Source: Escherichia coli
GTDB taxonomy: Bacteria > Pseudomonadota > Gammaproteobacteria > Enterobacterales > Enterobacteriaceae
Reading direction: 5' to 3' (one strand)
NCBI RefSeq assembly: GCF_050920415.1
Contig: NZ_CP169309.1
Length of the DNA: 64,000 nt
Shown: in pieces, positions 1 through 64,000 of the stretch
How positions within the stretch are numbered: position 1 is the first letter of the stretch
Layout of the letters: the number at the start of each line of letters is the position of its first letter
Translations under genes and position numbers: made by a program
The notes under the pieces: model-generated
What the model saw: only the letters and a program-made list of their open reading frames with translations
The model's database searches: none
What the model was told of the DNA's origin: nothing

Positions 1-753
1 TAAACCGGCTTCCGTGGTGGTTTGGGGTTTATATTCACACCCAACCCAACCGTTGTAGTCAGAATTTTCAATTACCGTAAAGAGATACTCATAATTAATT
101 TCTCCGGTTCCCGGTTCGCCGCGATGCGGATTATCGGCAATTTGCAGGTGGCCAATTTTATCGGCCCATTGAGTCATAGTGTTGGTTAATTCACCTTCCA
201 TCCGCTGCATATGATAAATGTCATACTGAATTTTCAAATTGCAGCAACCAACATCATCAATCAATTTCAGCGCCTGTTGAGTTCCGGTGAGATAGAAACC
301 AGGAATATCAAAATGGTTAATAGGTTCAATCAGTAATAAAATATCTTCTTTCATCAGCATATTCGCGGCATAACGCAGGTTTTCTACAAGCGTTGCGTGA
401 ATCTGTTCACTGCTGAAACCAGCCGGCGTTTTACCGACCAGACAGTTGATTTTTTTATTACCCAGCGCACGAGCATAACGAATCGCTGCTGCTACGCCAT
501 CCCGAAACTCTTCTTCACGGCCAGGAATACAAGCAATACCGCGCTCCCCCGCCGCCCAGTCACCCGCCGGTAAATTGTGCAGAGTATGTTCGAGTTTATT
601 ACTCGCCAGCACCTGTTTTAATTCTTCAATGTCGTAGTCATAAGGAAACATAAATTCAACGCCGCGAAAACCACACTGCGCTGCTTTCTCAAAACGGGCG
701 AGAAAATCATATTCACCAAATAACATCGATAAATTCGCAGAGAAACGTAACAT
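1..753 (-). CDS. hyi: hydroxypyruvate isomerase, partial (3' end runs off the window start)
   Basis: Minus-strand translation from the ATG at 751-753 reads MLRFSANLSMLFGEYDFLARFEKAAQCGFRGVEF..., matching my recollection of E. coli Hyi; lies immediately downstream of gcl as in the gcl-hyi operon. Confidence 0.85.
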   Translation of the reverse strand, partial: MLRFSANLSMLFGEYDFLARFEKAAQCGFRGVEFMFPYDYDIEELKQVLASNKLEHTLHNLPAGDWAAGERGIACIPGREEEFRDGVAAAIRYARALGNKKINCLVGKTPAGFSSEQIHATLVENLRYAANMLMKEDILLLIEPINHFDIPGFYLTGTQQALKLIDDVGCCNLKIQYDIYHMQRMEGELTNTMTQWADKIGHLQIADNPHRGEPGTGEINYEYLFTVIENSDYNGWVGCEYKPQTTTEAGL

Positions 754-765
754 TATTTATCTCCC

Positions 766-2547
766 TTATTCATAGTGCATGAAGCAGGTTTCAGTCGGTG
801 CATCCACTGCGTTATCGGCGATATCTTCAAATTCCATGACATTATCCAGTTCGCTGCCCATCGAAATATTGGTCACACGTTCGAGAATAACTTCCACAAC
901 TACCGGAACACGGTATTGATTCATTAATGCTTTCGCCTGTTCAAATGCCGGAGCAATATCTTCCGGTTTGAAAACACGAATCGCTTTACAACCTAAACCT
1001 TCCGCTACTTTTACGTGGTCTACGCCGTAACCGTTCACTTCGCTGGAGTTAATATTTTCGAATGCGAGCTGTACGCAGTAATCCATATCAAAGGCGCGTT
1101 GCGACTGACGAATCAGACCCAGATAGGCGTTATTCACCAGCACATGGATGTACGGAATGTTGAACTGTGCGCCAACGGCTAATTCTTCAATCAGGAACTG
1201 GAAGTCGAAGTCACCGGAAATCGCCACCACATTGCGCTCTGGATCAGCGGCACACACGCCCAGCGCTGCCGGAATGGTCCAGCCCAACGGGCCTGCCTGC
1301 CCACAGTTGATCCAGTGGCGGTCTTTAAAGACATGCAGCATTTGTGCCGCAGCGATTTGTGACAGACCAATGGTGGTGACATAACAAACATCGCGACCAA
1401 AGGCTTTGTTCATCTCTTCATACACGCGCTGCGGTTTCACCGGCACATTGTCGAAGTGGGTTTTGCGCAGCAAAGTGCGTTTGCGCTGCTGGCAGTCGGC
1501 GACCCATTCTTTACGACACGGCAGACGACCCGCTTTTTGCATCTCCTGCGCCACTTCAACCAGTAAAGTCAGGGCAGCTTTAGCATCAGAGACAATCCCC
1601 AGATCCGGGCACAGCACGCGGCCAATTTGCGTCGGCTCAATATCGATATGGACGATTTTGCGCCCTTCGGTGTATTTCTCTACCGAACCGGTATGACGAT
1701 TGGCGAAACGGTTACCGATACCAAACACCAGGTCGGACGCCAGCAGCGTTGCGTTACCGTAACGATGCGCGGTTTGCAGACCCACCATCCCGGCCATCAG
1801 TTCATGATCGTCCGGGATACAGCCCCAGCCCATCAGCGTTGGGATCACCGGAACGCTGGTCAGTTCAGCAAACTGTTGTAACAGTGCAGCTGCGTCAGCA
1901 TTGATGACCCCGCCCCCAGCAACAATCACCGGACGTTCAGCCTGGATTAACATTTCGACCGCTTTTTCAATCTGCATACGGCTGGCAGCAGGTTTATAGA
2001 CCGGCAGCGGTTCGTACATGTCAGGATCAAACTCGATTTCCGCCACCTGAACGTCGAACGGTAAATCCACCAGTACCGGACCCGGACGACCAGAACGCAT
2101 CAGGTGAAATGCCTGTTGCAGCACGCGAGGCACCAGCGCCGCTTCACGAACTGTAACCGCCATTTTGCTGACCGGTTTAGCGATAGCTTCGATATCTACG
2201 GCCTGAAAATCTTCTTTATGCAGACGGGCGCGCGGTGCCTGGCCGGTAATGCACAGAATAGGAATGGAATCAGCAGAAGCAGAATAGAGCGCGGTGATCA
2301 TGTCCGTGCCCGCAGGACCGGAAGTCCCCAGACATACGCCGATATTCCCTGCCGTTGCGCGGGTATAACCTTCCGCCATGTGCGAAGCACCTTCCACATG
2401 ACGCGCCAGAATGTGACGAATACCGCCGTGCTTACGCATCGCTGAGTAGAACGGATTGATTGCAGCCCCCGGAACGCCGAAGGCGGTGGTAATACCTTCT
2501 TTCTCCAGCACATACATTGCCGCGTCAACGGCTCTCATTTTTGCCAT
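766..2547 (-). CDS. gcl: glyoxylate carboligase (tartronate-semialdehyde synthase), TPP-dependent
   Basis: ORF track 766..2637; protein from internal start [34 protein letters not shown] gives the 593-aa length I recall for Gcl; start trimmed to 2547. Confidence 0.92.
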
Positions 2548-2567
2548 TTTATTCCTACCTCTATTAA

Positions 2568-2584
2568 TTGGAAAAATTTTCCAA
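2568..2584. promoter_or_regulatory. putative AllR operator upstream of gcl (palindrome TTGGAAAAATTTTCCAA)
   Basis: Perfect 17-bp palindrome seen directly in sequence about 20 bp upstream of the gcl start; a near-identical palindrome is in the allS-allA intergenic region. Confidence 0.6.
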
Positions 2585-2598
2585 CTTTCAAATTTTGT

Positions 2599-2624
2599 CA
2601 AAAAAACCCGCTCCGCAGAGCGGG
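2599..2624 (-). terminator. intrinsic terminator downstream of allR
   Basis: GC stem CCCGCTC/GAGCGGG followed on the minus strand by a run of 7 T, just after the allR stop codon. Confidence 0.65.
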
Positions 2625-2636
2625 ATGCGACAGACA

Positions 2637-3452
2637 CTATGGATGTGCTTTCAGTCCCAACGCCGTGCTGATATCGCGGGCGGTGTCTCTGACCAGCTCA
2701 CCCTGACTGACAAAACGATCTTCTGTCAGTCTTGATGAAGGCCCGGAGATGGAGATAGCGGCAACAACGCTACCTACATCATCGTAAATTGCTGAAGCTA
2801 TGCAATTCAGACCTACAACATGCTCTTCTTTATCTACGGTATAGCCCAGTTCACGCGCTTGTTCCAGGTCCTTCAGCAAGGTGGGCATATCCACAAGCGT
2901 AGTTGGCGTAAACTGCTGCAAACCGGTTTGCAGAATGATGCTCATCAACTCCTCTTCCGCCAGCGGATAAAGCAGCGCTTTGCCCGCACCGGAAGCATGC
3001 AGCGGCAGACGACTGCCCAGCGGCGCACACATCCTGACCATCGATTTACACTCTAATTGACCAATTAATACTGCTTCATTGCCGTTACGAATCGCGACAT
3101 TGACCGTTTCGCCGGAAAGTAACATCAGGCGGCGCATAAATGGCCCAGCGACGGAGAGGACATCGCGGTTATGGATGTACGCCGCACCGACGTTAAAGAC
3201 ACCTAATCCTATATGCCACCAGCCTAACTGACTGTCCTGATAGACAAAATCCGCTGCCTGTAAAACCTTCAGCAAGCGAAAGGTCGTGGAGAGCGGCAAA
3301 TCCAGATTGAGAGAAATATCGCTAACCGACGAACTTCCCCCACTTTTTTCCAGATATTGCAGAATCGCAATTCCCCGCTCTAACGCCTGTGCGCCCTTTT
3401 GTGCCACAGGCTCCGCCTGTCCTGGCCTGCCGCGCCGTCTAACTTCCGTCAT
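2637..3452 (-). CDS. allR: IclR-family repressor of the allantoin regulon
   Basis: 271-aa ORF with N-terminal HTH and IclR-type effector domain; position between gcl and allA. Confidence 0.9.
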
Positions 3453-3529
3453 ACCTACGTTAACTCCGACCTACAAGTGAGCATAAACAATGAACAATTA
3501 GTTTATCTTATGCAAGTCGGTTGCAGGCG

Positions 3530-4012
3530 TCACGCAAAACAGAGTTCCTGTTCAGGAATACTTTCAACATCACAGTTGTCACTGCCGCCGCGATCGATGG
3601 TCAGAAAATCGGTGACGCGCTGCCAGGCGAAAAGTGGGTGATGCCAGACGTTACGATGGTAATTCACTCCCTGTTCACCGTTGGTAATAAACGCCCGCAG
3701 GGTTGACAGGTCTGGTTTGTCGTCACCTAACGCCACGACCACCACAAACACTTCCCCTTTCATCGGAATAAAGGCCTGAGTGCCCAGCGGATGACGTTCG
3801 AGTTCGTGAATGGTCAGCGGCAGATTCGCCGGTTGCGCGCGGTTAATGCTGATAAGCGTACGGTCTTGCTCAAGAATCTCAACCAGCGCCAAATCGTGGT
3901 AACGCTCCACCAGGCCATTGTTAATATGGAAAAAATCCCGTTGCTGCGTTTCGATTACGTCGCCATAAGCACTAAAGGCTTCCTGACTTAACGGTAATAC
4001 CTGAAGTTTCAT
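3530..4012 (-). CDS. allA: ureidoglycolate lyase
   Basis: 160-aa [24 protein letters not shown]...; conserved neighbourhood with allR and allS. Confidence 0.88.
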
Positions 4013-4116
4013 CTTTTTGTCCTTGTAACATAATTCCGTTCAACCACCGCCGACCGGTCAATGTGGTTCAATAACAGGCAATCTAAAACCTTAAGAGAAC
4101 AACATCAATACAAATG

Positions 4117-4133
4117 TTGGAATATTTTTCCAA
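4117..4133. promoter_or_regulatory. putative AllR operator in the divergent allA-allS intergenic region (TTGGAATATTTTTCCAA)
   Basis: 17-bp inverted repeat seen in sequence, near-identical to the site upstream of gcl. Confidence 0.6.
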
Positions 4134-4240
4134 AACTAGATTTAGTCCACAAATCACACAGGGTTATCATGTAAAAATACTGATAAATCAGAGGATAAGA
4201 AAATCACGCAACTTGCGGATTTAAAAGGGGATACCTGAAG

Positions 4241-5167
4241 ATGTTCGATCCAGAAACCTTGCGGACTTTCATTGCGGTTGCTGAAACAGGAAGTTTTTCA
4301 AAAGCGGCAGAACGATTATGTAAAACCACGGCGACGATCAGTTATCGCATTAAACTTCTGGAAGAGAATACCGGAGTGGCGCTGTTTTTCCGCACGACTC
4401 GCAGCGTGACGTTGACAGCGGCTGGCGAGCATCTACTTTCTCAGGCCAGAGACTGGCTGAGCTGGCTGGAAAGTATGCCCAGCGAGCTGCAACAGGTGAA
4501 TGATGGCGTGGAACGCCAGGTGAATATTGTCATCAACAACCTGCTCTACAACCCCCAGGCCGTCGCCCAGCTGCTGGCGTGGCTGAATGAACGTTACCCC
4601 TTTACCCAGTTTCACATCTCCCGACAAATCTATATGGGCGTCTGGGACTCGCTATTGTACGAAGGTTTTTCACTGGCTATCGGCGTCACGGGAACCGAGG
4701 CGCTGGCAAATACCTTTAGTCTTGATCCCTTAGGATCGGTGCAATGGCGCTTTGTCATGGCGGCGGATCATCCGCTGGCGAAAGTTGAAGAGCCGCTAAC
4801 AGAAGCGCAGTTGCGGCGCTTTCCGGCGGTTAATATTGAAGACAGCGCCCGCACCTTAACCAAGCGCGTCGCCTGGCGTTTGCCGGGGCAAAAAGAGATT
4901 ATTGTTCCCGATATGGAAACGAAAATCGCCGCCCATCTGGCGGGCGTTGGCATTGGTTTTTTGCCAAAATCACTTTGCCAGTCAATGATCGATAATCAAC
5001 AATTGATCTGCCGGGTAATCCCAACGATGCGCCCTCCTTCGCCATTGAGTCTGGCATGGCGCAAATTTGGCAGCGGCAAAGCGGTAGAAGATATTGTGGC
5101 CTTGTTTACCCAGCGCAGGCCGGAAATCAGCGGATTTTTAGAAATTTTCGGCAACCCACGCAGTTAA
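4241..5167 (+). CDS. allS: LysR-type transcriptional activator of allantoin catabolism
   Basis: 308-aa ORF with N-terminal LysR HTH ([20 protein letters not shown]) and LysR substrate-binding domain; divergent from allA. Confidence 0.88.
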
Positions 5168-5220
5168 AAATCAAGTTTCCTTGCGCGTTGGCGCGTAAAA
5201 TAGCGTGCAAGCTGATTTGA

Positions 5221-6330
<1,110 letters not shown>

Positions 6331-6364
6331 TGAGGGACACGGTGCCTGTTTCATAAAGATCATT

Positions 6365-6783
6365 TATACCCGTCATACTTCAAGTTGCATATGCGTTGGC
6401 AAGTTATTCAGGGATAGCCGGATGAGTGACATCACCATCCGGCTTAAGATTCCATACTATAATAATTCGAGTTGCAGGACAAAACGCCAGTGGCGTTTTG
6501 AACAACGCTTGCGTTGACCCTGAAAGGGTGAGGCCTAAGGCCGAGTAACGCGACAGGCGAGTGACAAATTCGTCGGGAACGAATTTGACCAGCCTCTGGC
6601 TGGCCTTCGGTGAAAGGCATCCTGCCTTTCAGTCATCCCCAGTCACTTACTGGGGTGAGCGACAAATCCGCATGGAGCGGATTTGAACGCTGCTTGCAGC
6701 GGTCCCGTAAGGGGTGAGGCCCATGGATGGGCCGAATAACTCGCAGACGCAGCACATGCAACTTGAAGTATGATGGGTATATA
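6365..6783. repeat. composite ERIC/IRU-like intergenic repeat with terminal inverted repeats and an embedded REP-like hairpin
   Basis: About 30-bp terminal inverted repeats (TACCCGTCATACTTCAAGTTGCATATGCG at 6365-6395, reverse complement at 6747-6783); internal ACTGGGGTGAGCG and GCAACTTGAAGTATGA match the ERIC consensus as I recall it; hairpin GCCGGATGAGTGACATCACCATCCGGC at 6418-6444. Confidence 0.5.
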
Positions 6784-6939
6784 CACAATGAACTTCAAGA
6801 CACTTGCTTCGGTATCTGGAAATTATCATTAATTCTGGATGCGACCAGCCTTGCTATATCTGGCAATGTTTCTTCAAAAACGTCGATATTGTATCCCAGA
6901 AATCTCACACACTGCTGAACCGGCATGTTCATTAATTAT

Positions 6940-7351
6940 TTATCCAGGCCATTTGCAATCAGTACCATCACTATTATATGCCTCAATATTTTCTTCAAAC
7001 TCAGTTATTTTTCCACTTTTCGATTTATAGTAAGAGCTATTAAATCTTGCACCCTGCGTAGCAACAACATACAATCCGTTGACTTTACATCCTATAACCT
7101 CACTCCATGTATATGTAAACTCTGAAGGTCTATCATCGAAAGTCACTTCCAATTTTTTCGTAAATGCAAGAGGTATGAAATTTGAGGATATTCCATAAAC
7201 CACATAACCTAAAACAACATCACCAGAAGATACTTCAACAAATTTTAAATTTATCTTCCCGAAACTAAAACAGCCAACCGTAGTTTGTTATTTAGCAAAT
7301 AAGAAAAAGGGCATCAAACAAAAAATTAAAACAAATAATTTAACTTTCATA
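6940..7351 (-). pseudogene. small secreted-protein gene interrupted by an in-frame TAA after the signal peptide
   Basis: ATG at 7351 encodes MKVKLFVLIFCLMPFFLFAK then TAA; the same frame continues open into ORF 6940..7203 (…VVYGISSNFIPLAF…). Confidence 0.35.
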
Positions 7352-7703
7352 TCATTTACTCCAATTCAGTTATTCGCCTCTGTACAAAAGCACACACAGA
7401 TTTTGAATTAATGGCGTACAAAAACATAATCGGATGAAAATACCACACCGGAATATTACTGATATAGCGGGATCTTACTCATTCGCTAGACTGAAAATGC
7501 AATTGAACAGAAATTTCTTACTAGTGTTTTTATCAGATGATCGGAAAGGAAATCAACTCACTGGCAAGTATCATAAGCTCAAATTGGCATATTGTATATT
7601 CCCATAAATACTTTTATTTTTTGATTAACATACTCAATACTACACATCACTAATTGAGAGAAGATTAACTTCATCATCTTTGATTAGGTACGTTTTTTAA
7701 TTT

Positions 7704-7922
7704 TCAATGACGCATCATAAAAAAGGGCTTACCAAGTTTAACACTAATAACAGGATATAAAGAAAACATATTGCTATATGAATCCTTTGGCGATGTTTTG
7801 GTTATGGTAATCTTTCCTTCTTTCAAGTGCTCTGCTATTATATGAAATTGAATCGGTCTTGTTGCATCACTTACCCGCAATGGATTACCAGCGTAAGCTT
7901 CATATCCTCCACCATTATTCAT
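7704..7922 (-). other. gene fragment in AT-rich debris (open frame extends upstream to 8020 without a start codon)
   Basis: ORF track plus manual frame extension; no start or RBS, low-complexity AT-rich context. Confidence 0.2.
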
Positions 7923-8268
7923 ATGTAAAATAGTGTATTCGTCATTTAAAAATGACTGCTTACTATCGTAGACTTGGTAGTATATATTACTTATATCAAG
8001 ATAAATTACTATAGAGATATACTTAATTTTTCATTTAGCATTAATGATGTATCCATGGAATCTATACATCTTTCAATATCAGTTATTTTTTCTTCTATAT
8101 ACGTAGCATAATTTTTTGGCACTGGCGTGTTTAGCCCTCATATACCCTCATTAACTAAGACACCATTTTGCTTGCTTTTTACATTGTAATAAAGACAATC
8201 AATATTGAATTTATTATTTTTATATTTCAGTGTTGTATATACAGTAAAATCATGCAGCGAACGCCCAT

Positions 8269-8544
8269 CTAAAACAATTGCGGGCGTGTCAGAAAAAAGT
8301 CAAATGAATAAGATGGATTATTTTCATAATCAGTCATAAATTTCATCTTTCTTATTTCATGATCAACGATCGCATAGATCTCATGATTAGATTCATCATA
8401 TCCATAAATGATTTCACCACCAGTACTGGCAGTAGCAGTAGCACTACTACAAATCAACATAATTACAAGTACATATCTAGTCAAGTTGAAAATCCTTAGG
8501 GGCAGATGATGTTTTTTCCAAGATGGATTGAAATTTTTCAACAT
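8269..8544 (-). CDS. hypothetical small protein with hydrophobic N-terminal segment, possibly a degraded or orphan immunity gene
   Basis: ORF track; segment YVLVIMLICSSATATAS resembles a signal peptide; AT-rich context. Confidence 0.25.
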   Translation of the reverse strand: MLKNFNPSWKKHHLPLRIFNLTRYVLVIMLICSSATATASTGGEIIYGYDESNHEIYAIVDHEIRKMKFMTDYENNPSYSFDFFLTRPQLF

Positions 8545-8854
8545 AAGAATCCATTAATTGCTTCTGATATTTTTCATTAATTATTTTTCGCGTATTATTA
8601 TATTAAATTTTATCACTGTTAATATATGTGGGGATTTTTACTCGTAAAAATCCCCGCCTCAATTCCCCAAATCATAATTGATACAGGACACAACTCTAGC
8701 AATGGTATCGTGAATAGTTTTCTTTAATAAGGCACGTCTCAATTCTTGAACATAAATTCGAATTATTTAGTAAAAAAACATCATCCCTGGGAGTATTACC
8801 TATTTTTGTATAATGCTATATTTATAGTAAACAATTCACAAGAAAATATTATTA

Positions 8855-9805
8855 CTAATATTTATATTCCTCCCACTGAGCACCGTATCGATGCTTTAAC
8901 AGTTTAACTTTAATTTCATCATATGTTTTAACTTTACTACCATCAATCTTAAGGCGAATTTTATTCGAGGTGATATCAACATAATTTCTATTTTCCCCAC
9001 CCGCAGGGAAAAAATCAAACATAAAATTAGACATGTTTTGTTCTTTTTTCATGAGAGCTCCATACTCACACATGTCATTTATATTTTGTATGTATGGAGT
9101 GCCCCCCTGACATGATGGATAATGAAAATCAATTATAGTAAAAAGCGATTTATTGACACTCCTCTGAAAGAACCACTTATTATTTACAATACGATAGGTT
9201 AAAGATTTAAATGTATACCAGTGACTTCCTGGAAGAAAAGAGTAAGCTTCATTAAGATTGACAGTAAATACCTTAGTTTCTCCAGAGGAAAGCTTTACCC
9301 ATTCTGATTTTATATCACAATTATCGCCCATACCAAAATAAAGCTCATCATTGGCATCATCCTCAACAAAATCACATATATTGGTTGCGGAAGGACGGAA
9401 TTTCAGATAGAAACCACTTGTGGATATTAAAAAAGAATCCTCACATAAAGGAGAAAAAAAATAAGGCTCCGATGTGTGTGAGGAGATAGGTAATAATCGT
9501 CTATGAATGAAATTTTCGCTACCCCCCAAATTTGTAAAACTTATTTTTGCTAACACACGAGAGTCAATTTGCTTAACGGTTAATCTAACATCAACATCAA
9601 ACATATTACGATTTGGCAATTTTTCCTCGACTCCGTCAGTGTAATGTGATAACTCAAGTATATTGTCCTCAAGAGTCATCGAATTTAATTTTTGTTCGGA
9701 AACATATTGTGCAATAACCTCATCATTGCAGTATCCATGAAATGAAATAAACATTAGCACTGCAATCTTAACTAATCTCAAAATACTTTTCAATATTGTA
9801 TGCAT
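8855..9805 (-). CDS. putative periplasmic immunity protein (paralogue of 11491..12312) for the HExxH effector
   Basis: N-terminal signal-like segment MHTILKSILRLVKIAVLMFISF; shares SFLPGSHWYTFKSLTYRIVNNKWF with [24 protein letters not shown] of the other immunity candidate; start chosen at the internal Met. Confidence 0.5.
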   Translation of the reverse strand: MHTILKSILRLVKIAVLMFISFHGYCNDEVIAQYVSEQKLNSMTLEDNILELSHYTDGVEEKLPNRNMFDVDVRLTVKQIDSRVLAKISFTNLGGSENFIHRRLLPISSHTSEPYFFSPLCEDSFLISTSGFYLKFRPSATNICDFVEDDANDELYFGMGDNCDIKSEWVKLSSGETKVFTVNLNEAYSFLPGSHWYTFKSLTYRIVNNKWFFQRSVNKSLFTIIDFHYPSCQGGTPYIQNINDMCEYGALMKKEQNMSNFMFDFFPAGGENRNYVDITSNKIRLKIDGSKVKTYDEIKVKLLKHRYGAQWEEYKY

Positions 9806-10567
9806 TATTAAAAACCAGCGGGTCATGTTTTGATTTTAATTCTTTTGCATTGGCAATTTCTCTTTTTTTTCCCAAATCGTTACTGCTTAATCCACCATAA
9901 TACTGTTCTCCATCCCAGATAATAAAAAGGTGAGATAACTCATGGCATAATGTGGAGACTCGAGAGTTTTCTCCCGTTGGATTTTTACATGTGAAATTTT
10001 GTAAGATATCTATAGATATTCTTTCTCGATACTCTAACTTTAAAAGTTCAGCCTTCGACTTATTTTTATACTCACTACTTTGGTATTGGGGCCGATTTAG
10101 ATCTATATGAGTCGTCTGAGCAGCCGGTATACGGGCTGAACCATTGACTAAATTGGTATAATTTTTAAAATTGCCATATATTAGTTGTACATTATCTTGC
10201 GTTCGAGTTTCAATGATCAAGCTATCACAAATCATGATCATTCTGTAAACCCCCTCTTTTATAAAAGTATGTGCGTCAATATTCTTGGTTTGTGGAGTGA
10301 AGTTCCCATTATTATCTGACTTTTGACAAGGAGCATAGTGTTCCATTGTTATAATAGCATCACCTGGTAATCCAAATATATCTTCAAAATTTTTCTGATC
10401 TGCTGGTGTCCATGCTTCCAGATTTTTGCTCTGATATTCAATACTCGCTTTGTTTCTTCCAAAGCAGGCGTTATCATGTTGTAAAATTGATCAGTAACCT
10501 TTGCTTCTTTTTTACATATATTGCCTTTTTGAGTTACCCCTTGTGAACTTCCTTTGTTATTATTCAT
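9768..10567 (-). pseudogene. frameshifted paralogue of the vgrG-linked HExxH effector
   Basis: N-terminal part in ORF 10349..10582 (KEAKVTDQFYNMI versus KEQKITDHFKIMI in the intact copy), remainder in a different frame 9768..10346 carrying STLCHELSH and NNAYNIEKYFEI; frames differ at about 10346-10351. Confidence 0.5.
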
Positions 10568-10975
10568 AAACACCTCCCTCAATCATATCTATACTTTGAT
10601 GCAATAGCCTGACTTTTATCGTCAGCTCACTGTCAGTGATAAATATTTCCGTATACCCATCCTTATCCGTTTCCCCTCGCGCTTGTGTGCCGTCCTCAAA
10701 AAAGGCAATGTAGCGTGTTTCTGAATACGGTATCCCGTCATCGTCTGTAAAATGAAACTGGAGGGTGTATTTCTCAGGTTCATCCTTATCTTCATTGTCG
10801 TTCCCAGAATCATTTCCATCGCCACCACCGACCCCGCCATTGCCTTGCCCGCCCTCTGCACCACCATCTTTATCACTACCTTCATCCGTCAGTGCCTCCA
10901 GCACGCCCGGTTGCAGTGTCGGTACCGGAGTCCCCGGACTACCCCCACCATTCAGATTTATCTTCGGCCCCCAGG
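10560..10975 (-). pseudogene. vgrG 3' fragment (C-terminal about 135 codons of a second vgrG allele)
   Basis: Nucleotide-level similarity to the 3' end of the intact vgrG (for example CCGTCCTCAAAAAAGGCAATGTAGCG..TTTCTGAATACGGTATCCCGTCATCGTCTGTAAAATG), breaking off at about 10975 where the H-repeat fragment begins; encodes DEPEKYTLQFHFTDDDGIPYSETRYIAFFEDGTQ. Confidence 0.6.
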
Positions 10976-11340
10976 GAAAGATTACGAAAGCCCGCTCCCC
11001 GCAAGGACTGACGCCAGATACTTTCTGTCCATGGCTGCTTTTCGCATCTTACGTCTTAACCCTGCCTTGAATACCTTATCATTCGTCAAAATATTAATAG
11101 CGATGTGCCGTATCCCTGAAAATAATTCTGCTGCATTTCCTCTTCTTATTTTGCAGTCGTCTTCATTCATTACCACGTCCAGACGCCAGTGCAGCTTATT
11201 CTCCACGTGCCCGTGGTTTCGGATTGCTGTGGCGAACTTCTCTGCGGTTAAATCAGCAGAACTGATATAATATCTGACCGTCATTTCTGGCTCTTTCTTT
11301 TGTTCTGCTATTATGGACCGAAAGGAGACTGCCACGCATA
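10976..11340 (-). mobile_element. H-repeat (ISAs1-family transposase) 3' fragment
   Basis: ORF 10982..11335 encodes ...[71 protein letters not shown]..., which I recognise as the C-terminal third of the Rhs-associated H-repeat protein; no intact transposase. Confidence 0.6.
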
Positions 11341-11490
11341 ATTTCTTCAGCCCTTTCCATTCAAACGTGAAATCAATAAGTTCATCAGGGACATCGCAAA
11401 CAATATGAAGACGGATTTCTTCTCTGCCGTGACTAAAATGCGAATTATTTAGTACAAAAAAAGCGGCGCACCTTGTTCTTTCCCAGATTC

Positions 11491-12312
11491 CTAATATGGC
11501 AACTTTAAGTTATCGCCGTCTATACTTATAGAAATTTCATCAGGGGTGACGTAAATAGAATTTTTTTCATCCTCAATTGCCCATAACTGATTAATAAAAA
11601 AGTGTTTTTTTTCATCTAATAACAAATTATCACATGTAGTAAAATTATTAATATCAAAAAGATCATCAGCACAATTAATTTTTAAATTTAAAAAATAAAG
11701 AAAAATATTATTGATTGATTTGAGTGTAAACCACTTGTCATTAACAAATTTATAGCCAGATGATTTTATAAAATAATAATTATCTCCTGGTATAAAGGCA
11801 TACATATCATTTAAGGTTATACTCAACAAAAAACTACGACCTGGTTTAATAGTATTCCACCGTTCAGGATTCGTATTAATTTCAAAAGGACATGAACCAC
11901 CTAAGTAGTCCAACGTGATATTCCCAGAGTTGATTCTGAATGGTTTTTTGCATATTGCATCATATTCATCTCCTTTTCCATCTTTTACTTTCATAGGTAG
12001 ATAATATTTAGAAAAAAAATACGTGGTAGAGCTTTTGTTAGTAAAGGTTATGTTAGCAAAAATCCTGTTATTTTTTTTACTCATAGCTAATTGAGCATTG
12101 ACATCCGCTATATAATTTATATGATTACATTTTTTCTTACACTCATCATAATTTTCGATAGGATAAATTAATGGCCTTCCTTTGATATCTCTCTCAAGCC
12201 CAAACCCGTATTTTTTTATTAAAACCATTTCATCTGCAGTCGATTGAAAGGAATAGAAAAATATAATATTTACGATTGTCATTATTATGATTTTTTTTAT
12301 AGCTTGCAGCAT
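11491..12312 (-). CDS. putative periplasmic immunity protein for the adjacent HExxH effector
   Basis: 273-aa ORF directly downstream of the effector; signal-peptide-like N-terminus [26 protein letters not shown]; paralogous to 8855..9805. Confidence 0.5.
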
Positions 12313-12335
12313 TAATATATTTCTCGACTTATTAG

Positions 12336-13127
12336 TTAATGGAGAAGTGCTTTTTCTAATTCCGCTATTTTTTTCTTAACTAAATTGCTTAATATTTCAT
12401 CATTAATCGAGTCTATCTCACTTTCAATTAATCTTATTTCAAAATATCTTTCTATGTTATATGCATTCTCAAATATTTGATCTTTTTGTTTAGAGATCAG
12501 TTTAGTTGCAATACGGATATGTTCGTCATATGAAACTTCATCCTCTTTGCACGTTGAATATTTATCAGTAGTTGTATAATCCTGTGACCACATACCACCT
12601 TTTTTATTATCCCTATAATACCACTGAATATGAGACATTTCATGACATAAAGTAGCAACATGAGAATCCTTTCCCGTTACTGGATTTTTTTTGCCATCTC
12701 TATACTCAAATTTTGCGCCTATGTTAATTATATAGGGCATATCCTTACTTGGGCTGACGAATGCTGCAAATTCATTACAACCTGTATAATTTATAAAACT
12801 GCTCATTGTTAAATCATTAGCTATAATCATTAATCTTCTCACACCATCCATCATAAGAAATCTAGCATTCATGCGCCTGCCTGTATTATGTCCATATTTT
12901 CTTATATTAACTTCCTTATTTCCTTTAACACCAAAGATCTTACTGAAATCATATTCCTCCTGTGCTCCCCATCTCAAAAGATCATCTGCTCTTTTTATCA
13001 AAACCAACTTTTGTGCCTTACGAGCCTTATCAATCATTATTTTAAAATGATCAGTTATTTTTTGCTCTTTCACACATTCTTCTGGCTCTGGCTTTGGTTG
13101 TCCAGAAGTTTGATTATTATCGTCCAT
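12336..13127 (-). CDS. putative T6SS effector, zincin-like metallopeptidase (HExxH motif), vgrG-linked
   Basis: HEMSH in ATLCHEMSHIQWY; no signal peptide; probable start MDDNNQ at 13127 overlaps the vgrG stop by 11 bp; conserved C-terminal ENAYNIERYFEI shared with the paralogue. Confidence 0.55.
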   Translation of the reverse strand: MDDNNQTSGQPKPEPEECVKEQKITDHFKIMIDKARKAQKLVLIKRADDLLRWGAQEEYDFSKIFGVKGNKEVNIRKYGHNTGRRMNARFLMMDGVRRLMIIANDLTMSSFINYTGCNEFAAFVSPSKDMPYIINIGAKFEYRDGKKNPVTGKDSHVATLCHEMSHIQWYYRDNKKGGMWSQDYTTTDKYSTCKEDEVSYDEHIRIATKLISKQKDQIFENAYNIERYFEIRLIESEIDSINDEILSNLVKKKIAELEKALLH

Positions 13128-15522
13128 AGTGTCCTTCCATTGAGAGAAAATCATCATTCGCAAATAGCAACTTCACTTTAATTTCATGTTTGCTAGATAC
13201 AAAAAAACGCTCTGTATACCCCTCTTCATCCGTTTCTCCGCGGGTCTGCGTGCCATCCTCAAAGAAGGCAATGTAGCGGGTTTCTGAATACGGTATCCCG
13301 TCATCGTCTGTAAAATGGAACTGGAGAGTATATTTTTCAGGTTCATCCTCATCGTCACCTCGATCATCACCACCACTTCCGGTCACGCAGTTCCCTCCAG
13401 AGTTTTCATTTTCTTCTCCGGAATCACTGCCATCACCACTCTTCTCATCCCCCAGTGTCTTCAGCACCGCCGGTTGCAGCGTCGGTACAGGCGTCCCCGG
13501 ACTGCCTCCCCCGTTCAGATTTATCTTCGGCCCCACTATATCCACGCCCCCTGAATGGATGACCACAAACGAGCCACCCAACTTCAGGCTTATCCGGCTG
13601 CTGCTCTCCAGCACGATATCCCCGTCCACCTTTATCCCCAGCGCACCACTCACCTTCCTCGCCAGGTCGCCTTTCACCTCCAGGCTGTGTTTTCCCTCCA
13701 CCAGGCTGATGTGGTTTCCTGTCGTTTTGTGCTCCTGCTTCCCTTCCACCGTCACCTTTCGGTCGTTTCTGACGTACAGACCGTCATCGTGGCTGACGTT
13801 CACCCGCCGGTCGTTCGTCACCTTCAGCGTCTGGTCGTTGCGCACCGTGATGCTCCGGTCATGGGCCACCGTGATACTCTGGTCGTGGCCCCCTTCTTTT
13901 CTGGTGCCGACCTCAACCGTCTGCCCCTTCACCACCCTTATCTTCTGGTCGTTACCGATGGTCTCCGTATGGTCATGCTTCACGTCCGTCGTCCGGTCGT
14001 TAAGCACCTCCGTGTCCATGTTCTTCTGCGCGTGGATATACACCTGCTCACTGTCCGTCGCATCCTCGAAACGCAGTTCATTAAAGCCGCTTCCTTTATA
14101 GGTCTTCGAGCGGATGGTCATCTGCGTCCGCGTGCCCGGTAAATCCCCCGGTGAACGGTTATCTTCATGGTAGGTCCGCCCCGTCACAATGGGCTGGTCC
14201 GGGTCTCCGTTCAGAAAGTCCACTATCACTTCCTGACCCACACGCGGTATCGCCAGATTGCCGAACCCCGGTCCCGCCCATGCCTGCGACACCCGTATCC
14301 AGCATGAACTCTCCTCCGTCATCCCGTGATAACGGTCCCAGTGAAACTTCACCCGTACCCGGCCATGCTCGTCGCAGAATATCTCCTCGCCCTTCGGCCC
14401 GGTCACGATGGCACTCTGCGGGCCGTCCACCTTCGGCTTCGGCAGCGGCGCGTGACGCCACGTCCTGTCTGCCGGTATCACCTCAAACTGGTTACTCAGC
14501 GTCGTCCCTTCACCGTGACTGCCGTGCAGCGCCTGCGGCTGTTCTCCCCGCAGTGTGCTTCCCACAACCTGCCATTCCCGGTTCAGCGTATCCGACGGGT
14601 GACCCGACAGGGTAAACCGCGTTCCCGGCCACAGCCGCGCCGTGTTACACACCCCGCTCGCCGTCTCCGCCCCGTTCCGCCACCCTTCCGTCTGGTAACG
14701 CGCAAAATCCTGGCCATGCTGCTCATCCTTGAAACGCCCCGGATAATCAAATATCTCGTACTGCGTTCCCTGCCCGTTCAGGCTCTCCCCGTCATGGCTG
14801 TAGTACCCCGGCCACCCCGGCACTTTAAACGTATAATCCTGCGTCTCCACCGACGCCACGCTTATCTGCGCACGGTAACGAAACTCACTGATGTACTCCG
14901 TCGTTCCCCCGGTCGTCGTGTTCGGGTTAAACGCCAGCGCCCCCATTCCCGTCAGCCCCGCCACGTCATCACACACCGCCAGCTTCTGTTCCGGCCCGTC
15001 CTGACTGCAGCGTTCATAAAAGAAGATACCTTCCTCCGCCCACAGCCGGGTCAGGAACGCCAGGTCGCTCTCCCCGTACTGCACGCAGAACTCCCGCGCC
15101 GGATGGTCTTCATAAAACAGCGGCATCCACGCCGTCACCCCGTTCTCTCTCAGAAGCTGTGCTGATATCGTCCCGATGTCCTGCTGCTGGAAGATACGGA
15201 AGTTCTGCCGTAACCCTGCCCGCCACAGCGGCGGGCTGATGCTCAGGGAATAACGCATCTGCCAGTCGTTGTTCTCACCGAGCTGCACCTCCGTCACGAT
15301 ACCGCTGACGTAACGCTGTGCAGTGTCGCCCTGCCAGACCGTCAGCACCGCGCTTTTCTCCAGAAAATCCTCCGCCGTCAGGTCGGACAGCCCGCTGGCG
15401 ATATCCACATCCAGGATGAACGGTGTGCAGTGGTGCTGGTACAGACGGAAGCTCACCACCGCCGTCGCCATCTCCACGATGTCGTCCACCGACAGCGTGA
15501 AACGTAATCCTTCTGAGGACAT
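13117..15522 (-). CDS. vgrG: T6SS spike protein VgrG with C-terminal extension (Gly/Asp/Glu-rich linker plus TTR-like adaptor domain)
   Basis: gp27/gp5-like core (LRFTLSVDD..., octapeptide beta-helix repeats KIRVVKGQTVEVGTRKEGGHDQSITVAHDRSITVRND...); likely start MSSEGLRFTL at 15522 (ORF track begins at 15555). Confidence 0.85.
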   Translation of the reverse strand: MSSEGLRFTLSVDDIVEMATAVVSFRLYQHHCTPFILDVDIASGLSDLTAEDFLEKSAVLTVWQGDTAQRYVSGIVTEVQLGENNDWQMRYSLSISPPLWRAGLRQNFRIFQQQDIGTISAQLLRENGVTAWMPLFYEDHPAREFCVQYGESDLAFLTRLWAEEGIFFYERCSQDGPEQKLAVCDDVAGLTGMGALAFNPNTTTGGTTEYISEFRYRAQISVASVETQDYTFKVPGWPGYYSHDGESLNGQGTQYEIFDYPGRFKDEQHGQDFARYQTEGWRNGAETASGVCNTARLWPGTRFTLSGHPSDTLNREWQVVGSTLRGEQPQALHGSHGEGTTLSNQFEVIPADRTWRHAPLPKPKVDGPQSAIVTGPKGEEIFCDEHGRVRVKFHWDRYHGMTEESSCWIRVSQAWAGPGFGNLAIPRVGQEVIVDFLNGDPDQPIVTGRTYHEDNRSPGDLPGTRTQMTIRSKTYKGSGFNELRFEDATDSEQVYIHAQKNMDTEVLNDRTTDVKHDHTETIGNDQKIRVVKGQTVEVGTRKEGGHDQSITVAHDRSITVRNDQTLKVTNDRRVNVSHDDGLYVRNDRKVTVEGKQEHKTTGNHISLVEGKHSLEVKGDLARKVSGALGIKVDGDIVLESSSRISLKLGGSFVVIHSGGVDIVGPKINLNGGGSPGTPVPTLQPAVLKTLGDEKSGDGSDSGEENENSGGNCVTGSGGDDRGDDEDEPEKYTLQFHFTDDDGIPYSETRYIAFFEDGTQTRGETDEEGYTERFFVSSKHEIKVKLLFANDDFLSMEGHYGR

Positions 15523-15805
15523 ATAAACCCCATAGCTACCGCACTCATGGTGCAAACCCTACAGAATTATAAGAAAGACTTAAGTGAGATATCCGTCAGA
15601 TAGCAACTATTAGGAAAATATTTATATACATTTCATGAATACATTCATTAATACCGAGATGTTTTTGTCTATATAAACAGAGCAAGCTAACGTCCTCACT
15701 CCATGAAAGAAACTACGTAGGGGCCTTTCGGTCCATAACAACTTTTTCCCTGTTATATCCTGACGTTCTGGTCTACTGGTGTAGTCATGCATATTGCAAC
15801 GTTCT

Positions 15806-15915
15806 ACCCATGGAAAGATAAATAAAGCCAGCTCTCCGCAAGGACTGAAGCGAGGTGCTTTCTGTCCATAGCTGCTTTTCGCAACTTACTCCTTAACCCA
15901 ACACTGAATTTCTTA
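15806..15915 (-). mobile_element. short H-repeat (ISAs1-family) 3'-end remnant, direct repeat of 10976-11065
   Basis: About 110 bp about 85% identical to the 3' end of the H-repeat fragment at 10976..11340 (..CCGCAAGGACTGA..CTTTCTGTCCAT.GCTGCTTTTCGCA..); encodes ..[25 protein letters not shown]. Confidence 0.45.
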
Positions 15916-16055
15916 TGATTTGTCACAGTATGAACTTTTAATTTCATACATTGCTCTTTAGTCAATAGAAGAAAAATAAGCACCCTCTCCCAAACGACAC
16001 AAATAACCTGCAAATGGGAAATGACTTATTACTTAGAAATTTGCAGAGATATAAA

Positions 16056-16337
16056 TCACGAGATATATCCACCTTTTGAGTTAACAGTTACAGACGTTAT
16101 AACATTATCTTTTATCCAGATATCAACAAAAAAGTCCTTACCACAATAAAGACATTCACAATATCCTTCAGAGATAAAGTTGTCCTTAAGTTTATTTCTG
16201 GTTATATTAATAAGTTTATCGCCAGGATTGTAATGTACTAAATTTCCAGATGGCACAAACATCTCAATTTCACACTGTCCTGACGTTCCACATCGAGGGC
16301 AAACGCACCATGCTTTCAATAAATCATAATTCGACAT
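16056..16337 (-). CDS. hypothetical Cys-rich zinc-ribbon-like small protein
   Basis: 93-aa ORF with two Cys clusters (CVCPRCG and CECLYCG); located between ybbP and vgrG. Confidence 0.35.
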   Translation of the reverse strand: MSNYDLLKAWCVCPRCGTSGQCEIEMFVPSGNLVHYNPGDKLINITRNKLKDNFISEGYCECLYCGKDFFVDIWIKDNVITSVTVNSKGGYIS

Positions 16338-16387
16338 TATATTACCTTAATTTATTTCACATCAGCATCCCCCCTTGCAAACCACAA

Positions 16388-16744
16388 CTAAACTATTCCC
16401 ATAAAATACAACGAGATAATTTTACTGTTAAACGTACATTCACAAAACTCAGGGGAAGAAAAATGACCATCAGTCAAAAATAAAGATAGTTTGCTTAGTG
16501 CGTAATCAATTGAATCAAGCGACAAGTATAATTTTATTACTAGTGAGTTCTGTATCAGGACATCATTTTCATTGGGGGATTGTAAAAGTAATAAATTTTT
16601 ATACGCTACAGGTGATCTGTTTTCCAGTCTAATAGGTTTGCTTGCTTCCGTCTCCAATAAACTATAAAGAGCACAAACCATCTCATGAGCATCATCTTTC
16701 TCAAAATGTAAATGAAACCCGCCCAGAGATTTATTAGCAATCAT
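16388..16744 (-). CDS. hypothetical protein
   Basis: 118-aa ORF from the ORF track in the AT-rich island flank; no recognisable motif. Confidence 0.3.
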   Translation of the reverse strand: MIANKSLGGFHLHFEKDDAHEMVCALYSLLETEASKPIRLENRSPVAYKNLLLLQSPNENDVLIQNSLVIKLYLSLDSIDYALSKLSLFLTDGHFSSPEFCECTFNSKIISLYFMGIV

Positions 16745-16841
16745 AATACGTTTCTAAAGTTGATTTGAAATTTTGCATTTCATGCTCATCAAAAAAATAA
16801 ATATATTTTAACTACAAAGCAAACATCACAGCGCATAGCGG

Positions 16842-17057
16842 TTAATATTCTACCTTAACGACTTTCATTCCTCTTTCAATCATACCATTAATTAATTGAT
16901 AATACTCTTTATCCCCTACATCTACTATTAGAATATGTCCGGTAAGTTCATTGATGAATAAATACTCAGGTTCCTCATCTGTACCAGCATTTGAAATAAC
17001 CCAACCTGGATCAGTACCATCTATAAAAAACTCCCACTCTTTAAAATTAACACTCAT
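16842..17057 (-). CDS. hypothetical small acidic protein (possible orphan immunity protein)
   Basis: 71-aa ORF, compact acidic protein, AT-rich context next to a polymorphic-toxin island. Confidence 0.3.
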   Translation of the reverse strand: MSVNFKEWEFFIDGTDPGWVISNAGTDEEPEYLFINELTGHILIVDVGDKEYYQLINGMIERGMKVVKVEY

Positions 17058-17179
17058 TTAATCCTCCTTTTTATACTCGCAAGAAAAGGAGAGTATCGTT
17101 TCTAACTCTGAAATAAAAGTATGATAAAAGACAGGACCTGGCCTCATTGAATGTTATTTCTCAATTCTTGATAGTTTTT

Positions 17180-17280
17180 GCCGGATGCGGCTTGAACGCT
17201 TATCTGGCCTACACAATCTTGCAAAATCAATATATTGCACGCTCTTCGTAGACCAGATAAGCGTAGCGCATCAGGCAATC
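17180..17280. repeat. REP/BIME-type palindromic units downstream of ybbP
   Basis: GCCGGATGCGGCTTGAACGCTTATCTGGCCTAC and CAGATAAGCGTAGCGCATCAGGC are REP consensus-like hairpins. Confidence 0.55.
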
Positions 17281-17292
17281 TAACACCTGTCA

Positions 17293-19707
17293 TCACCCCG
17301 CAAACTGCCTGAACAGCGCCTTACCCTTAACCAGTCGCGCACCCAACCAGCCGCCGAAAAGCGACAGCAGCAGTGCACCGCTACAAGGCAGAACAATCCA
17401 CAATCGCCAGTCTGGCTCCCACGGGAAATCAAACACTTTTGATTGCAGTACCGCCAGTGCCGTTTCCGCACCAATTGCGGCCACCAGGCCGGAGACAAAC
17501 CCGAGCATGGCGAACTCACACCACAATGTCGTGCGCAGCAGTTTTTTGCCCGCACCGAGAGTGCGCCACACCACCAGCTCCTGATGACGCTGACGCATTC
17601 CCACCTGCACCTGTGCCAGCAACAGCAACATACCGCAGGCGGTGACCAGCACCACCATCACTTCCAGCGCCCGACTTACCTGCTCCAGCACCTGACCGAC
17701 CTGTTTTAAAATCGCGCCAATGTCTAACAGGCTAATGGTCGGGAACTGGCGGTTGAGTTGCGTCAACATGCCGTTGCCATTCTCCCAGCGGAAACTGGTA
17801 AGCCAGCTCTGCGGTTGCCCGTCTAATGCCCCTTCCGGGAAAATAAAATAGAAATTAGGCCGCAGACTTTCCCAGTCCACTTTGCGCAGGCTGGTCACTT
17901 TAGCGCGGAACTCCTGGGTATCGCCCATAAAGGTGACGGTATCGCCGAGGGTAACATTTAAGCGTTTCGCCAGCCCCTCTTCCATCGATACTTCATCGGC
18001 TTTTGGCGGCCAGTTACCAGCGACAATCGGATTATGATCGGGCCGCGTATTTTGCCAGGTGAGATTGAGTTCGCGGTTGAGCGCCTCATCTTCATTGCCT
18101 TCTGTCGGCTTGCCGTTAATCGCCGTCAGCCGCGCCCGCACCACCGGATAAAACGATTCCGGGACTATCTGATGTTCCGCGAGGAACGCTTTTAGCGGAG
18201 TAACCTGTTCTGTGGCGATGTTGATTAAAAAGTAGTTAGGACTTTCTGGCGGTAGCTGCTGTTGCCAGCGATCGAGCAGATCGCCACGCAACACCAGCAA
18301 CAGTGCCAGCAGCATAAAGGAGAGCGAAAATGCCGAAAGCTGGCTTAACGTTGACCACGGCTGACGTAACAGGCGGCTAACCGCCAGGCGCAGAGGCAGC
18401 GATTTCAGCGTCATGCGGCGAAGTACATTCAGCAGCATCCAGCCCAGGACACCGCACAGCAAAGCTAGTACTATCGCGCCCGCCAGCACCGCCCAGAGCA
18501 GCATACTGCCGCCCATCAGTCCGGCGAGCAGCAGCACAACCACCACACTGACAATCGGCAGATAAAACTTGAGCGGCCAGACGTTCGCTACCACATCATT
18601 ACGTAATACGCGTAAAGGCTGCGTTGCCAGCAACAAGCGGTACGGTCGTAGCCCCACCAGCAGCGAGATGACCGTCATGGTGCCAAGCGCCCACAGCCAT
18701 GGCCAGAGGCTGGCAGGCGGTAGTGCGGCAGGCAGAACGGGCTTGAGCAGTACCATCAACACGTTTTCGAACAACAGGCCTATCGCCCCGCCGGTAACGG
18801 CTGAAAGCGCCAGCACCATCAGCCACTGACCGACGATTAGCTTACGCAGTTGCGCTCGCCCAGCCCCCAGCGTTTTGAGGATCGCCACCAGATCGTAGCG
18901 ACTACGACAGTAATGATTCATCGCCACCGCCACCGCTGCCACTGCCAGCAGCAAGGTCAGAAGCGCCGAAAGCAGCAGAAACTGTTGCGAGCGTTCCATC
19001 GATCGCCCCAGCGCGCCTTCGTCCTGTTCCAGACCGTACCAGCGTTGTTCGGGTTTAAGCTGGGGTAACAACCATTTCTCATAGCCGTCGAGCTGGTTCT
19101 CGCTGCCGCCGAATTTATAGCGCCAGGTGACCCGACTCCCCGGCTGCACGGCTCCGGTTTTATCGACATCCGCCAGATTCATCATCAGACGCGGAGCCAT
19201 CTGGAAGGGGTTAAAACCGGAATCCGGTTCCTGAATCACTTCTCCGGCAATCCGCAAGGTGGCATCGCCCACGTCAATGGTGTCGCCTGTTTTCAGGTTA
19301 AGCAGTGCCATCAGGCGTGGGGCCAGCAATACGCTGCCCGCCTGCGGTTTCAGGCCAGGGGGATTGGTTTGCAGATCGCCATACATCGGGTAGATATCAT
19401 CCACCGCTTTAACATTCGCCAGCTGCGGCGTATCGCCCGCAAAAGTCATCGTGGCGAAAGTCAGCTGCTTGCCGACTTTCAGGCCGCGCTTTTGCGCTTC
19501 CTCCAGCCACGCTTGCGGCACTTCGCGTGAACTGCGCAACGCCCGATCGCCCGCCATAAACTCACGGCTTTGCTGGCTTAAGCCCTTCTCCATGCGATCG
19601 CTGATATTGCCCAGCGCCAGCACGCAGGCCACCGCCAGGCTTAGCGCCAGCCAGACAATTAATAGCGACGGCGAGCGCCATTCGCGCCAGAACCAACGTG
19701 CAATCAT
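17293..19707 (-). CDS. ybbP: ABC transporter permease (FtsX-like, two permease domains)
   Basis: About 804 aa from MIARWFWREWRSPSLLIVWLALSL; overlaps ybbA by 4 bp. Confidence 0.88.
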   Translation of the reverse strand: MIARWFWREWRSPSLLIVWLALSLAVACVLALGNISDRMEKGLSQQSREFMAGDRALRSSREVPQAWLEEAQKRGLKVGKQLTFATMTFAGDTPQLANVKAVDDIYPMYGDLQTNPPGLKPQAGSVLLAPRLMALLNLKTGDTIDVGDATLRIAGEVIQEPDSGFNPFQMAPRLMMNLADVDKTGAVQPGSRVTWRYKFGGSENQLDGYEKWLLPQLKPEQRWYGLEQDEGALGRSMERSQQFLLLSALLTLLLAVAAVAVAMNHYCRSRYDLVAILKTLGAGRAQLRKLIVGQWLMVLALSAVTGGAIGLLFENVLMVLLKPVLPAALPPASLWPWLWALGTMTVISLLVGLRPYRLLLATQPLRVLRNDVVANVWPLKFYLPIVSVVVVLLLAGLMGGSMLLWAVLAGAIVLALLCGVLGWMLLNVLRRMTLKSLPLRLAVSRLLRQPWSTLSQLSAFSLSFMLLALLLVLRGDLLDRWQQQLPPESPNYFLINIATEQVTPLKAFLAEHQIVPESFYPVVRARLTAINGKPTEGNEDEALNRELNLTWQNTRPDHNPIVAGNWPPKADEVSMEEGLAKRLNVTLGDTVTFMGDTQEFRAKVTSLRKVDWESLRPNFYFIFPEGALDGQPQSWLTSFRWENGNGMLTQLNRQFPTISLLDIGAILKQVGQVLEQVSRALEVMVVLVTACGMLLLLAQVQVGMRQRHQELVVWRTLGAGKKLLRTTLWCEFAMLGFVSGLVAAIGAETALAVLQSKVFDFPWEPDWRLWIVLPCSGALLLSLFGGWLGARLVKGKALFRQFAG

Positions 19708-20390
19708 GCTTCCTCCTGCAACTGCCCGTTCACCAGCCGTAAGCAGCGGTCGCAACGTGCCGCCAGTTGAAGGTCGTGGGTCACCATAATCAACGTGGTG
19801 CCATGTTCACGGTTGAGAGAAAACAGCAGGTCGGCAATTTTATCGCCTGTCTGGCGGTCAAGGTTGCCGGTGGGTTCGTCGGCAAACAGCACATCAGGCC
19901 GACCGTTAAAGGCACGCGCCAGCGCCACTCGTTGCTGTTCGCCGCCGGAAAGCTGTGCCGGAAGATGATCAAGACGTTTACCCAGCCCTAACTGTTCGAG
20001 CAACGCTTTCGCCCCATTACGACTTTCCACGCTACTCTCACCGCGCAGCAGCGCCGGAAGCTCGACGTTTTCCAGCGCGTTAAGGGTAGGAATTAACATA
20101 AATGACTGAAAAACAAAGCCTACGTGCTTCGCGCGCAACTTTGCCCGCGCTTCTTCGTCCATATTATGTAGCGGTTGTCCCACCAGATTTACTTCGCCAC
20201 TGCTGCCGTCATCCAGTCCGGCGAGGATCGCCAGCAACGTTGACTTACCCGATCCCGACTCGCCTACCAGCGCGATGGTCTCGCCACGTTTGACAACCAG
20301 CTCAACTCCGGTGAGGATGGAGAGTTCATGCTCCCCCTGACCGACGGACTTCTTAAGATGATGAACTTCAACAATGTTTTCCGCTGGCAT
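19704..20390 (-). CDS. ybbA: ABC transporter ATP-binding protein
   Basis: 228-aa ORF with Walker A GESGSGKST, signature LSGGEQQR and Walker B LFADEPTGNLD. Confidence 0.88.
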   Translation of the reverse strand: MPAENIVEVHHLKKSVGQGEHELSILTGVELVVKRGETIALVGESGSGKSTLLAILAGLDDGSSGEVNLVGQPLHNMDEEARAKLRAKHVGFVFQSFMLIPTLNALENVELPALLRGESSVESRNGAKALLEQLGLGKRLDHLPAQLSGGEQQRVALARAFNGRPDVLFADEPTGNLDRQTGDKIADLLFSLNREHGTTLIMVTHDLQLAARCDRCLRLVNGQLQEEA

Positions 20391-20984
20391 TTGCCCTTCC
20401 TGTTCCTGGTCCTGTTAACCTTCCGTGCCGCCGCAGCGGACACGTTATTGATTCTGGGTGATAGCCTGAGCGCCGGGTATCGAATGTCTGCCAGCGCGGC
20501 CTGGCCTGCCTTGTTGAATGATAAGTGGCAGAGTAAAACGTCGGTAGTCAATGCCAGCATCAGCGGCGACACCTCGCAACAAGGGCTGGCGCGCCTTCCG
20601 GCTCTGCTGAAACAGCATCAGCCGCGCTGGGTGCTGGTAGAACTGGGCGGCAATGACGGTTTGCGTGGTTTTCAGCCACAGCAAACCGAGCAAACGCTGC
20701 GCCAGATTTTGCAGGATGTCAAAGCCGCCAACGCTGAACCATTGTTAATGCAAATACGTCTGCCTGCAAACTATGGTCGCCGTTATAATGAAGCCTTTAG
20801 CGCCATTTACCCCAAACTCGCCAAAGAGTTTGATGTTCCGCTGCTGCCCTTTTTTATGGAAGAGGTCTACCTCAAGCCACAATGGATGCAGGATGACGGT
20901 ATTCATCCCAACCGCGACGCCCAGCCGTTTATTGCCGACTGGATGGCGAAGCAGTTGCAGCCTTTAGTAAATCATGACTCATAA
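20358..20984 (+). CDS. tesA: multifunctional acyl-CoA thioesterase I / protease I / lysophospholipase L1 (SGNH hydrolase)
   Basis: Start MMNFNNVFRWHLPFLFLVLLTFRAAAADTLLILGDSLSAGY (signal peptide plus GDSL motif); divergent from ybbA. Confidence 0.88.
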   Translation: MMNFNNVFRWHLPFLFLVLLTFRAAAADTLLILGDSLSAGYRMSASAAWPALLNDKWQSKTSVVNASISGDTSQQGLARLPALLKQHQPRWVLVELGGNDGLRGFQPQQTEQTLRQILQDVKAANAEPLLMQIRLPANYGRRYNEAFSAIYPKLAKEFDVPLLPFFMEEVYLKPQWMQDDGIHPNRDAQPFIADWMAKQLQPLVNHDS

Positions 20985-21783
20985 AGCAACGGAGATCCTG
21001 ACAGGTAAAGTTATGCAAAAATCGGTCTTAATTACCGGATGTTCCAGTGGAATTGGCCTGGAAAGCGCGCTCGAATTAAAACGCCAGGGTTTTCATGTGC
21101 TGGCAGGTTGCCGGAAACCGGATGATGTTGAGCGCATGAACAGCATGGGATTTACCGGCGTGTTGATCGATCTGGATTCGCCAGAAAGTGTTGATCGCGC
21201 AGCCGATGAAGTGATCGCCCTGACCGATAATTGTCTGTATGGGATCTTTAACAATGCCGGCTTCGGCATGTATGGCCCCCTTTCCACCATCAGCCGCGCG
21301 CAGATGGAACAGCAGTTTTCTGCCAACTTTTTCGGCGCACACCAACTCACCATGCGCCTGTTACCCGCGATGTTACCGCACGGTGAAGGGCGTATTGTGA
21401 TGACCTCATCGGTGATGGGATTAATCTCCACGCCGGGTCGCGGCGCTTACGCAGCCAGTAAATATGCGCTGGAGGCGTGGTCGGATGCGCTGCGCATGGA
21501 GCTGCGCCACAGCGGAATTAAAGTTAGCCTGATCGAACCCGGTCCCATTCGTACTCGCTTCACCGACAACGTCAACCAGACACAAAGCGATAAACCGGTC
21601 GAAAATCCCGGCATCGCCGCCCGCTTTACGTTGGGGCCGGAAGCGGTGGTCGACAAAGTGCGCCATGCTTTTATTAGCGAGAAACCGAAGATGCGCTATC
21701 CGGTAACGCTGGTGACCTGGGCGGTAATGGTGCTCAAGCGCCTGCTGCCGGGGCGCGTGATGGACAAAATATTGCAGGGGTGA
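20974..21783 (+). CDS. ybbO: short-chain dehydrogenase/reductase
   Basis: 269-aa ORF with the SDR glycine motif TGCSSGIG and a YxxxK active-site motif. Confidence 0.85.
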   Translation: MTHKATEILTGKVMQKSVLITGCSSGIGLESALELKRQGFHVLAGCRKPDDVERMNSMGFTGVLIDLDSPESVDRAADEVIALTDNCLYGIFNNAGFGMYGPLSTISRAQMEQQFSANFFGAHQLTMRLLPAMLPHGEGRIVMTSSVMGLISTPGRGAYAASKYALEAWSDALRMELRHSGIKVSLIEPGPIRTRFTDNVNQTQSDKPVENPGIAARFTLGPEAVVDKVRHAFISEKPKMRYPVTLVTWAVMVLKRLLPGRVMDKILQG

Positions 21784-21801
21784 GTTGAAGCGCGCGCTTA
21801 A

Positions 21802-22698
<897 letters not shown>

Positions 22699-22727
22699 TT
22701 TTCCGTTGAAATGCGATGCTGTGCTGG

Positions 22728-22878
22728 TTTGTAGGCCTGATAAGACGCGCCAGCGTCGCATCAGGCATCCGCGCATAGCCGCCGGATGCGGCGTGAACGC
22801 CTTATCCGGCCTACCAAACCGTGCTAATTCAATACATTGCAGGTGCCATGTAGGTCTGATAAGACGCATCAGGCATCG
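22728..22878. repeat. BIME cluster of three REP units between cnoX and fetB
   Basis: GTAGGCCTGATAAGACGCGCCAGCGTCGCATCAGGC, GCCGGATGCGGCGTGAACGCCTTATCCGGCCTAC, GTAGGTCTGATAAGACGCATCAGGCATCGC. Confidence 0.6.
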
Positions 22879-22880
22879 CA

Positions 22881-23660
22881 TTATTTCTTCTTCAATTGCG
22901 TCACCACCAACTGGTGGCGCGAATTATAAAACTTACGATAGGTTAAATAGCAGGCAATAATGGTCGACAAGCTGGCGGTGGAGAGCAGCATAAAGGTCAC
23001 CATAATCTGATATTTAATCGCCTTCACCGGATCAATCCCGGCAAATATCAGCCCGGACATCATTCCCGGTAAACTCACTAAGCCAACCGTTTTTGCTGAA
23101 TCGACCGTCGGAATTAAAGCCGCGCGAATACTGTCGCGAATCAATATCGCTGAAGCCTGTTTCGGCGTCGCGCCAAGACTCAGTTTCTCCTGAATCTGTT
23201 GTTGTTCGCTAATGACCCGTTGCCCTAAATTGTTGTAACACAGCCCTACCGCGACCATCGCGTTACCGGCAATCATCCCGGCAATAGGAATCACTTGCAT
23301 CGGGATAAACTCAATCGACCCTGAGAGTATCAGCACCGCCAGGGTAATTCCCGCCCCGACCGTAATAGCAATAAACGATGAAACAAAGGCTTTAGCAATA
23401 TATTTACTGCGTTTTTGCGCATTCCACGCCGCATTAAAGCAGATAAATAACACCATCAATAATGTCAGGCTGGCATCATCCACGCTGAAAATATACTTCA
23501 GCACATAGCCGACAATAATCAGCTGAATTATCGCCCGCCCGACGCTCCAGAGAATATCTTTCTCCAGCGCCAGTTTTTCTTTATGGCTAATTAAGATTGC
23601 TACCACCACCAGCATTAATGCCAGTGCCAATGATTCGTTAGTAATATTATGCGAGTTCAT
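22881..23660 (-). CDS. fetB: iron export ABC transporter permease
   Basis: Start MNSHNITNESLALALMLVVVAILI (259 aa); multi-TM protein; overlaps fetA. Confidence 0.85.
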   Translation of the reverse strand: MNSHNITNESLALALMLVVVAILISHKEKLALEKDILWSVGRAIIQLIIVGYVLKYIFSVDDASLTLLMVLFICFNAAWNAQKRSKYIAKAFVSSFIAITVGAGITLAVLILSGSIEFIPMQVIPIAGMIAGNAMVAVGLCYNNLGQRVISEQQQIQEKLSLGATPKQASAILIRDSIRAALIPTVDSAKTVGLVSLPGMMSGLIFAGIDPVKAIKYQIMVTFMLLSTASLSTIIACYLTYRKFYNSRHQLVVTQLKKK

Positions 23661-24324
23661 AGCGTGCTTCCTGCATTTCTCCGGCATGCGGTTGCAGTGT
23701 AATCACTTTATCCGCATGATTAATTTCGTCTTTATCGTGTGTCACCCACAGCACGGCAATATTTTGCTCGCGCACATAACGGTGGATCATCTCATTAACG
23801 TTATGTTTATTACTTTCATCCAGTGCACTGGTGATTTCATCCAGCAATAATACCTTTGGCATAAATTGCAGGTTACGAATCAATGAGATGCGTTGTTTTT
23901 CACCACCAGATAGCTCGGCGATATTCTTTGTCAAAATGCTGTCCGGCAAAGCGAAGCGTTCGAGAAAATCGAGAAAAATGGCTGGGTCAGGCTGCTGGTT
24001 ACGGATCTGCCAGGGAAAGATCAGATTATCGTATACCGTATCGCCAAACAGCGTCGGCGTCTGGGCGCAGTAAGATACTTGCTGGCGGTAGATTTCTGGC
24101 TTGAGTGTACTGACATCCTCACCTTCAAACAGCAACGTTCCGCTGGTTGGGCTGATTAATGAAGCAACAATTTTCAGCAGCGTACTTTTGCCACAACCGG
24201 AAGGGCCGGTAATTAACTTAAATTCGCCAGCACGTAGCGAAAAATTGATGTTATTAAGAATCTTCGTATCACCCGCCAGATATCCTACGTTTTGTAGCTG
24301 AAGCAAAGGACTATTTTCCTGCAT
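23647..24324 (-). CDS. fetA: iron export ABC transporter ATP-binding protein
   Basis: 225-aa ORF with Walker A GPSGCGKST, signature LSGGEKQR and Walker B LLLDEITSALD. Confidence 0.85.
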   Translation of the reverse strand: MQENSPLLQLQNVGYLAGDTKILNNINFSLRAGEFKLITGPSGCGKSTLLKIVASLISPTSGTLLFEGEDVSTLKPEIYRQQVSYCAQTPTLFGDTVYDNLIFPWQIRNQQPDPAIFLDFLERFALPDSILTKNIAELSGGEKQRISLIRNLQFMPKVLLLDEITSALDESNKHNVNEMIHRYVREQNIAVLWVTHDKDEINHADKVITLQPHAGEMQEARYELA

Positions 24325-24469
24325 CGCTGTTCCCTTTTTCTGATTTTTACTAAAAACAGTTTATCCTTCGCAGGAATAAGGGGGAACTCTCTTTCAGTAA
24401 TCAGGTATAATTTGTTTAATCAAGCAGCAATTTTGCTGATTATGGACGGTACAACAGGAGGTTTTTCCG

Positions 24470-25387
24470 ATGCTTATCTTTATCCCGATTCTCATTTTTG
24501 TCGCGCTGGTCATTGTTGGCGCGGGCGTCAAAATCGTGCCGCAGGGCTATCAGTGGACAGTAGAACGTTTTGGTCGCTATACCAAAACGTTACAGCCAGG
24601 GCTAAGTCTGGTGGTGCCGTTTATGGATCGCATTGGTCGCAAGATCAATATGATGGAGCAAGTGCTCGATATCCCTTCCCAGGAAGTTATCTCGAAAGAT
24701 AACGCCAACGTTACCATCGACGCCGTGTGCTTTATTCAGGTGATTGATGCCCCGCGCGCGGCTTATGAAGTCAGCAATCTGGAGCTGGCGATCATCAATC
24801 TGACCATGACTAACATCCGTACCGTACTGGGTTCAATGGAACTTGACGAAATGCTCTCCCAGCGCGACAGCATCAACTCACGCCTGCTGCGTATTGTCGA
24901 TGAGGCCACCAACCCGTGGGGGATTAAAGTCACCCGTATTGAAATTCGCGACGTGCGCCCACCGGCAGAGCTTATCTCTTCAATGAACGCGCAGATGAAA
25001 GCGGAACGTACCAAACGCGCTTACATCCTTGAAGCGGAAGGGATCCGTCAGGCGGAAATCCTCAAAGCCGAAGGTGAAAAACAGTCGCAAATCCTGAAAG
25101 CGGAAGGTGAGCGTCAGTCGGCATTTTTGCAAGCTGAAGCGCGTGAACGTTCCGCCGAAGCAGAAGCCCGTGCCACTAAAATGGTGTCGGAAGCCATCGC
25201 CTCTGGTGATATTCAGGCAGTGAACTACTTCGTCGCACAGAAATACACCGAAGCGTTACAGCAGATCGGTTCATCCAGTAACAGCAAAGTAGTGATGATG
25301 CCATTAGAGGCCAGCAGCCTGATGGGGTCGATTGCCGGGATTGCCGAGCTGGTGAAAGACAGCGCCAACAAACGGACTCAGCCATGA
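24470..25387 (+). CDS. qmcA: SPFH/band-7 (stomatin/prohibitin-family) membrane protein
   Basis: 305-aa ORF with N-terminal TM segment and SPFH domain, coiled-coil rich in EAEG/KAEG repeats. Confidence 0.88.
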
Positions 25388-25842
25388 TGGAGTTAATGGT
25401 CGTTCATCCACATATTTTCTGGCTCAGTCTCGGCGGGTTGTTGCTGGCAGCCGAGATGTTGGGCGGAAATGGTTATCTGTTGTGGAGCGGCGTGGCAGCG
25501 GTGATTACCGGCCTGGTGGTCTGGCTGGTGCCGCTGGGTTGGGAGTGGCAAGGGGTGATGTTTGCCGTCCTGACGCTGCTCGCCGCCTGGTTGTGGTGGA
25601 AATGGCTGGCACGAGGCGTGCGCGAACAAAAGCACAGTGACAGTCATTTAAACCAGCGCGGGCAGCAGCTTATTGGCCGACGTTTTGTGCTGGAATCTCC
25701 GCTGGTCAACGGGCGCGGTCATATGCGCGTCGGTGACAGTTCATGGCCTGTCAGCGCCAGCGAGGATCTCGGCGCAGGTACGCATGTTGAGGTGATTGCG
25801 ATAGAAGGGATAACGCTGATTATCCGTGCGGTCATCGCCTGA
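25384..25842 (+). CDS. ybbJ: NfeD-like inner membrane protein, partner of QmcA
   Basis: 152-aa ORF overlapping the qmcA stop by 4 bp; TM segments plus C-terminal OB-like domain. Confidence 0.85.
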
Positions 25843-25844
25843 CG

Positions 25845-25915
25845 CGTCTTATCACACCCGGAAATCTGTACTAAAAATCATGCCGGATAAGGCGTTTACG
25901 CCGCATCCGGCATAT
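25845..25915. repeat. REP palindromic units downstream of ybbJ
   Basis: ATGCCGGATAAGGCGTTTACGCCGCATCCGGCAT matches the REP consensus. Confidence 0.55.
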
Positions 25916-25933
25916 AGCCGAGTAGTGGCAAAA

Positions 25934-26296
25934 TTACTCTTCCCGGCCTTTCCCCATACTTTTTTGGTCTTCATCCGGATAGTGTTTTTTTAGATATTCC
26001 AGGACGTTTTTATTGACCTTGTGTTGCGTATACACCCACCCTTTCCAGTAATCAGGCTGGTCCAGATAAACTTCTGGCGGAATGGTGAAATCAGAAAGCG
26101 TTAACCATTCGGCTAACAGATCGGGGTTTCGCTTCTGGATCAACTGCAACAGCATGATCAGCGACATGGCAGAGGCAGGAGCCGTACTATCGCCACTTAA
26201 ATATTTCCACACCGTTGATCGGTTCGAACGAAAAAGGATGGGAAGCAGCGCCCGGTCCAGATTCATTTCATTAAAAATCTTCTCAAATTCATTCAT
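25934..26296 (-). CDS. hypothetical protein (strain-specific insertion between ybbJ and cueR)
   Basis: 120-aa ORF; not part of the K-12 ybbJ-cueR junction as I recall it; function unknown. Confidence 0.4.
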   Translation of the reverse strand: MNEFEKIFNEMNLDRALLPILFRSNRSTVWKYLSGDSTAPASAMSLIMLLQLIQKRNPDLLAEWLTLSDFTIPPEVYLDQPDYWKGWVYTQHKVNKNVLEYLKKHYPDEDQKSMGKGREE

Positions 26297-26661
26297 TTAA
26301 TTTTCCTGCCTGGCGTAAACCTCTTAAAAATTGAGATTTATCAAAGAAACGCATTTTAGCACACATCAGGAACTGCTTCACGTTTAGTCCAGAAACAGAA
26401 TTTATTTCGCTTATCAAAACAAGTCTTTACTCTTTTTTACATTGAAAGAGCACGAAATGATTTCCTTTTTTATTTATATGAGAAACCATTTTTGTTTCTT
26501 ATTGATGGCGTTTACGCTTACACCAGACAAAAATGCGCTTTACATCACACAAATGGCGGCGTAGATTTCGATTAAATTGCAACGTAGTTTATTTCTTAAA
26601 ACAATATTATTTGTTTCTTATAGAAACATTAATGCGACTTATTTTGAACAAGAGAAAATGA

Positions 26662-27678
26662 ATGAAAACTGTAAACGTAGCTTTACTGGCACTCATAATT
26701 TCAGCAACATCCAGCCCTATTGTTTTAGCTGGTGATACCATTGAAGCGGCGGCAACAGAGCTTTCAGCCATTAACTCTGGCATGTCGCAATCGGAGATTG
26801 AGCAGAAGATTACCCGCTTTTTAGAACGCACCGACAACAGCCCCGCTGCATATACCTATTTGACTGAACATCACTACATCCCTTCTGAAACACCTGATAC
26901 CACTCTGACTCCCCCTGTCCAGACAGATCCTGACGCAGGACAAAAAACCGTTGCCGCTACAGGTGATGTACAGACAACCGCCCGTTATCAGAGCATGATC
27001 AACGCCCGACAGTCTGCGGTAACTGATGCCCAGCAAACGCAAATTACAGAGCAACAGGCGCAGATCGTAGCCACACAAAAAACGCTCGCCGCGACTGGAG
27101 ATACGCAAAATACCGCGCATTATCAGGAGATGATTAATGCCAGGCTGGCGGCTCAAAATGAGGCTAATCAGCGCACTACCACTGAACAAGGGCAGAAAAT
27201 GAATGCGCTGACAACCGATGTGGCAGCACAACAGCAATATGAAAGGACTCAATACGATAAACAAATGCAAAGTCTGGCGCAGAAGTCTGTCCAGGCACAT
27301 GAGCAAATTGAAAGTCTGAGACAAGATTCCGCACAAACGCAGCAACAGTTAACCAACACCCAAAACCGGGTCGCTGATAACAGCCAGCAAATTAACACGC
27401 TCAATAACCATTTCGATTCGCTGAAAAACGAAGTTGAGGACAATCGTAAAGAAGCCAATGCGGGAACTGCATCTGCCATCGCTATCGCCTCACAACCACA
27501 GGTGAAAACCGGTGACTTGATGATGGTGTCAGCGGGAGCGGGAACGTTCAACGGTGAATCTGCGGTGTCTGTAGGAACATCTTTTAATGCCGGAACGCAT
27601 ACGGTACTTAAAGCAGGTATTTCTGCGGATACACAATCTGATTTCGGTACGGGTGTCGGCGTGGGATATTCGTTCTAA
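26662..27678 (+). CDS. mini trimeric-autotransporter-like protein (signal peptide, Gln-rich coiled-coil stalk with internal repeat, YadA-type C-terminal anchor)
   Basis: N-terminal signal peptide MKTVNVALLALIISATSSPIVLA; C-terminal AGTASAIAIASQPQ...GDLMMVSAGAGTFNGESAVSVGTSF...KAGISADTQSDFGTGVGVGYSF follows the YadA/Hia/Eib anchor pattern with terminal aromatic residue; repeat KTVAATGDVQTTARYQSMINAR / KTLAATGDTQNTAHYQEMINAR. Confidence 0.6.
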   Translation: MKTVNVALLALIISATSSPIVLAGDTIEAAATELSAINSGMSQSEIEQKITRFLERTDNSPAAYTYLTEHHYIPSETPDTTLTPPVQTDPDAGQKTVAATGDVQTTARYQSMINARQSAVTDAQQTQITEQQAQIVATQKTLAATGDTQNTAHYQEMINARLAAQNEANQRTTTEQGQKMNALTTDVAAQQQYERTQYDKQMQSLAQKSVQAHEQIESLRQDSAQTQQQLTNTQNRVADNSQQINTLNNHFDSLKNEVEDNRKEANAGTASAIAIASQPQVKTGDLMMVSAGAGTFNGESAVSVGTSFNAGTHTVLKAGISADTQSDFGTGVGVGYSF

Positions 27679-27731
27679 TTTTAACAGCAATTTCTTATTC
27701 GCAATTTTCCGTACATTATTTAAGGTTAACA

Positions 27732-28154
27732 ATGATGAATAGCTCCATTAAATCGTTTTCCCTGCTGGCGGTTATATTACTGGCTGGCTGTAGTTCACCC
27801 ACTTCCCGCATCGCAGATTGCCAGGCGCAGGGCGTCAGTCATGATACCTGTTATCTCGCAGAACAACAGCGTCAGACGGCTATTTTAAGTGCATCCGAGG
27901 CGCAGGCATTTAAAAATGCAGAAGCCGCACAACATGCCCAGGCGGCAAAGAAAGCCATTTATAAAGGATTTGGCATGACCTTTAGAATGAGCAGTAAGAA
28001 CTTTGCTTATCTCAATGATTCATTATGTGCAATTGATGAAGACAATAAAGATGCCACTGTTTATCAGTCAGGTCTTTATAACGTCATTGTTTATCACCAC
28101 ACGGGAAAAGTCGCCTTAATGAAGGAAGGTCAGTTTGTGGGTTATTTAAAATGA
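27732..28154 (+). CDS. putative lipoprotein
   Basis: Signal peptide with lipobox LLAGC (MMNSSIKSFSLLAVILLAGCSS); stop overlaps the next start (ATGA). Confidence 0.5.
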   Translation: MMNSSIKSFSLLAVILLAGCSSPTSRIADCQAQGVSHDTCYLAEQQRQTAILSASEAQAFKNAEAAQHAQAAKKAIYKGFGMTFRMSSKNFAYLNDSLCAIDEDNKDATVYQSGLYNVIVYHHTGKVALMKEGQFVGYLK

Positions 28155-28357
28155 AGGAGCAAAGGAAAATCCCCCTGACGCATATTATGATTATCGGTGC
28201 GTTTATTTTTGCCTTCTTACAAGTGGTGTTATTAGCCTCCCTGGTTCACGCTGTGAATGTTAACAACGAAATCCAGGAAGGCTTATTTCAGTCGGGGCGC
28301 ATTATGGTAGAAAGTTTGCAGCATATTCTGTCTGTGCAACCGGTGATTAACGGGTAA
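28151..28357 (+). CDS. small single-pass membrane protein
   Basis: 68-aa ORF with one hydrophobic helix IMIIGAFIFAFLQVVLLASLV; translationally coupled to the lipoprotein gene. Confidence 0.3.
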   Translation: MKEQRKIPLTHIMIIGAFIFAFLQVVLLASLVHAVNVNNEIQEGLFQSGRIMVESLQHILSVQPVING

Positions 28358-28439
28358 GAGCACCGCTTCCATTTATAGAGCAATAGTCACCAGCGTAATT
28401 TTCTGGCACAGTTCAGGGAACTGAAATTTTGGCTAAGGA

Positions 28440-29669
28440 GTGGCCATGCTTTTTCCCTTTCGAAAACCTGAAGTACGTCTGCTGAAAAATACCGCTGCGG
28501 GCGTCATTTTTTCGGTGAAGTCAGGTAAAGGATTTCTGCGTCAATGTGTGATTTACGATCCGCACCCTTATGGGCTTATCCGTTCGCTCTGCTGGCAGGA
28601 TGTCCCGTTAATACGTTTCTGGTCCGAGGCTGGCTGCCCCACCTGTGCGGAATTTGTCTACAGCGGTTTTGCGGATGATGAACAGGGAGCCGCCCGGTTT
28701 TTGTCTGCTCTCGAAAACTGGAATCGCCCGTGGTCTGGCATGACGGACGCTTTTGCCGCGCTGACACCGCTGTTCTCATGCATGGCTGATGGCTATTATC
28801 TGCTCGAAGATCGTGAACTTTACCCGACGGATGGCAACGGGCATTTCTTTTGGGCGGCAACGGACCATAGCGCCAGTAATCCGGCGACCGTTGCCGTCTG
28901 GGATCCTGAATATTGCTATTTCAGTGACACCGCCCCCTGTTTTCTTCTACCCGGCCAGCCGCCATCACATTTTAATCCTGAGCGTGCGACGTTTTATCGC
29001 GATAAACCGGACGCCCGCGCTCTGGCCTGGTATCTCCCTGATTCCTATCTCTGCGTTCTGCTCGACGGACACCATAAAGCAACAGCCGCCGCGCTGGAAG
29101 GGCGACCGCTCAAAACACTGGTGCTCAGCACGGCAACCCATTTTAATGATGAGCAACAAACCCTGGTATTTCCGGGCGGAGAATGTCTGCACAAAACAGA
29201 GCTACTGTGCCAGGTTCCCAAACTCACTGAGTGGAAAACATTACCGCCCGGCGCATGGGAGAGTTTCGGCCCTGATAAGCACATCAGCCCATCCGAAACC
29301 TGGTCAGAAGAGTTGCAGCAGAGCGTCAGTCGGTACCCTTCACTGGATCAAGCCTGGCAAATTGTTGAGGCCGGGAATTTGAGCGAAGCTCGTATTAAGC
29401 GCATGATCCAACAAGGTTTGGAGGGGGATGAAAAGGCTGATGTTATTTTGCAGGCACTGTTTTCCACATACTCGCCGCTTTTTGTTGACTTTGCTCGATT
29501 CGTTATCAGCCATCCGGCATACGCCATTTATCGCCCTCTCACCTTCCGGTTGATGGCGCAAAACCGAACGCCGCAAGCAGATGCTTTTTTTCTGGATTTT
29601 GCCATCAATGATGACGGCGAACGTCCGGAGTTGACGAAAATAATGGACGACTATTTTCGCAAGCCTTAA
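28440..29669 (+). CDS. hypothetical cytoplasmic protein (409 aa, Trp/Cys-rich), unknown function
   Basis: Long ORF with an SD-like AGGAG upstream; ends exactly at the cueR stop (convergent); no motif I can assign. Confidence 0.45.
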   Translation: MAMLFPFRKPEVRLLKNTAAGVIFSVKSGKGFLRQCVIYDPHPYGLIRSLCWQDVPLIRFWSEAGCPTCAEFVYSGFADDEQGAARFLSALENWNRPWSGMTDAFAALTPLFSCMADGYYLLEDRELYPTDGNGHFFWAATDHSASNPATVAVWDPEYCYFSDTAPCFLLPGQPPSHFNPERATFYRDKPDARALAWYLPDSYLCVLLDGHHKATAAALEGRPLKTLVLSTATHFNDEQQTLVFPGGECLHKTELLCQVPKLTEWKTLPPGAWESFGPDKHISPSETWSEELQQSVSRYPSLDQAWQIVEAGNLSEARIKRMIQQGLEGDEKADVILQALFSTYSPLFVDFARFVISHPAYAIYRPLTFRLMAQNRTPQADAFFLDFAINDDGERPELTKIMDDYFRKP

Positions 29670-30077
29670 TCACCCCGCTCGATGATGACAGCAGCCGGAG
29701 AGATTTTCGATAATTGGGCAGTCGGCGCTGTCATCACCGGGGCAGGCATTCGCCAGCGCCAGTAGCTGGTCGCGCATGGATTGCAGCTCCTCAATGTGCC
29801 GTTCGATCTCCGCTACCTTCTCCAGCGTACGACGTTTGACGTCGGCACTGTGACGCTGCGGATCGTTAAACAGATTCACCAGTTCGCCGCTCTCTTCCAG
29901 GTTAAAGCCCACCTGGCGCGCCTGGCGCAGTAAGGTCAGTTCGTTGAGATGCTGCTGCGTGTAGGTTCGATAACCATTTTCGCTGCGCATCGGCGGCGTC
30001 ACTAGCCCCTTTTCTTCATAGAAGCGAATGGCTTTGCTGGTCAGGCCGGTAATTTTTGCTACATCGCTAATGTTCAT
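29670..30077 (-). CDS. cueR: MerR-family copper-responsive transcriptional regulator
   Basis: 135-aa [29 protein letters not shown]... with C-terminal metal-binding Cys pair (CPGDDSADC), matching recalled CueR. Confidence 0.92.
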
Positions 30078-31249
30078 CGTTCGCGCAACGCCTCCTGTGC
30101 TTTGTTAAAGGGTTTCAACAGATAATCCAGCACGCTTTTTTTGCCGGTGCGGATATCGACCGTCGCCACCATGCCGGGAAATATCGGAAACTGCTGTTTA
30201 TGTTTATTTTCCAGATGGTTGCTGAAAGTGCGAATGTACACCCGATAGTAATAAACATCGCGTCGCACTTCATCCTGCACGGTGTCTGGTGATATCACCG
30301 CCACTTCCCCCGGCAGGCCGCCGTAGATGGAGTAGTCGTAAGCGGTTATTTTCACCAGCGATTTTTGCCCCGGATGGATAAACGCCACATCGCGGGGGGA
30401 GATTTTTGCCTCGATCAACAGTTGCTCATCCAGCGGCACGATAGTCATAAGTTTACCACCGGGGGCGATGACGCCGCCAACCGTGGTGACGTCAATGTCC
30501 TGAACAATGCCTCGCACCGGCGCAGTAAAGTTGAGCCGGGTGAGAGAATCTTCCCGCCCGCGGATCACCGAACGCTGGGTTTCCACTTCCGCATTGGCTT
30601 TCGCTAACTCTTCCCGCGCCTGTACGTAGTATTGCGTACGCACGTCGCTAAGTTTGTTTTCCAGTTCATTGGCCTGGCGTTGCAGGCGCAGCACTTCAAC
30701 GCTGCTCGCCGCCCCCTGTTTCACCAGCGGCTGGGTCATCGCCAGTTCGCGGTTGACCAGGCTGATCCCCTGCGTCAGCCCGGTGGTGGCTTTGTTCAAC
30801 CCGTCGCGGCGAGTGTTATATAACGCCGTTTCCGACTCGATAAGTTCGGGGAATTTATTCAGTTCGTCAGGAAAGACCAGCGGTTTATTGCTCACTTCTG
30901 CCCGCAGCCGCGCCGAGGTTGCCAGCGCCGCATACAGCCGCGACATCGCTTCCTGGACGTCGGATTCCGTTTTGGTGCGGTTAAGCTGCGCCAGCGGCTG
31001 CCCCTGTTCGACAATATCGCCAACCTTCACGTCGAGATGATACAAAATCCCGCCTTCCAGCGACTGCACCACCTGTTCGCGTCCAGAAGGTTCTACCGTG
31101 CCGCTGCCGGTGGTGACTTCATCAAGCTGGAAGTACCACGCCCAGCCGAGAAAACAGAGCAGCATCACAGCGGTAACGCGCACCGCCAGCGCCGAACGTG
31201 GCAGGCGGGGTTCAGTCAGGCCACGGTTGTATTGCAGTTGTCCGTTCAT
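30074..31249 (-). CDS. type I secretion periplasmic adaptor (HlyD-family membrane fusion protein)
   Basis: 391-aa ORF with N-terminal TM segment, coiled-coil and beta-barrel domains; overlaps the ABC gene by 4 bp. Confidence 0.85.
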
Positions 31250-33408
31250 GCGGCAGACCCCTTATTCTTCTCCTGCAACACCACGCGTCGCGTCGTGGGT
31301 TCGCCCTGTTCACGCAAAATGGTCTCTTTCGCGCCGTCCATCACAATGCGCCCCTGATCCATCACAATTATCCTGTCCACCAGTTGCAGCATTGCCGTGC
31401 GGTGAGTAGCGATGACCAGCGTGCGATGCCCAATCCACTGTTTTAGTTGTTCAATTAAATACGCTTCCGCCATTTCATCCAGCGAGGCACTGGGTTCATC
31501 GAGCAGGACGATATTGGGTTGAGAGATGAGCAGCCGCGCCAGCAGCAGCGTTTGCCGCTGGCCGCCAGAAAGACCAAATCCCCCTTCCTGAATCATGTAG
31601 TTAAGGCCGTTTTTCTGCTTCTGCACAAACGGCAGCGCCCCGCTGAGGGTCAACGCGCGTTCGATATCTTCATCGCTGGCTTCTGGCATCCCCATGGTGA
31701 GATTTTCCCGCAGCGAACCGAAGAACAGTCGCCCAGTCTGGCTCAGCAGCCCCATGTCGCGGCGCAGATCCGCCGGATCAAGTTGCCCGATGCTGATGTT
31801 ATCCAGCAGCACCTGCCCCTGCTGGGCGATACGCATTCCGGCGAGCATTTGCAGTAGCGTTGATTTACCCGCGCCGTTGCGCCCGAGAATGGCGATTTTC
31901 TCTCCGGCCTGAATGTTGAGTTTGCCGATCGCCACATCGGCAATCTTCTCTTCTTCGTCGTAATAAAACACCGCGTTGCTGAACTGATAATTTCCGTGCA
32001 GCACTGCTTTATGCACCAGTTTGCCGTGTTCCGGCTGATCCACCGGGCGCTTCATCAGTTCATCAAGGCCATTACGCGCCACTTTCGCCTGCTGCCAGCG
32101 CGAAAGCACGCCGGATATCTGCGACAGCGGCGCAATGGTGCGCGAAGCCAGGATCGTCGTCCCGACCAGCGCGCCGGTGGTCATGTCGCCGCTCATCACC
32201 ATAAAGCAGCCCACCAACAGCACCACCACATAGACGATGGATTGCACTTCCTGCGTCCAGGTGAGCAGCAGCCCGGTGAGAAAACGTTGCTTCATACTGA
32301 TGGACGAGGCCACGTCGTTGGTGTGATTCCACTGATTCTGGAAACGCTGTTCAGCACGCAGCAGTTTAATGTCTTCAATCGACTGCACGGCCTCGACAAG
32401 CGTAGCGTTGCGCACTGCCGATTCGCGCATCCCTTCGTTCGCCAGCCGCGCCAGCGGGCGTTGCACCAGCAGGCCGGGGATCACCAGCAACGGCAGCGCC
32501 AGCAAAACAACCAGCACCAGCCAGCCGCCGATCATCCACAGAATAAAAACAAACAGCAGGAAGAACGGCAGATCCGCCACCGCGCCAATGGTGGTGGAGG
32601 TGATCAGCTCCCGCACCGATTCCAGTTCGCGGATCTGTGAGATAAACGATCCGGTGGATTTCGATCGCACGTTATTTTTCAGCCGTAATGCGTGACCAAA
32701 CACGCGATCCGAAATACGCAGATCCGCCCGTTTGCCGATCACATCGGAAAGGTGTGTGCGCACCATGCGCATACAGAACTCAAACAGGATCGCCATCATC
32801 ACCCCGGCGAACAGCACCCATAGCGTCGGGTAGGACTGCGCCGGAACAACGCGGTCGTAAACCTGCATCGAGAAAATCATCGCCGCCAGCGCCAGCACGT
32901 TCGCCACCAGCGAGGCCAGCATAATATCGCCATAGCGCCGCCAGTCTTTTAGCGAAAGATTCCAGAACCAGTTAGCCTGATACGGGCGAATGTAGTCATC
33001 CACCCGCGCATCGGGGATGGCGCTGAGCGGGCGCAGTAGCGCCAGTTCAACGATTTTGTCTTCTATATCCGTGACGTTTAGCGTAGTTTCCAGCCCTTCG
33101 TCACCGCTGAACTGAACGCTGATATTATCGTGATTGTCGCGGCGGGTGATCACGCCAATCTGTTGATTATCAAACACCGCGATCAACGGCAGACGCCAGG
33201 GGTTAAGCGAATCAGTGGAAAACTCCACCAGCCGTAGCCCCATCCCCAACTGCCGCGCCATGTCGGTGAGCAACTCTTCCCGCTTGCTGTCGCGCTCCCA
33301 GTTGACGGTCGCGCGCACGTTCTCCTGGGAAAAATCGAGGCGGTAATAACGCGCCACGGCGATCATCGCCTCCAGCCAGGCTTCCACGGACTGGGCATTT
33401 TTTTTCAT
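31246..33408 (-). CDS. type I secretion ABC transporter (N-terminal C39-like domain, permease, ATPase)
   Basis: 720-aa ORF with Walker A GRNGAGKST, signature LSGGQRQ and Walker B LLDEPSASLD; about 130-aa N-terminal extension typical of HlyB-type exporters. Confidence 0.88.
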   Translation of the reverse strand: MKKNAQSVEAWLEAMIAVARYYRLDFSQENVRATVNWERDSKREELLTDMARQLGMGLRLVEFSTDSLNPWRLPLIAVFDNQQIGVITRRDNHDNISVQFSGDEGLETTLNVTDIEDKIVELALLRPLSAIPDARVDDYIRPYQANWFWNLSLKDWRRYGDIMLASLVANVLALAAMIFSMQVYDRVVPAQSYPTLWVLFAGVMMAILFEFCMRMVRTHLSDVIGKRADLRISDRVFGHALRLKNNVRSKSTGSFISQIRELESVRELITSTTIGAVADLPFFLLFVFILWMIGGWLVLVVLLALPLLVIPGLLVQRPLARLANEGMRESAVRNATLVEAVQSIEDIKLLRAEQRFQNQWNHTNDVASSISMKQRFLTGLLLTWTQEVQSIVYVVVLLVGCFMVMSGDMTTGALVGTTILASRTIAPLSQISGVLSRWQQAKVARNGLDELMKRPVDQPEHGKLVHKAVLHGNYQFSNAVFYYDEEEKIADVAIGKLNIQAGEKIAILGRNGAGKSTLLQMLAGMRIAQQGQVLLDNISIGQLDPADLRRDMGLLSQTGRLFFGSLRENLTMGMPEASDEDIERALTLSGALPFVQKQKNGLNYMIQEGGFGLSGGQRQTLLLARLLISQPNIVLLDEPSASLDEMAEAYLIEQLKQWIGHRTLVIATHRTAMLQLVDRIIVMDQGRIVMDGAKETILREQGEPTTRRVVLQEKNKGSAA

Positions 33409-33411
33409 TCT

Positions 33412-36400
33412 CTACACCACCATCAACTGATGATTCGCCAGTAAGGTGGCGAGGTCGGTATGCACGCCCGTCAGCGTGACCACGTTAGTTGTCGCAAAGC
33501 CGCCGCCCGTGCCGTCACGGTCGATCTGCACGATGGTGTCGCTGCCGCTCTGGGTGACTTTGACAAAATCACCGATGTTCCCGACCTGGGCATCCAGCGT
33601 TGCCACACCGTTGACATAGCTAGCTTTGCCGTTTCCGGTGTAGCCGCTGCCCTGTAACAGTTCACGAATATCAATGCGATCGGTGTCGGCGGTGCCTTCC
33701 CAGGTGCCTACCGTAAAGCCATTCACCACGTCCGAACCGTTGCCCCCGGTGGCGTCACTGGCGTTAAGCAGTTTATAGAGCAAGGTATCGTGGCCGCCGT
33801 TGCCGATGTTGAGCGTGTCGTTACCGCCGCGCCCTTCCAGTTGGTTATCGCCGCTGCTGCCGGTCAGAGTGTCATTAAAATTCGAGCCGGAAATCCCTTC
33901 GATATTGGTAAATGTCGAGGTATTAAAACCGGTGGCCTGTGCAGTGGTGACGCTTAAGTTAGCGGTGACGCCCACCGTTGAGAGACGGAAATCGACCACG
34001 TCCATGCCGCCGTTCGCCAGCCAGGTTCCTGTGCCGGAGCTGTACACCCAGCCGCCGGAACCGTCGTAGGTGTCGGTGCCTGCGGTGGCGAAGAAGGTGT
34101 CGTTATAGCCAGTGCCGACAAACTTGCCGTTGTTGCTCGCCGTACCCGCTTCAGCACTGAGATCGTAAGCGTGAGTAGCATCGGTGGCCTGTAAGCCGCC
34201 CCATGTGGTGTTTACCGTCTGGTCGATATTGCTGGCGGTAGTACCGGTGGATTTGATCAGCACCGCGTTGTAGGTTTCTCCCGCGTTAAGTCCGTAGAAG
34301 TTGACCAGCGCCGAGGTGTCGTTAACGCCCATTCCCGACTGCGGGTTGATGATTTGTGTCGCCACCAGCACACCCGCCGAGTTGTACAGCTTCACGGTAT
34401 TGCCGTAATAGACGTTAATACCGTTAGGATCGGTGATACGCAGGTGCAGCGAGGTGCCGTAGCTCACCGTGTTGGTGTTGCGGATCAGGAACACGCTGCC
34501 CGACTGTTTGGTCACCAGCACATCCACCGCGCCGTCCCAGTCGTAGTCCATTGCCGCCACGCCGCTGGTAGTGCCGCTCTGGCTGCCACCGAGTGCCGAT
34601 TGTGTCCAGTTACTGGCGTTACTGACGTTGGTATAAAGATACGACTGCCCGGTCTGGGCGATACGGGCGATGTCCATTAACCCGTCATGATCCCAGTCGA
34701 CGGCCAGGCTGAATTGACTGGCGTAGGTGGTTGCCGTCGCGCCGACCGCCACCGGGCTACCCAGCACGCCGTTGGTGTTGAATAACAGCGAGCCGTAGTT
34801 AGCTCTTCCCTGGCTGGCGGGCAGGAAGAGATCCATATCGCCGTCACCATCGAAATCGGCCCATGTCATGGAAACGGATGCCGAGTTTCCCCCCGAGCCA
34901 GGACTACTGAGGAAAGTATTGACGGTGTTTTGTCCCCAGACGAAGGTGCCATTGCCCTGACTTATCAACGATGAGAGGGTGAAGTTGTTGTTCAGGTTGA
35001 AAGTGTGCTGAACCAGATCAATTCTGCCGTCATTATTGAGATCGACACCGGAACCTTCGTTGAGTGACAGATAACCGGTTACCGCCCCACCGACCGTAGC
35101 ACTCCCCCCGTTATTAGCGGTGGTGGAGTTGCCTGTCAGGGTGCCGGCGTTGTTCCACAGGAAGGTATTAGAGTCCGGTCCACCGGCGTCGCCAATCCAG
35201 AAATCAAGATAACCGTCGCCCTCTTTATCGAACGCCACAATCGAGCCATACCACGTCAGGGTGCCAACGTTCACCTGGATGGCGCTGGAAAACGTACCAT
35301 CGCCGTTATTAGTAAAGCCGTTGATATACCCCGTGCCGTAGTCATCACGGGTAATAAACAGATCGCCCGTACCGTTACGGTTGTAATCGGCGATGGAGCT
35401 GGTGGCATAGTTGTTGCCACTTTGCACCAGCGTCAGGGCGGTTTTCGACCAGGTGAGCGGATCGGTGGATTGCATAATTTGCTGGTTGGCCAGCACTGTC
35501 CACATCCCGTGTGTGTCGAGGCCGTAGGTCAGCCCCCATGCGGTGGATTTGCTGGTGGTGGTCCAGGTCGGTGTGTAATCTATCGCCGCGTTAACCGTCA
35601 CCGTGCCAGTGCTGACGTTAGCGGTGTTACCGTTACCCGCCGAGCTTTTTACCTGCGCGGTGACGTTATAGGCGGTCGCAGACGCCGCCAGCGCGTCGGT
35701 ATCCGGCAGTTGCACATACCAGGTGTTGTGCGCCGGATCGACCACCACCGCACCGCCCGGTTGCGAGGTGTAAGTTTTGCCGTTGATCACCACTTCAACA
35801 TACTGCCCACTGGCAAGTGCCGCCGTGATTACGCCGCTGATAATCGGCGTGGTATCGCGTGTGGTTTGATTGGTGATTTGCGCAAGCGTGGTCGGAATAG
35901 AGGTATCGACAGTCAGGATAAAATCGCTGGAGGAGGTGATATTCCCTGCCAGATCCACCACTCGTGCGCTGTAGGTATAGGCACCGCTGACCAGACCACT
36001 GTCGCTGTAAGTCCAGTTCAGCGCGCCGACCATCGTTACCGCACCTAACAGCAGACCGTTACGGTAGAGGTAAACGACTTCACCGCTGGCAAGCGGCGCA
36101 GAGAGCACGCCGTTTAACAGCGGCGTAGTGTCGTCGGTGGCCTGCGAACTGCTTAATGTCCCCTGCCGCTGCCCGACATCATCGGTATACGACACAATGG
36201 TCGGCGTGGCGGTGGGGTTAATCGTATCGACCACCACCGTTTTCGATACCACCGGGCCTGTATTTCCCGCCAGATCCAGCACCCGTACCTGATAAACGTA
36301 GCTGCCGTCGGTCAGCGTGCGGCTGTCAGTGTAAGTCCACTGCGTACCGTTGGTGGTGAGCGTGGTCCAGGTCGCGCCGCCATCGAGGCTAATCTGCGCC

Positions 36401-39400
36401 ACTTCGCCGCTGGCAAGCCCCGCCCCCAGCGAACCGGTCAGCGTGAGCGTGGTATCGCTGGTGATAAAGTCGGTGGCCGAACTCCCCGTATCGGTGCTGA
36501 TGCTGGCGATGGTGAGCACCTGCGCCGGGTTAACGGTGTCAATCTGCGCCGACTGGCTGCCGGTTGCGCCAACGTTGCCCGCTAAATCAACCACCCGCAC
36601 CTGCCAGGTGGTGGTGCCGTTGGTCAGCGTACGCCCGTCCACATATGTCCAGTTCAGACCGTCTGCGGCAACGGTCACGTTCACCCAGGTTGAGCCGTTG
36701 TCGGTACTGATTTGCGCGAACTCATTAGCGCCGAGCGCCGCGCCCAGCACGCCGCGCACGGTAAGCGTGGTGTCGCTGGTAATAAAATCGCTGCTGCTGG
36801 CTCCGGTGTCATCGCTGATACCGGTAATAGTGATGCTTTTCGCCGCTTCCGGGATGATGGTGTCGACCACCACATTTTGCGTCGCGGTCTGCCCGACGTT
36901 CCCCGCCAGATCCACCACCCGCACCGTGTAGTTCCAGGTGCCGTCGGTCAGTGTGCGACCATCGGCATAGCTCCAGCTGGTGCCGATAACGGTTAACGTA
37001 GCCCAGGTAACGCCACCATCAAGGCTGATTTGCGCCCGTTCATCTGCCGCCAGCGCCGCGCCGAGCGTCCCGCGCACGGTCAGCGTAGTGTCACGGGTCA
37101 CAAAATCGCTGCTGCTTAACCCGGTGTCATCGCTGATGCCCGCAATGACGATGGTTTTGCTCGCCAGCGGCGCGGTGGTATCCACGGTGACTATCTGGCT
37201 GGCGGTCGCGCCGATATTTCCGGCGGTGTCGATCACCCGTACCTGATAGTTGTAGTTACCGTCGGTCAGCGTGCGCCCGTCAAGATAAGTCCAGGTTAAT
37301 CCATTTACCGCCAGATTCTGCCAGGTGGTGCCGCCATCGATACTGATTTGCGCGAACTCACCAGCAGAGAGCGCCGCGCCGAGCGTACCACTCACCGCAA
37401 GCGTCGTGTCGCTGGTGACAAAATCATTAGTAATCAGACCTGTATCGGTGGTGATCGCGCTAATGGCGATGGTTTTCACCGCGGGATCTGGCGCAGTAGT
37501 GTCGATCACCACATTCTGGCTATCAGTCGCCCCGACGTTGCCCGCCGCATCAATAACCCGCACCTGATAGAGATAGTTACCATCGGTCAGCGTGCGGCTG
37601 TCGTTATAGCGCCAGGTCGTGCCAGTAACGGTAAGCGTGCTCCAGGTTATACCGCCGTCGATACTGATTTGCGCCGTCTCGTTACTGGCAAGCGCGGCGG
37701 TGAGTGAGCCGTTGACCACCACCGGGCTGACGCTGGTGATAAAGTCGCTGGCGCTAAGGCCAGTGTCGGCTTGCAGGGAATCAATATTAATGCCCATCGC
37801 CGGGGCGCTGAGATCGACGGTAATGGTGTGATTGCTGCTACCGATGTTGCCAATGGCATTGCTCACCGAAGCGTTAATCACATAGGCATTGCCGTCCGCC
37901 AGCGCGGTGACATCGGCGCTGCCGAGGGTGTAGCTCCAGCTACCGCCGGTCTGTACCGTGGTGGTGTAGGTTTTGCCATTTAAGGTCAGGGTTAGCGTCT
38001 GCCCGACCGGTGCGGTCGTGGTGCCGCTGATAACCAAAGACGCGCCGTGTTCCGCCGCGTTCACTACATCATCGCCCGCAAAGGTGTTGATGGTGACGGT
38101 GGGCACGTCGCCATTCAACGTCACGCCACGGCTGGCGCTACCGGGGTTTCCAGCCTGATCGCTGACCGTCGCGCTGATGGTGTAGCTGCCGTCGCTTAAT
38201 CCGGCAAACTGCTGCGCCGGAATAAATACCGACCAGCTTCCGCCACTGCCGACCGTTGCGGTCCAGGTCTGTCCGTTAAAGGTGACGGTGACAGTCTGAC
38301 CTACTTCGGCGGTGGTGGTGCCGCTGATAGTCTGCCCGGCAAGCTGTTCGGCGTTGTTGATAATATCGTCACCCGCAACGGTGGCGATGGTGACCGTCGG
38401 CGCAACGGTGTCAACAGTCAGGGCGTGCGTGGTTTGACCGGGGTTACCGGCGCGATCGTTCACGCTGGCGGTAATGGTCTGCGCGCCTTGCCCGAGTGCT
38501 GCCAGATCCGCCGCAGGCACGTTCAGCGCCCAGGTGCCATTGGCGGCAACCGTGGCGGTATAGGTTTTGCCGCCAAAGGTGACAGTGACCGTCTGCCCCA
38601 CTTCCGCGCTGGTCGAGCCGTTAAGGGTTAACGGCTGCTGCTGTTCGGCGGCGTTGAGTCGGTCATCCGTCGAAACGGTATTAATGTTGATAACCGGTGC
38701 GGTGAGATCCACCGCCACGCTGCGCGAGGCCGTGGCGCTGTTTCCTGCGCTGTCCTGGGCGGAGGCGCTAACCGTGTAGCTGGTGCCATCCGCAAGTGCC
38801 GCGACGTCTGCCGCCGACACATTCACGCTCCAGCTCCCGTTGTTCTGAATGGTGGCGCTGTAGCCCTTGCCATTAAGCAACACGGTCACCACCGTGCCTG
38901 TCGCGAAATTAGTGCCAGTGCCGCTCAGGGTCAGCGCACTGCCTGCTTCGGCGGCGTTAATAATATTATCGCCACTGATGGTGCTGACTGAGAGCGACAC
39001 CACCGCCGTATTGACCTGCACGTTGTGCGTCTGCGTGCTGCTGTTGCCTGCGCTGTCGGTGATGGTGGCGCTGATGGTCACCGTGCCGTCTGCAAGGCCG
39101 GAAACCACGCTGGCTGGCACGCCAACGCTCCAGTTGCCGCTGGCATCGGTGCTGGTGACATACTGCAGCCCGGCGATGGTCACCACCAGGCGGTCACCCG
39201 CCACCGCGCCCGTGGCGGTGCCGCTGATAATCTGCGCCTGAGAGTGTTCGACGTTGTTAATCACGTCATCGCCTGCCACGGTGTTGAAGCTGATGACGGG
39301 CGCGGTGGTATCGACGGTGACGCCTTTGCTGGCGCTGCCAGGGTTACCCGCCAGATCGCTGACCGTGGCGGTCAGGGTGTAGCCGTTATTAGCAAGTGCG

Positions 39401-42400
39401 GTTAAGTCACTGGCAGGCAGCGTTAAGCTCCAGCTGCCGTCTGCCTGCACCGTGGTCTGGTAGTTAGTGCCGTTTAGCGTGACGGTGAGCGTTTGCCCGG
39501 TTTCCGCGGTGCTGGTGCCGGACACCGTGACGCCCGCCGCCGCTTCGCTGGCGTTGATGATGTTATCGCTGGCAATGGTGTTGATGGTCACCGTTGGCGC
39601 AGCGCTATCGATGCTGTATTCATGCGTTGCCGTGGCGCTGTTGCCGTTGACGTTAGTCACCCGTACCTGGGCGCTGGCATCGCCGTCACGAAGAGCCGCC
39701 ATATCCGCTGCCGGAACGGTGGTGCTCCAGCTACCGTTTGCCGCCACCGTGGTGGTGTAGGTTTTGCCGCCAAAGGTAATAGTAACGGTTTGCCCCGCTT
39801 CGACGCCGGACGTGCTGCCGGAAAGCGTTAGCGCCGCGCCTTTTTCGGCGGCGTTAATCACATCATCAGGGGTAATAGCGTTAATGCTGATGGCGACGGT
39901 AGTGAGATCAACGCTCAGCGGATGGGTAATGCTGGTTTGCGTTCCGGCACTGTTCGCGCCGCTAACGGTAATATTCAGCGTTCCCGCAGGCCAGTTACTG
40001 ACATCCGCCGCCGGAATGCCGACGCTCCAGGTGCCGTTCGCCAACACCGTGGCGGCATAAGTTTGGTTATTTATCACCACGGTCAGCGCCGTGCCTGCCG
40101 TAAAGCCGGAGCTGCTCCCGGTAATCACCTGCGCCTGAGCGTGTTCGATGATATTGACCACATCATCTCCTGCGACGGTATCCACCCGCAGACCGGGCAG
40201 ACTGGCATCGATGGTGATATCGCGCGTGCTGCTGCCGGTGTTGCCAACGGCGTTGGTCACCGAGGCATTAACCGTTAATTCACCGTTACCCAGCGCCTGC
40301 CAGTCGGCGGCAGGCACGCTCACATTCCAGCTTAAATCTGGCTGGACGGTGGCGGTGTAAGTTTTACCGCCCAGCGTAACGGTGACGGTGCTGCCCGCCG
40401 CCGCACCGGTTACCTGGCCGCTGATGGTTTGCGCGCTGCCCGCCTCTGAAGCGTTGATAATATCGTCCGTCGCCACCGGATTGATGGTGACGCCCGGCAG
40501 CGCGGTATTGACCTGTACGTTATGGCTGGCGGTGCTGCTGTTGCCCTGAGCGTTGGTAACGCTCGCCGTGACGCTGTAGGTGGCTTCGCCAAGCGCACTG
40601 ACCGCCGAGGCGGGCACGGTGACGCTCCAGTTGCCGGAGGCGTCGGTAGTGGCGCTGTAGTTTTGTCCATTCAGCGTGACGGTGATCGCCGTACCCGCAG
40701 GCTGATCGCTGGTGCCGGAAAGCGCCAGATCAGATCCTTTTTCCGTCGCGTTGATCACGTCATCGCCCGCGATGGTGTTGATGCTAATCGCTGGCGCGGT
40801 GAGGTTAACAGTGACGGTTCGGCTGGCGTCGTCGCTGTTGCCCGCCCTATCGCTAACGCTGGCGGTGATGCTCTGTGCGCCGCTACCGAGCGCCGTAACA
40901 TCCGCCGTCGGTACGCCAACGCTCCAGTTACCGGAGGCATCCAGCGTCGTGGTATACGTTTTGCCATTGAGCACAACGCTCACCACATCGCCCGCTTCCC
41001 CGCCCGTGCTGGTACCGGAGATCACCAGCGCCTGGGCGTGTTCGGCGTCGTTGATGATGTCATCGCCCGCCACGGTGTTAATGGTGAGAACCGGCGCGGT
41101 GGTGTCTACCGCCAGATTATGGCTGGCGCTGCCGGGATTGCCCGCTTTGTCGTTGACCGTGGCGCTGACGGTGTAATTGCTTGCAGTCAGAGCGCCCAGG
41201 GCTGAAGTGGGAACGCTGACGCTCCAGCTACCGTCCGCCTGTACATTGCCGGTGTAGGTTGCGCCGTTAAGAGTGACGGTCACCGTCTGTCCGGTTTCGG
41301 CGGTGCTGGTGCCGCTGATGGTGAGCGGGCTTCCGGCTTCCGTGGCGTTAAGAATATCGTCGCTGGCGATGGTGTTAATGGTGAGCGTCGGTGCGCTGGC
41401 GTCAACGCTATACGCATGAGTTGCCGACGCGCTGTTGCCGCTCGCGCTGCTGACACTGGCCTGCACGTTCGCCGCGCCGTCTGGCAAGGTTGCCAGATCT
41501 GCCGCTGGAACGTTCACGCTCCAGCTACCGTTAGCGGCGACGCTTGCGGTGTAGTTTTTGCCGCCAAAAGTGACGGTAACGGTTTGCCCACTTTCAATTC
41601 CGCTGGTGCTGCCAGAAAGGGTCAGATTGGTGCCTTTTTCGGCGGCGTTAATCACGTCGTCGCTGGCAACGGTGTTGATGCTGATTGCCACCGCCGTTAA
41701 ATCGACGGTGAACGGATGGCTGACGCTGACCGGGTTTCCGGCGCTGCTCTGGCCTGCCACCTCAACGGTTAACGGCCCCGCAGGCCAGGCGCTGACGTTT
41801 GCCGCTGGAATGCCGACGCTCCAGCTCCCGTCTGCCTGTACCGTGGCAGAATAAGCCACACTGTTGATGGTAACCGTCAGCACAGTACCTGCATTCAGGC
41901 CACTACTGCCACCAGTGATCACCAGTGCCTGACCATGCTCGATGCTGTTGACGATATCATCGCCCGCCACGGTATCCACCCGCAGCCCCGGCAGGTTGGC
42001 ATCAATGGTGATATCCCGCGTGCCGCTGCCGGTGTTGCCATTCGCGTTGGTGACCGAGGCGTTAATGGTCAAATCGCCATTTCCCAACGCCTGGAGATCG
42101 GCTGCCGGAACGGTGACGCTCCAACTTAAGTTGCCCTGTACCGTAGCGGTGTAAGTGTTACCGCCCAGCGTCACGGTGACTGTATCGCCTGCGGCGGCGC
42201 GGGTCACCACCCCGCTGATGGTTTGATCGGCCCCGGCTTCGGCGGCGTTGATAATATCGTCGTCAGCCACGGTATTGATGGTGACGCCTGGCAGGCCGCT
42301 GTCGACCAGTAAATTCGCCTGGCTGCTGGCGGTGTTGCCTGCCGCACTGGTGGCGCTGGCGCTGACGGTATAGTTAGCCTGACCTAAGGCCGCCAGATCG

Positions 42401-45400
42401 CTCACCGGTACGGTTAAGGTCCAGTTGCCTGCTGCGTCGGTGGTAGCGCTGTAGTTATGACCGTTGAGCGTGACGGTAACCTGTGCGCCGGTCGCCAGCC
42501 CCGTACTGCTACCGCTGATGGTCAACGGCTGGCCTTTTTCATCGGCGTTCAGGACGTTATCGCTGCTGATGGCGTTAAAGGTAATGGTCGGCAGCCCGGT
42601 ATTGACCGTCACCTGATGGGTGGCGCTGCCGCTGTTTCCGGCGGCGTCAGTGACGCTGGCGTTAATGGTCACCGTGCCGTTTGCCAGTGCCGAAACAACG
42701 CTTGCCGGGACGCCGACGCTCCAGTTGCCGCTGGCATCCAGCACCGTGGTGAAGGTATTTGTGCCGATAGTCACCGTCACGGTGTTACCGGTTGCCGCAC
42801 CCGTGGCGGAGCCGCTGATAATCTGCGCCTGGGCGTGTTCCGTCGCGTTGATCACATCATCACCCGCGACAGTGTTGATGGTGACGACCGGAACGGAAGT
42901 ATCCACCGTCAGGTTGTGGTTAACCGAGGTCGGGTTTCCGGCCTTGTCGCTCACCGCCGCGCTGACGGTGTAGATGCTGGCGGTCAGAGCGCTTAAGTCG
43001 GCTGGCGGTACGCTGATACTCCAGCTGCCGTCCGTTTGTACCGTGCCAGTATAGTTTGCGCCATTGAGCGTGACGGTCACCGTCTGCCCGGCTTCCGCCG
43101 TGCTGCTGCCAGTGATGGTCAGCGCCGCACCCGCTTCGGCGGCGTTAAGAATATCGTCGCCCGCAATGGTGTTAATGGTCACCGTTGGCGCGGTGGCATC
43201 GACGCTGTAAGCGTGGGTAGTGGTGGCACTGTTGCCGTTAACGTTGCTGACGCTGGCCTGTGCGCTGGCATCGCCATCACGCAGGGCCGCCATATCTGCC
43301 GCCGGAACCGTGGTGCTCCAGGAACCATTCGCCGCGACGCTTGCCGTGTAGGTTTTGCCGCCAAAGGTCACGGTGACCGTTTGTCCGGCTTCGACGCCGG
43401 AAGTGCTGCCGGAGAGCGTTAACGCCGCGCCTTTCTCAGCGGCGTTAATCACATCATCGGCGGTAATGGCGTTGATGCTGACCGCCACCGCCGAGAGATC
43501 GACAGTCACCGGATGGGTGACGCTGACCGGGTTTCCGGCAGTAGTGCTGCCGCTCGCCGTAATCGTCACCGCCCCCGCAGGCCAGGCGCTGACATCCACC
43601 GCCGGAACGCCGACGCTCCAGGTGCCATCCGCCAGTACCGCCGCAACATAGGTTTGCCCACTGATGGTCAGCGTGACGTTGCTGCCCGCTGCCAGACCGG
43701 AGCTGCTGCCGGTAATCACCAGCGCCTGATCGTGCTCGATAATGTTGACCACATCATCGCCCGTCACGGTGTCAATCCGCAGACCGGGCAAATTCGCGTC
43801 TATGGTGATTTCACGCGTGCCGTTGCCGGTATTGCCTACGCTGTTTGTCACCGAGGCCGAAATGGTCAGTTCACCGTTGCCCAGCGCCTGTAACGCCGGG
43901 GCCGGAACATCGACGCTCCAGCTAAAATCCGCCTGCACCGTGGCGGTGTAAGTCGCCCCGCCGAGCGTGACGGTCACCGTGTCGCCAGCCGCAGCACCCG
44001 TGACCAGCCCGTTGATAGTTTGATCTGCCCCTGCTTCGGCAGCGTTAATAATATCGTCCGTTGCCACAACGTTAATGGTGACGCCCGGCAGCGCGGTATT
44101 AACCTGCACGTTATGGCTGGCGGAACCGCTGTTACCATCGGTGTCAGTGGCGGAAGCGGTCACCGTATAACTGGCTTCACCGAGGGCGCTCACCCGTGAC
44201 GCCGGAACAGTCACGCTCCAGTTCCCGGAAGCATCGGCAGTGGTGGTGTAATTTTGCCCGTTGAGCGTAACAGTTACCTGCGTGCCCGCAGGCTGGTTGC
44301 TGGTGCCGGAAATCGACAGATCCGCGCCTTTCTCCGTGGCGTTGATGATGTCATCGACGGCGATGGTGTTAATGGCGAGTATCGGTGCACCGAGCGCCAC
44401 GCTGACAGTGTGCGAGGCCGTGCCGCTGTTGCCTGCGGAGTCGGTAACCGTGGCGGTAATGGTCACATCGCCCTGGGCCAGCGCGGAAATCACGCTGGCA
44501 GGCACACCGATGCTCCAGTTGCCGTTGGCGTCCAGCACGGTGGTGTAGGTGGTCGAGCCAATCGTCACGGAAACCGTGTTACCCGTCGTCGCGCCCGTTG
44601 CCGAGCCGCTGATAATCTGCGCCTGAGCATGTTCCGTGGCGTTAATCACGTCATCGCCCGCTACCGTGTTAATGGTGACGACCGGAGCGGCAAGGTCTAC
44701 CGTCAGGTTATGCGTTGCCGAGGCCGGATTTCCGGCTTTGTCGCTTACCGAGGCGTTGACGGTATACGAGCTGGCAGTGAGGTTAGCTAAATCGCCAGTT
44801 GGTACGCTGACGCTCCAGCTCCCGTCTGCCTGCACGTTGCCGCTGTAATTGATGCCGTTTAGCGTCACGGTCACTGTCTGCCCGGCTTCTGCGGTGCTGG
44901 TGCCGCTGATAGTCAGCGCCGATCCCGCTTCGGCGGCATTAAGAATATCGTTGCTGGCAATGGTGTTGATGGTGACGGAGGGCGCGGTGGCATCGACGCT
45001 ATAAACATGCGTTGCCTGGGCGTTGTTACCCGCGACGTTGCTGACGCTGGCCTGGACGTTTGCTGCGCCATCCGGCAAGGTTGCGAGATCGGCGGCTGGG
45101 ATCGTCAGCCCCCAGGTATTATCCGCGGCAACCGTGGTGGTGTAGCTTTTGCCACCGAAAATAACGGTAATGGTCTGCCCCGCTTCCACGCCGGAGGTGG
45201 TGCCGGAAAGCTGCAAATCAGTGCCTTTTTCGGCGGCGTTTATTACATCGTCAGTGGAGAGTGTATTGATGGTAATCGCCACGGCAGCGAGATTGACCGT
45301 GACCGGATGAGTAATGCTGGTTGTGGTTCCTGCGGTATTGGTGCCAGAGACGGCAATATTAACCGTCCCCGCAGGCCAGTCAGCCACGTCCGCTGCCGGA

Positions 45401-48400
45401 ACGCCGACGCTCCAGGTGCCATCGGCGAGTACCGTTGCGCCGTAGGTGACGTTGTTGATGACTACCGTCAACGCCGCGCCCGCCGCCAGTCCGCTACTGC
45501 TACCGGTGACCACCAGCGCCTGAGTGTGCTCAATGCTGTTAATCACATCATCGCCTGCCACGGTATCGACCCGCAGGCCTGGCAGATTGGCGTCTATCAC
45601 GATGTCGTGCGTTGCGGTGCCAGTATTATTTGCGGAATTAGTCACCGAGGCGCTGATGGTCAGTTCACCGTTACCCAGCGCCTGCAAATCTGCCGCAGGC
45701 ACGCTGACGCTCCAGCTTAAATCTGGCTGCACGGTGGCAATGTATTGATTACCACCAATAGTGACAATCACCGTATTCCCCGCAACCGCCGTCCCCGTAA
45801 CCTGTCCGCTGAGGGTCTGGTTAACGGCGATTTCAGCGGCGTTGATAATGTCATCACCCGCCACAGTATTAATGATTACCCCTGGCAGGAGCGATTCGAC
45901 ATTCACCGTATGGGTAGTACTACCGCTGTTACCCGCGCTGTCGGTGGCGCTGGCGCTAATCGAATAAACCGCCTCGCCCAGTGCGCCGACCGCCGAAGCC
46001 GGCACGGTAACGCTCCAGTTGCCGGAGCCGTCGGTGGTGGCGCTGTACGCCAGGCCGTTCAACATCACGGTGACCGTAGTGCCTGCCGCCAGGCCGCTGG
46101 AGACGCCGCTGATGATCAGATCCTGGGTTTTCTCCGCATTATTAATAATGTCATCACCGGAGACAGTGTTAATGGTCAGCGTCGGGCCACTGAGATCAAC
46201 GGTCACATCGTGAGTCGTGCTGTCGCTGTTGCCCGCGCGATCGCTCAGGCTGGCGGTGATGGTCTGGCTACCGGTTGCCAGTGCCGTGACATCCGCCGCC
46301 GGAATACCCACACTCCAGTTACCGGAGGCGTCCAGCGTTGTGGTGTAGTTTTTACCGTTCAGCGTGACGGTCACCACATCGCCTGCCGCCGCGCCCGTAC
46401 TGGTTCCGCTCACCACCAGCGCCTGCCCGTGTTCGATGGCGTTGATAATGTCATCGCCCGCGACGGTGTTAATGGTGAGATCCGGCGCGGTCACGTCCAC
46501 CGCCAGTGCATGATCCGCGCTTGCCGGATTGCCCGCTTTGTCGCTCACCGTGGCGGTCACGGTATAACTGCTGGCGGTTAATCCGCTTAAATCTGTCGCC
46601 GGAACGTTCACACTCCAGGTGCCATCGGCCTGGACGGTAGTCTGGTACGTGTTGTTATTGAGCGTGACAGTCAGCGTCTGCCCGGCCTGCGCCGTGGTGG
46701 TGCCGCTGATGGTTATCCCCGCGCCCGCTTCGCTCACGTTGAGAATATCGTCGCTGGCGATGGTGTTGATGGTCACAAGCGGCGCGGTGGCATCGACGCT
46801 GTACGCGCGATCGGCCTGGGCGCTGTTGCCGTAAATGTTGCTGACACTCGCCTGCACGTTGCCCGCGCCGTCCGGCAACGCAGCGAGATCGGCAGGCGGC
46901 ACATTCACCGTCCAGCTACCGTTGGTTTCCACAGTGGTGGTGTAATTTTTGCCGCCAAAGGTGACGGTCACCGTCTGCCCGGCTTCTACACCGCTGGTAC
47001 TGCCGCTCACCACCAGCGTTTCGCCTTTTTCGACGGCATTGATCACATCATCGCCGGAGAGAGTGTTAATGGTTATGGCGACCGCCGCCAGATCGACGGT
47101 AACCGGATGGGTAATGGTGGAGGTTGTTCCGGCACTGTTGGTGCCGCTTACCGTGATATCCACCGTACCCGCAGGCCAGTTGCTGACGTCTGCCGCCGGA
47201 ACGCCGAGGTTCCATGTGCCGTCGGCTAACACCGTGGCAGCGTAAGTGACGTTGTTAATCACGACCGTTAATGCCGTTCCTGCCGTCAGCCCGGTGCTGC
47301 TACCTGTTATCACCAGCGCCTGATTGTGCTCAATGCTGTTAATAACATCATCGCCCGCTACGGTATCGACCCGCAAACCAGGCAGATTGGCATCGATCGT
47401 AATATCGCGCGAGCCGCTGCCGGTATTACCAACGTCATTGGTGACCGAGACGTTAACTGTCAGGTCGCCGTTACCCAGCGCCTGAATATCCGCCGCTGGA
47501 ACGCTAACACTCCAGCTTAAATTAGCCTGCACCGTGGCGGTGTAGGTGTTGCCGCCCAGCGTGACGGTAACCGTATCCCCCTGCGCTGCGCCCGTGACCT
47601 GGCCGCTGATGGTCTGGGCGTTACCAGATTCAGCGGCGTTAATAATATCGTCAGTCGCCACTGCGTTAATGGTGACGGCAGGCAAGGCGCTGTTGACCAG
47701 CACATTATGGCTGGCGGAATTACTGTTGCCTGCCGTATCAGTGACGTTCGCGGTTACTGTGTAGTTAGCTTCACCCAACGCGCTAACCGCTGACACTGGC
47801 ACCGTGGCGCTCCAGTTGCCACTGCTATCGGTGGTAGCGGTGTAATTTTGTCCGTTCAGCGTCACTGTAATGGTGGTGCCTGCGGGCTGATTACTGGTGC
47901 CAGTAATTTGCAGATCCGCGCCTTTTTCTGTGGCGTTAATCACGTCATCGCTGGCGATAGTGTTGATGCCAATGGTTGGCGCGGTGAGATTTACGGTGAC
48001 CGTGCGGCTGGCATCATCGCTGTTGCCTGCCGCATCGGTAATGGCCGCAGTGATGGTTTGCGGGCCGCTGCCCAGCGCAGTGACGTCTGCTGCCGGAACG
48101 CCGACGCTCCAGTTGCCGGAGGCGTCCAGCGTGGTAGTGTAGGTTTTACTGTTTAACGTGATGGTGATGACATCGCCCGCTTCGCCGCCAGTGCTGGAAC
48201 CGGAGATCACCAGCGCCTGTCCGTGTTCGGCGGCGTTAATGATGTCATCGCCGGAGACGGTGTTAATGGTTAAAACTGGCACGGTGAGATCCACCGCCAG
48301 GCCGTGAGTGGCGGTCGCCGGGTTACCCGCTTTGTCGCTTACCGAGGCGCTGACCGTGTACGGGCTGGCGGTCAGATTGCTGAGATCTGTTGTCGGCACG

Positions 48401-51400
48401 CTGACGCTCCAGCTACCGCCCGCCTGAACGGTGCCGATGTAAGCCACACCATTAAGCGTGACGGTTACCGTTTGCCCCGCTTCGGCGGTGCTGGTGCCGC
48501 TGATGGTTAACGGATTTCCCGCCTCAGCGGCGTTAAGAATATCGTCGGTGGCGATGGTGTTAATGGCAAGCGTCGGGGCCGTGGCATCGACGCTATAGGC
48601 GTGGGTTGCCGAAGCCGTGTTGCCGTTAATATTGCTGACACTGGCCTGTACCGTGGCGTCGCCGTCACGTAACGCGCTGAGATCGGCGGTGGGTAGCGTA
48701 GTTGTCCAGCTACCATCGCCCGCTACGGTAGCGATATAGGTTTTGCCGCCAAAGGTGACGGTGACGGTTTGCCCCGCTTCCACGCCGGAAGTGCTGCCGG
48801 AAAGGGTTAAATCTGCCCCTTTTTCGGCGGCGTTAATCACATCATCGCCGGAAACGGTGTTAATGGAGATCGCCACCGCCGCCAGATCGACGGTGACCGG
48901 ATGGGTGATGGTGGAGGTTGTTCCGGCAGTGTTAGTGCCGCTTACCGTGATATCCACCGTCCCCGCAGGCCAGTTGCCCACATCTGCCGCCGGAACGCCA
49001 ACGCTCCATGTGCCATCGGCTAATACTGTCGCGCCATAGGTGACGTTATTGATCACCACCGTCAGCGCCGCGCCCGCCGCCAGCCCGCTGCTGCTACCGG
49101 TTATCACCAGTGCCTGACCGTGCTCGATGCTGTTAACCACATCATCGCCCGCCACGGTATCAACGCGCAGACCTGGCAGATTGGCATCTATCACAATATC
49201 GCGCGCACCGCTGCCAGTATTACCCACGCCGTTGGTTACCGAGGCGTTAACTGTCAGGTCGCCATTACCGATGGCCTGAATATCCGCCGCCGGAACGTCC
49301 ACGCTCCAGCTAAAATTGCCCTGCACAGTAGCGGTGTAGGTTTTCCCGCCAAGCGTCACGGTAACCGTATCGCCCGCCGCCGCGCCCGTCACCTGGCCGC
49401 TGATGGTCTGCGCCACGCCCGATTCCGCCGCGTTAATAATATCGTCGGTCGCCACCGGATTAATGGTGACACCCGGCAGCGCGGTATTCACCTCCACGTT
49501 ATGGCTGGCGGAATTGCTGTTGCCCGCGCTGTCGGTGACGTTCGCCGTCACCGTGTAACTGGCTTCGCCCAGCGCACCGACGGCAGAGGCTGGCACCGTG
49601 GTGCTCCAGTTGCCTGCGGCGTCCGTCGTGGCGGAGTAATTTTGCCCGTTAAGCGTCACCGTAATTGTGGTGCCTGTTGGCTGATTACTGGTGCCGGAAA
49701 TTTGCAGATCCGCGCCTTTTTCCGTGGCATTAATCACGTCATCGCTGGCAATGGGGTTGATGCCAATGGTCGGCGCGGTAAGGTTAACGGTGACCGTGTG
49801 CGTCTCGTTGTCGCTGTTGCCAGCCACATCGGTAACGGTCGCCGTCACGGTTTGCGGGCCGCTGCCCAGCGCAGAGACATCCGCAGCCGGAACGCCGACG
49901 CTCCAGTTGCCGGAGGCATCCAGGGTGGTGGTGTAGGTTTTATTGTTTAGCGTGACGCTGACGATATCGCCCGCCTCCCCGCCAGTGCTGGAACCGGAAA
50001 TCACCAGCGCCTGCCCGTGTTCGGCGGCGTTAATAATATCATCGCCCGCAATGGTGTTAATGGTCAGTACCGGAACGGTGAGATCCACCGCCAGATTATG
50101 CGTGGTGCTCGCCGGGTTGCCCGCTTTGTCATTAACCGTGGCGGTCAGGGTGTGGCTGCCATCCGTCAATGCCTCAAGGTCTGCCGCCGGAATAGTAATA
50201 CTCCAGCTGCCGTCGGCCTGTACCGTTGCCTGATAGGTCTGCACGGTCGGGCTATTGAGCGTTACCGTAACAATCTGCCCCGCTTCAGCGGTGGTGGTGC
50301 CGCTCACCGTCACACCCGCATCGGCTTCGCTGGCGTTGACGATATTGTCGCTGGCGACGGTATTGATAATGATGGTTGGCGCGCTGCTATCGACGCTGTA
50401 GTTATGCACCGCCGAGGCGCTATTGCCATTGATATTGCTGACGCTGGCCTGCGCGGAGGCGCTGCCCTCAGGTAATGCTGCCAGATCGGCGGCAGGAACG
50501 GTGGCAGTCCAGCTACCATCGCTCGCCACGCTGGCGGTGTAATTTTTCCCGCCAAAGGTGACGGTGACGGTTTGACCGGGTTCTACATTCGTGGTGGTGC
50601 CGGAAAGGGTTAAATCAGCGCCTTTTTCTGCGGCGTTAATCACGTCGTCCGTAGCGATGGTGTTGATGGTGATCGCCGCTGGCGTGAGATCGACCGTTAC
50701 CGGATGCGTAATGCTTATCGGATTTCCGGCGCTACTTTCCCCGGACACAGTAACCGTCACTGTTCCCGCAGGCCAGGCGCTAACCTGCGCCGCCGTGACG
50801 CCCACGCTCCAGCCACCATCGGCCAGCACCGCAGTGGTGTATTCCACATTGTTAATCATAACGGTAAGCGGCGTGCCTTCTGCCAGCCCCGAGCTGCTGC
50901 CGCTGACCACCAGCGCCTGCCCGTGTTCGATGATATTGACCACATCATCACCCGCCACCGTATCGACCCGCAGACCGGGCAGATTGGCGTCGATGGTGAT
51001 ATCCCGCGTGCCGCTGCCGGTGTTGCCGTTTTGATTGGTGACCGAGGCGCTCACCGTTAAATCACCATTACCCAGCGCCTGAATATCCGCCGCCGGAACG
51101 CTCACGCTCCAGCTTAAACCGGCCTGCACGGTGGCGGTGTAAGTATTACCGCCAAGCGTAACGGTTACCGCGTCGCCAACGGCGGCTCCGGTAACCTGCC
51201 CGCTGATGGTTTGCGCAACGCCCGCTTCGGCGGCGTTAATAATATCGTCGGTTGCCACCGGGTTAATGGTCACGCCGGGCAACGCGCTGTCGACCAGCAT
51301 GTTATGGCTGGCGGTGGCGCTGTTACCGATACCGCTGGTCACTGCTGCTGTCACCGTATAGTTGGCCTGGCCCAAGGCGGTTACCGCCGATGCCGGAACG

Positions 51401-54186
51401 GTGACGCTCCAGTTGCCGGAAGAGTCGGTCGTGGTGGTGTAATTTTGCCCGTTCAGCGTCACTGTGATGGCGGTATTGGCAGGCTGATCGCTGGTGCCGG
51501 TAATCTGGAGATCGGCTCCTTTTTCGCTGGCGTTGATCACATCATCGCCCGCGATAGTGTTAATGCCAATCACCGGCGCGGCGGTATCAACCGTGACGGT
51601 CAATGACTGGCTGCCGCTGTTTCCAGCGCGGTCAGTCACTGAAACGTTGATCGGATAACTGCCGTCCACCAGTCCGCTGACAACGGAGGCCGGAACGCCC
51701 AGACTCCAGTTGCCGGAAGCATCCACCACCGTGGTGTAATCCACATTATTCAGCGTCACGGTGACAATATCACCCGCCTGCGCGCCGGTGACCGTGCCGC
51801 TGATAATTTGCGCCTGAGTGTGTTCCGGCGTGTTAATGACGTTATCGGTTGCCACCGGATTAATGGTCACCACGGGCGGCGTGGCATCGACCAGCGCCAC
51901 CCGTGAGACGCTGGTCGGATTACCCGCGACATCGTTCACGCTGGCGGTCACCGTGGCGTTGCCGTCAGCCAGTACGCCAACGTTGGCGGCGGGAACGGTC
52001 ACGCTCCAGGTGCCATCTGACTGCACGACGCCCTGATAGGTCTGCCCATTAAGCGTGACGGTCACCGTCTGCCCCGACTGGGCGTCGGTGATGCCAGTGA
52101 TTTGCAGATCCTGACCACTTTCGGCGGCGTTGATGATGTTATCAGCCGTCAGCGAGTCAATGCTTAAGGCCGGGGCCTGGCTGTCGACGGTAATGGTGCG
52201 GGAGGTGTTGCCGGTATTGCCGCTGAGATCCGTCACTGAAGCGGTAATCGCCACCGCGCCGTCAGGCAGATTTCCCATCGCGGCGGCAGGTACCGTCAGA
52301 CTCCAGGAGCCATCGGCCTGTACGGTAGTGGTAAAACTCTGTCCAGCCAGGGTTACTGTGACAGTTTGTCCTGTCTCGGCCTGTTGAGTGCTACCGGTAA
52401 GGGTCAGTGGCGCACCTTTTTCTGCGCCACTGATAATGTCATCGCCGGAGACGGTGTTAATGGTGATCAACGGAGAAACACCGACCAGCGTGATTGCTCG
52501 AGACGCCGCGCCGGTATTTCCTGCAGCATCTGTCACGGTGACGAAAATCGTATTGGCTCCGCGATCCAGCGTGCGGGTTACCGCCGGGTCCAGTGCCACA
52601 TTCCAGCTGCCATCTGCCAGCACGATGCCCGTCAGGACATGAGTGCCCAATTTCACCGTTACCGTATCGCCTGGAGAAGCACCGCTGACTTGTCCGGAGA
52701 TGATCTGCGCGACGGCCTGCTCGGCATTATTAAGAATATCGTCGCCCGCCACGGTGTTAACGCTGACCACGGGTGCTGAGGTGTCTACCGTGAAATTCGC
52801 GCTGTTGCTGGTGGTGTTCCCTGCCCGATCGCTGACACTGGCATTGACAGCGTAGTTCCCCTCCGCCAGTGCCTGGACCTCCGTGGCAGGCAGCGTCACT
52901 TGCCAGGTTCCGTCGCTACCGACGGTTGCTGAATGGCTTTTCCCGTTAACGTTCAGTGTTACGGTTTGCCCGGCTTCTGCGTTCGAAGTGCCGCTCACTA
53001 CCAGCGCGGCGTTATGTTCTGAGGCGCTGACAATGTTGTCCTGAGCGATGGTGTTGATAGCAAGTGTTGGCGGCTGGGTATCGACCGTTAGCAGCTGCGC
53101 TCCGGTGACCGTATTGCCCGTGGCATCTTTCCCACTGACCAGCACCGCCTGATTCCCTTCGCCTAACGCTTGCGCGTCGGCGGTCGGCACCTGCACGCTC
53201 CACGCGCCGTTAGCGCCTACGCTGGTGGTGTAGGTTTTACCATTTAGCGTGACGGTGAGTTCGGTTCCCTGCGCCAGGTTGCTCGTCGTGCCAGAAAGCG
53301 TAAACCCGGCGGCCTGTTCGCTGGCGTTAATGATGTTATCGCCTGCGGTGGTGGCAACCTGTACGACAGCCTGACTATTGTCGATGGTTAACGTTATCGA
53401 CCCAGCGTTGGTAATGGTGCTGCCGACGATTTGCACCACTGACCAGGTATGTTCGCCCGCGCTTTGTGTGGGTAAATCGACGCTCCAGCGCCCGTTGCTG
53501 TCTACCTGAGTGCTGGCGATAGTATTGCCGTTACTGTCTTTGATCTGAATGGTCGCCCCCGCCTGACCGCTGCCGCTAAAGGTTGGCGTGGTGTCATCGG
53601 TGATATCGTTGGCGGAAAGAATACCGCGTTGATCGCCCTGATTATCGGTTACCAAAAACGATGGCGTGGCATTGCCGGGTTCGGCTGGCGGTGGGTTGTT
53701 AACCACTTCAGTTTTTGAGTCATCATCACCACCGCTTGCCAGTAAAGCGCCAAGCGCGCCACCACCTACCGCGGCACCCGCTAACCATCCCCACGGGAAG
53801 GCACTGGTCTGAGCGACGGTATCAAGATACGGCGCAATGCTTTCAATTGCGGTAGTCTGAGCGGTCAGCTCCACGGGCGCTAATCCACCCGCCGCGGTAT
53901 CGGCAAAGGTGACATGAGTCAGCTGTTGACCATCGGCAAACACCAGTTGAGATTGTTCGCTGGTATTTGCCGCTTGCAGGAAATAACCGTTGCAGCGGAT
54001 CACCGTGCCGTCTTGCATATAGATCAACAGGTCATTTCCGTCACGGACATAACGCACAACGGCAGATGCCTGAGCATGAACCTGCACTACAGAGGGCTCA
54101 TAAATGACAACCGTAACGTCGCCTGGATTAATCAGCGTTTGTTTGACGGATGTTTTTCGCGAAATAACATCAATAATCAGGCTCAT
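33412..54186 (-). CDS. giant T1SS-secreted repeat adhesin (6,924 aa; BapA/SiiE/LapA-like) with Ig-like repeat array, FG-GAP/VCBS-like region, RTX-like repeats and C-terminal secretion signal
   Basis: Single uninterrupted 20.8-kb ORF; dozens of about 100-aa Ig-like repeats (…TINTVAGDDIINAAEHGQALVISGS…GNWSVGVPAADV…); Asp-rich motifs DFDGDGDMDLF, DWDHDGLMDI and DYDWDGAVDV; glycine/aspartate nonapeptides GSSGDNQLEGRGGNDTLNIGNGGHDTL near the C-terminus; flanked by T1SS OMP, ABC and MFP genes. Confidence 0.9.
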   Translation of the reverse strand: MSLIIDVISRKTSVKQTLINPGDVTVVIYEPSVVQVHAQASAVVRYVRDGNDLLIYMQDGTVIRCNGYFLQAANTSEQSQLVFADGQQLTHVTFADTAAGGLAPVELTAQTTAIESIAPYLDTVAQTSAFPWGWLAGAAVGGGALGALLASGGDDDSKTEVVNNPPPAEPGNATPSFLVTDNQGDQRGILSANDITDDTTPTFSGSGQAGATIQIKDSNGNTIASTQVDSNGRWSVDLPTQSAGEHTWSVVQIVGSTITNAGSITLTIDNSQAVVQVATTAGDNIINASEQAAGFTLSGTTSNLAQGTELTVTLNGKTYTTSVGANGAWSVQVPTADAQALGEGNQAVLVSGKDATGNTVTGAQLLTVDTQPPTLAINTIAQDNIVSASEHNAALVVSGTSNAEAGQTVTLNVNGKSHSATVGSDGTWQVTLPATEVQALAEGNYAVNASVSDRAGNTTSNSANFTVDTSAPVVSVNTVAGDDILNNAEQAVAQIISGQVSGASPGDTVTVKLGTHVLTGIVLADGSWNVALDPAVTRTLDRGANTIFVTVTDAAGNTGAASRAITLVGVSPLITINTVSGDDIISGAEKGAPLTLTGSTQQAETGQTVTVTLAGQSFTTTVQADGSWSLTVPAAAMGNLPDGAVAITASVTDLSGNTGNTSRTITVDSQAPALSIDSLTADNIINAAESGQDLQITGITDAQSGQTVTVTLNGQTYQGVVQSDGTWSVTVPAANVGVLADGNATVTASVNDVAGNPTSVSRVALVDATPPVVTINPVATDNVINTPEHTQAQIISGTVTGAQAGDIVTVTLNNVDYTTVVDASGNWSLGVPASVVSGLVDGSYPINVSVTDRAGNSGSQSLTVTVDTAAPVIGINTIAGDDVINASEKGADLQITGTSDQPANTAITVTLNGQNYTTTTDSSGNWSVTVPASAVTALGQANYTVTAAVTSGIGNSATASHNMLVDSALPGVTINPVATDDIINAAEAGVAQTISGQVTGAAVGDAVTVTLGGNTYTATVQAGLSWSVSVPAADIQALGNGDLTVSASVTNQNGNTGSGTRDITIDANLPGLRVDTVAGDDVVNIIEHGQALVVSGSSSGLAEGTPLTVMINNVEYTTAVLADGGWSVGVTAAQVSAWPAGTVTVTVSGESSAGNPISITHPVTVDLTPAAITINTIATDDVINAAEKGADLTLSGTTTNVEPGQTVTVTFGGKNYTASVASDGSWTATVPAADLAALPEGSASAQASVSNINGNSASAVHNYSVDSSAPTIIINTVASDNIVNASEADAGVTVSGTTTAEAGQIVTVTLNSPTVQTYQATVQADGSWSITIPAADLEALTDGSHTLTATVNDKAGNPASTTHNLAVDLTVPVLTINTIAGDDIINAAEHGQALVISGSSTGGEAGDIVSVTLNNKTYTTTLDASGNWSVGVPAADVSALGSGPQTVTATVTDVAGNSDNETHTVTVNLTAPTIGINPIASDDVINATEKGADLQISGTSNQPTGTTITVTLNGQNYSATTDAAGNWSTTVPASAVGALGEASYTVTANVTDSAGNSNSASHNVEVNTALPGVTINPVATDDIINAAESGVAQTISGQVTGAAAGDTVTVTLGGKTYTATVQGNFSWSVDVPAADIQAIGNGDLTVNASVTNGVGNTGSGARDIVIDANLPGLRVDTVAGDDVVNSIEHGQALVITGSSSGLAAGAALTVVINNVTYGATVLADGTWSVGVPAADVGNWPAGTVDITVSGTNTAGTTSTITHPVTVDLAAVAISINTVSGDDVINAAEKGADLTLSGSTSGVEAGQTVTVTFGGKTYIATVAGDGSWTTTLPTADLSALRDGDATVQASVSNINGNTASATHAYSVDATAPTLAINTIATDDILNAAEAGNPLTISGTSTAEAGQTVTVTLNGVAYIGTVQAGGSWSVSVPTTDLSNLTASPYTVSASVSDKAGNPATATHGLAVDLTVPVLTINTVSGDDIINAAEHGQALVISGSSTGGEAGDVITITLNSKTYTTTLDASGNWSVGVPAADVTALGSGPQTITAAITDAAGNSDDASRTVTVNLTAPTIGINTIASDDVINATEKGADLQITGTSNQPAGTTITVTLNGQNYTATTDSSGNWSATVPVSAVSALGEANYTVTANVTDTAGNSNSASHNVLVNSALPAVTINAVATDDIINAAESGNAQTISGQVTGAAQGDTVTVTLGGNTYTATVQANLSWSVSVPAADIQALGNGDLTVNVSVTNDVGNTGSGSRDITIDANLPGLRVDTVAGDDVINSIEHNQALVITGSSTGLTAGTALTVVINNVTYAATVLADGTWNLGVPAADVSNWPAGTVDITVSGTNSAGTTSTITHPVTVDLAAVAITINTLSGDDVINAVEKGETLVVSGSTSGVEAGQTVTVTFGGKNYTTTVETNGSWTVNVPPADLAALPDGAGNVQASVSNIYGNSAQADRAYSVDATAPLVTINTIASDDILNVSEAGAGITISGTTTAQAGQTLTVTLNNNTYQTTVQADGTWSVNVPATDLSGLTASSYTVTATVSDKAGNPASADHALAVDVTAPDLTINTVAGDDIINAIEHGQALVVSGTSTGAAAGDVVTVTLNGKNYTTTLDASGNWSVGIPAADVTALATGSQTITASLSDRAGNSDSTTHDVTVDLSGPTLTINTVSGDDIINNAEKTQDLIISGVSSGLAAGTTVTVMLNGLAYSATTDGSGNWSVTVPASAVGALGEAVYSISASATDSAGNSGSTTHTVNVESLLPGVIINTVAGDDIINAAEIAVNQTLSGQVTGTAVAGNTVIVTIGGNQYIATVQPDLSWSVSVPAADLQALGNGELTISASVTNSANNTGTATHDIVIDANLPGLRVDTVAGDDVINSIEHTQALVVTGSSSGLAAGAALTVVINNVTYGATVLADGTWSVGVPAADVADWPAGTVNIAVSGTNTAGTTTSITHPVTVNLAAVAITINTLSTDDVINAAEKGTDLQLSGTTSGVEAGQTITVIFGGKSYTTTVAADNTWGLTIPAADLATLPDGAANVQASVSNVAGNNAQATHVYSVDATAPSVTINTIASNDILNAAEAGSALTISGTSTAEAGQTVTVTLNGINYSGNVQADGSWSVSVPTGDLANLTASSYTVNASVSDKAGNPASATHNLTVDLAAPVVTINTVAGDDVINATEHAQAQIISGSATGATTGNTVSVTIGSTTYTTVLDANGNWSIGVPASVISALAQGDVTITATVTDSAGNSGTASHTVSVALGAPILAINTIAVDDIINATEKGADLSISGTSNQPAGTQVTVTLNGQNYTTTADASGNWSVTVPASRVSALGEASYTVTASATDTDGNSGSASHNVQVNTALPGVTINVVATDDIINAAEAGADQTINGLVTGAAAGDTVTVTLGGATYTATVQADFSWSVDVPAPALQALGNGELTISASVTNSVGNTGNGTREITIDANLPGLRIDTVTGDDVVNIIEHDQALVITGSSSGLAAGSNVTLTISGQTYVAAVLADGTWSVGVPAVDVSAWPAGAVTITASGSTTAGNPVSVTHPVTVDLSAVAVSINAITADDVINAAEKGAALTLSGSTSGVEAGQTVTVTFGGKTYTASVAANGSWSTTVPAADMAALRDGDASAQASVSNVNGNSATTTHAYSVDATAPTVTINTIAGDDILNAAEAGAALTITGSSTAEAGQTVTVTLNGANYTGTVQTDGSWSISVPPADLSALTASIYTVSAAVSDKAGNPTSVNHNLTVDTSVPVVTINTVAGDDVINATEHAQAQIISGSATGAATGNTVTVTIGTNTFTTVLDASGNWSVGVPASVVSALANGTVTINASVTDAAGNSGSATHQVTVNTGLPTITFNAISSDNVLNADEKGQPLTISGSSTGLATGAQVTVTLNGHNYSATTDAAGNWTLTVPVSDLAALGQANYTVSASATSAAGNTASSQANLLVDSGLPGVTINTVADDDIINAAEAGADQTISGVVTRAAAGDTVTVTLGGNTYTATVQGNLSWSVTVPAADLQALGNGDLTINASVTNANGNTGSGTRDITIDANLPGLRVDTVAGDDIVNSIEHGQALVITGGSSGLNAGTVLTVTINSVAYSATVQADGSWSVGIPAANVSAWPAGPLTVEVAGQSSAGNPVSVSHPFTVDLTAVAISINTVASDDVINAAEKGTNLTLSGSTSGIESGQTVTVTFGGKNYTASVAANGSWSVNVPAADLATLPDGAANVQASVSSASGNSASATHAYSVDASAPTLTINTIASDDILNATEAGSPLTISGTSTAETGQTVTVTLNGATYTGNVQADGSWSVSVPTSALGALTASNYTVSATVNDKAGNPGSASHNLAVDTTAPVLTINTVAGDDIINDAEHAQALVISGTSTGGEAGDVVSVVLNGKTYTTTLDASGNWSVGVPTADVTALGSGAQSITASVSDRAGNSDDASRTVTVNLTAPAISINTIAGDDVINATEKGSDLALSGTSDQPAGTAITVTLNGQNYSATTDASGNWSVTVPASAVSALGEATYSVTASVTNAQGNSSTASHNVQVNTALPGVTINPVATDDIINASEAGSAQTISGQVTGAAAGSTVTVTLGGKTYTATVQPDLSWNVSVPAADWQALGNGELTVNASVTNAVGNTGSSTRDITIDASLPGLRVDTVAGDDVVNIIEHAQAQVITGSSSGFTAGTALTVVINNQTYAATVLANGTWSVGIPAADVSNWPAGTLNITVSGANSAGTQTSITHPLSVDLTTVAISINAITPDDVINAAEKGAALTLSGSTSGVEAGQTVTITFGGKTYTTTVAANGSWSTTVPAADMAALRDGDASAQVRVTNVNGNSATATHEYSIDSAAPTVTINTIASDNIINASEAAAGVTVSGTSTAETGQTLTVTLNGTNYQTTVQADGSWSLTLPASDLTALANNGYTLTATVSDLAGNPGSASKGVTVDTTAPVISFNTVAGDDVINNVEHSQAQIISGTATGAVAGDRLVVTIAGLQYVTSTDASGNWSVGVPASVVSGLADGTVTISATITDSAGNSSTQTHNVQVNTAVVSLSVSTISGDNIINAAEAGSALTLSGTGTNFATGTVVTVLLNGKGYSATIQNNGSWSVNVSAADVAALADGTSYTVSASAQDSAGNSATASRSVAVDLTAPVININTVSTDDRLNAAEQQQPLTLNGSTSAEVGQTVTVTFGGKTYTATVAANGTWALNVPAADLAALGQGAQTITASVNDRAGNPGQTTHALTVDTVAPTVTIATVAGDDIINNAEQLAGQTISGTTTAEVGQTVTVTFNGQTWTATVGSGGSWSVFIPAQQFAGLSDGSYTISATVSDQAGNPGSASRGVTLNGDVPTVTINTFAGDDVVNAAEHGASLVISGTTTAPVGQTLTLTLNGKTYTTTVQTGGSWSYTLGSADVTALADGNAYVINASVSNAIGNIGSSNHTITVDLSAPAMGINIDSLQADTGLSASDFITSVSPVVVNGSLTAALASNETAQISIDGGITWSTLTVTGTTWRYNDSRTLTDGNYLYQVRVIDAAGNVGATDSQNVVIDTTAPDPAVKTIAISAITTDTGLITNDFVTSDTTLAVSGTLGAALSAGEFAQISIDGGTTWQNLAVNGLTWTYLDGRTLTDGNYNYQVRVIDTAGNIGATASQIVTVDTTAPLASKTIVIAGISDDTGLSSSDFVTRDTTLTVRGTLGAALAADERAQISLDGGVTWATLTVIGTSWSYADGRTLTDGTWNYTVRVVDLAGNVGQTATQNVVVDTIIPEAAKSITITGISDDTGASSSDFITSDTTLTVRGVLGAALGANEFAQISTDNGSTWVNVTVAADGLNWTYVDGRTLTNGTTTWQVRVVDLAGNVGATGSQSAQIDTVNPAQVLTIASISTDTGSSATDFITSDTTLTLTGSLGAGLASGEVAQISLDGGATWTTLTTNGTQWTYTDSRTLTDGSYVYQVRVLDLAGNTGPVVSKTVVVDTINPTATPTIVSYTDDVGQRQGTLSSSQATDDTTPLLNGVLSAPLASGEVVYLYRNGLLLGAVTMVGALNWTYSDSGLVSGAYTYSARVVDLAGNITSSSDFILTVDTSIPTTLAQITNQTTRDTTPIISGVITAALASGQYVEVVINGKTYTSQPGGAVVVDPAHNTWYVQLPDTDALAASATAYNVTAQVKSSAGNGNTANVSTGTVTVNAAIDYTPTWTTTSKSTAWGLTYGLDTHGMWTVLANQQIMQSTDPLTWSKTALTLVQSGNNYATSSIADYNRNGTGDLFITRDDYGTGYINGFTNNGDGTFSSAIQVNVGTLTWYGSIVAFDKEGDGYLDFWIGDAGGPDSNTFLWNNAGTLTGNSTTANNGGSATVGGAVTGYLSLNEGSGVDLNNDGRIDLVQHTFNLNNNFTLSSLISQGNGTFVWGQNTVNTFLSSPGSGGNSASVSMTWADFDGDGDMDLFLPASQGRANYGSLLFNTNGVLGSPVAVGATATTYASQFSLAVDWDHDGLMDIARIAQTGQSYLYTNVSNASNWTQSALGGSQSGTTSGVAAMDYDWDGAVDVLVTKQSGSVFLIRNTNTVSYGTSLHLRITDPNGINVYYGNTVKLYNSAGVLVATQIINPQSGMGVNDTSALVNFYGLNAGETYNAVLIKSTGTTASNIDQTVNTTWGGLQATDATHAYDLSAEAGTASNNGKFVGTGYNDTFFATAGTDTYDGSGGWVYSSGTGTWLANGGMDVVDFRLSTVGVTANLSVTTAQATGFNTSTFTNIEGISGSNFNDTLTGSSGDNQLEGRGGNDTLNIGNGGHDTLLYKLLNASDATGGNGSDVVNGFTVGTWEGTADTDRIDIRELLQGSGYTGNGKASYVNGVATLDAQVGNIGDFVKVTQSGSDTIVQIDRDGTGGGFATTNVVTLTGVHTDLATLLANHQLMVV
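38000..52000. repeat. tandem array of about 1.8-kb super-repeats inside the adhesin gene (about 7-8 copies; approximate bounds)
   Basis: Antisense ORF-track artefacts with near-identical sequence recur at 1,794-1,797-bp spacing (39764, 41558, 43355, 46949, 48743); the motif LPGLRVDTVAGDDV recurs 7 times about 600 aa apart in the protein. Confidence 0.7.
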
Positions 54187-54294
54187 AATGGCATTCCTGA
54201 TAAATGGCGCACATCCTTAGCGAGTCCATTTATCTAAATAAGACAAAGGTAATCACTCAACAACGATGCATACCTGATATTAATAATGGCAGGA

Positions 54295-55650
54295 TTATTT
54301 CAAGTCGGGTAAGTCGTTGTATAAGCCCTGCTTAATTCCCGCTAATGGAATAAGGTTATTCACCGCAGCGGCATAATTCACAGCGGCAACCCAGCCATCA
54401 TAATTGACATTTATTTCAGCTGATTGCGCCTGAAAGACATCTTGCTCAACGGTTAAGAGATCGTTCAGGCTGCGTTTACCCAATTTATATTCATTTTGGT
54501 ACACATCTCGCGTTCTGTGCGCACTTTCAGATTGCGCTAACCCAGCCTCTTCACGACCCCGTGCCCCAGTCCAGTTGGCATACGCCACCGACGCCCGTTG
54601 CATAACATCTAATTTCGCCTGCTCAACCTGCGACGCGGATATTTTTTGTTGCCCTTCGGCTTGCTGAACCTGAGCCGAAACCGCGCCGCCCTGATACAAC
54701 GGCGCGTTGACGTTCAACTGTAACTGGTCGTCCCAGTACGAGCGGTCGCTGGTCTGGTAGCGTGTTTTGCCGCCCTGAATACTGAGCGTCGGCCAGTATT
54801 GCGCTTTCGTTTTTTCCACACCGTACTGTGCTGACTGGCGTAAGTTTTCTGCCGCCAGCACCAGTGGGATGGACTGGTAATCAATATTTTTCAGCGATAC
54901 CGGCTGCTCGGCTAATTCAGCAGGTGGCGCGGCTATCGCCTCCGGCTGTACGCCAGTAAGCACCGCCAGTTGCGCTTTGGCGCTCGCCATCTGCGCTTGA
55001 TATTTCTCCAGGGTTGAGCGCATTCCGGCAATACGCGTCTGGGCCTGTAATTCATCCGACGATGAGTTCAGGCCAGCGTTAGCGCGCAGCGCCGCCATGT
55101 TGTAGACGTTTTCCAGCGAGTGGATATTGCGTTGAGCCGCATCGCACAACGCCTGATAACGACTGACCTCCATATAGGCAGTCGCCGTTTTTTCGGCAAC
55201 ATCGGTTAAAGTTGCCATCAATTTAAAGCGGTAGCTGTCACGAGCGGCGGTTTGCAGTTTGATATCGTTATCTGTTTTACCGAAGTCATACACCAGCTGT
55301 GTCAGGGTTATGCCATACGAAACGTTGTTATCAAGCCTGCCGCTGGAGTCCGTTTGCCGTGACGGCCCCGCGTTGCTGGTTAATCCAACGTGTGGATACC
55401 AGGCACTTTTGGCTTCATCAATTTGCGCTTCGCCAATACCTATCTGCGCCGCCTGTTGAGTGACGTCGGGATTTCGCGCAAAGGCGCGTAATATACTTTC
55501 CTGTAAAGATAATCGGGCAACTGGCGTTACCGCTGGGGCGTTCGCCCATTGTGGCAGCGGTGCAGCAATTGTAGCTTCTCCCATCACCATAAAACTTATT
55601 AAAAAAATAAGTCCATTATTTTTACGGTTTTTAAACTGGAATCGCGCCAT
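54295..55650 (-). CDS. TolC-family outer membrane channel of the T1SS
   Basis: 451-aa ORF with signal peptide and two-repeat OEP architecture rich in Q/A coiled-coil segments; first gene of the apparent T1SS operon. Confidence 0.82.
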   Translation of the reverse strand: MARFQFKNRKNNGLIFLISFMVMGEATIAAPLPQWANAPAVTPVARLSLQESILRAFARNPDVTQQAAQIGIGEAQIDEAKSAWYPHVGLTSNAGPSRQTDSSGRLDNNVSYGITLTQLVYDFGKTDNDIKLQTAARDSYRFKLMATLTDVAEKTATAYMEVSRYQALCDAAQRNIHSLENVYNMAALRANAGLNSSSDELQAQTRIAGMRSTLEKYQAQMASAKAQLAVLTGVQPEAIAAPPAELAEQPVSLKNIDYQSIPLVLAAENLRQSAQYGVEKTKAQYWPTLSIQGGKTRYQTSDRSYWDDQLQLNVNAPLYQGGAVSAQVQQAEGQQKISASQVEQAKLDVMQRASVAYANWTGARGREEAGLAQSESAHRTRDVYQNEYKLGKRSLNDLLTVEQDVFQAQSAEINVNYDGWVAAVNYAAAVNNLIPLAGIKQGLYNDLPDLK

Positions 55651-55952
55651 AGATAAGTCACTTCCTTCCAGGTCATTATTTTAACTAGTTTTTACAACCA
55701 GTCTCATTTTATTAAGAAGGGTAATAACTTGTGCACCTCTTTTGTCGAACATTGAGATTGGAAAAGAAATGCAGTTAAAAAGCTTATACGTTATTTATTT
55801 AGAATACACTACGACTTTTAGATTACCATCATACGCATTAAGAATAATCCACAGCAATAAGTGATTAGCATCACAGATTTATCGCGTATATATCATTTTT
55901 TTGTGACTTATTTATTAAAGGAATAAGAAAGGAAATTTGAATTAAAGACAAA

Positions 55953-55978
55953 GGCGCAGTACAGAAAGTACTGCGCCC
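55953..55978 (-). terminator. putative intrinsic terminator downstream of ybaT
   Basis: Perfect 10-bp stem GGCGCAGTAC/GTACTGCGCC with AGAAA loop just past the ybaT stop; T-rich tract follows on the minus strand. Confidence 0.5.
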
Positions 55979-55987
55979 AGAGAGGTT

Positions 55988-57280
55988 TTATACGGCTTTA
56001 TTGCGCTTCATGACCATTGCCACAATAAGGCTGAGTAAGAGCGCGCCAATAATCCATACCAGAGCACGACTGCCCTGGGACCACAGACTGTAGATGAAGC
56101 CAACGATCACCAACAACATAACCAACGTGCCAACGATAAGAATCGGCAACGAGGCATGGATATCATGACGCAGGCGGATCGCCACCACAAACACCGCCAG
56201 GTAGCAGATCAAAAAGGTGGCACTGGCAACGCTGGCGAGTGAGCCTAAATTTAGCGCCGCCGTCATCAACATAATCAACACCACGACGATGATGTTGCCC
56301 CAGGTACTCTGCCGCCACAGAGATTTATTCATTAGCTTCGGCAGTTCGCGTTCGCTTCCCATGTTGTCCATGATGTTAAACACGGCGAACAGGTTCGCGT
56401 TGATGGCTGAAGCCGTCGCCAGTAAAGCACCGATGACAACGATCACATAACCCACATGCCCGAGGAGCGGAGATGCGGCCTGCGCTACGGCGGTATCGGC
56501 ATATTTTTCTAACTCTAATGCCGATACATCGCTAAGCAGTACCAGCGCCAGCGAGATATAAAGCAACGTGGTAACGCCAATCGCCACCAGAAACGCCCGT
56601 GGCATAATGACCGCCGGATCTTTCACTTTATCCGCCGCGTTCGCCATCATGCCAAAGCCCGCATAGGCAAGGAAGGTTATCCCGATACAGGAGAAGAACG
56701 CACCGGAGCTGGGAGGCGCAGAGACGGAAATATGCGCCGGTTGTAGCGACCAGACACCGGCAATAATCAGCAATAACAGGATCATCATTTTAATGCCGAC
56801 GAGGATCACTTCCAGCCGTCCTACCGCATGGTTGCTTAAGGAGTTGAATAGCGTCATCACCGCAATGATCCCCAACGCGTAGAGCAGAATAAGGTGCTCC
56901 TCCTGGCTGCCTTCATGCAAAAACTGCACGGCATAAGCGCCAAAAGCACGGGCGACCATGGCGATGCTTACCGCCAGCGTCAACAGGTACAGTAACGAGA
57001 GCGCCAGCGAAAAGACGCCGTTGCCTAATCCGCGACGAAAGAAGTCGATAATACCGCCATTGCTGGGATAGCTCGCCCCCAGACGCGCATAGGCATAACC
57101 AGAAAACATCGCCACAATACCACCAAAAGCAAAGGCGACCCAGGTCGAGGCTTCCATTAGCAACGCAGCCTGCCCCAGCAGCGCGAAGATCCCCGCCCCC
57201 ACCATTGCCCCAATGCCAATGGAAACGACGTTCCATAGACCGAGGGGTTTGTTACCGTTATTACCTTCCGTGTTCATCAT
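55988..57280 (-). CDS. ybaT: APC-family amino acid transporter
   Basis: 430-aa polytopic membrane protein; position next to glsA. Confidence 0.88.
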   Translation of the reverse strand: MMNTEGNNGNKPLGLWNVVSIGIGAMVGAGIFALLGQAALLMEASTWVAFAFGGIVAMFSGYAYARLGASYPSNGGIIDFFRRGLGNGVFSLALSLLYLLTLAVSIAMVARAFGAYAVQFLHEGSQEEHLILLYALGIIAVMTLFNSLSNHAVGRLEVILVGIKMMILLLLIIAGVWSLQPAHISVSAPPSSGAFFSCIGITFLAYAGFGMMANAADKVKDPAVIMPRAFLVAIGVTTLLYISLALVLLSDVSALELEKYADTAVAQAASPLLGHVGYVIVVIGALLATASAINANLFAVFNIMDNMGSERELPKLMNKSLWRQSTWGNIIVVVLIMLMTAALNLGSLASVASATFLICYLAVFVVAIRLRHDIHASLPILIVGTLVMLLVIVGFIYSLWSQGSRALVWIIGALLLSLIVAMVMKRNKAV

Positions 57281-57282
57281 GA

Positions 57283-58215
57283 TCAGCCCTTAAACACGTT
57301 ATAGCCGAGTTGCTTAGCGACCGATGCCACCATTTTTTGACCGCGAACACTATTGCCTTCTTCGTCCAGCGGTGGTGAGAACGCGGCAATTCCCATCACA
57401 CCAGGAACGACCGCCAGAATACCGCCACCTACACCGCTTTTGCCCGGTAAACCAACGCGATATGCCCAGTCACCGGAGCGACCATACAGCCCTTCCATCA
57501 TCATTTCGGCCAGAATGTACGGCACATTGTCGGCCTGAAGAACGCGTTTATGCGTCAGCGGATTCACTCCGCCCGCCGCCAGCGTCGCGCCAAGCGTTGC
57601 CAGTTCAATAGTATTGATGAGCGTGGAGCACTGACGGGTGTACACGTCACAGGCTTCCATTGCATCACAATAGAGATATCCGGCGGAGTACAGCAGCCAG
57701 GCAATGGCCCGGTTATGGAAGTTGGTTGTTTGTTCCGACTGGTTGACTTCATCAGAGAGCGCTACCTGCTCACCAGCCAGTTGTTGTTGGATATGTAAAA
57801 TTCGCTGCCAGCGTTGTTCGGCATTTTCAGCGTTAATCAGGCTGGTGGTGGCAATAGCGCCAGCATTTACCAGTGGCGAAAGCGGTTTGCCGCCATGCAA
57901 CTCTAAGGCGATAACCGAGTTAAAGGGCAATCCGGTCGGGTCAGCGCCAATTTTGTCCTGTACCGCCTGCGGGCCGACATCTTCTAACGCGAGGGCTAAC
58001 GTACAGACTTTTGAGATGGATTCCAGCGCAAAGCGGTAATCACTGTCACCCGCGCTAAAGACTTTACCATCGCAGGTCACGATAGCCACTGCCGCCAGTT
58101 GACTGGGCACATTCGCCAGAAAGGGAATGTAATCGGCATTTTGTCCGCCGTTAAGTGAGTGAAATTGGGTGTAAGCCTGATCCACTGCCTGCTGTAATGT
58201 GTTTGCATCTAACAT
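57283..58215 (-). CDS. glsA: glutaminase 1
   Basis: 310-aa ORF with serine-dependent glutaminase fold; adjacent to ybaT and copA. Confidence 0.88.
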   Translation of the reverse strand: MLDANTLQQAVDQAYTQFHSLNGGQNADYIPFLANVPSQLAAVAIVTCDGKVFSAGDSDYRFALESISKVCTLALALEDVGPQAVQDKIGADPTGLPFNSVIALELHGGKPLSPLVNAGAIATTSLINAENAEQRWQRILHIQQQLAGEQVALSDEVNQSEQTTNFHNRAIAWLLYSAGYLYCDAMEACDVYTRQCSTLINTIELATLGATLAAGGVNPLTHKRVLQADNVPYILAEMMMEGLYGRSGDWAYRVGLPGKSGVGGGILAVVPGVMGIAAFSPPLDEEGNSVRGQKMVASVAKQLGYNVFKG

Positions 58216-58406
58216 CTTTTGTTAACTCCTTTTTATAGATGCGGGAGGGGATTCCTCACCCTGGTGCCGATTTTCAGGCATCCTGATTTAACTTAGCACC
58301 CGCGACTTAACTACAGGAAAACAAAGAGATAAATGTCTAATCCTGATGCAAATTGAGCCGATTTTTTAATCTTTACGGACTTTTACCCGCCTGGTTTATT
58401 AATTTC

Positions 58407-58437
58407 TTGACCTTCCCCTTGCTGGAAGGTTTAACCT
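58407..58437 (+). promoter_or_regulatory. copA promoter with CueR (MerR-type) operator: -35 TTGACC, 19-bp spacer containing dyad CCTTCC-N7-GGAAGG, -10 TAACCT
   Basis: TTGACCTTCCCCTTGCTGGAAGGTTTAACCT seen about 40 bp upstream of the copA start; the 19-bp spacer is diagnostic of MerR-family promoters. Confidence 0.75.
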
Positions 58438-58476
58438 TTAACACAGTCAGTCAACACTGTCTTAAAGGAGTACGTT

Positions 58477-60981
58477 ATGTCACAAACTATCGACCTGACC
58501 CTGGACGGCCTGTCCTGCGGTCACTGCGTTAAACGCGTGAAAGAAAGTCTCGAACAGCGCCCGGACGTTGAGCAGGCGGATGTGTCTATCACTGAAGCAC
58601 ACGTTACGGGTACTGCCAGTGCAGAACAGCTGATCGAAACCATCAAACAAGCGGGTTATGACGCATCTGTAAGCCACCCAAAGGCTAAACCGCTGGCGGA
58701 GTCATCAATCCCGTCGGAAGCACTGACAGCGGTTTCTGAGGCGCTTCCGGCAGCAAACGCCGATGACGATGACAGCCAGCAGTTGCTGCTGAGCGGCATG
58801 AGCTGCGCCAGCTGTGTCACCCGCGTACAAAATGCGCTGCAAAGCGTACCGGGCGTCACTCAGGCACGGGTAAACCTGGCGGAGCGTACTGCGCTGGTGA
58901 TGGGCAGTGCCTCTCCACAAGATTTAGTGCAGGCGGTGGAAAAAGCGGGCTACGGCGCGGAAGCGATTGAAGATGACGCTAAACGCCGCGAGCGCCAGCA
59001 GGAAACCGCCGTCGCTACCATGAAGCGCTTCCGCTGGCAGGCAATTGTCGCTCTGGCGCTAGGTATCCCGGTGATGGTCTGGGGGATGATCGGCGATAAC
59101 ATGATGGTCACCGCCGACAACCGCAGTCTGTGGTTAGTTATCGGCCTGATAACGCTGGCGGTAATGGTTTTCGCCGGCGGGCATTTTTACCGTAGCGCAT
59201 GGAAAAGCCTGCTGAACGGTGCGGCGACAATGGATACGCTGGTGGCGCTGGGTACTGGCGTGGCGTGGCTCTATTCAATGAGCGTCAACCTGTGGCCGCA
59301 GTGGTTCCCGATGGAAGCGCGACATCTTTATTACGAAGCCAGTGCGATGATTATCGGTCTGATTAATCTCGGTCATATGCTGGAAGCGCGCGCACGTCAG
59401 CGTTCTTCAAAGGCGCTGGAAAAGTTACTCGATTTAACCCCGCCGACGGCGCGCCTGGTCACTGACGAAGGTGAAAAAAGCGTGCCGCTGGCAGATGTTC
59501 AGCCTGGTATGTTACTGCGCCTGACGACCGGCGATCGCGTACCGGTAGATGGTGAAATTACCCAGGGCGAAGCGTGGCTGGATGAAGCAATGCTGACGGG
59601 CGAACCTATCCCACAGCAAAAAGGCGAAGGCGATAGCGTTCATGCAGGTACCGTGGTGCAGGACGGTAGCGTGCTGTTTCGTGCCAGTGCGGTTGGCAGC
59701 CATACTACGCTGTCACGGATCATTCGTATGGTGCGCCAGGCCCAGAGCAGTAAACCGGAAATCGGCCAGTTGGCGGATAAAATCTCTGCCGTATTTGTGC
59801 CGGTAGTGGTGGTGATTGCGCTAGTCAGTGCGGCCATCTGGTACTTCTTTGGTCCGGCACCGCAAATTGTTTATACCCTGGTGATTGCCACTACGGTACT
59901 GATTATCGCCTGCCCGTGTGCGCTGGGGCTGGCAACGCCAATGTCGATTATTTCCGGCGTCGGGCGTGCGGCTGAATTTGGCGTGCTGGTACGGGACGCC
60001 GACGCGCTGCAACGCGCCAGTACGCTCGACACCGTAGTGTTCGATAAAACCGGGACGCTGACCGAAGGGAAGCCGCAGGTTGTCGCAGTGAAAACATTTG
60101 CTGATGTTGACGAAGCGCAGGCGCTGCGTCTGGCGGCGGCACTGGAACAAGGTTCCAGCCATCCGCTGGCACGAGCGATCCTCGATAAAGCAGGCGATAT
60201 GCAACTGCCGCAGGTCAACAGCTTCCGTACATTGCGTGGGCTGGGCGTGAGCGGTGAAGCAGAAGGTCATGCGTTATTGCTGGGTAATCAGGCGTTGTTA
60301 AATGACCAGCAAGTCGATACTAAAGCGATTGAAGCAGATATTTCAGCTCAGGCATCGCAAGGGGCAACGCCTGTGCTGCTGGCGATTGACGGGAAAGCGG
60401 TGGCCCTGCTGGCGGTGCGCGATCCGTTGCGTAACGATAGCGTGGCGGCACTGCAACGTCTGCATAAAGCGGGATATCGTCTGGTGATGCTAACCGGGGA
60501 TAACCCGACCACCGCCAATGCGATCGCCAAAGAAGCAGGGATTGATGAGGTGATAGCCGGGGTGCTGCCAGACGGTAAAGCCGAAGCGATCAAACGTCTG
60601 CAAAGTGAAGGACGTCAGGTGGCAATGGTGGGTGACGGCATTAACGACGCGCCAGCACTGGCCCAGGCGGATGTCGGTATTGCGATGGGGGGCGGCAGCG
60701 ATGTTGCCATTGAAACCGCGGCGATTACCCTGATGCGCCATAGCCTGATGGGTGTTGCGGATGCGCTCGCAATTTCCCGCGCAACGCTGCGCAACATGAA
60801 GCAGAACCTGCTCGGTGCGTTTATCTACAACAGCATTGGTATTCCGGTCGCCGCCGGTATTTTGTGGCCGTTCACTGGAACCCTGCTTAACCCGGTGGTT
60901 GCCGGAGCGGCAATGGCGCTCTCGTCGATCACCGTAGTGAGTAACGCCAACCGGTTGCTGCGGTTTAAACCGAAAGAGTGA
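58477..60981 (+). CDS. copA: Cu(I)-translocating P1B-type ATPase
   Basis: 834-aa ORF with two N-terminal metal-binding domains ([16 protein letters not shown]), CPC motif, phosphorylation motif DKTGTLT and [10 protein letters not shown]. Confidence 0.93.
58677..58683 (+). other. slippery heptamer CCCAAAG in copA at codon about 69 (candidate -1 programmed frameshift site giving the short CopA(Z) product)
   Basis: Heptamer seen in sequence at the end of the first metal-binding domain (…SHPKAKP…); recalled from published E. coli copA work. Confidence 0.5.
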
Positions 60982-61021
60982 TTGGTATTTACTTAATGCG
61001 TTTGTGAGATCCAGTTCTTGT

Positions 61022-61265
61022 TGCGCTCCTTTTATGAGTCATGCCATATAAAGTGACTGGCGCAAGGAGCGCGCAGGGGGCGGCCAATCGCCGCCGCCCC
61101 CTGCACCCCCGGGCTCTGGCGAACAAAATCGCCGCTGCGCGGTACCCTCGGCTTATCCCTTGCGGCTACCGGGTCGGGCGCGAGGTAACATCCCTGTAAA
61201 ACGCGCCCTCAGCCCACATCCATGTGGGCTGCCCCGGCCTTCAGGGAACGCCTCGGCGATTTTGA
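61022..61265. repeat. GC-rich palindromic intergenic element (multiple perfect hairpins) between copA and ybaP
   Basis: Hairpins GCAGGGGGCGGC/GCCGCCCCCTGC (61073-61104), AGCCCACAT/ATGTGGGCT (61211-61230), TGCGCTCCTT/AAGGAGCGCG (61022-61073) and long-range CAAAATCGCCG/CGGCGATTTTG; no ORF. Confidence 0.4.
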
Positions 61266-61409
61266 CGCCACCAACACCCGTGCAGTCTTTCGTTTCAAAG
61301 CAAAAACAATTTTTCGATCATATTTAAGCTACCACTGAACAAGCCTCATAACTCCATTTGCGCCATCCCTCACCGCGCGCTAGCATGATATTTCACAAAG
61401 GGAGGTCGT

Positions 61410-62204
61410 ATGGATCTGTTGTACCGGGTAAAAACGCTTTGGGCCGCGCTGCGCGGTAATCATTACACCTGGCCTGCTATCGATATCTCTCTTCCCGACC
61501 ATCGCCATTTTCATCTGATCGGCAGTATTCATATGGGTAGCCACGATATGGCTCCCCTGCCCACCCGTTTGCTCAAAAAGCTCAAAAACGCCGATGCGCT
61601 GATCGTCGAGGCGGATGTTTCCACCAGCGATACGCCTTTTGCCAATTTGCCTGCCTGCGAGGCGCTGGAAGAGCGCATTAGCGAGGAGCAACTCCAAAAC
61701 CTGCAGCACATTAGCCAGGAGATGGGCATTTCTCCGTCGCTCTTTTCTACCCAACCGCTGTGGCAAATCGCGATGGTTCTTCAGGCGACGCAGGCACAAA
61801 AACTGGGGCTGCGGGCAGAATATGGTATCGATTACCAGCTATTGCAGGTGGCGAAGCAACAACATAAACCCGTGATTGAACTGGAAGGGGCAGAAAACCA
61901 GATTGCCATGTTGCTCCAGCTCCCTGACAAAGGACTGGCGCTGCTGGACGATACGCTGACCCACTGGCACACCAACGCTCGTTTGCTGCAACAAATGATG
62001 AGCTGGTGGCTGAATGCACCACCGCAAAATAATGAAATAACGCTGCCTAATACGTTCAGTCAGTCGCTGTACGATGTGCTGATGCATCAGCGAAATCTCG
62101 CCTGGCGGGACAAATTACGCGCTATGCCGCCGGGGCGCTATGTGGTCGCGGTCGGTGCACTACACCTGTATGGAGAAGGGAATTTGCCACAAATGTTGCG
62201 CTAA
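61410..62204 (+). CDS. ybaP: TraB/GumN-family protein
   Basis: 264-aa ORF MDLLYRVKTLWAALRGNHYTWPAIDISLPDHRHFHLIGSIHMG...; followed by hairpin GGCCAATATCGCTATTGGCC. Confidence 0.85.
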   Translation: MDLLYRVKTLWAALRGNHYTWPAIDISLPDHRHFHLIGSIHMGSHDMAPLPTRLLKKLKNADALIVEADVSTSDTPFANLPACEALEERISEEQLQNLQHISQEMGISPSLFSTQPLWQIAMVLQATQAQKLGLRAEYGIDYQLLQVAKQQHKPVIELEGAENQIAMLLQLPDKGLALLDDTLTHWHTNARLLQQMMSWWLNAPPQNNEITLPNTFSQSLYDVLMHQRNLAWRDKLRAMPPGRYVVAVGALHLYGEGNLPQMLR

Positions 62205-62407
62205 AAAAATGGCCAATATCGCTATTGGCCCGTCAAAGAGGAATTTCATTTTTTTATTATTATGCCGTCACTTTAAGCGACGGTGTAACTCGATTGTCGC
62301 TCAATCTCACCATCCTGCCAATACTCTTAGGCAAGATGACTCTTTTTTTTGGACCGCCATCAGGCGTATGCTTGCTTCGTTTTTTTGTTTAAGGCAGGAA
62401 AATTACC

Positions 62408-62887
62408 ATGACACCCGCAGTTAAATTACTCGAAAAAAACAAGATTTCGTTTCAAATCCACACCTACGAGCACGATCCGGCTGAAACCAATTTTGGCGAT
62501 GAAGTCGTCAAAAAATTAGGTTTGAATCCGGATCAGGTCTACAAAACGCTGCTGGTGGCAGTGAATGGTGATATGAAACACCTTGCCGTGGCCGTTACGC
62601 CGGTCGCAGGTCAACTGGATCTTAAAAAAGTAGCAAAAGCGCTGGGTGCCAAGAAAGTTGAGATGGCCGATCCGATGGTCGCGCAGCGTTCGACGGGGTA
62701 TCTGGTTGGGGGGATTAGCCCACTGGGGCAGAAAAAGCGTCTGCCAACGATTATCGACGCCCCCGCGCAAGAATTTGCCACTATTTTTGTTTCTGGCGGC
62801 AAGCGCGGGCTGGACATCGAACTGGCGGCAAGCGACCTGGCGAAGATCCTTGATGCCACATTTGCTGATATCGCTCGTCGCGATTAA
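62408..62887 (+). CDS. ybaK: Cys-tRNA(Pro)/Cys-tRNA(Cys) deacylase
   Basis: 159-aa [27 protein letters not shown]... with YbaK/ProX fold hallmarks. Confidence 0.88.
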
Positions 62888-62910
62888 GTGATGCACACGG
62901 AAGATGAGAT

Positions 62911-63710
62911 GTGGAAAGGATTACAGAGACATTAAGTATCGCTTGTGCAGATGAGATACCGGATATCGCCTTACTTCGGCAAACATCGAGAGAGAAGGTA
63001 TTACATCTGCATTTTGCCAGCGAAGCAGAGAGGTATCGTGAGGAATTCGGGCTGGTGCTGAAAGCACAGCTCGATGAATTTGTTGTTGGCATGCATTCTG
63101 CCGACCCGGTTATCAGGATCGCCAGATTAATATCGCTTGAAGAGATTAACCGCCATCAGGATTTTTTCGAACACTGCGCGAAAGAATATCGTAAGCTGGC
63201 GACAGAGCTTATATTTGCATTGGCTGAACAACTGAATGTTGAGATGGCGGAAAATAACCCGCTAGTTACCTTTGCCCCCTTCAAATGCAACCGTAAGCGA
63301 AAAGGCAAAATGGGAAAGTGGCAGTATTGTTTTCACGGTTTTCATTGTGCATTTGAGAATAAAAAAACAGAGCAAAATATTGAAGTTCCCCTCGCCTACG
63401 GCTTTGATTTCGGCGATCTGGACCCGTATTTTTTTCCGGATTTATCAAATCGACCCCCGACTGGCAGCCTCTGCCAGTGGCTATTTACGATGATTACCAC
63501 GACGGCAGCAGGATCATTCAACAACTGCTGGCGCTGGGAAAGTTAGAAAAAATCCCTTCACCGATCCCACAATACACGGGGGTTGCTGCGGTAGATCGGT
63601 CCAATGTCGACATCGCAAATTTTCGCTCAACACTGGAGAGTCGCCTGCACCGATGTAAATTACGCTGGCTTTTGAAGCGTGTAAAAAATTCACAAAGGAG
63701 CGAAAGATGA
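62911..63710 (+). pseudogene. hypothetical gene apparently split by a +/-1 frameshift (frames 62911..63546 and about 63406..63710)
   Basis: Two overlapping open frames; homopolymers T7 (about 63427-63433) and C5 (about 63455-63459) lie in the overlap; the downstream frame ends in ATGA overlap with the next gene. Confidence 0.4.
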
Positions 63711-64000
63711 AATTTGACCATCTTGTTGATGTTAGCTTCCACAATTTTGTCTTTAACGGAAAATTAGATTTTGTCGAACCGGGGCAAACAATGGCATGGC
63801 TGGAACAAAACTTTGTTGAGCCGGACTCTAAAAATGATATGGGAAATGGTTTTTATATCTGGCTATTTGGCAATGTTGAGTTTCATTTCGAAAGCAACAA
63901 GCTATATATGATTTGGTGCGATTATTTGAGCCAAATCCATTTGGGCAAAGCGATCCGATTTGATAAAGGAATATTGAATAACGTCGCTGAGTTGAACGTT
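63707..64000 (+). CDS. hypothetical protein, partial (runs off window end)
   Basis: Open frame from ATG 63707 with SD-like AAGGAGCG upstream (MKFDHLVDVSFHNFVFNGKLDFVEPGQTMAWLEQNF...); no stop before the window end. Confidence 0.4.
   Translation, partial: MKFDHLVDVSFHNFVFNGKLDFVEPGQTMAWLEQNFVEPDSKNDMGNGFYIWLFGNVEFHFESNKLYMIWCDYLSQIHLGKAIRFDKGILNNVAELNV

Follow-up and report, generated by a model that had tools for sequence, protein, structure and literature searches.

A -1 ribosomal frameshift in copA of Escherichia coli K-12, producing the short protein CopA(Z), was reportedly described by Meydan et al. in 2017 (Mol Cell 65:207), and Drees et al. (2017, Mol Microbiol 106:635) are said to have dealt with the same K-12 copA/CopA(Z) system. 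Frameshifting in E. coli copA is backed by ribosome profiling and by an independent study (PMC9548414); the slippery sequence, a pseudoknot and the nascent chain work jointly (PMC7558416), E. coli ribosomes shift very readily on C_CCA_AAG (PMC5009743), and copA pseudoknot stem mutants show reduced frameshifting in single-molecule assays (PMC6182138). Here we report on copA in a 64,000-nucleotide stretch of E. coli DNA (contig NZ_CP169309.1, assembly GCF_050920415.1; hereafter the window, with all coordinates on its + strand), where an earlier note had pointed to a heptamer, CCCAAAG, at 58677-58683. Our data make it very probable that the heptamer marks the programmed -1 ribosomal frameshift site already known from copA. 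Judged by its sequence the copA frameshift signal appears fully intact in this strain, and it is an ordinary signal that has already been well described.

Compared with the K-12 site, the gene, its neighbourhood, the heptamer and its phase, the -1 stop, the 70-aa product, the promoter and the CueR box are all the same, and only the allele background differs (94.65% nt identity gene-wide and 12 aa differences, all of them in the full-length pump, the nearest being T94N). Stand-alone chaperones of the CopZ/Atx1 type, as in Enterococcus hirae and Bacillus subtilis, are likewise ≈70-aa single HMA-domain proteins with a CxxC motif and CopA as partner (PMC7558416). These are encoded by separate genes, usually in a cop operon, whereas here the chaperone would be cut from the first domain of the pump by recoding. 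One distant locus in our sample (L010, Methylomagnum) has the separate-ORF chaperone arrangement. For dnaX the stimulators are an internal Shine-Dalgarno (SD) sequence about 10 nt upstream of its heptamer and a downstream stem-loop. Like copA, dnaX is a chromosomal case of -1 frameshifting with A_AAG in the A site, and in both systems a nearby -1 stop gives a truncated functional protein beside the full-length one (PMC10861913, PMC6771820). The copA stimulator differs in being a predicted H-type pseudoknot without an evident SD-like motif upstream: by inspection no AGGAGG-like run was seen in 58655-58676 (GGGTTATGACGCATCTGTAAGCCA), the ≈20 nt that precede the heptamer. A -1 frameshift has also been claimed for ATP7B, the human copA orthologue, reportedly in the same 2017 paper as the copA site (Meydan et al.). 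The ATP7B frameshift is a reporter artefact, with a site that is not conserved and no synonymous constraint (PMC9548414), in contrast to the bacterial copA site, which has both site conservation and synonymous constraint.

In the ORF list the zero frame of copA runs over 58477..60981, with a Cu(+)-exporting P-type ATPase of 834 aa as its product. The gene matches the copA annotated in E. coli MFDS1022581 (NZ_CP169399.1) at 100% identity and has the same genomic neighbours as in K-12, with glsA-ybaT upstream and ybaP downstream. The promoter context (58407..58437) does not differ from the sequence upstream of copA in K-12 and consists of the hexamers TTGACC (58407-12) and TAACCT (58432-37) with a 19-bp spacer; it went unreported in a sigma-70 scan that covered 16-18 nt spacers only. 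The dyad ACCTTCCCCTTGCTGGAAGGT (58410-58430) between these hexamers is presumably the CueR operator of the CueR-dependent PcopA. According to Pfam, HMA domain 1 covers residues 8-62 (PF00403; coding region 58498..58662) and HMA domain 2 residues 105-159.

The slippery heptamer C_CCA_AAG (58677..58683) lies between the two HMA domains, five residues past HMA domain 1, and has the X_XXY_YYZ arrangement in the zero frame of copA: codon 67 (CAC, His) contributes its third base, C58677, and CCA and AAG are codons 68 (Pro) and 69 (Lys), respectively. The earlier note had put it at codon about 69 and where the first metal-binding domain ends, both of which agree with this position, and had matched it to the published copA site, which is borne out by the phase and by base-for-base identity of the cassette to K-12. 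Reading of the -1 frame from the heptamer gives CCC AAA GGC TAA and hence a 70-aa product with the C-terminus HPKG. The recoded CopA(Z) ORF, as deduced from the translations, is join(58477..58683, 58683..58688), in which G58683 is read twice, Gly70 is GGC at 58683-85 and the TAA at 58686..58688 ends the protein directly after Gly70. This product, putatively a soluble copper chaperone, holds one complete HMA domain (PF00403, E = 1.2e-13, profile positions 3-62 of 62), and HMA domain 1 makes up its whole folded part, in keeping with the short CopA(Z) that the earlier note had anticipated.

Downstream of the heptamer, after a 6-nt spacer (58684..58689, from the sequence and the stem coordinates) that holds most of the -1 stop, two stems are predicted, each independently by a folding tool. 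Stem 1 (S1) pairs 58690..58699 (CCGCUG-G-CGG) with 58723..58732 (CUG-A-CAGCGG) and came from an RNAalifold consensus without author input, and stem 2 (S2) pairs 58713..58721 (GUCGGAAGC), inside the stem 1 loop, with 58743..58751 (GCUUCCGGC) and came from the minimum-free-energy (MFE) fold of the window. The predicted energies are -11.1 kcal/mol for S1 and -14.2 kcal/mol for S2. Because S1 and S2 interleave in this predicted pairing scheme, they would form an H-type pseudoknot that starts 6 nt past the heptamer.

Pairing was followed across 80 distinct cassettes from Enterobacteriaceae and Erwiniaceae. Paired cells amount to 99.0% for S1 and 93.3% for S2; for both stems together 96.2% are paired versus 18-45% when the partners are slid by 1-3 columns, a control that is flattered by the S2 register having been picked post hoc. 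Double changes occur at five pairs versus 1.2 in shuffles. Specifically, a compensatory change in S1 from C-G to U-A at 58693/58729 is present in 18 sequences from five of the 16 clusters (80% identity), another from C-G to A-U at 58690/58732 occurs in an Erwinia-type sequence, the S1 internal mismatch is closed to U-A in a Mixta-type sequence, and the S2 pair 58714/58750 is preserved through an alternation of U.G, C-G and U-A. The covariation represents few independent events, and the S1 U-A variant is restricted to Pantoea-like lineages. Two further elements were considered and not adopted. The MFE fold contains a possible third helix of GUCAUC (58701-06) with GAUGAC (58762-67). Over the 80 sequences its duplex energy beats shuffles by only ≈1 SD, and Erwiniaceae-type sequences lack it. 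Two A-U pairs (58688-89 with 58733-34) that lengthen S1 specifically in E. coli are not conserved, forming in 11-29% of the sequences, and were dropped. A scan of 58300-59100 against Rfam gave chance-level hits only (E = 1.6-9.6, far below gathering scores) and matched no copA frameshift element; covariance models do not represent pseudoknots. The earlier note had asked for a downstream pseudoknot, and had named a -1 frame ending only far downstream and a missing stimulatory structure as outcomes that would count against recoding. Neither outcome was seen: a conserved, covarying two-stem pseudoknot is predicted 6 nt after the heptamer, and the -1 stop is three codons from the heptamer start.

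Conservation was assessed in 102 distinct homologues, 54-98% identical to the window and forming 16 clusters at 80% identity, with Citrobacter, Enterobacter, Pluralibacter, Pantoea, Erwinia, Duffyella and Mixta as named members. They were retrieved in a metagenome DNA scan anchored on the CxxC motif of the first metal-binding domain (MBD1), which does not overlap the frameshift cassette. Five metagenome contigs (L107, L125, L130, L154 and L169) with indels in or near the cassette, probably assembly errors, were left out. A search of genome contigs with full-length CopA was dominated by generic P-type ATPase motifs, and its Enterobacterales loci were Citrobacter, Enterobacter and Photorhabdus only.

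The heptamer is retained in 85 of 86 distinct cassettes, the exception being C_CCA_AAA in a Pluralibacter-type sequence, and in 85 of 86 the -1 stop is the third -1 codon even though zero-frame residues 70-71 vary. The stop columns T58686 and A58688 are invariant in the 80 distinct cassettes, with A or G as the middle base. Codon 70 invariably ends in T, over Ala, Pro, Ser, Leu and Thr codons, so that the -1 stop is kept. Among the 102 homologues the four-fold degenerate codon CCA is present in 100% and AAG in 98%, the codon before CCA always ends in C whatever residue it encodes (H, F, S, L, Y, R or P), and synonymous variation in codons 67-69 is zero or near zero. Suppressed synonymous variation extends over codons 67-92 (58675..58752) and is confined to them, a footprint that coincides with heptamer, -1 stop and pseudoknot. 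Entropy per codon is 0.26 bit in this stretch compared to 1.0-1.2 bit for the codons of HMA1, the linker and HMA2 on either side, and the third-position major-allele frequency is 0.86 versus 0.56-0.66 in the flanks. The recoding signals are under purifying selection beyond what the protein requires. Among 68 phylogenetically distant copA loci with an N-terminal CxxC, in-phase slippery runs are scattered, three of them with a close -1 stop at the corresponding position; they are from AT-rich genomes and near chance expectation.

Within E. coli, copA nt 136-278 and nt 282-437 are 100% identical to K-12. The first of these stretches starts 65 nt before the heptamer and ends 3 nt beyond S2, and thereby takes in the upstream nascent-peptide codons, the heptamer, the spacer and both stems. 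CopA residues 1-93 are identical to K-12, so any upstream nascent-peptide element there is kept. The nearest substitutions, at 58755 and 58757 (T94N), follow S2 at a distance of 4-6 nt and might conceivably influence a more extended structure. Moreover, a 90-nt core (58663-58752) is present at ≥99% identity, which on 90 nt means zero mismatches over the aligned part, in 5339 of 5422 matching E. coli records, in contrast to the whole 2.8-kb region, which is just 90-95% identical in 3986 records. About 98% of complete E. coli genomes carry the recoding site without change.

The reading that we favour, programmed frameshifting, can be laid out as follows. Translation from 58477 would bring tRNA-Pro onto CCA in the P site and tRNA-Lys onto AAG in the A site, with the mRNA entry channel encountering the pseudoknot 6 nt downstream (S1, 58690-99/58723-32; S2, 58713-21/58743-51). 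The resistance of the pseudoknot would, with a contribution from the nascent peptide as indicated by the literature, cause a fraction of the ribosomes to slip both tRNAs by one base, back onto CCC and AAA. Slipped ribosomes would then read GGC (Gly70) and UAA (58686-88) and give the 70-aa CopA(Z), essentially HMA domain 1, and unslipped ribosomes would give the 834-aa pump. We propose that one copper-induced mRNA would therefore provide pump and chaperone in a fixed ratio. The present analysis shows the layout of the site, its identity to the K-12 allele, the conserved -1 stop, the conserved and covarying pseudoknot and the constraint on synonymous positions. That slippage takes place, how efficient it is, what the nascent peptide adds and that the product acts as a chaperone we infer from published work on K-12, where the sequence is the same. 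That recoding is retained in this strain, as the earlier note suggested, is likely, since all sequence-level requirements of the published site are present; we found no evidence in the sequence against frameshifting.

The strong conserved structure at 58690-58751 might instead chiefly serve to produce a short copA mRNA, through pausing, termination or processing just after domain 1, such that the chaperone would come largely from truncated mRNA and frameshifting would be minor, or would serve as a clean translation end on the truncated mRNA. A short copA transcript has been reported and the title of Drees et al. can be counted in favour, but no intrinsic-terminator-like site (stem plus T-run) is present downstream of the heptamer in 58690-59150, and truncation alone leaves the invariance of the heptamer at synonymous sites, its fixed phase and the invariant -1 stop unexplained. 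We consider this improbable as the main source of the chaperone, and it complements frameshifting instead of excluding it.

Less probable again, with very little chance of being correct, is that the heptamer is incidental, i.e., merely His-Pro-Lys codons at the start of the inter-domain linker without recoding in this strain. The motif as such is not over-represented, with two copies of CCCAAAG in the window versus 8.6 ± 2.9 expected from shuffles, and by our own arithmetic the chance of an in-phase copy anywhere in the 835-codon gene is ≈0.05 (roughly 5%). What is above chance is the context and the conservation of the heptamer, not the heptamer per se. Fixation of CCA and near-fixation of AAG (100% and 98% of the 102 homologues), the C-ending preceding codon and the constant T in codon 70 that preserves the -1 stop all argue against coincidence, as does identity to the K-12 allele, which has been experimentally shown to frameshift (PMC9548414). 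Slippage of RNA polymerase on the A-run, in place of the ribosome, would give the same protein sequence, and of the explanations weighed here it is the one to which we attach hardly any probability. Productive transcriptional slippage in bacteria requires runs of about 7 or more, and the A-run in CCCAAAG is only three; transcriptional slippage would need neither a structure 6 nt downstream nor C_CC, and both are conserved.

Returning to programmed frameshifting, a broader reading, which we put forward tentatively and regard as rather doubtful when taken as a whole, is that the cassette is an ancient, selected unit of Enterobacteriaceae and Erwiniaceae that sets linker residues, with variants that may tune the ratio of the products. 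This unit would comprise the heptamer, the one-codon -1 tail and the two-stem pseudoknot. The cassette appears to dictate the otherwise unstructured linker between MBD1 and MBD2 (P-K-x-x-P-L ... P-x-E-A-L-T-A). Natural variants of the cassette may represent lineage-specific tuning of the chaperone-to-pump ratio; examples are the C_CCA_AAA of Pluralibacter, the stimulator of Mixta, which is only a hairpin, and the S2 of Pantoea, which is shortened. Part of this cross-family picture was probably already reported in the 2017 paper (Meydan et al.).

The earlier note had described the site as a known feature that is missed by the ORF track, and both statements agree with the records. The curated K-12 RefSeq CDS YP_009518752.1, 'soluble Cu(+) chaperone', agrees with the ORF given above in its 212-nt span and in being made of two pieces, whereas PGAP gives full-length copA only, for the identical genome as well as for the further E. 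coli records that were sampled; compared to these, the curated K-12 record is the only one to carry the chaperone CDS. The strain thus has a divergent copA allele with the recoding signal untouched, as expected for strong purifying selection. Finally, the main value of the finding is for annotation, in that a 70-aa copper chaperone that automatic pipelines overlook is encoded here, and counts of copper-homeostasis proteins or of small proteins in this strain should gain join(58477..58683, 58683..58688).

The heptamer CCCAAAG lies at 58677-58683 on the + strand, as borne out by both the sequence and a motif search, within an ORF of 834 codons (58477-60981; ORF list). This ORF is copA: the 2.8-kb region matches that annotated as copA in E. 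coli MFDS1022581 with 100% identity; relative to K-12 copA it shows 94.65% identity and 12 amino-acid differences. Codon 67 (CAC) has C58677 as its third base and is followed by CCA (codon 68) and AAG (codon 69), which is the phase required for tandem slippage. Pfam predicted heavy-metal-associated (HMA) domains at residues 8-62 and 105-159, and the heptamer is positioned five residues past the first of these, at the start of the linker, in keeping with the earlier note that had placed it at the end of the first metal-binding domain. On its own the heptamer is not remarkable, given two copies in the window (8.6 +/- 2.9 expected), and copA contains just one further in-phase X_XXY_YYZ run, GGGGGGC at 60687.

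The -1 frame reads CCC AAA GGC TAA and does not run on to a distant stop; the slipped reading adds one glycine and gives a 70-aa protein (M1...H67-P68-K69-G70) comprising one complete HMA domain (Pfam). The curated K-12 record carries a matching 212-nt two-piece CDS annotated as 'soluble Cu(+) chaperone' (YP_009518752.1). No chaperone CDS is present in the PGAP annotation of a genome identical to the window, and the earlier note was therefore right that the ORF track misses this feature.

Downstream of the heptamer, where the stimulatory structure might have been absent, the sequence is identical to K-12 and is predicted to form a pseudoknot. Single-sequence folding of 58684-58770 gave a 9-bp helix, stem 2 (S2; 58713-58721 with 58743-58751, + strand; stem energy -14.2 kcal/mol), while RNAalifold applied to 80 distinct homologous cassettes gave stem 1 (S1; 58690-58695 with 58727-58732, plus 58697-58699 with 58723-58725, + strand; stem energy -11.1 kcal/mol). 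Because the 5' arm of S2 is inside the S1 loop and its 3' arm outside, the two modelled stems would together form an H-type pseudoknot, which a 6-nt spacer separates from the heptamer; loop 1 has 13 nt, loop 3 has 10 nt and one base at the junction is unpaired. In the 80-sequence alignment 99.0% of the S1 cells and 93.3% of the S2 cells are paired, the S2 register having been chosen with the sequences in view, and overall pairing is 96.2% compared to 18-45% when the partners are slid by 1-3 columns. Double changes were found at five pairs vs 1.2 in shuffles, with few independent events. The clearest is 58693/58729, where C-G is replaced by U-A in 18 sequences, all of them Pantoea-like and drawn from 5 of the 16 80%-identity clusters, and where Duffyella has a U.G intermediate; moreover, 58690/58732 is A-U in one Erwinia-type sequence, and in a Mixta-type sequence the internal S1 mismatch is closed to yield a perfect 10-bp S1. 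Within loop 1, UCA UCA AUC (58702-58710, codons 76-78) is under strong synonymous constraint (major codon 93-100%) yet unpaired in the S1/S2 model. A candidate helix between this region and GAUGAC (58762-67) is weakly supported, and a loop-helix tertiary contact is a possible alternative cause of the constraint.

The window matches K-12 base for base at copA nt 136 to 278 and again at 282 to 437, i.e., from 65 nt 5' of the heptamer to 3 nt past the pseudoknot, and hence K-12 cis-elements acting inside that span are also present here. Among the 5422 matching E. coli records, 5339 carry an identical 90-nt core (58663-58752), while the whole copA region shows just 90-95% identity in 3986 records. 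The window copA is a rare allele: of 5435 E. coli records, just 2 reach at least 99% identity over 2.8 kb (58300-61100), and most have 90-95%. Its divergence from K-12 is concentrated past codon ~200, the first ~520 nt being nearly identical, and the substitutions closest to the signal, at 58755 and 58757, cause T94N 4-6 nt 3' of S2.

For comparison, homologues were collected from named genome loci and a metagenome scan that was blind to the cassette (heptamer, -1 stop and pseudoknot), since it was anchored on the CxxC motif of the first metal-binding domain 170 nt upstream. This gave 102 distinct 480-nt homologues with 54-98% identity to the window (43 clusters at 90%, 16 at 80%). Divergent members were named by exact-sequence matches (Pantoea, Duffyella, Erwinia, Mixta and Pluralibacter), and with Citrobacter and Enterobacter also in the set the cassette is present in both Enterobacteriaceae and Erwiniaceae; the linker and the heptamer are both absent from Photorhabdus copA. 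Five metagenome contigs (L107, L125, L130, L154 and L169), in which the copA frame is broken by a deletion or by single-base indels within or just past the cassette, were left out of the statistics, the breaks being probable assembly errors.

The in-phase CCCAAAG is kept in 85 of 86 distinct cassettes, the Pluralibacter-type exception (C_CCA_AAA) still having a slippery pattern, and the -1 stop is the third codon in 85/86; the one outlier is L107, whose 1-nt insertion is probably an assembly error (the additional C gives CCA AAG GCC TAA in the zero frame). The codon before Pro encodes H, F, S, L, Y, R or P, with C as its last base throughout. The last base of codon 70 (Ala, Pro, Ser, Leu or Thr) is T in every case and codon 71 always begins with AA or GA, and consequently T[AG]A is invariant in the -1 frame. 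Codon entropy among sequences with the majority amino acid, taken as the measure of synonymous variation, is 0.26 bit for the cassette (codons 67-92), 1.17 bit for HMA1, 0.98 bit for the rest of the linker and 1.01 bit for HMA2; the low-entropy footprint extends from the heptamer to the final S2 base pair.

Individual copA homologues show further features. Pluralibacter gergoviae-type copA (L179, L189) carries C_CCA_AAA together with a TGA -1 stop and both pseudoknot stems; in E. coli, A_AAA slips less readily in the A site than A_AAG does, and frameshift efficiency may thus differ. In the Mixta-type copA (L155; CopA of 898 aa) the heptamer and -1 stop are retained, S1 is a perfect 10-bp hairpin (CCGCUGUCAG / CUGACAGCGG) closing a small loop, and there is no S2 5' arm; the linker is long, with internal repeats. 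The stimulator of this copA may consist of the hairpin alone. In one homologue with three N-terminal HMA domains (L093), only the first domain is followed by the heptamer and -1 stop. Three distant copA loci found by the genome scan (L031, L066 and L068) have in-phase slippery runs (GGGTTTT, GGGTTTT and AAAAAAA, respectively) 54-66 codons past the first CxxC, matching the position in E. coli, and each run has its -1 stop within 2-3 codons; they may represent independent analogues or have arisen by chance in AT-rich genomes.

Cassette anatomy, identity to K-12 and evolutionary constraint were observed, and the published copA -1 frameshift is the best-supported explanation of the site. The synonymous-site data contradict an incidental heptamer, and transcriptional slippage is implausible on a run of only three A's. 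A possible role of the RNA structure in making a short copA transcript, which Drees et al. 2017 suggest in their title, would be complementary to frameshifting; such a role leaves the conservation of the heptamer and stop unexplained, and no terminator-like site was found downstream of the frameshift site, in 58690-59150. According to the frameshift explanation, tRNA-Pro and tRNA-Lys would slip in tandem by -1 on C_CCA_AAG, promoted by the downstream pseudoknot; termination one codon past the slip would release the CopA(Z) chaperone, and ribosomes that do not slip would make the pump. In E. coli, C_CCA_AAG is highly prone to shifting (PMC5009743), pseudoknot stem mutants reduce copA frameshifting in single-molecule assays (PMC6182138), the nascent chain also promotes slippage (PMC7558416), and the K-12 event has the backing of ribosome profiling as well as of an independent study (PMC9548414). 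We infer that slippage also occurs in this E. coli strain.

Several observations concern the neighbourhood. The copA-ybaP interval, about 795 nt in K-12 with a REP-element cluster and ybaQ, is about 430 nt here (60982-61409), of which ~370 nt show no relation to K-12 and include a GC-rich inverted repeat (GGGGGCGGCCAATCGCCGCCGCCCCC); the identical genome is likewise annotated without ybaQ. Upstream of glsA-ybaT, at about 33400-57800, the annotation of the identical record lists a TolC-family outer-membrane protein gene and, on the strand opposite copA, a ~20.8-kb gene for a BapA-related adhesin SiiEA, unrelated to the frameshift site. Several 267-aa TraB/GumN (YbaP-like) proteins appear alongside Pantoea ananatis CopA in its 90%-identity protein cluster, and this looks like a database clustering artefact, perhaps originating from a fused gene call across adjacent copA and ybaP.

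Judged by its sequence, which has every defining feature visible at that level, the site belongs to the copA/CopA(Z) recoding family. It resembles dnaX in yielding a truncated functional product via -1 slippage on A_AAG, although the stimulators differ, and CopA(Z) is a functional analogue of stand-alone CopZ; the refuted ATP7B claim (PMC9548414) lacked exactly the conservation found at copA. As the earlier note had recognized, the feature is known. It has the same locus and product as K-12 CopA(Z); it is a textbook feature, correctly read, and its retention is the norm. The practical value is that the missing 70-aa CDS should be added to the annotation.

Follow-up and report, generated by a model that had tools for sequence, protein, structure and literature searches.

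A TRIP1e (RRS-type) repeat at the ybaQ site between copA and ybaP of Escherichia coli, and its likely relationship to the TwoAYGGAY motif

The stretch of DNA analysed here (the window, 64,000 nucleotides of Escherichia coli contig NZ_CP169309.1) carries, in order, glsA on the minus strand, copA on the plus strand (58477-60981), an intergenic region of 428 bp, and then ybaP (61410-62204) and ybaK, both on the plus strand. A sequence-only reading had drawn attention to a GC-rich, non-coding stretch with several palindromes at 61022-61265, and all of the features that it described are present: the G+C content of this stretch is 64.8%, against 52.6% for the whole window. The element is thus real, with limits slightly wider than proposed; the non-coding repeat block extends from about 61020 to 61285 and has 65% G+C.

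Alignment with the corresponding alleles of K-12 W3110 and strain 536 shows that homology ends within the final two codons of copA, picking up again about 60 bp upstream of the ybaP start, so that alignment and annotations together delimit an allele-specific segment (approximately 60978-61349) which differs from both strains. The annotation of K-12 places ybaQ between copA and ybaP, as the earlier reading had expected; there the cassette consists of REP clusters and ybaQ, annotated as a HigA-family antitoxin, and in strain 536 it consists of higA (ybaQ) together with higB, encoding a RelE/ParE-family toxin, whereas the cassette in the window is 370 bp long and non-coding. The suspicion that ybaQ is missing here was borne out, a tblastn search of the whole window finding no homologue of YbaQ or HigB (best E 0.59-0.74) and no remnant of ybaQ, and alignment with K-12 places the repeat at the very site of ybaQ, in agreement with the suggested replacement. 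Of 5426 complete E. coli genomes, 347 (about 6%) match the window allele over the full query; one carrier strain, MFDS1022581, is 100% identical to it.

Some minor features of the breakpoint may be recorded. The 3' end of copA reads AAAGAGTGA in the window and AAGGAATAA in K-12, both encoding K-E-stop, and these synonymous differences in the last two codons and the stop fall exactly at the homology break. The 3' end of copA (60964-60980) also forms a 17-nt imperfect inverted repeat (82%) with the right flank of the repeat (61283-61299). These two features may be a trace of allele exchange.

Judged by its sequence and position, the copA-ybaP element is a copy of TRIP1e, a member of the TRIP1 family whose copies are also called replication risk sequences (RRS); it is already described, and it lies at its described position. 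The TRIP1 repeat of E. coli was first named by Rudd (1999), and has been described among novel repeats as having three copies of 146-273 bp. A screen of 6725 genomes led to the definition of five TRIP1 types, of which TRIP1e is 265 bp long, begins 38 bp after the copA stop, ends 124 bp before the ybaP start and is carried by 232 of the 6725 genomes (Li et al., 2024; PMC10888264). The two best-known family members are TRIP1a, which is RRS-lysO, and TRIP1c, which is RRS-dusC (Pham, Wood, Dunbar, Cox and Goodman; PMC10592627). The window agrees with the TRIP1e type in position, with copA ending at 60981, the repeat at 61020-61285 and ybaP starting at 61410, and its copy is 94.5% identical to K-12 TRIP1a over 271 bp, where membership calls for about 90% or more over some 265-273 bp. 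Identity is 90% to the copy at aqpZ-lysO in O157 and 90.4% to that at the dusC locus. The 20-mer GGGGGTGCAGGGGGCGGCGG, reported by Pham et al. as the G-quadruplex-forming tract of the RRS, has a single match, free of mismatches, at 61091-61110 on the minus strand; this is the G-rich and better-folding strand, to which we assign the repeat as a whole.

The spacer between the copA stop and the repeat (60982-61019, 38 bp) is specific to the window allele, other TRIP1 loci matching only positions 35-305 or 37-328 of the query. On the other side the flank at 61286-61349 is likewise allele-specific, its first 20 bp or so being weakly common to other TRIP1 copies. The core (about 61016-61286) occurs once in the window; nearly all E. 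coli genomes have matches to it at other intergenic sites, the median being three places per genome, so the multi-copy repeat that had been proposed is indeed an interspersed family. Other copies lie at aqpZ-lysO (94.5% in K-12) and dusC-yohP (90%). At aqpZ-lysO, TRIP1 is inverted in O157 relative to K-12 and the intergenic cassette is built differently; the MG1655 annotation has no feature at the TRIP1a site.

A diverged TRIP1-like element, which we call subfamily B, is found at yegH-asmA (MG1655 2,139,486-2,139,758; record L096:5487-5759), a site outside the five TRIP1 loci defined by Li et al. (2024; PMC10888264). Strain LR-31 has it in full length between inverted REPs; in K-12 and E15 it is 5'-truncated to 176-178 nt and inverted. 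Further records of this site are L092:1166-1624, L090:1166-1910 and L091, and strain AF44 has a RelE/ParE and HTH pair in its place. A link between TRIP1 and toxin-antitoxin cassettes was considered, as the two alternate both at copA-ybaP and at yegH-asmA, but the two toxin-antitoxin pairs have no detectable similarity and we take the alternation as ordinary turnover at hot spots. In Pseudocitrobacter faecalis (L019:1-4351) a TRIP1-type copy lies between mdlB (smdB) and glnK-amtB, a locus unlike every TRIP1 locus of E. coli, which indicates that the family has moved between intergenic sites. On a 2.8-kb contig labelled "Proteobacteria bacterium" (L018:1-720), copA is followed by a TRIP1e 98% identical to the window copy; an inverted subfamily-B fragment lies about 280 bp beyond it at the end of the contig, an arrangement absent from the window.

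Other classes of repeat fit less well. The earlier reading had offered BoxC and a MITE as candidates. The BoxC/TMECO consensus, CCCTCNCCC-N3-6-GGGNGAGGG-N3-GGGNGAGGG (Holder et al., 2015), has no match anywhere in the window. The BoxC/PIT/TMECO intrastrand-triplex repeats described by those authors resemble the present element in being G/C-rich and intergenic, in having hairpins of a G-block and a C-block, in arresting polymerases in vitro and in marking variable intergenic regions; BoxC is, however, another sequence family (CCCTCNCCC...GGGNGAGGG...GGGNGAGGG), about 36 nt long and with 23 copies in K-12. As for a MITE, neither terminal inverted repeats nor target duplications were found at TRIP1e: the two ends of the block do not form an inverted repeat with one another, and it is not bordered by direct repeats, there being no clean empty site for comparison. 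RSA, listed as 150/151 bp with six copies in K-12, is probably different from TRIP1, the two being compared by length and copy number only. REP/BIME elements are also intergenic, palindromic, strain-polymorphic and located 3' of genes, and K-12 has REPs at copA-ybaP itself, but REPs are units of 35-40 bp present in hundreds of copies and associated with a RAYT transposase, whereas TRIP1 is about 270 bp long and has one to five copies. At the curated Rfam thresholds nothing passes for the window copy, and matches to MIR1437 correspond to just the G/C hairpin.

The window copy is predicted to fold into three hairpin domains, all read here on the minus strand. The copA-proximal end of the repeat (61023-61072) forms a hairpin with the stem GCGCTCCTT/AAGGAGCGC, whose 9 bp (61023-61031/61064-61072) are additional to the palindromes first described. 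Next to it lies a perfect G/C hairpin of 12 bp (61073-61084/61093-61104), which has the conserved loop GGCGAUUG and overlaps the G4 tract. The third domain (61126-61265) resembles the TwoAYGGAY motif in that a long irregular closing stem surrounds two adjacent hairpins; the long-range complementary arms lie at 61124-61139/61249-61264 (16 nt, 88%). The first, H1 (61210-61231, CAGCCCACAUGGAUGUGGGCUG), has the loop AUGGAU; it is the second stem of the earlier reading, which was right about its presence but took it for 9 bp, the perfect stem having 10 (61210-61219/61222-61231). The other, H2 (61176-61208), reads GGGCGCG-UUUUACAGGGAUGUUACCU-CGCGCCC, with a loop region ACA-G-GGA-UGU that becomes ACAUGGAUGU in the Kluyvera copies. 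As RNA, the minus strand folds at -154 kcal/mol (z -6.7) and the plus strand at -134 kcal/mol (z -5.4); as DNA, the values are -83.5 and -79.8 kcal/mol (z -6.7 for minus and -6.5 for plus). None of 200 dinucleotide-preserving shuffles folded as well in any of these cases. The 62-65% G+C and the very stable predicted "double-Y" fold that characterize the family are thus both seen in the window copy.

Conservation of the fold was examined across genera. Homologues were gathered by an exact-match scan for the 18-nt core of H1 with one genome per species, which also returned many unrelated matches (coding sequences in Rhizobiaceae and Methylobacterium, and singletons); TRIP1 homologues came from E. 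coli, E. albertii, E. whittamii, other Escherichia, Kluyvera, Pseudocitrobacter and one more Enterobacteriaceae genome. The alignment of 22 distinct copies gave a consensus fold of 69 pairs, in which 98.3% of the cells are paired and 14 pairs show a compensatory double change; none of 500 shuffles reached these values, and sliding the partners by one to three columns reduced pairing to about 43%. H1 itself is invariant in all 22 homologues, its 18-nt core having been required for their collection. The closing stem covaries (UUCCCUG/AAGGGAU changing to UUUCCUG/AAGGAAU or UCCCCG/AGGGGAU), as does the 12-bp G/C hairpin, where GGGGGCGGC/GCCGCCCCC changes to GGGGGAGGA/TCCTCCCCC or CAGGGTGG/CCACCCTG around a conserved loop, and the copA-proximal hairpin covaries likewise, three of its pairs having compensatory changes; within the TwoAYGGAY-like domain, helices 2-10 have support from covariation.

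The two strands are not equivalent in this alignment. There are 102 G·U cells in 17 pairs and seven A·C cells in two pairs, and the consensus folds at -92 kcal/mol on the G4 strand against -77 kcal/mol on the other; the G·U excess and the better consensus fold identify the G4 strand as the single strand under selection. The single-stranded template fold proposed for the RRS fits this, and selection on an RNA would show equally the same. Given that the compensatory changes preserve a 12-bp hairpin which competes with the G-quadruplex, the block to polymerases may be the hairpin fold, and not the G4.

A scan of 60500-61900 with all Rfam models placed TwoAYGGAY (RF01731) at the top on the minus strand (61126-61265, 30.2 bits, E 0.025). 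This lies below the gathering score of 43, and the window copy is accordingly not filed as a member; the K-12 TRIP1 copies score 28-31 bits. The Kluyvera homologues, with 86-88% identity to the window copy across about 272 nt, exceed the cut-off at 54.2 and 44.6 bits, and bona fide TwoAYGGAY sequences of Lachnospiraceae score 72-79 bits and share with the repeat an identical CAGCCCACAUGGAUGUGGGCUGAG and the 18-nt core of H1. As in the motif described by Weinberg et al. (2010), a long P1 closing stem, which covaries, encloses two adjacent hairpins with loops of the form ACA-Y/R-GGA-YGU, the loops ACAUGGAUGU and ACAGGGAUGU are common to both, and the gamma-proteobacterial copies of the motif are also multi-copy. 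The AUGGAU loop of H1 fits AYGGAY, whereas the second loop of the window copy, AGGGAU, has a purine in place of the Y, yet ACAGGGAUGU loops occur in the original seed. TRIP1 differs further in adding two hairpin domains and the G4 tract; moreover, the RRS has been characterized as a DNA element, and the TwoAYGGAY annotation is that of an RNA with no known function. Taken together, these observations make a family relationship of the window copy to TwoAYGGAY likely. The papers on TRIP1 (PMC10888264) and RRS (PMC10592627) make no mention of TwoAYGGAY, Rfam or CsrA, and we found no paper on TwoAYGGAY that deals with TRIP1 or RRS; what is added here to the literature consulted is this relationship and the covariation across genera, the element itself being already known.

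Beyond TRIP1, at least five TwoAYGGAY copies of Psychromonas ingrahamii are in the original seed, Edaphovirga cremea has 11 copies of the motif at 41-42 bits, and several Shewanella species and one Thiotrichaceae genome carry a motif of this type; in the gamma-proteobacteria, interspersed repeats are its usual carriers. The repeats in Edaphovirga (L055-L065), the Thiotrichaceae metagenome-assembled genome (L034-L037) and Shewanella (L010, L016, L033, L042, L083 and L084) are unrelated multi-copy repeats with the identical hairpin GCCCACAUGGAUGUGGGC and a second hairpin with a GGA loop; the Edaphovirga cores form inverted pairs about 280 nt apart. In Kluyvera, Pseudocitrobacter and another Enterobacteriaceae genome a second, unrelated two-hairpin core of the TwoAYGGAY type, GUCCGCCAUGGAUGGCGGAC ... 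GACAGGACGUC (37-49 bits), is found at a distance of about 85-150 nt from the TRIP1 copy, oriented oppositely to it (L019:2218-2281, L068:4104-4167, L043:1594-1657 and L054:9360-9423). The flanks of the Lachnospiraceae copies, read by eye, contain large ORFs and no conserved neighbour.

With regard to function, the published work concerns the DNA. RRS-lysO and RRS-dusC are both rich in G and C, and each repeat lies some 650 kb from dif; their G-rich strand, with the G4-forming tract, stops Pol I, II and IV in vitro, and with this strand as the template of lagging-strand synthesis, post-replication gaps as long as 2 kb arise wherever the element is placed; at least one RRS copy is conditionally essential, and deletion or inversion alters global supercoiling (PMC10592627). 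The plus strand of the window corresponds to that of a complete genome with 100% identity, which starts at dnaA and has the locus at 3.72 of 5.22 Mb. At this position the fork runs to lower coordinates, and the minus (G4) strand is therefore the lagging-strand template, a deduction which assumes a normal position of the terminus and with which synteny to MG1655 agrees; the same reasoning returns the published orientation of both K-12 RRS.

We consider it probable that TRIP1e acts by the published RRS mechanism, that is, by a single-stranded DNA fold which blocks polymerases and leaves a gap, and also as a substrate for recombination. As the fork unwinds the region, the G-rich minus strand would fold through its G4 tract and the conserved hairpins; on the lagging-strand template this fold would stall DNA polymerases and leave a transient single-stranded gap, which would be loaded with SSB and RecA and has been proposed to relieve topological stress. 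A repeat of more than 260 bp that is 90-95% identical to the other copies in addition provides homologous recombination with a substrate for inverting large segments of the chromosome, and six TRIP1a/1e rearrangements and one TRIP1e/1c rearrangement have been reported (Li et al., 2024; PMC10888264). That the copA-ybaP copy itself forms gaps we infer by analogy with the K-12 elements, to which it is 90-94.5% identical over about 271 bp: it has their G4 20-mer and their fold of three domains, it closely follows a stop codon in an intergenic region, and its G4 strand is the template for lagging-strand synthesis. Unlike them, it lies at copA-ybaP (about 508 kb on the K-12 map, and roughly 0.4 Mb nearer to the origin than RRS-lysO), no more than 3-6% of strains carry it, and its position is not that of a symmetrical flank of the Ter macrodomain. 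The best explanation is that the window copy is a third, natural RRS-type element in this lineage, in the orientation shown to be active for the K-12 RRS. A copy number of TRIP1 that varies from one to five, and TRIP1e in 3-6% of genomes, count against this mechanism at copA-ybaP, as they fit a dispensable element, and the conserved ACA..GGA hairpin loops are left unexplained by the gap model.

The strongest competing explanation is that TRIP1e has no function of its own at copA-ybaP, being a selfish or neutral repeat which entered a hot spot by recombination and is relevant only as a substrate for further recombination. Every locus is polymorphic for the presence and for the orientation of the element, other genera and species hold their copies elsewhere (mdlB-glnK in Pseudocitrobacter, alx-sstT in E. 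whittamii), the same intergenic sites alternatively house toxin-antitoxin pairs or REPs, and inversions between TRIP1a and 1e and between 1e and 1c are documented (PMC10888264), all of which a neutral repeat would accommodate. Such an element would not be expected to keep a strongly conserved fold through compensatory changes across genera, nor does neutrality sit well with ectopic RRS copies forming gaps "wherever they occur" (PMC10592627), with the very low copy number, or with the failure to find transposase signals, terminal inverted repeats or target site duplications, and we regard it as rather unlikely.

The element may instead be a structured RNA, as had also been suggested from the palindromes, since the modelled conserved fold resembles TwoAYGGAY; the published function is at the level of DNA. 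In its specific form this explanation has the minus strand encode an RNA of the TwoAYGGAY class whose loops ACAUGGAUGU and ACAGGGAUGU bind a CsrA dimer, either as a decoy or for control of read-through transcripts by CsrA. TwoAYGGAY, the best Rfam match of this strand and a model whose cut-off the Kluyvera homologues exceed, was earlier proposed as a CsrA-binding RNA, and both loops fit the SELEX consensus RUACARGGAUGU, in which ACA and GGA are 100% conserved and GGA lies in a hairpin loop; all 22 homologues keep ACA and GGA unchanged in both loops, with variation in the adjacent bases, among them the one between ACA and GGA, and it is the minus strand that the G·U excess singles out. An excess of G·T wobbles is, however, equally expected from a single-stranded DNA fold. 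Within 60900-61450 neither a sigma-70-like promoter nor an intrinsic terminator was predicted on either strand, the minus strand is antisense to copA and ybaP, and orientation to the neighbours varies between loci and strains; in addition, the portion of the CsrA CLIP-seq tables of Potts et al. (2017) available to us shows neither a signal for ybjE or dusC nor a peak at the coordinates of TRIP1 in K-12. The decoy RNAs CsrB and CsrC likewise present GGA in hairpin loops that match the SELEX consensus, but TRIP1e has only two or three candidate sites, and lacks a predicted promoter and any known regulation. CsrA binding by a transcript of this element appears to us distinctly improbable.

That TRIP1e is a REP/BIME-like 3' stabiliser or terminator of the copA mRNA is hardly credible: the repeat starts 38 bp past the copA stop, REP clusters occupy the corresponding position in K-12 and several TRIP1 copies lie 40-100 bp 3' of a stop codon (PMC10888264), but no hairpin followed by a U-tract and no other terminator-like site was found, it is the strand antisense to copA that bears the conserved fold and the G·U excess, and the orientation flips between strains.

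Returning to the RRS mechanism, which we favour, the TwoAYGGAY-type core ties an element with an experimental phenotype to an orphan Rfam family. We put forward tentatively, as a possibility somewhat short of an even chance, that TRIP1/RRS is the enterobacterial branch of the orphan TwoAYGGAY class. If this were true, the 200-plus TwoAYGGAY "RNAs" of gut Clostridia and the gamma-proteobacterial repeats of Psychromonas, Shewanella and Edaphovirga would have a function in common with the RRS: all would be single-stranded DNA folds that trigger replication gaps, or else the RRS would act in part by way of a transcript that binds CsrA with its two invariant ACA..GGA loops. The comparison also raises a question that the work on RRS did not, namely why two hairpin loops with the CsrA consensus are invariant. 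For the RRS themselves, a TRIP1e lying about 0.4 Mb origin-proximal to RRS-lysO with the exact G4 tract and in the active orientation would let the "topological relief valve" model be tested in a natural setting.

Variation in the window is not confined to copA-ybaP. Between ybaK and ushA (62900-63750) there are a gene with a DUF6896 domain and a hypothetical gene, both missing in K-12; strain 536 also carries the DUF6896 gene. This is a further variable intergenic site near TRIP1e. The segment 33400-54200, with 59-61% G+C, holds a 20.8-kb gene for a BapA-related adhesin (siiEA) and its type I secretion genes, inserted beside cueR, as annotated in the identical genome. Between mnmH and ybbP (6200-16800) lies a low-GC island (42%) with a type VI secretion VgrG/TssI gene, several genes for hypothetical proteins, a copy of IS2 and a fragment of ISAs1.

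Follow-up and report, generated by a model that had tools for sequence, protein, structure and literature searches.

The window, which is the whole stretch of 64,000 nt of Escherichia coli DNA that was analyzed, raises a question at its right end. Two overlapping reading frames follow ybaK there, and a further gene runs off the window. The two frames could be separate genes or the parts of one broken gene, and they could form a functional unit with the gene that follows. We put a probability of about 85% on the following answer. An accessory gene of the DUF6896 family lost one T of a run of eight and became a lineage-specific pseudogene, its neighbor is unrelated and intact, and the event is ordinary gene loss. 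The locus was already known as an annotated but uncharacterized accessory gene. The finding is accurate, and it is an ordinary lineage-specific loss. It matters little for the biology of the organism, as a nonessential accessory gene appears to have been lost by homopolymer slippage in one Escherichia lineage.

The DUF6896 gene and its reading frames

The features of the region are listed in Table 1. The earlier note described two overlapping open frames that span a run of seven T (T7) and a run of five C. Both frames and both runs are present in the sequence, and the first frame is also in the ORF list. The C5 run lies in the overlap at positions 63454 to 63458. In the first frame, codons 1 to 175 are authentic, and the reading then runs out of frame for 36 codons to a premature TAG. 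No stop interrupts the second frame between 63408 and its TGA (63708 to 63710). Its 3' part encodes residues 177 to 266, from GFIKSTPDWQPLPVAIYDDYHDG to the end of the protein.

Table 1. Features at the right end of the window (positions are those of the window)
Feature	Position	Strand	Description	Source
copA	58477-60981	+		ORF list
ybaP	61410-62204	+		ORF list
ybaK	62408-62887	+	Upstream backbone gene; Cys-tRNA(Pro) deacylase	ORF list; RefSeq annotation of near-identical genomes
Left islet edge and ybaK-DUF6896 spacer	62889-62910	+		K-12 and SK1144 junction alignment
ORF, 5' part of the DUF6896 gene	62911-63546	+	GTG start; predicted product of 211 aa	ORF list
T7 homopolymer	63429-63435	+	One T deleted here; intact alleles have T8	Alignment
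3' part of the DUF6896 gene	63436-63710	+	Out of frame with the start of the gene	Translations
Shine-Dalgarno sequence of gene 2	63695-63700	+	AAGGAG, 6 nt before the ATG	Read from the sequence
Gene 2, part within the window	63707-64000	+	ATG start; 98 codons	Extent from MFDS1022581

The region was aligned with three E. coli genomes. The alignment contains a single 1-nt gap, which falls in the T run. The window and MFDS1022581 have T7, and 2013C-4282 and SK1144 have T8. The stretch of the relatives that matches the 1,121-nt query (62880 to 64000) is 1,122 nt long. With T8, the region is one 801-nt ORF of 266 aa. RefSeq names this ORF "DUF6896 domain-containing protein." It is followed by a hypothetical protein of 167 aa with a 4-nt overlap and then by ushA on the minus strand. 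Across the DUF6896 gene, the allele of 2013C-4282 is the same as that of the window apart from the extra T. The proposal of a single gene of about 266 aa broken by a 1-nt indel is borne out by this comparison of T7 with T8. The length of 266 aa is exact, and the T8 relatives carry the intact single ORF, annotated in RefSeq.

Intact E. coli DUF6896 proteins include WP_000439795.1 and WP_000439798.1 (PF21837). They are encoded beside ybaK in ST131 and other genomes and represent the same locus and the same gene as in the window. Their genes have a GTG start and an ATGA overlap with the next gene, as in the window. The window allele differs from them in its T7 run and in its shorter product, 211 aa with 175 authentic residues. 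In RefSeq, the T7 form of MFDS1022581 is a 163-aa CDS that begins at an internal ATG (WP_001355179.1) and carries no pseudogene label. The result is of use for annotation: the gene properly starts at the GTG at 62911 and encodes 266 aa, as opposed to this 163-aa CDS.

The earlier note recognized neither the merged protein nor the downstream one. The merged protein matches Pfam family PF21837 (DUF6896) at residues 87 to 215, with 53.1 bits against a cutoff of 27 and an E value of 4.3e-14. All 43 aligned homologs (43/43) match PF21837 as well. It has no match in NCBIfam, PADLOC, or PHROGs; DUF6896 in Pfam is its only family. A homolog search retrieved 63 proteins of about 260 aa with 38 to 59% identity over nearly the full length. 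Their hosts are Leminorella, an Enterobacteriaceae MAG, and many Bacteroidota (Flavobacterium, Chryseobacterium, Chitinophaga, Aquimarina, and Mucilaginibacter). The 266-aa frame is not a product of chance, because the 63 homologs are conserved from the N terminus through the shifted part. In the 43-sequence alignment, the N terminus of the window protein (MERITE) aligns with MxRxTE of 42 homologs. This N-terminal conservation validates the GTG start at 62911.

The strongest motif of the family is W.Y.FHGFHC...Q.IEVPL..G..FG.LDPYFF..FIKSTP..PLPV.IY.DY.DG. The frameshift falls inside it, after F175, and the conserved residues T182, P187, G199, and E213 are lost. It also removes residues 176 to 215 of the profile match, and the window copy does not contain an uninterrupted DUF6896 domain. 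Judged by its sequence, the DUF6896 gene of the window is a pseudogene. The truncated protein is most likely nonfunctional, because its best-conserved C-terminal third is removed.

The AlphaFold model of the DUF6896 protein is confident (pLDDT of 88.8). Across the 43-sequence alignment, C89, H142, H145, and C146 show little or no variation. This cluster could be a metal site, which we propose with low confidence. In the alignment and the model, the C-terminal 30 residues form a basic helix that is modeled with low confidence. Tentatively, DUF6896 may be a cytoplasmic protein that stands alone, with a conserved cluster of Cys and His residues and a basic C-terminal tail. Against PDB sequences, profile searches with this protein and with the downstream one retrieved nothing above chance level. 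A literature search on DUF6896, the WP accessions of the intact proteins, and the ybaK/ushA island retrieved nothing relevant.

Frequency and origin of the T7 allele

The T run was scored with a 76-nt probe across the tract, which was matched in 660 complete E. coli genomes. T7 is found in 1 of these 660 scorable genomes (MFDS1022581). The next-best matches all span 77 nt, which corresponds to T8. The exact 211-aa truncated product is recorded from 37 contigs, and the assembly collection lists it in 73 blocks. It has several GenBank accessions and is labeled as multispecies Escherichia. Its intact counterpart on the same island haplotype is found, as an exact match, on 582 contigs. About 20 further assemblies contain a locus of the window type. 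The window and MFDS1022581 differ at 2 of 13,121 nt and have T7 in common. T7 is a genuine inherited allele and not a private error, because the truncated product is found on 37 contigs.

T7 occurs on at least three ybaP-ybaK flanking haplotypes among the eight loci compared. A single SNP separates one of these T7 haplotypes (L048) from a T8 genome (L002). T7 may therefore not have originated in a single clonal event, as it occurs on several flanking haplotypes, one of which also occurs with T8. Repeated slippage could account for the several T7 haplotypes, as could recombination or homopolymer errors in some of the assemblies. The most likely route is replication slippage, by which one T would be lost from T8. 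The resulting T7 would take translation out of frame after residue 175 and on to the stop at 63546, which would yield the 211-aa product.

The earlier note had offered a pseudogene, a sequencing error, and phase variation as explanations of the indel, and of these the pseudogene fits best. An error of sequencing or assembly would mean that the true sequence is T8 and that the gene is intact in the source strain. Homopolymers are typical sites of long-read errors, and several database proteins of the locus (P0014, P0016, P0021, P0034, and P0053) contain multiple error-like frameshifts. It also fits an error that only one complete RefSeq genome shares T7. However, the 37 contigs and 73 blocks with the 211-aa product span several accessions and more than one Escherichia species label, and the roughly 20 additional assemblies have the same type of locus. 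The window and MFDS1022581 are also not identical, and both have T7. These observations make an error very unlikely. Slipped-strand phase variation would make the T run a contingency tract that switches the DUF6896 gene on and off reversibly. The indel sits in an 8-nt homopolymer, in which a change in length shifts the frame. The contingency genes of Neisseria, Haemophilus, and Campylobacter likewise have a frameshift in a coding mononucleotide run and an off allele on more than one background. T7 is on at least three flanking haplotypes, with the 1-SNP pair of L048 and L002 among the loci, and T7-type frameshifts also occur on an ST131-like island haplotype (P0021). Unlike in those genes, the variant allele is rare here and the tract is shorter; a run of eight T is short for a contingency tract. 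The run is a by-product of conserved mid-gene Phe codons. It is formed by the codons TAT TTT TTT TCC of the conserved DPYFF(S) motif, in which DPYFF is invariant, and it lies two-thirds into the gene. Its length was either 7 or 8 in all eight loci examined. Contigs of the same island haplotype with an intact protein outnumber those with a truncated one (582 against 37). Frequent polymorphism of the tract was not seen, although recurrence is possible. T7 does not look like phase variation, because it is found in 1 of 660 complete genomes, and we give reversible switching little credence.

Both of these explanations concern the state of the tract, and recoding concerns what is made from it. By this account, the full-length protein would still be made from the T7 allele, either by ribosomes that slip -1 on U UUU UUU or by slippage during transcription. 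The zero-frame T TTT TTT at 63429 to 63435 is a perfect X XXY YYZ heptamer, with TTT codons at 63430 to 63432 and 63433 to 63435. A -1 slip on it would yield the wild-type ...YFFSGFIK... exactly. The T7 allele resembles dnaX-type -1 frameshifting in this perfect zero-frame U UUU UUU and in the restoration of the authentic protein by the shift. There is also an 8-bp hairpin downstream of the T run (z = -3.0). This hairpin begins about 24 nt past the run, which is too distant for a classical stimulator; such structures lie 5 to 9 nt downstream of the slippery site. It is also made of codons of the conserved WQPLPV motif. A single frame encodes the protein in all orthologs and, among scorable complete E. 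coli genomes, in about 99.8%. In contrast to the dnaX type, the window has no properly spaced stimulatory structure, and the two-frame arrangement is not conserved in relatives. Seven T are below the length for efficient transcriptional slippage. A programmed frameshift was rejected, as the slippery site is present but the hairpin spacing and the conservation are wrong, and recoding of either kind is extremely unlikely. A broader reading combines several of these elements. It holds that the T run is a recurrent and possibly adaptive site of inactivation or recoding in a small conflict-related locus, with T7 arising independently on several backgrounds and residual full-length protein tuning expression. 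We assign it a very small chance. If it were true, the fast-evolving DUF6896 gene by ybaK and its neighbor from an unnamed BLIP-like family that spans phyla would be an undescribed conflict locus. Lineage-specific loss of the DUF6896 gene is the reading that we retain.

The islet between ybaK and ushA

Similarity to K-12 is lost just past the stop codon of ybaK. In K-12, ybaK and ushA are separated by a 36-nt hairpin spacer, and the islet strains have about 1.36 kb in its place. The islet has a hairpin of its own at its right end, immediately ahead of the ushA stop. The earlier note took ushA to be absent and the region to be a strain-specific insertion. In MFDS1022581, the near-identical genome that differs at the 2 sites given above, ushA follows just past the window. 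It starts about 38 nt past gene 2, at a window-equivalent position of about 64248. The sequence corresponding to that beyond 64000 thus holds the end of gene 2, these 38 nt, and then ushA.

The islet was counted by megablast of positions 62880 to 64000 against 5,426 complete E. coli genomes. It is present in 774 of them (14%), always once and always on the chromosome. Some members of the protein cluster carry the names of E. fergusonii and E. whittamii. The GC content is 38 to 47% in the islet and 50 to 53% in the flanks. The islet is now defined as a 1.36-kb segment with two genes in 14% of complete E. coli genomes. It is accessory rather than specific to one strain, and the term insertion may not fit it either. 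In another Enterobacteriaceae genome, ybaK is followed, after 12 nt, by a DUF6896 gene that begins similarly (ATGGAAAGGATTAC). Compared with E. coli, YbaK of that genome is 89% identical and DUF6896 is only 52% identical. Because the gene also follows ybaK there, DUF6896 may be an old resident that was lost from K-12-like strains. It may be a fast-evolving occupant of this site rather than a recent insertion. A phage origin was also considered and rejected, as neither family of the islet was found in 2.9 million viral contigs or in PHROGs.

The downstream gene and its relation to the DUF6896 gene

Gene 2 is the further gene that runs off the window. Its ATG (63707 to 63709) overlaps the TGA of the DUF6896 gene as ATGA. 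This overlap and the Shine-Dalgarno-like site before it, both described earlier, are seen in the sequence. In MFDS1022581, gene 2 encodes 167 aa and ends at window-equivalent position 64210, beyond the window. A scan of the interval between ybaK and the DUF6896 gene detected nothing that resembles a promoter or a terminator, and transcription therefore probably reads through from ybaK. Translation of the DUF6896 gene would end early, at 63546, which is 160 nt before gene 2, and coupling through the ATGA would be lost because of this. Gene 2 keeps its own strong AAGGAG site and is probably still translated from the ybaK read-through transcript.

Gene 2 has no match in Pfam, NCBIfam, PADLOC, or PHROGs, and thus the profile searches placed the merged protein in a family but not the downstream one. 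Its close relatives are few. An exhaustive phmmer search retrieved 191 cluster representatives of about 160 aa. These have no consistent Pfam match, and one is fused to DUF4240. Relatives are found in Listeria, Paenibacillus, several Neisseria, Moraxella, Alysiella, Bacteroidota, and Myxococcales. The genome-wide scan for relatives was based on the closer subset of the gene 2 alignment. Most of the relatives are single genes by housekeeping genes (clpB, galT, and aroA). One adjoins a Barstar homolog, and another adjoins a PIN-domain gene. About 35 neighboring ORFs from 17 loci of relatives are housekeeping or miscellaneous small genes, with no secreted toxin among them. A Myxococcales MAG (L034) contains a 1,314-aa ORF that ends in a gene 2-like domain and has no Pfam match. 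This ORF may be an artifact of the ORF caller in GC-rich DNA and was left out of the evidence.

The AlphaFold model of gene 2 is very confident (pLDDT of 94.2) and has two alpha+beta repeats. The predicted fold is a tandem repeat like that of BLIP and DUF4309, for which the Foldseek support is marginal (E value of 2e-3; TM score of about 0.4). The tandem alpha-beta repeat proteins that it resembles are BLIP, DUF4309 (YjgB; 4ygt), YfeY (2qzb), and TsiN (9j9w). Sequence identity to these is 4 to 14%, and no cognate toxin was found nearby. Unlike BLIP, YjgB, and YfeY, gene 2 has no signal peptide, as read from its sequence. Comparison of the gene 2 profile with PDB sequences found no similarity. 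Homology to E. coli YdcD, which is Rhs linked, was considered and rejected (hhalign probability of 0.4%). From its fold class and distribution, gene 2 might encode a cytoplasmic protein that binds other proteins and is inhibitor-like or immunity-like, which we suggest with low confidence. Orphan immunity genes of polymorphic-toxin systems also encode small cytoplasmic proteins, have a patchy spread across phyla, and occur as single-gene insertions between housekeeping genes. Gene 2 differs from them in that it matches no Imm family in Pfam and has no toxin domain adjacent to it in the loci examined. The fold class and the distribution make for a weak link between gene 2 and immunity genes.

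The earlier note treated the two genes as a module. They could then be a toxin-antitoxin, toxin-immunity, or small defense pair in which one partner was disabled by the frameshift. The genes are small and co-oriented, and the 4-nt ATGA overlap is the layout of type II toxin-antitoxin systems. The islet has a low GC content and a patchy distribution, and the predicted fold of gene 2 resembles that of some T6SS/Rhs immunity proteins. However, neither protein matches PADLOC, PHROGs, or the toxin, antitoxin, and Imm families of Pfam, and the absence of both families from the viral contigs also speaks against a pair. The two genes are juxtaposed only in Escherichia. In other taxa, each occurs alone and has no constant partner. 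The neighbors of DUF6896 are unrelated in five genomes, which include Leminorella, Flavobacterium, Chryseobacterium, and Chitinophaga. Among about 57 other DUF6896 loci, from metagenomes and genomes, the neighbors cluster only into local synteny groups of five or fewer. No relative of gene 2 is beside DUF6896 in about 60 non-Escherichia loci, and no DUF6896 gene is beside the relatives of gene 2 in more than 25 loci. The module is thus not conserved beyond Escherichia. What is documented is two widespread families that stand alone, a 260-aa subfamily of DUF6896 and a 160-aa family that has no Pfam model. Either one is possibly worth a functional study, and there is no sign of a new mechanism.

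The independent decay seen in the natural alleles speaks against a relation of the addiction or toxin-antidote type. A toxin-antitoxin or defense pair was rejected because of this independent loss and the nonconserved pairing, and such a pair is highly improbable as an account of the locus. As far as these alleles and loci can be read, the two genes are not a toxin-antitoxin pair or any other obligate pair. The retention of one particular partner, as would be seen for an antitoxin, is not found; either gene is broken with the other intact, or both are broken. The DUF6896 gene is intact in 2013C-4282 and WL297, and gene 2 is cut to 125 aa in both by a 29-nt deletion between CGTCAATCGC repeats. 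In the lineage of the window, the DUF6896 gene is frameshifted and gene 2 is intact. In L048, both genes are broken, by T7 and by the gene 2 deletion.

Alleles of the two islet genes

In MFDS1022581, the near-identical genome, RefSeq/PGAP annotates gene 1, the frameshifted DUF6896 gene 3' of ybaK, as an ordinary CDS (WP_001355179.1) that starts at an internal ATG. It carries no pseudogene or frameshift flag relative to the 266-aa protein. The island allele of SK1144 (ST131-type) has a C at the last position of this CDS, which gives Gln at residue 213. That residue is Glu in all aligned family members (43/43), so the "intact" majority allele is also altered at an otherwise invariant site. Of the 774 complete genomes with the island, 770 belong to the 98.8% identity class of the SK1144 allele.

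The gene 1 coding region also contains an 8-bp hairpin, ACUGGCAG-CCU-CUGCCAGU. The 72-nt fold that includes it had a z of -3.0 against shuffles. The hairpin sequence comes from codons for the conserved motif WQPLPV, and the structure is probably incidental.

In 2013C-4282 and WL297, gene 2, which overlaps gene 1, has lost 29 nt between two copies of CGTCAATCGC, a deletion that truncates its product to 125 aa. The lesion was found in 3 of 774 complete genomes (at least 99% identity). A gene 2-like domain forms the C-terminus of a 1314-aa ORF in a Myxococcales MAG. A Pfam search with this ORF returned no match. The ORF may represent a genuine fusion or an artefact of GC-rich DNA.

Variation in the flanking regions

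Upstream of ybaT, MFDS1022581 has the end of a giant gene, whose annotation reads "BapA-related adhesin SiiEA" and whose length is about 20.8 kb, as well as a TolC-family gene. SK1144 has other genes at this position, cueR among them. The annotation of 2013C-4282 marks a frameshift in the adhesin gene.

The copA-ybaP gap contains ybaQ in K-12, and ybaQ (HigA family) with a RelE/ParE toxin gene in SK1144. In the window the gap lacks ybaQ, and in MFDS1022581 it contains no annotated genes. This gap is one more small presence/absence polymorphism of the region. In 2013C-4282, two extra hypothetical genes separate ybaL from gsk and a single one lies between hemH and adk; both islets are missing from the other genomes compared. 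Small accessory insertions or deletions seem to arise readily across the entire ybaK-htpG stretch.

Small RNA and feature coordinates

The Rfam scan of the window placed an sroB match between ybaP and ybaK. The K-12 annotation has the sRNA ChiX at the counterpart position. The match is a backbone feature, as expected.

Coordinates of features in the window and compared loci
Feature	Locus position	Window position	Remark
Adhesin gene end and TolC-family gene	MFDS1022581 locus, 1-4771	about 50880-55650 (equivalent)	MFDS1022581 annotation
copA-ybaP gap without ybaQ		60982-61409	
sroB		62203-62286, minus strand	Rfam, 82.1 bits; gathering score 44
163-aa CDS	MFDS1022581 locus, 12176-12667	63055-63546	RefSeq/PGAP
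Hairpin		63460-63478	
G (window) vs C (SK1144)	SK1144 locus, 12667	63546	
29-nt deletion site, gene 2	2013C-4282 locus, 13177-13206	about 64056 (equivalent)	past window end
Extra islets	2013C-4282 locus, 18370-19120 and 22841-23413		
1314-aa ORF	Myxococcales MAG locus (L034), 3524-7468		simple ORF caller
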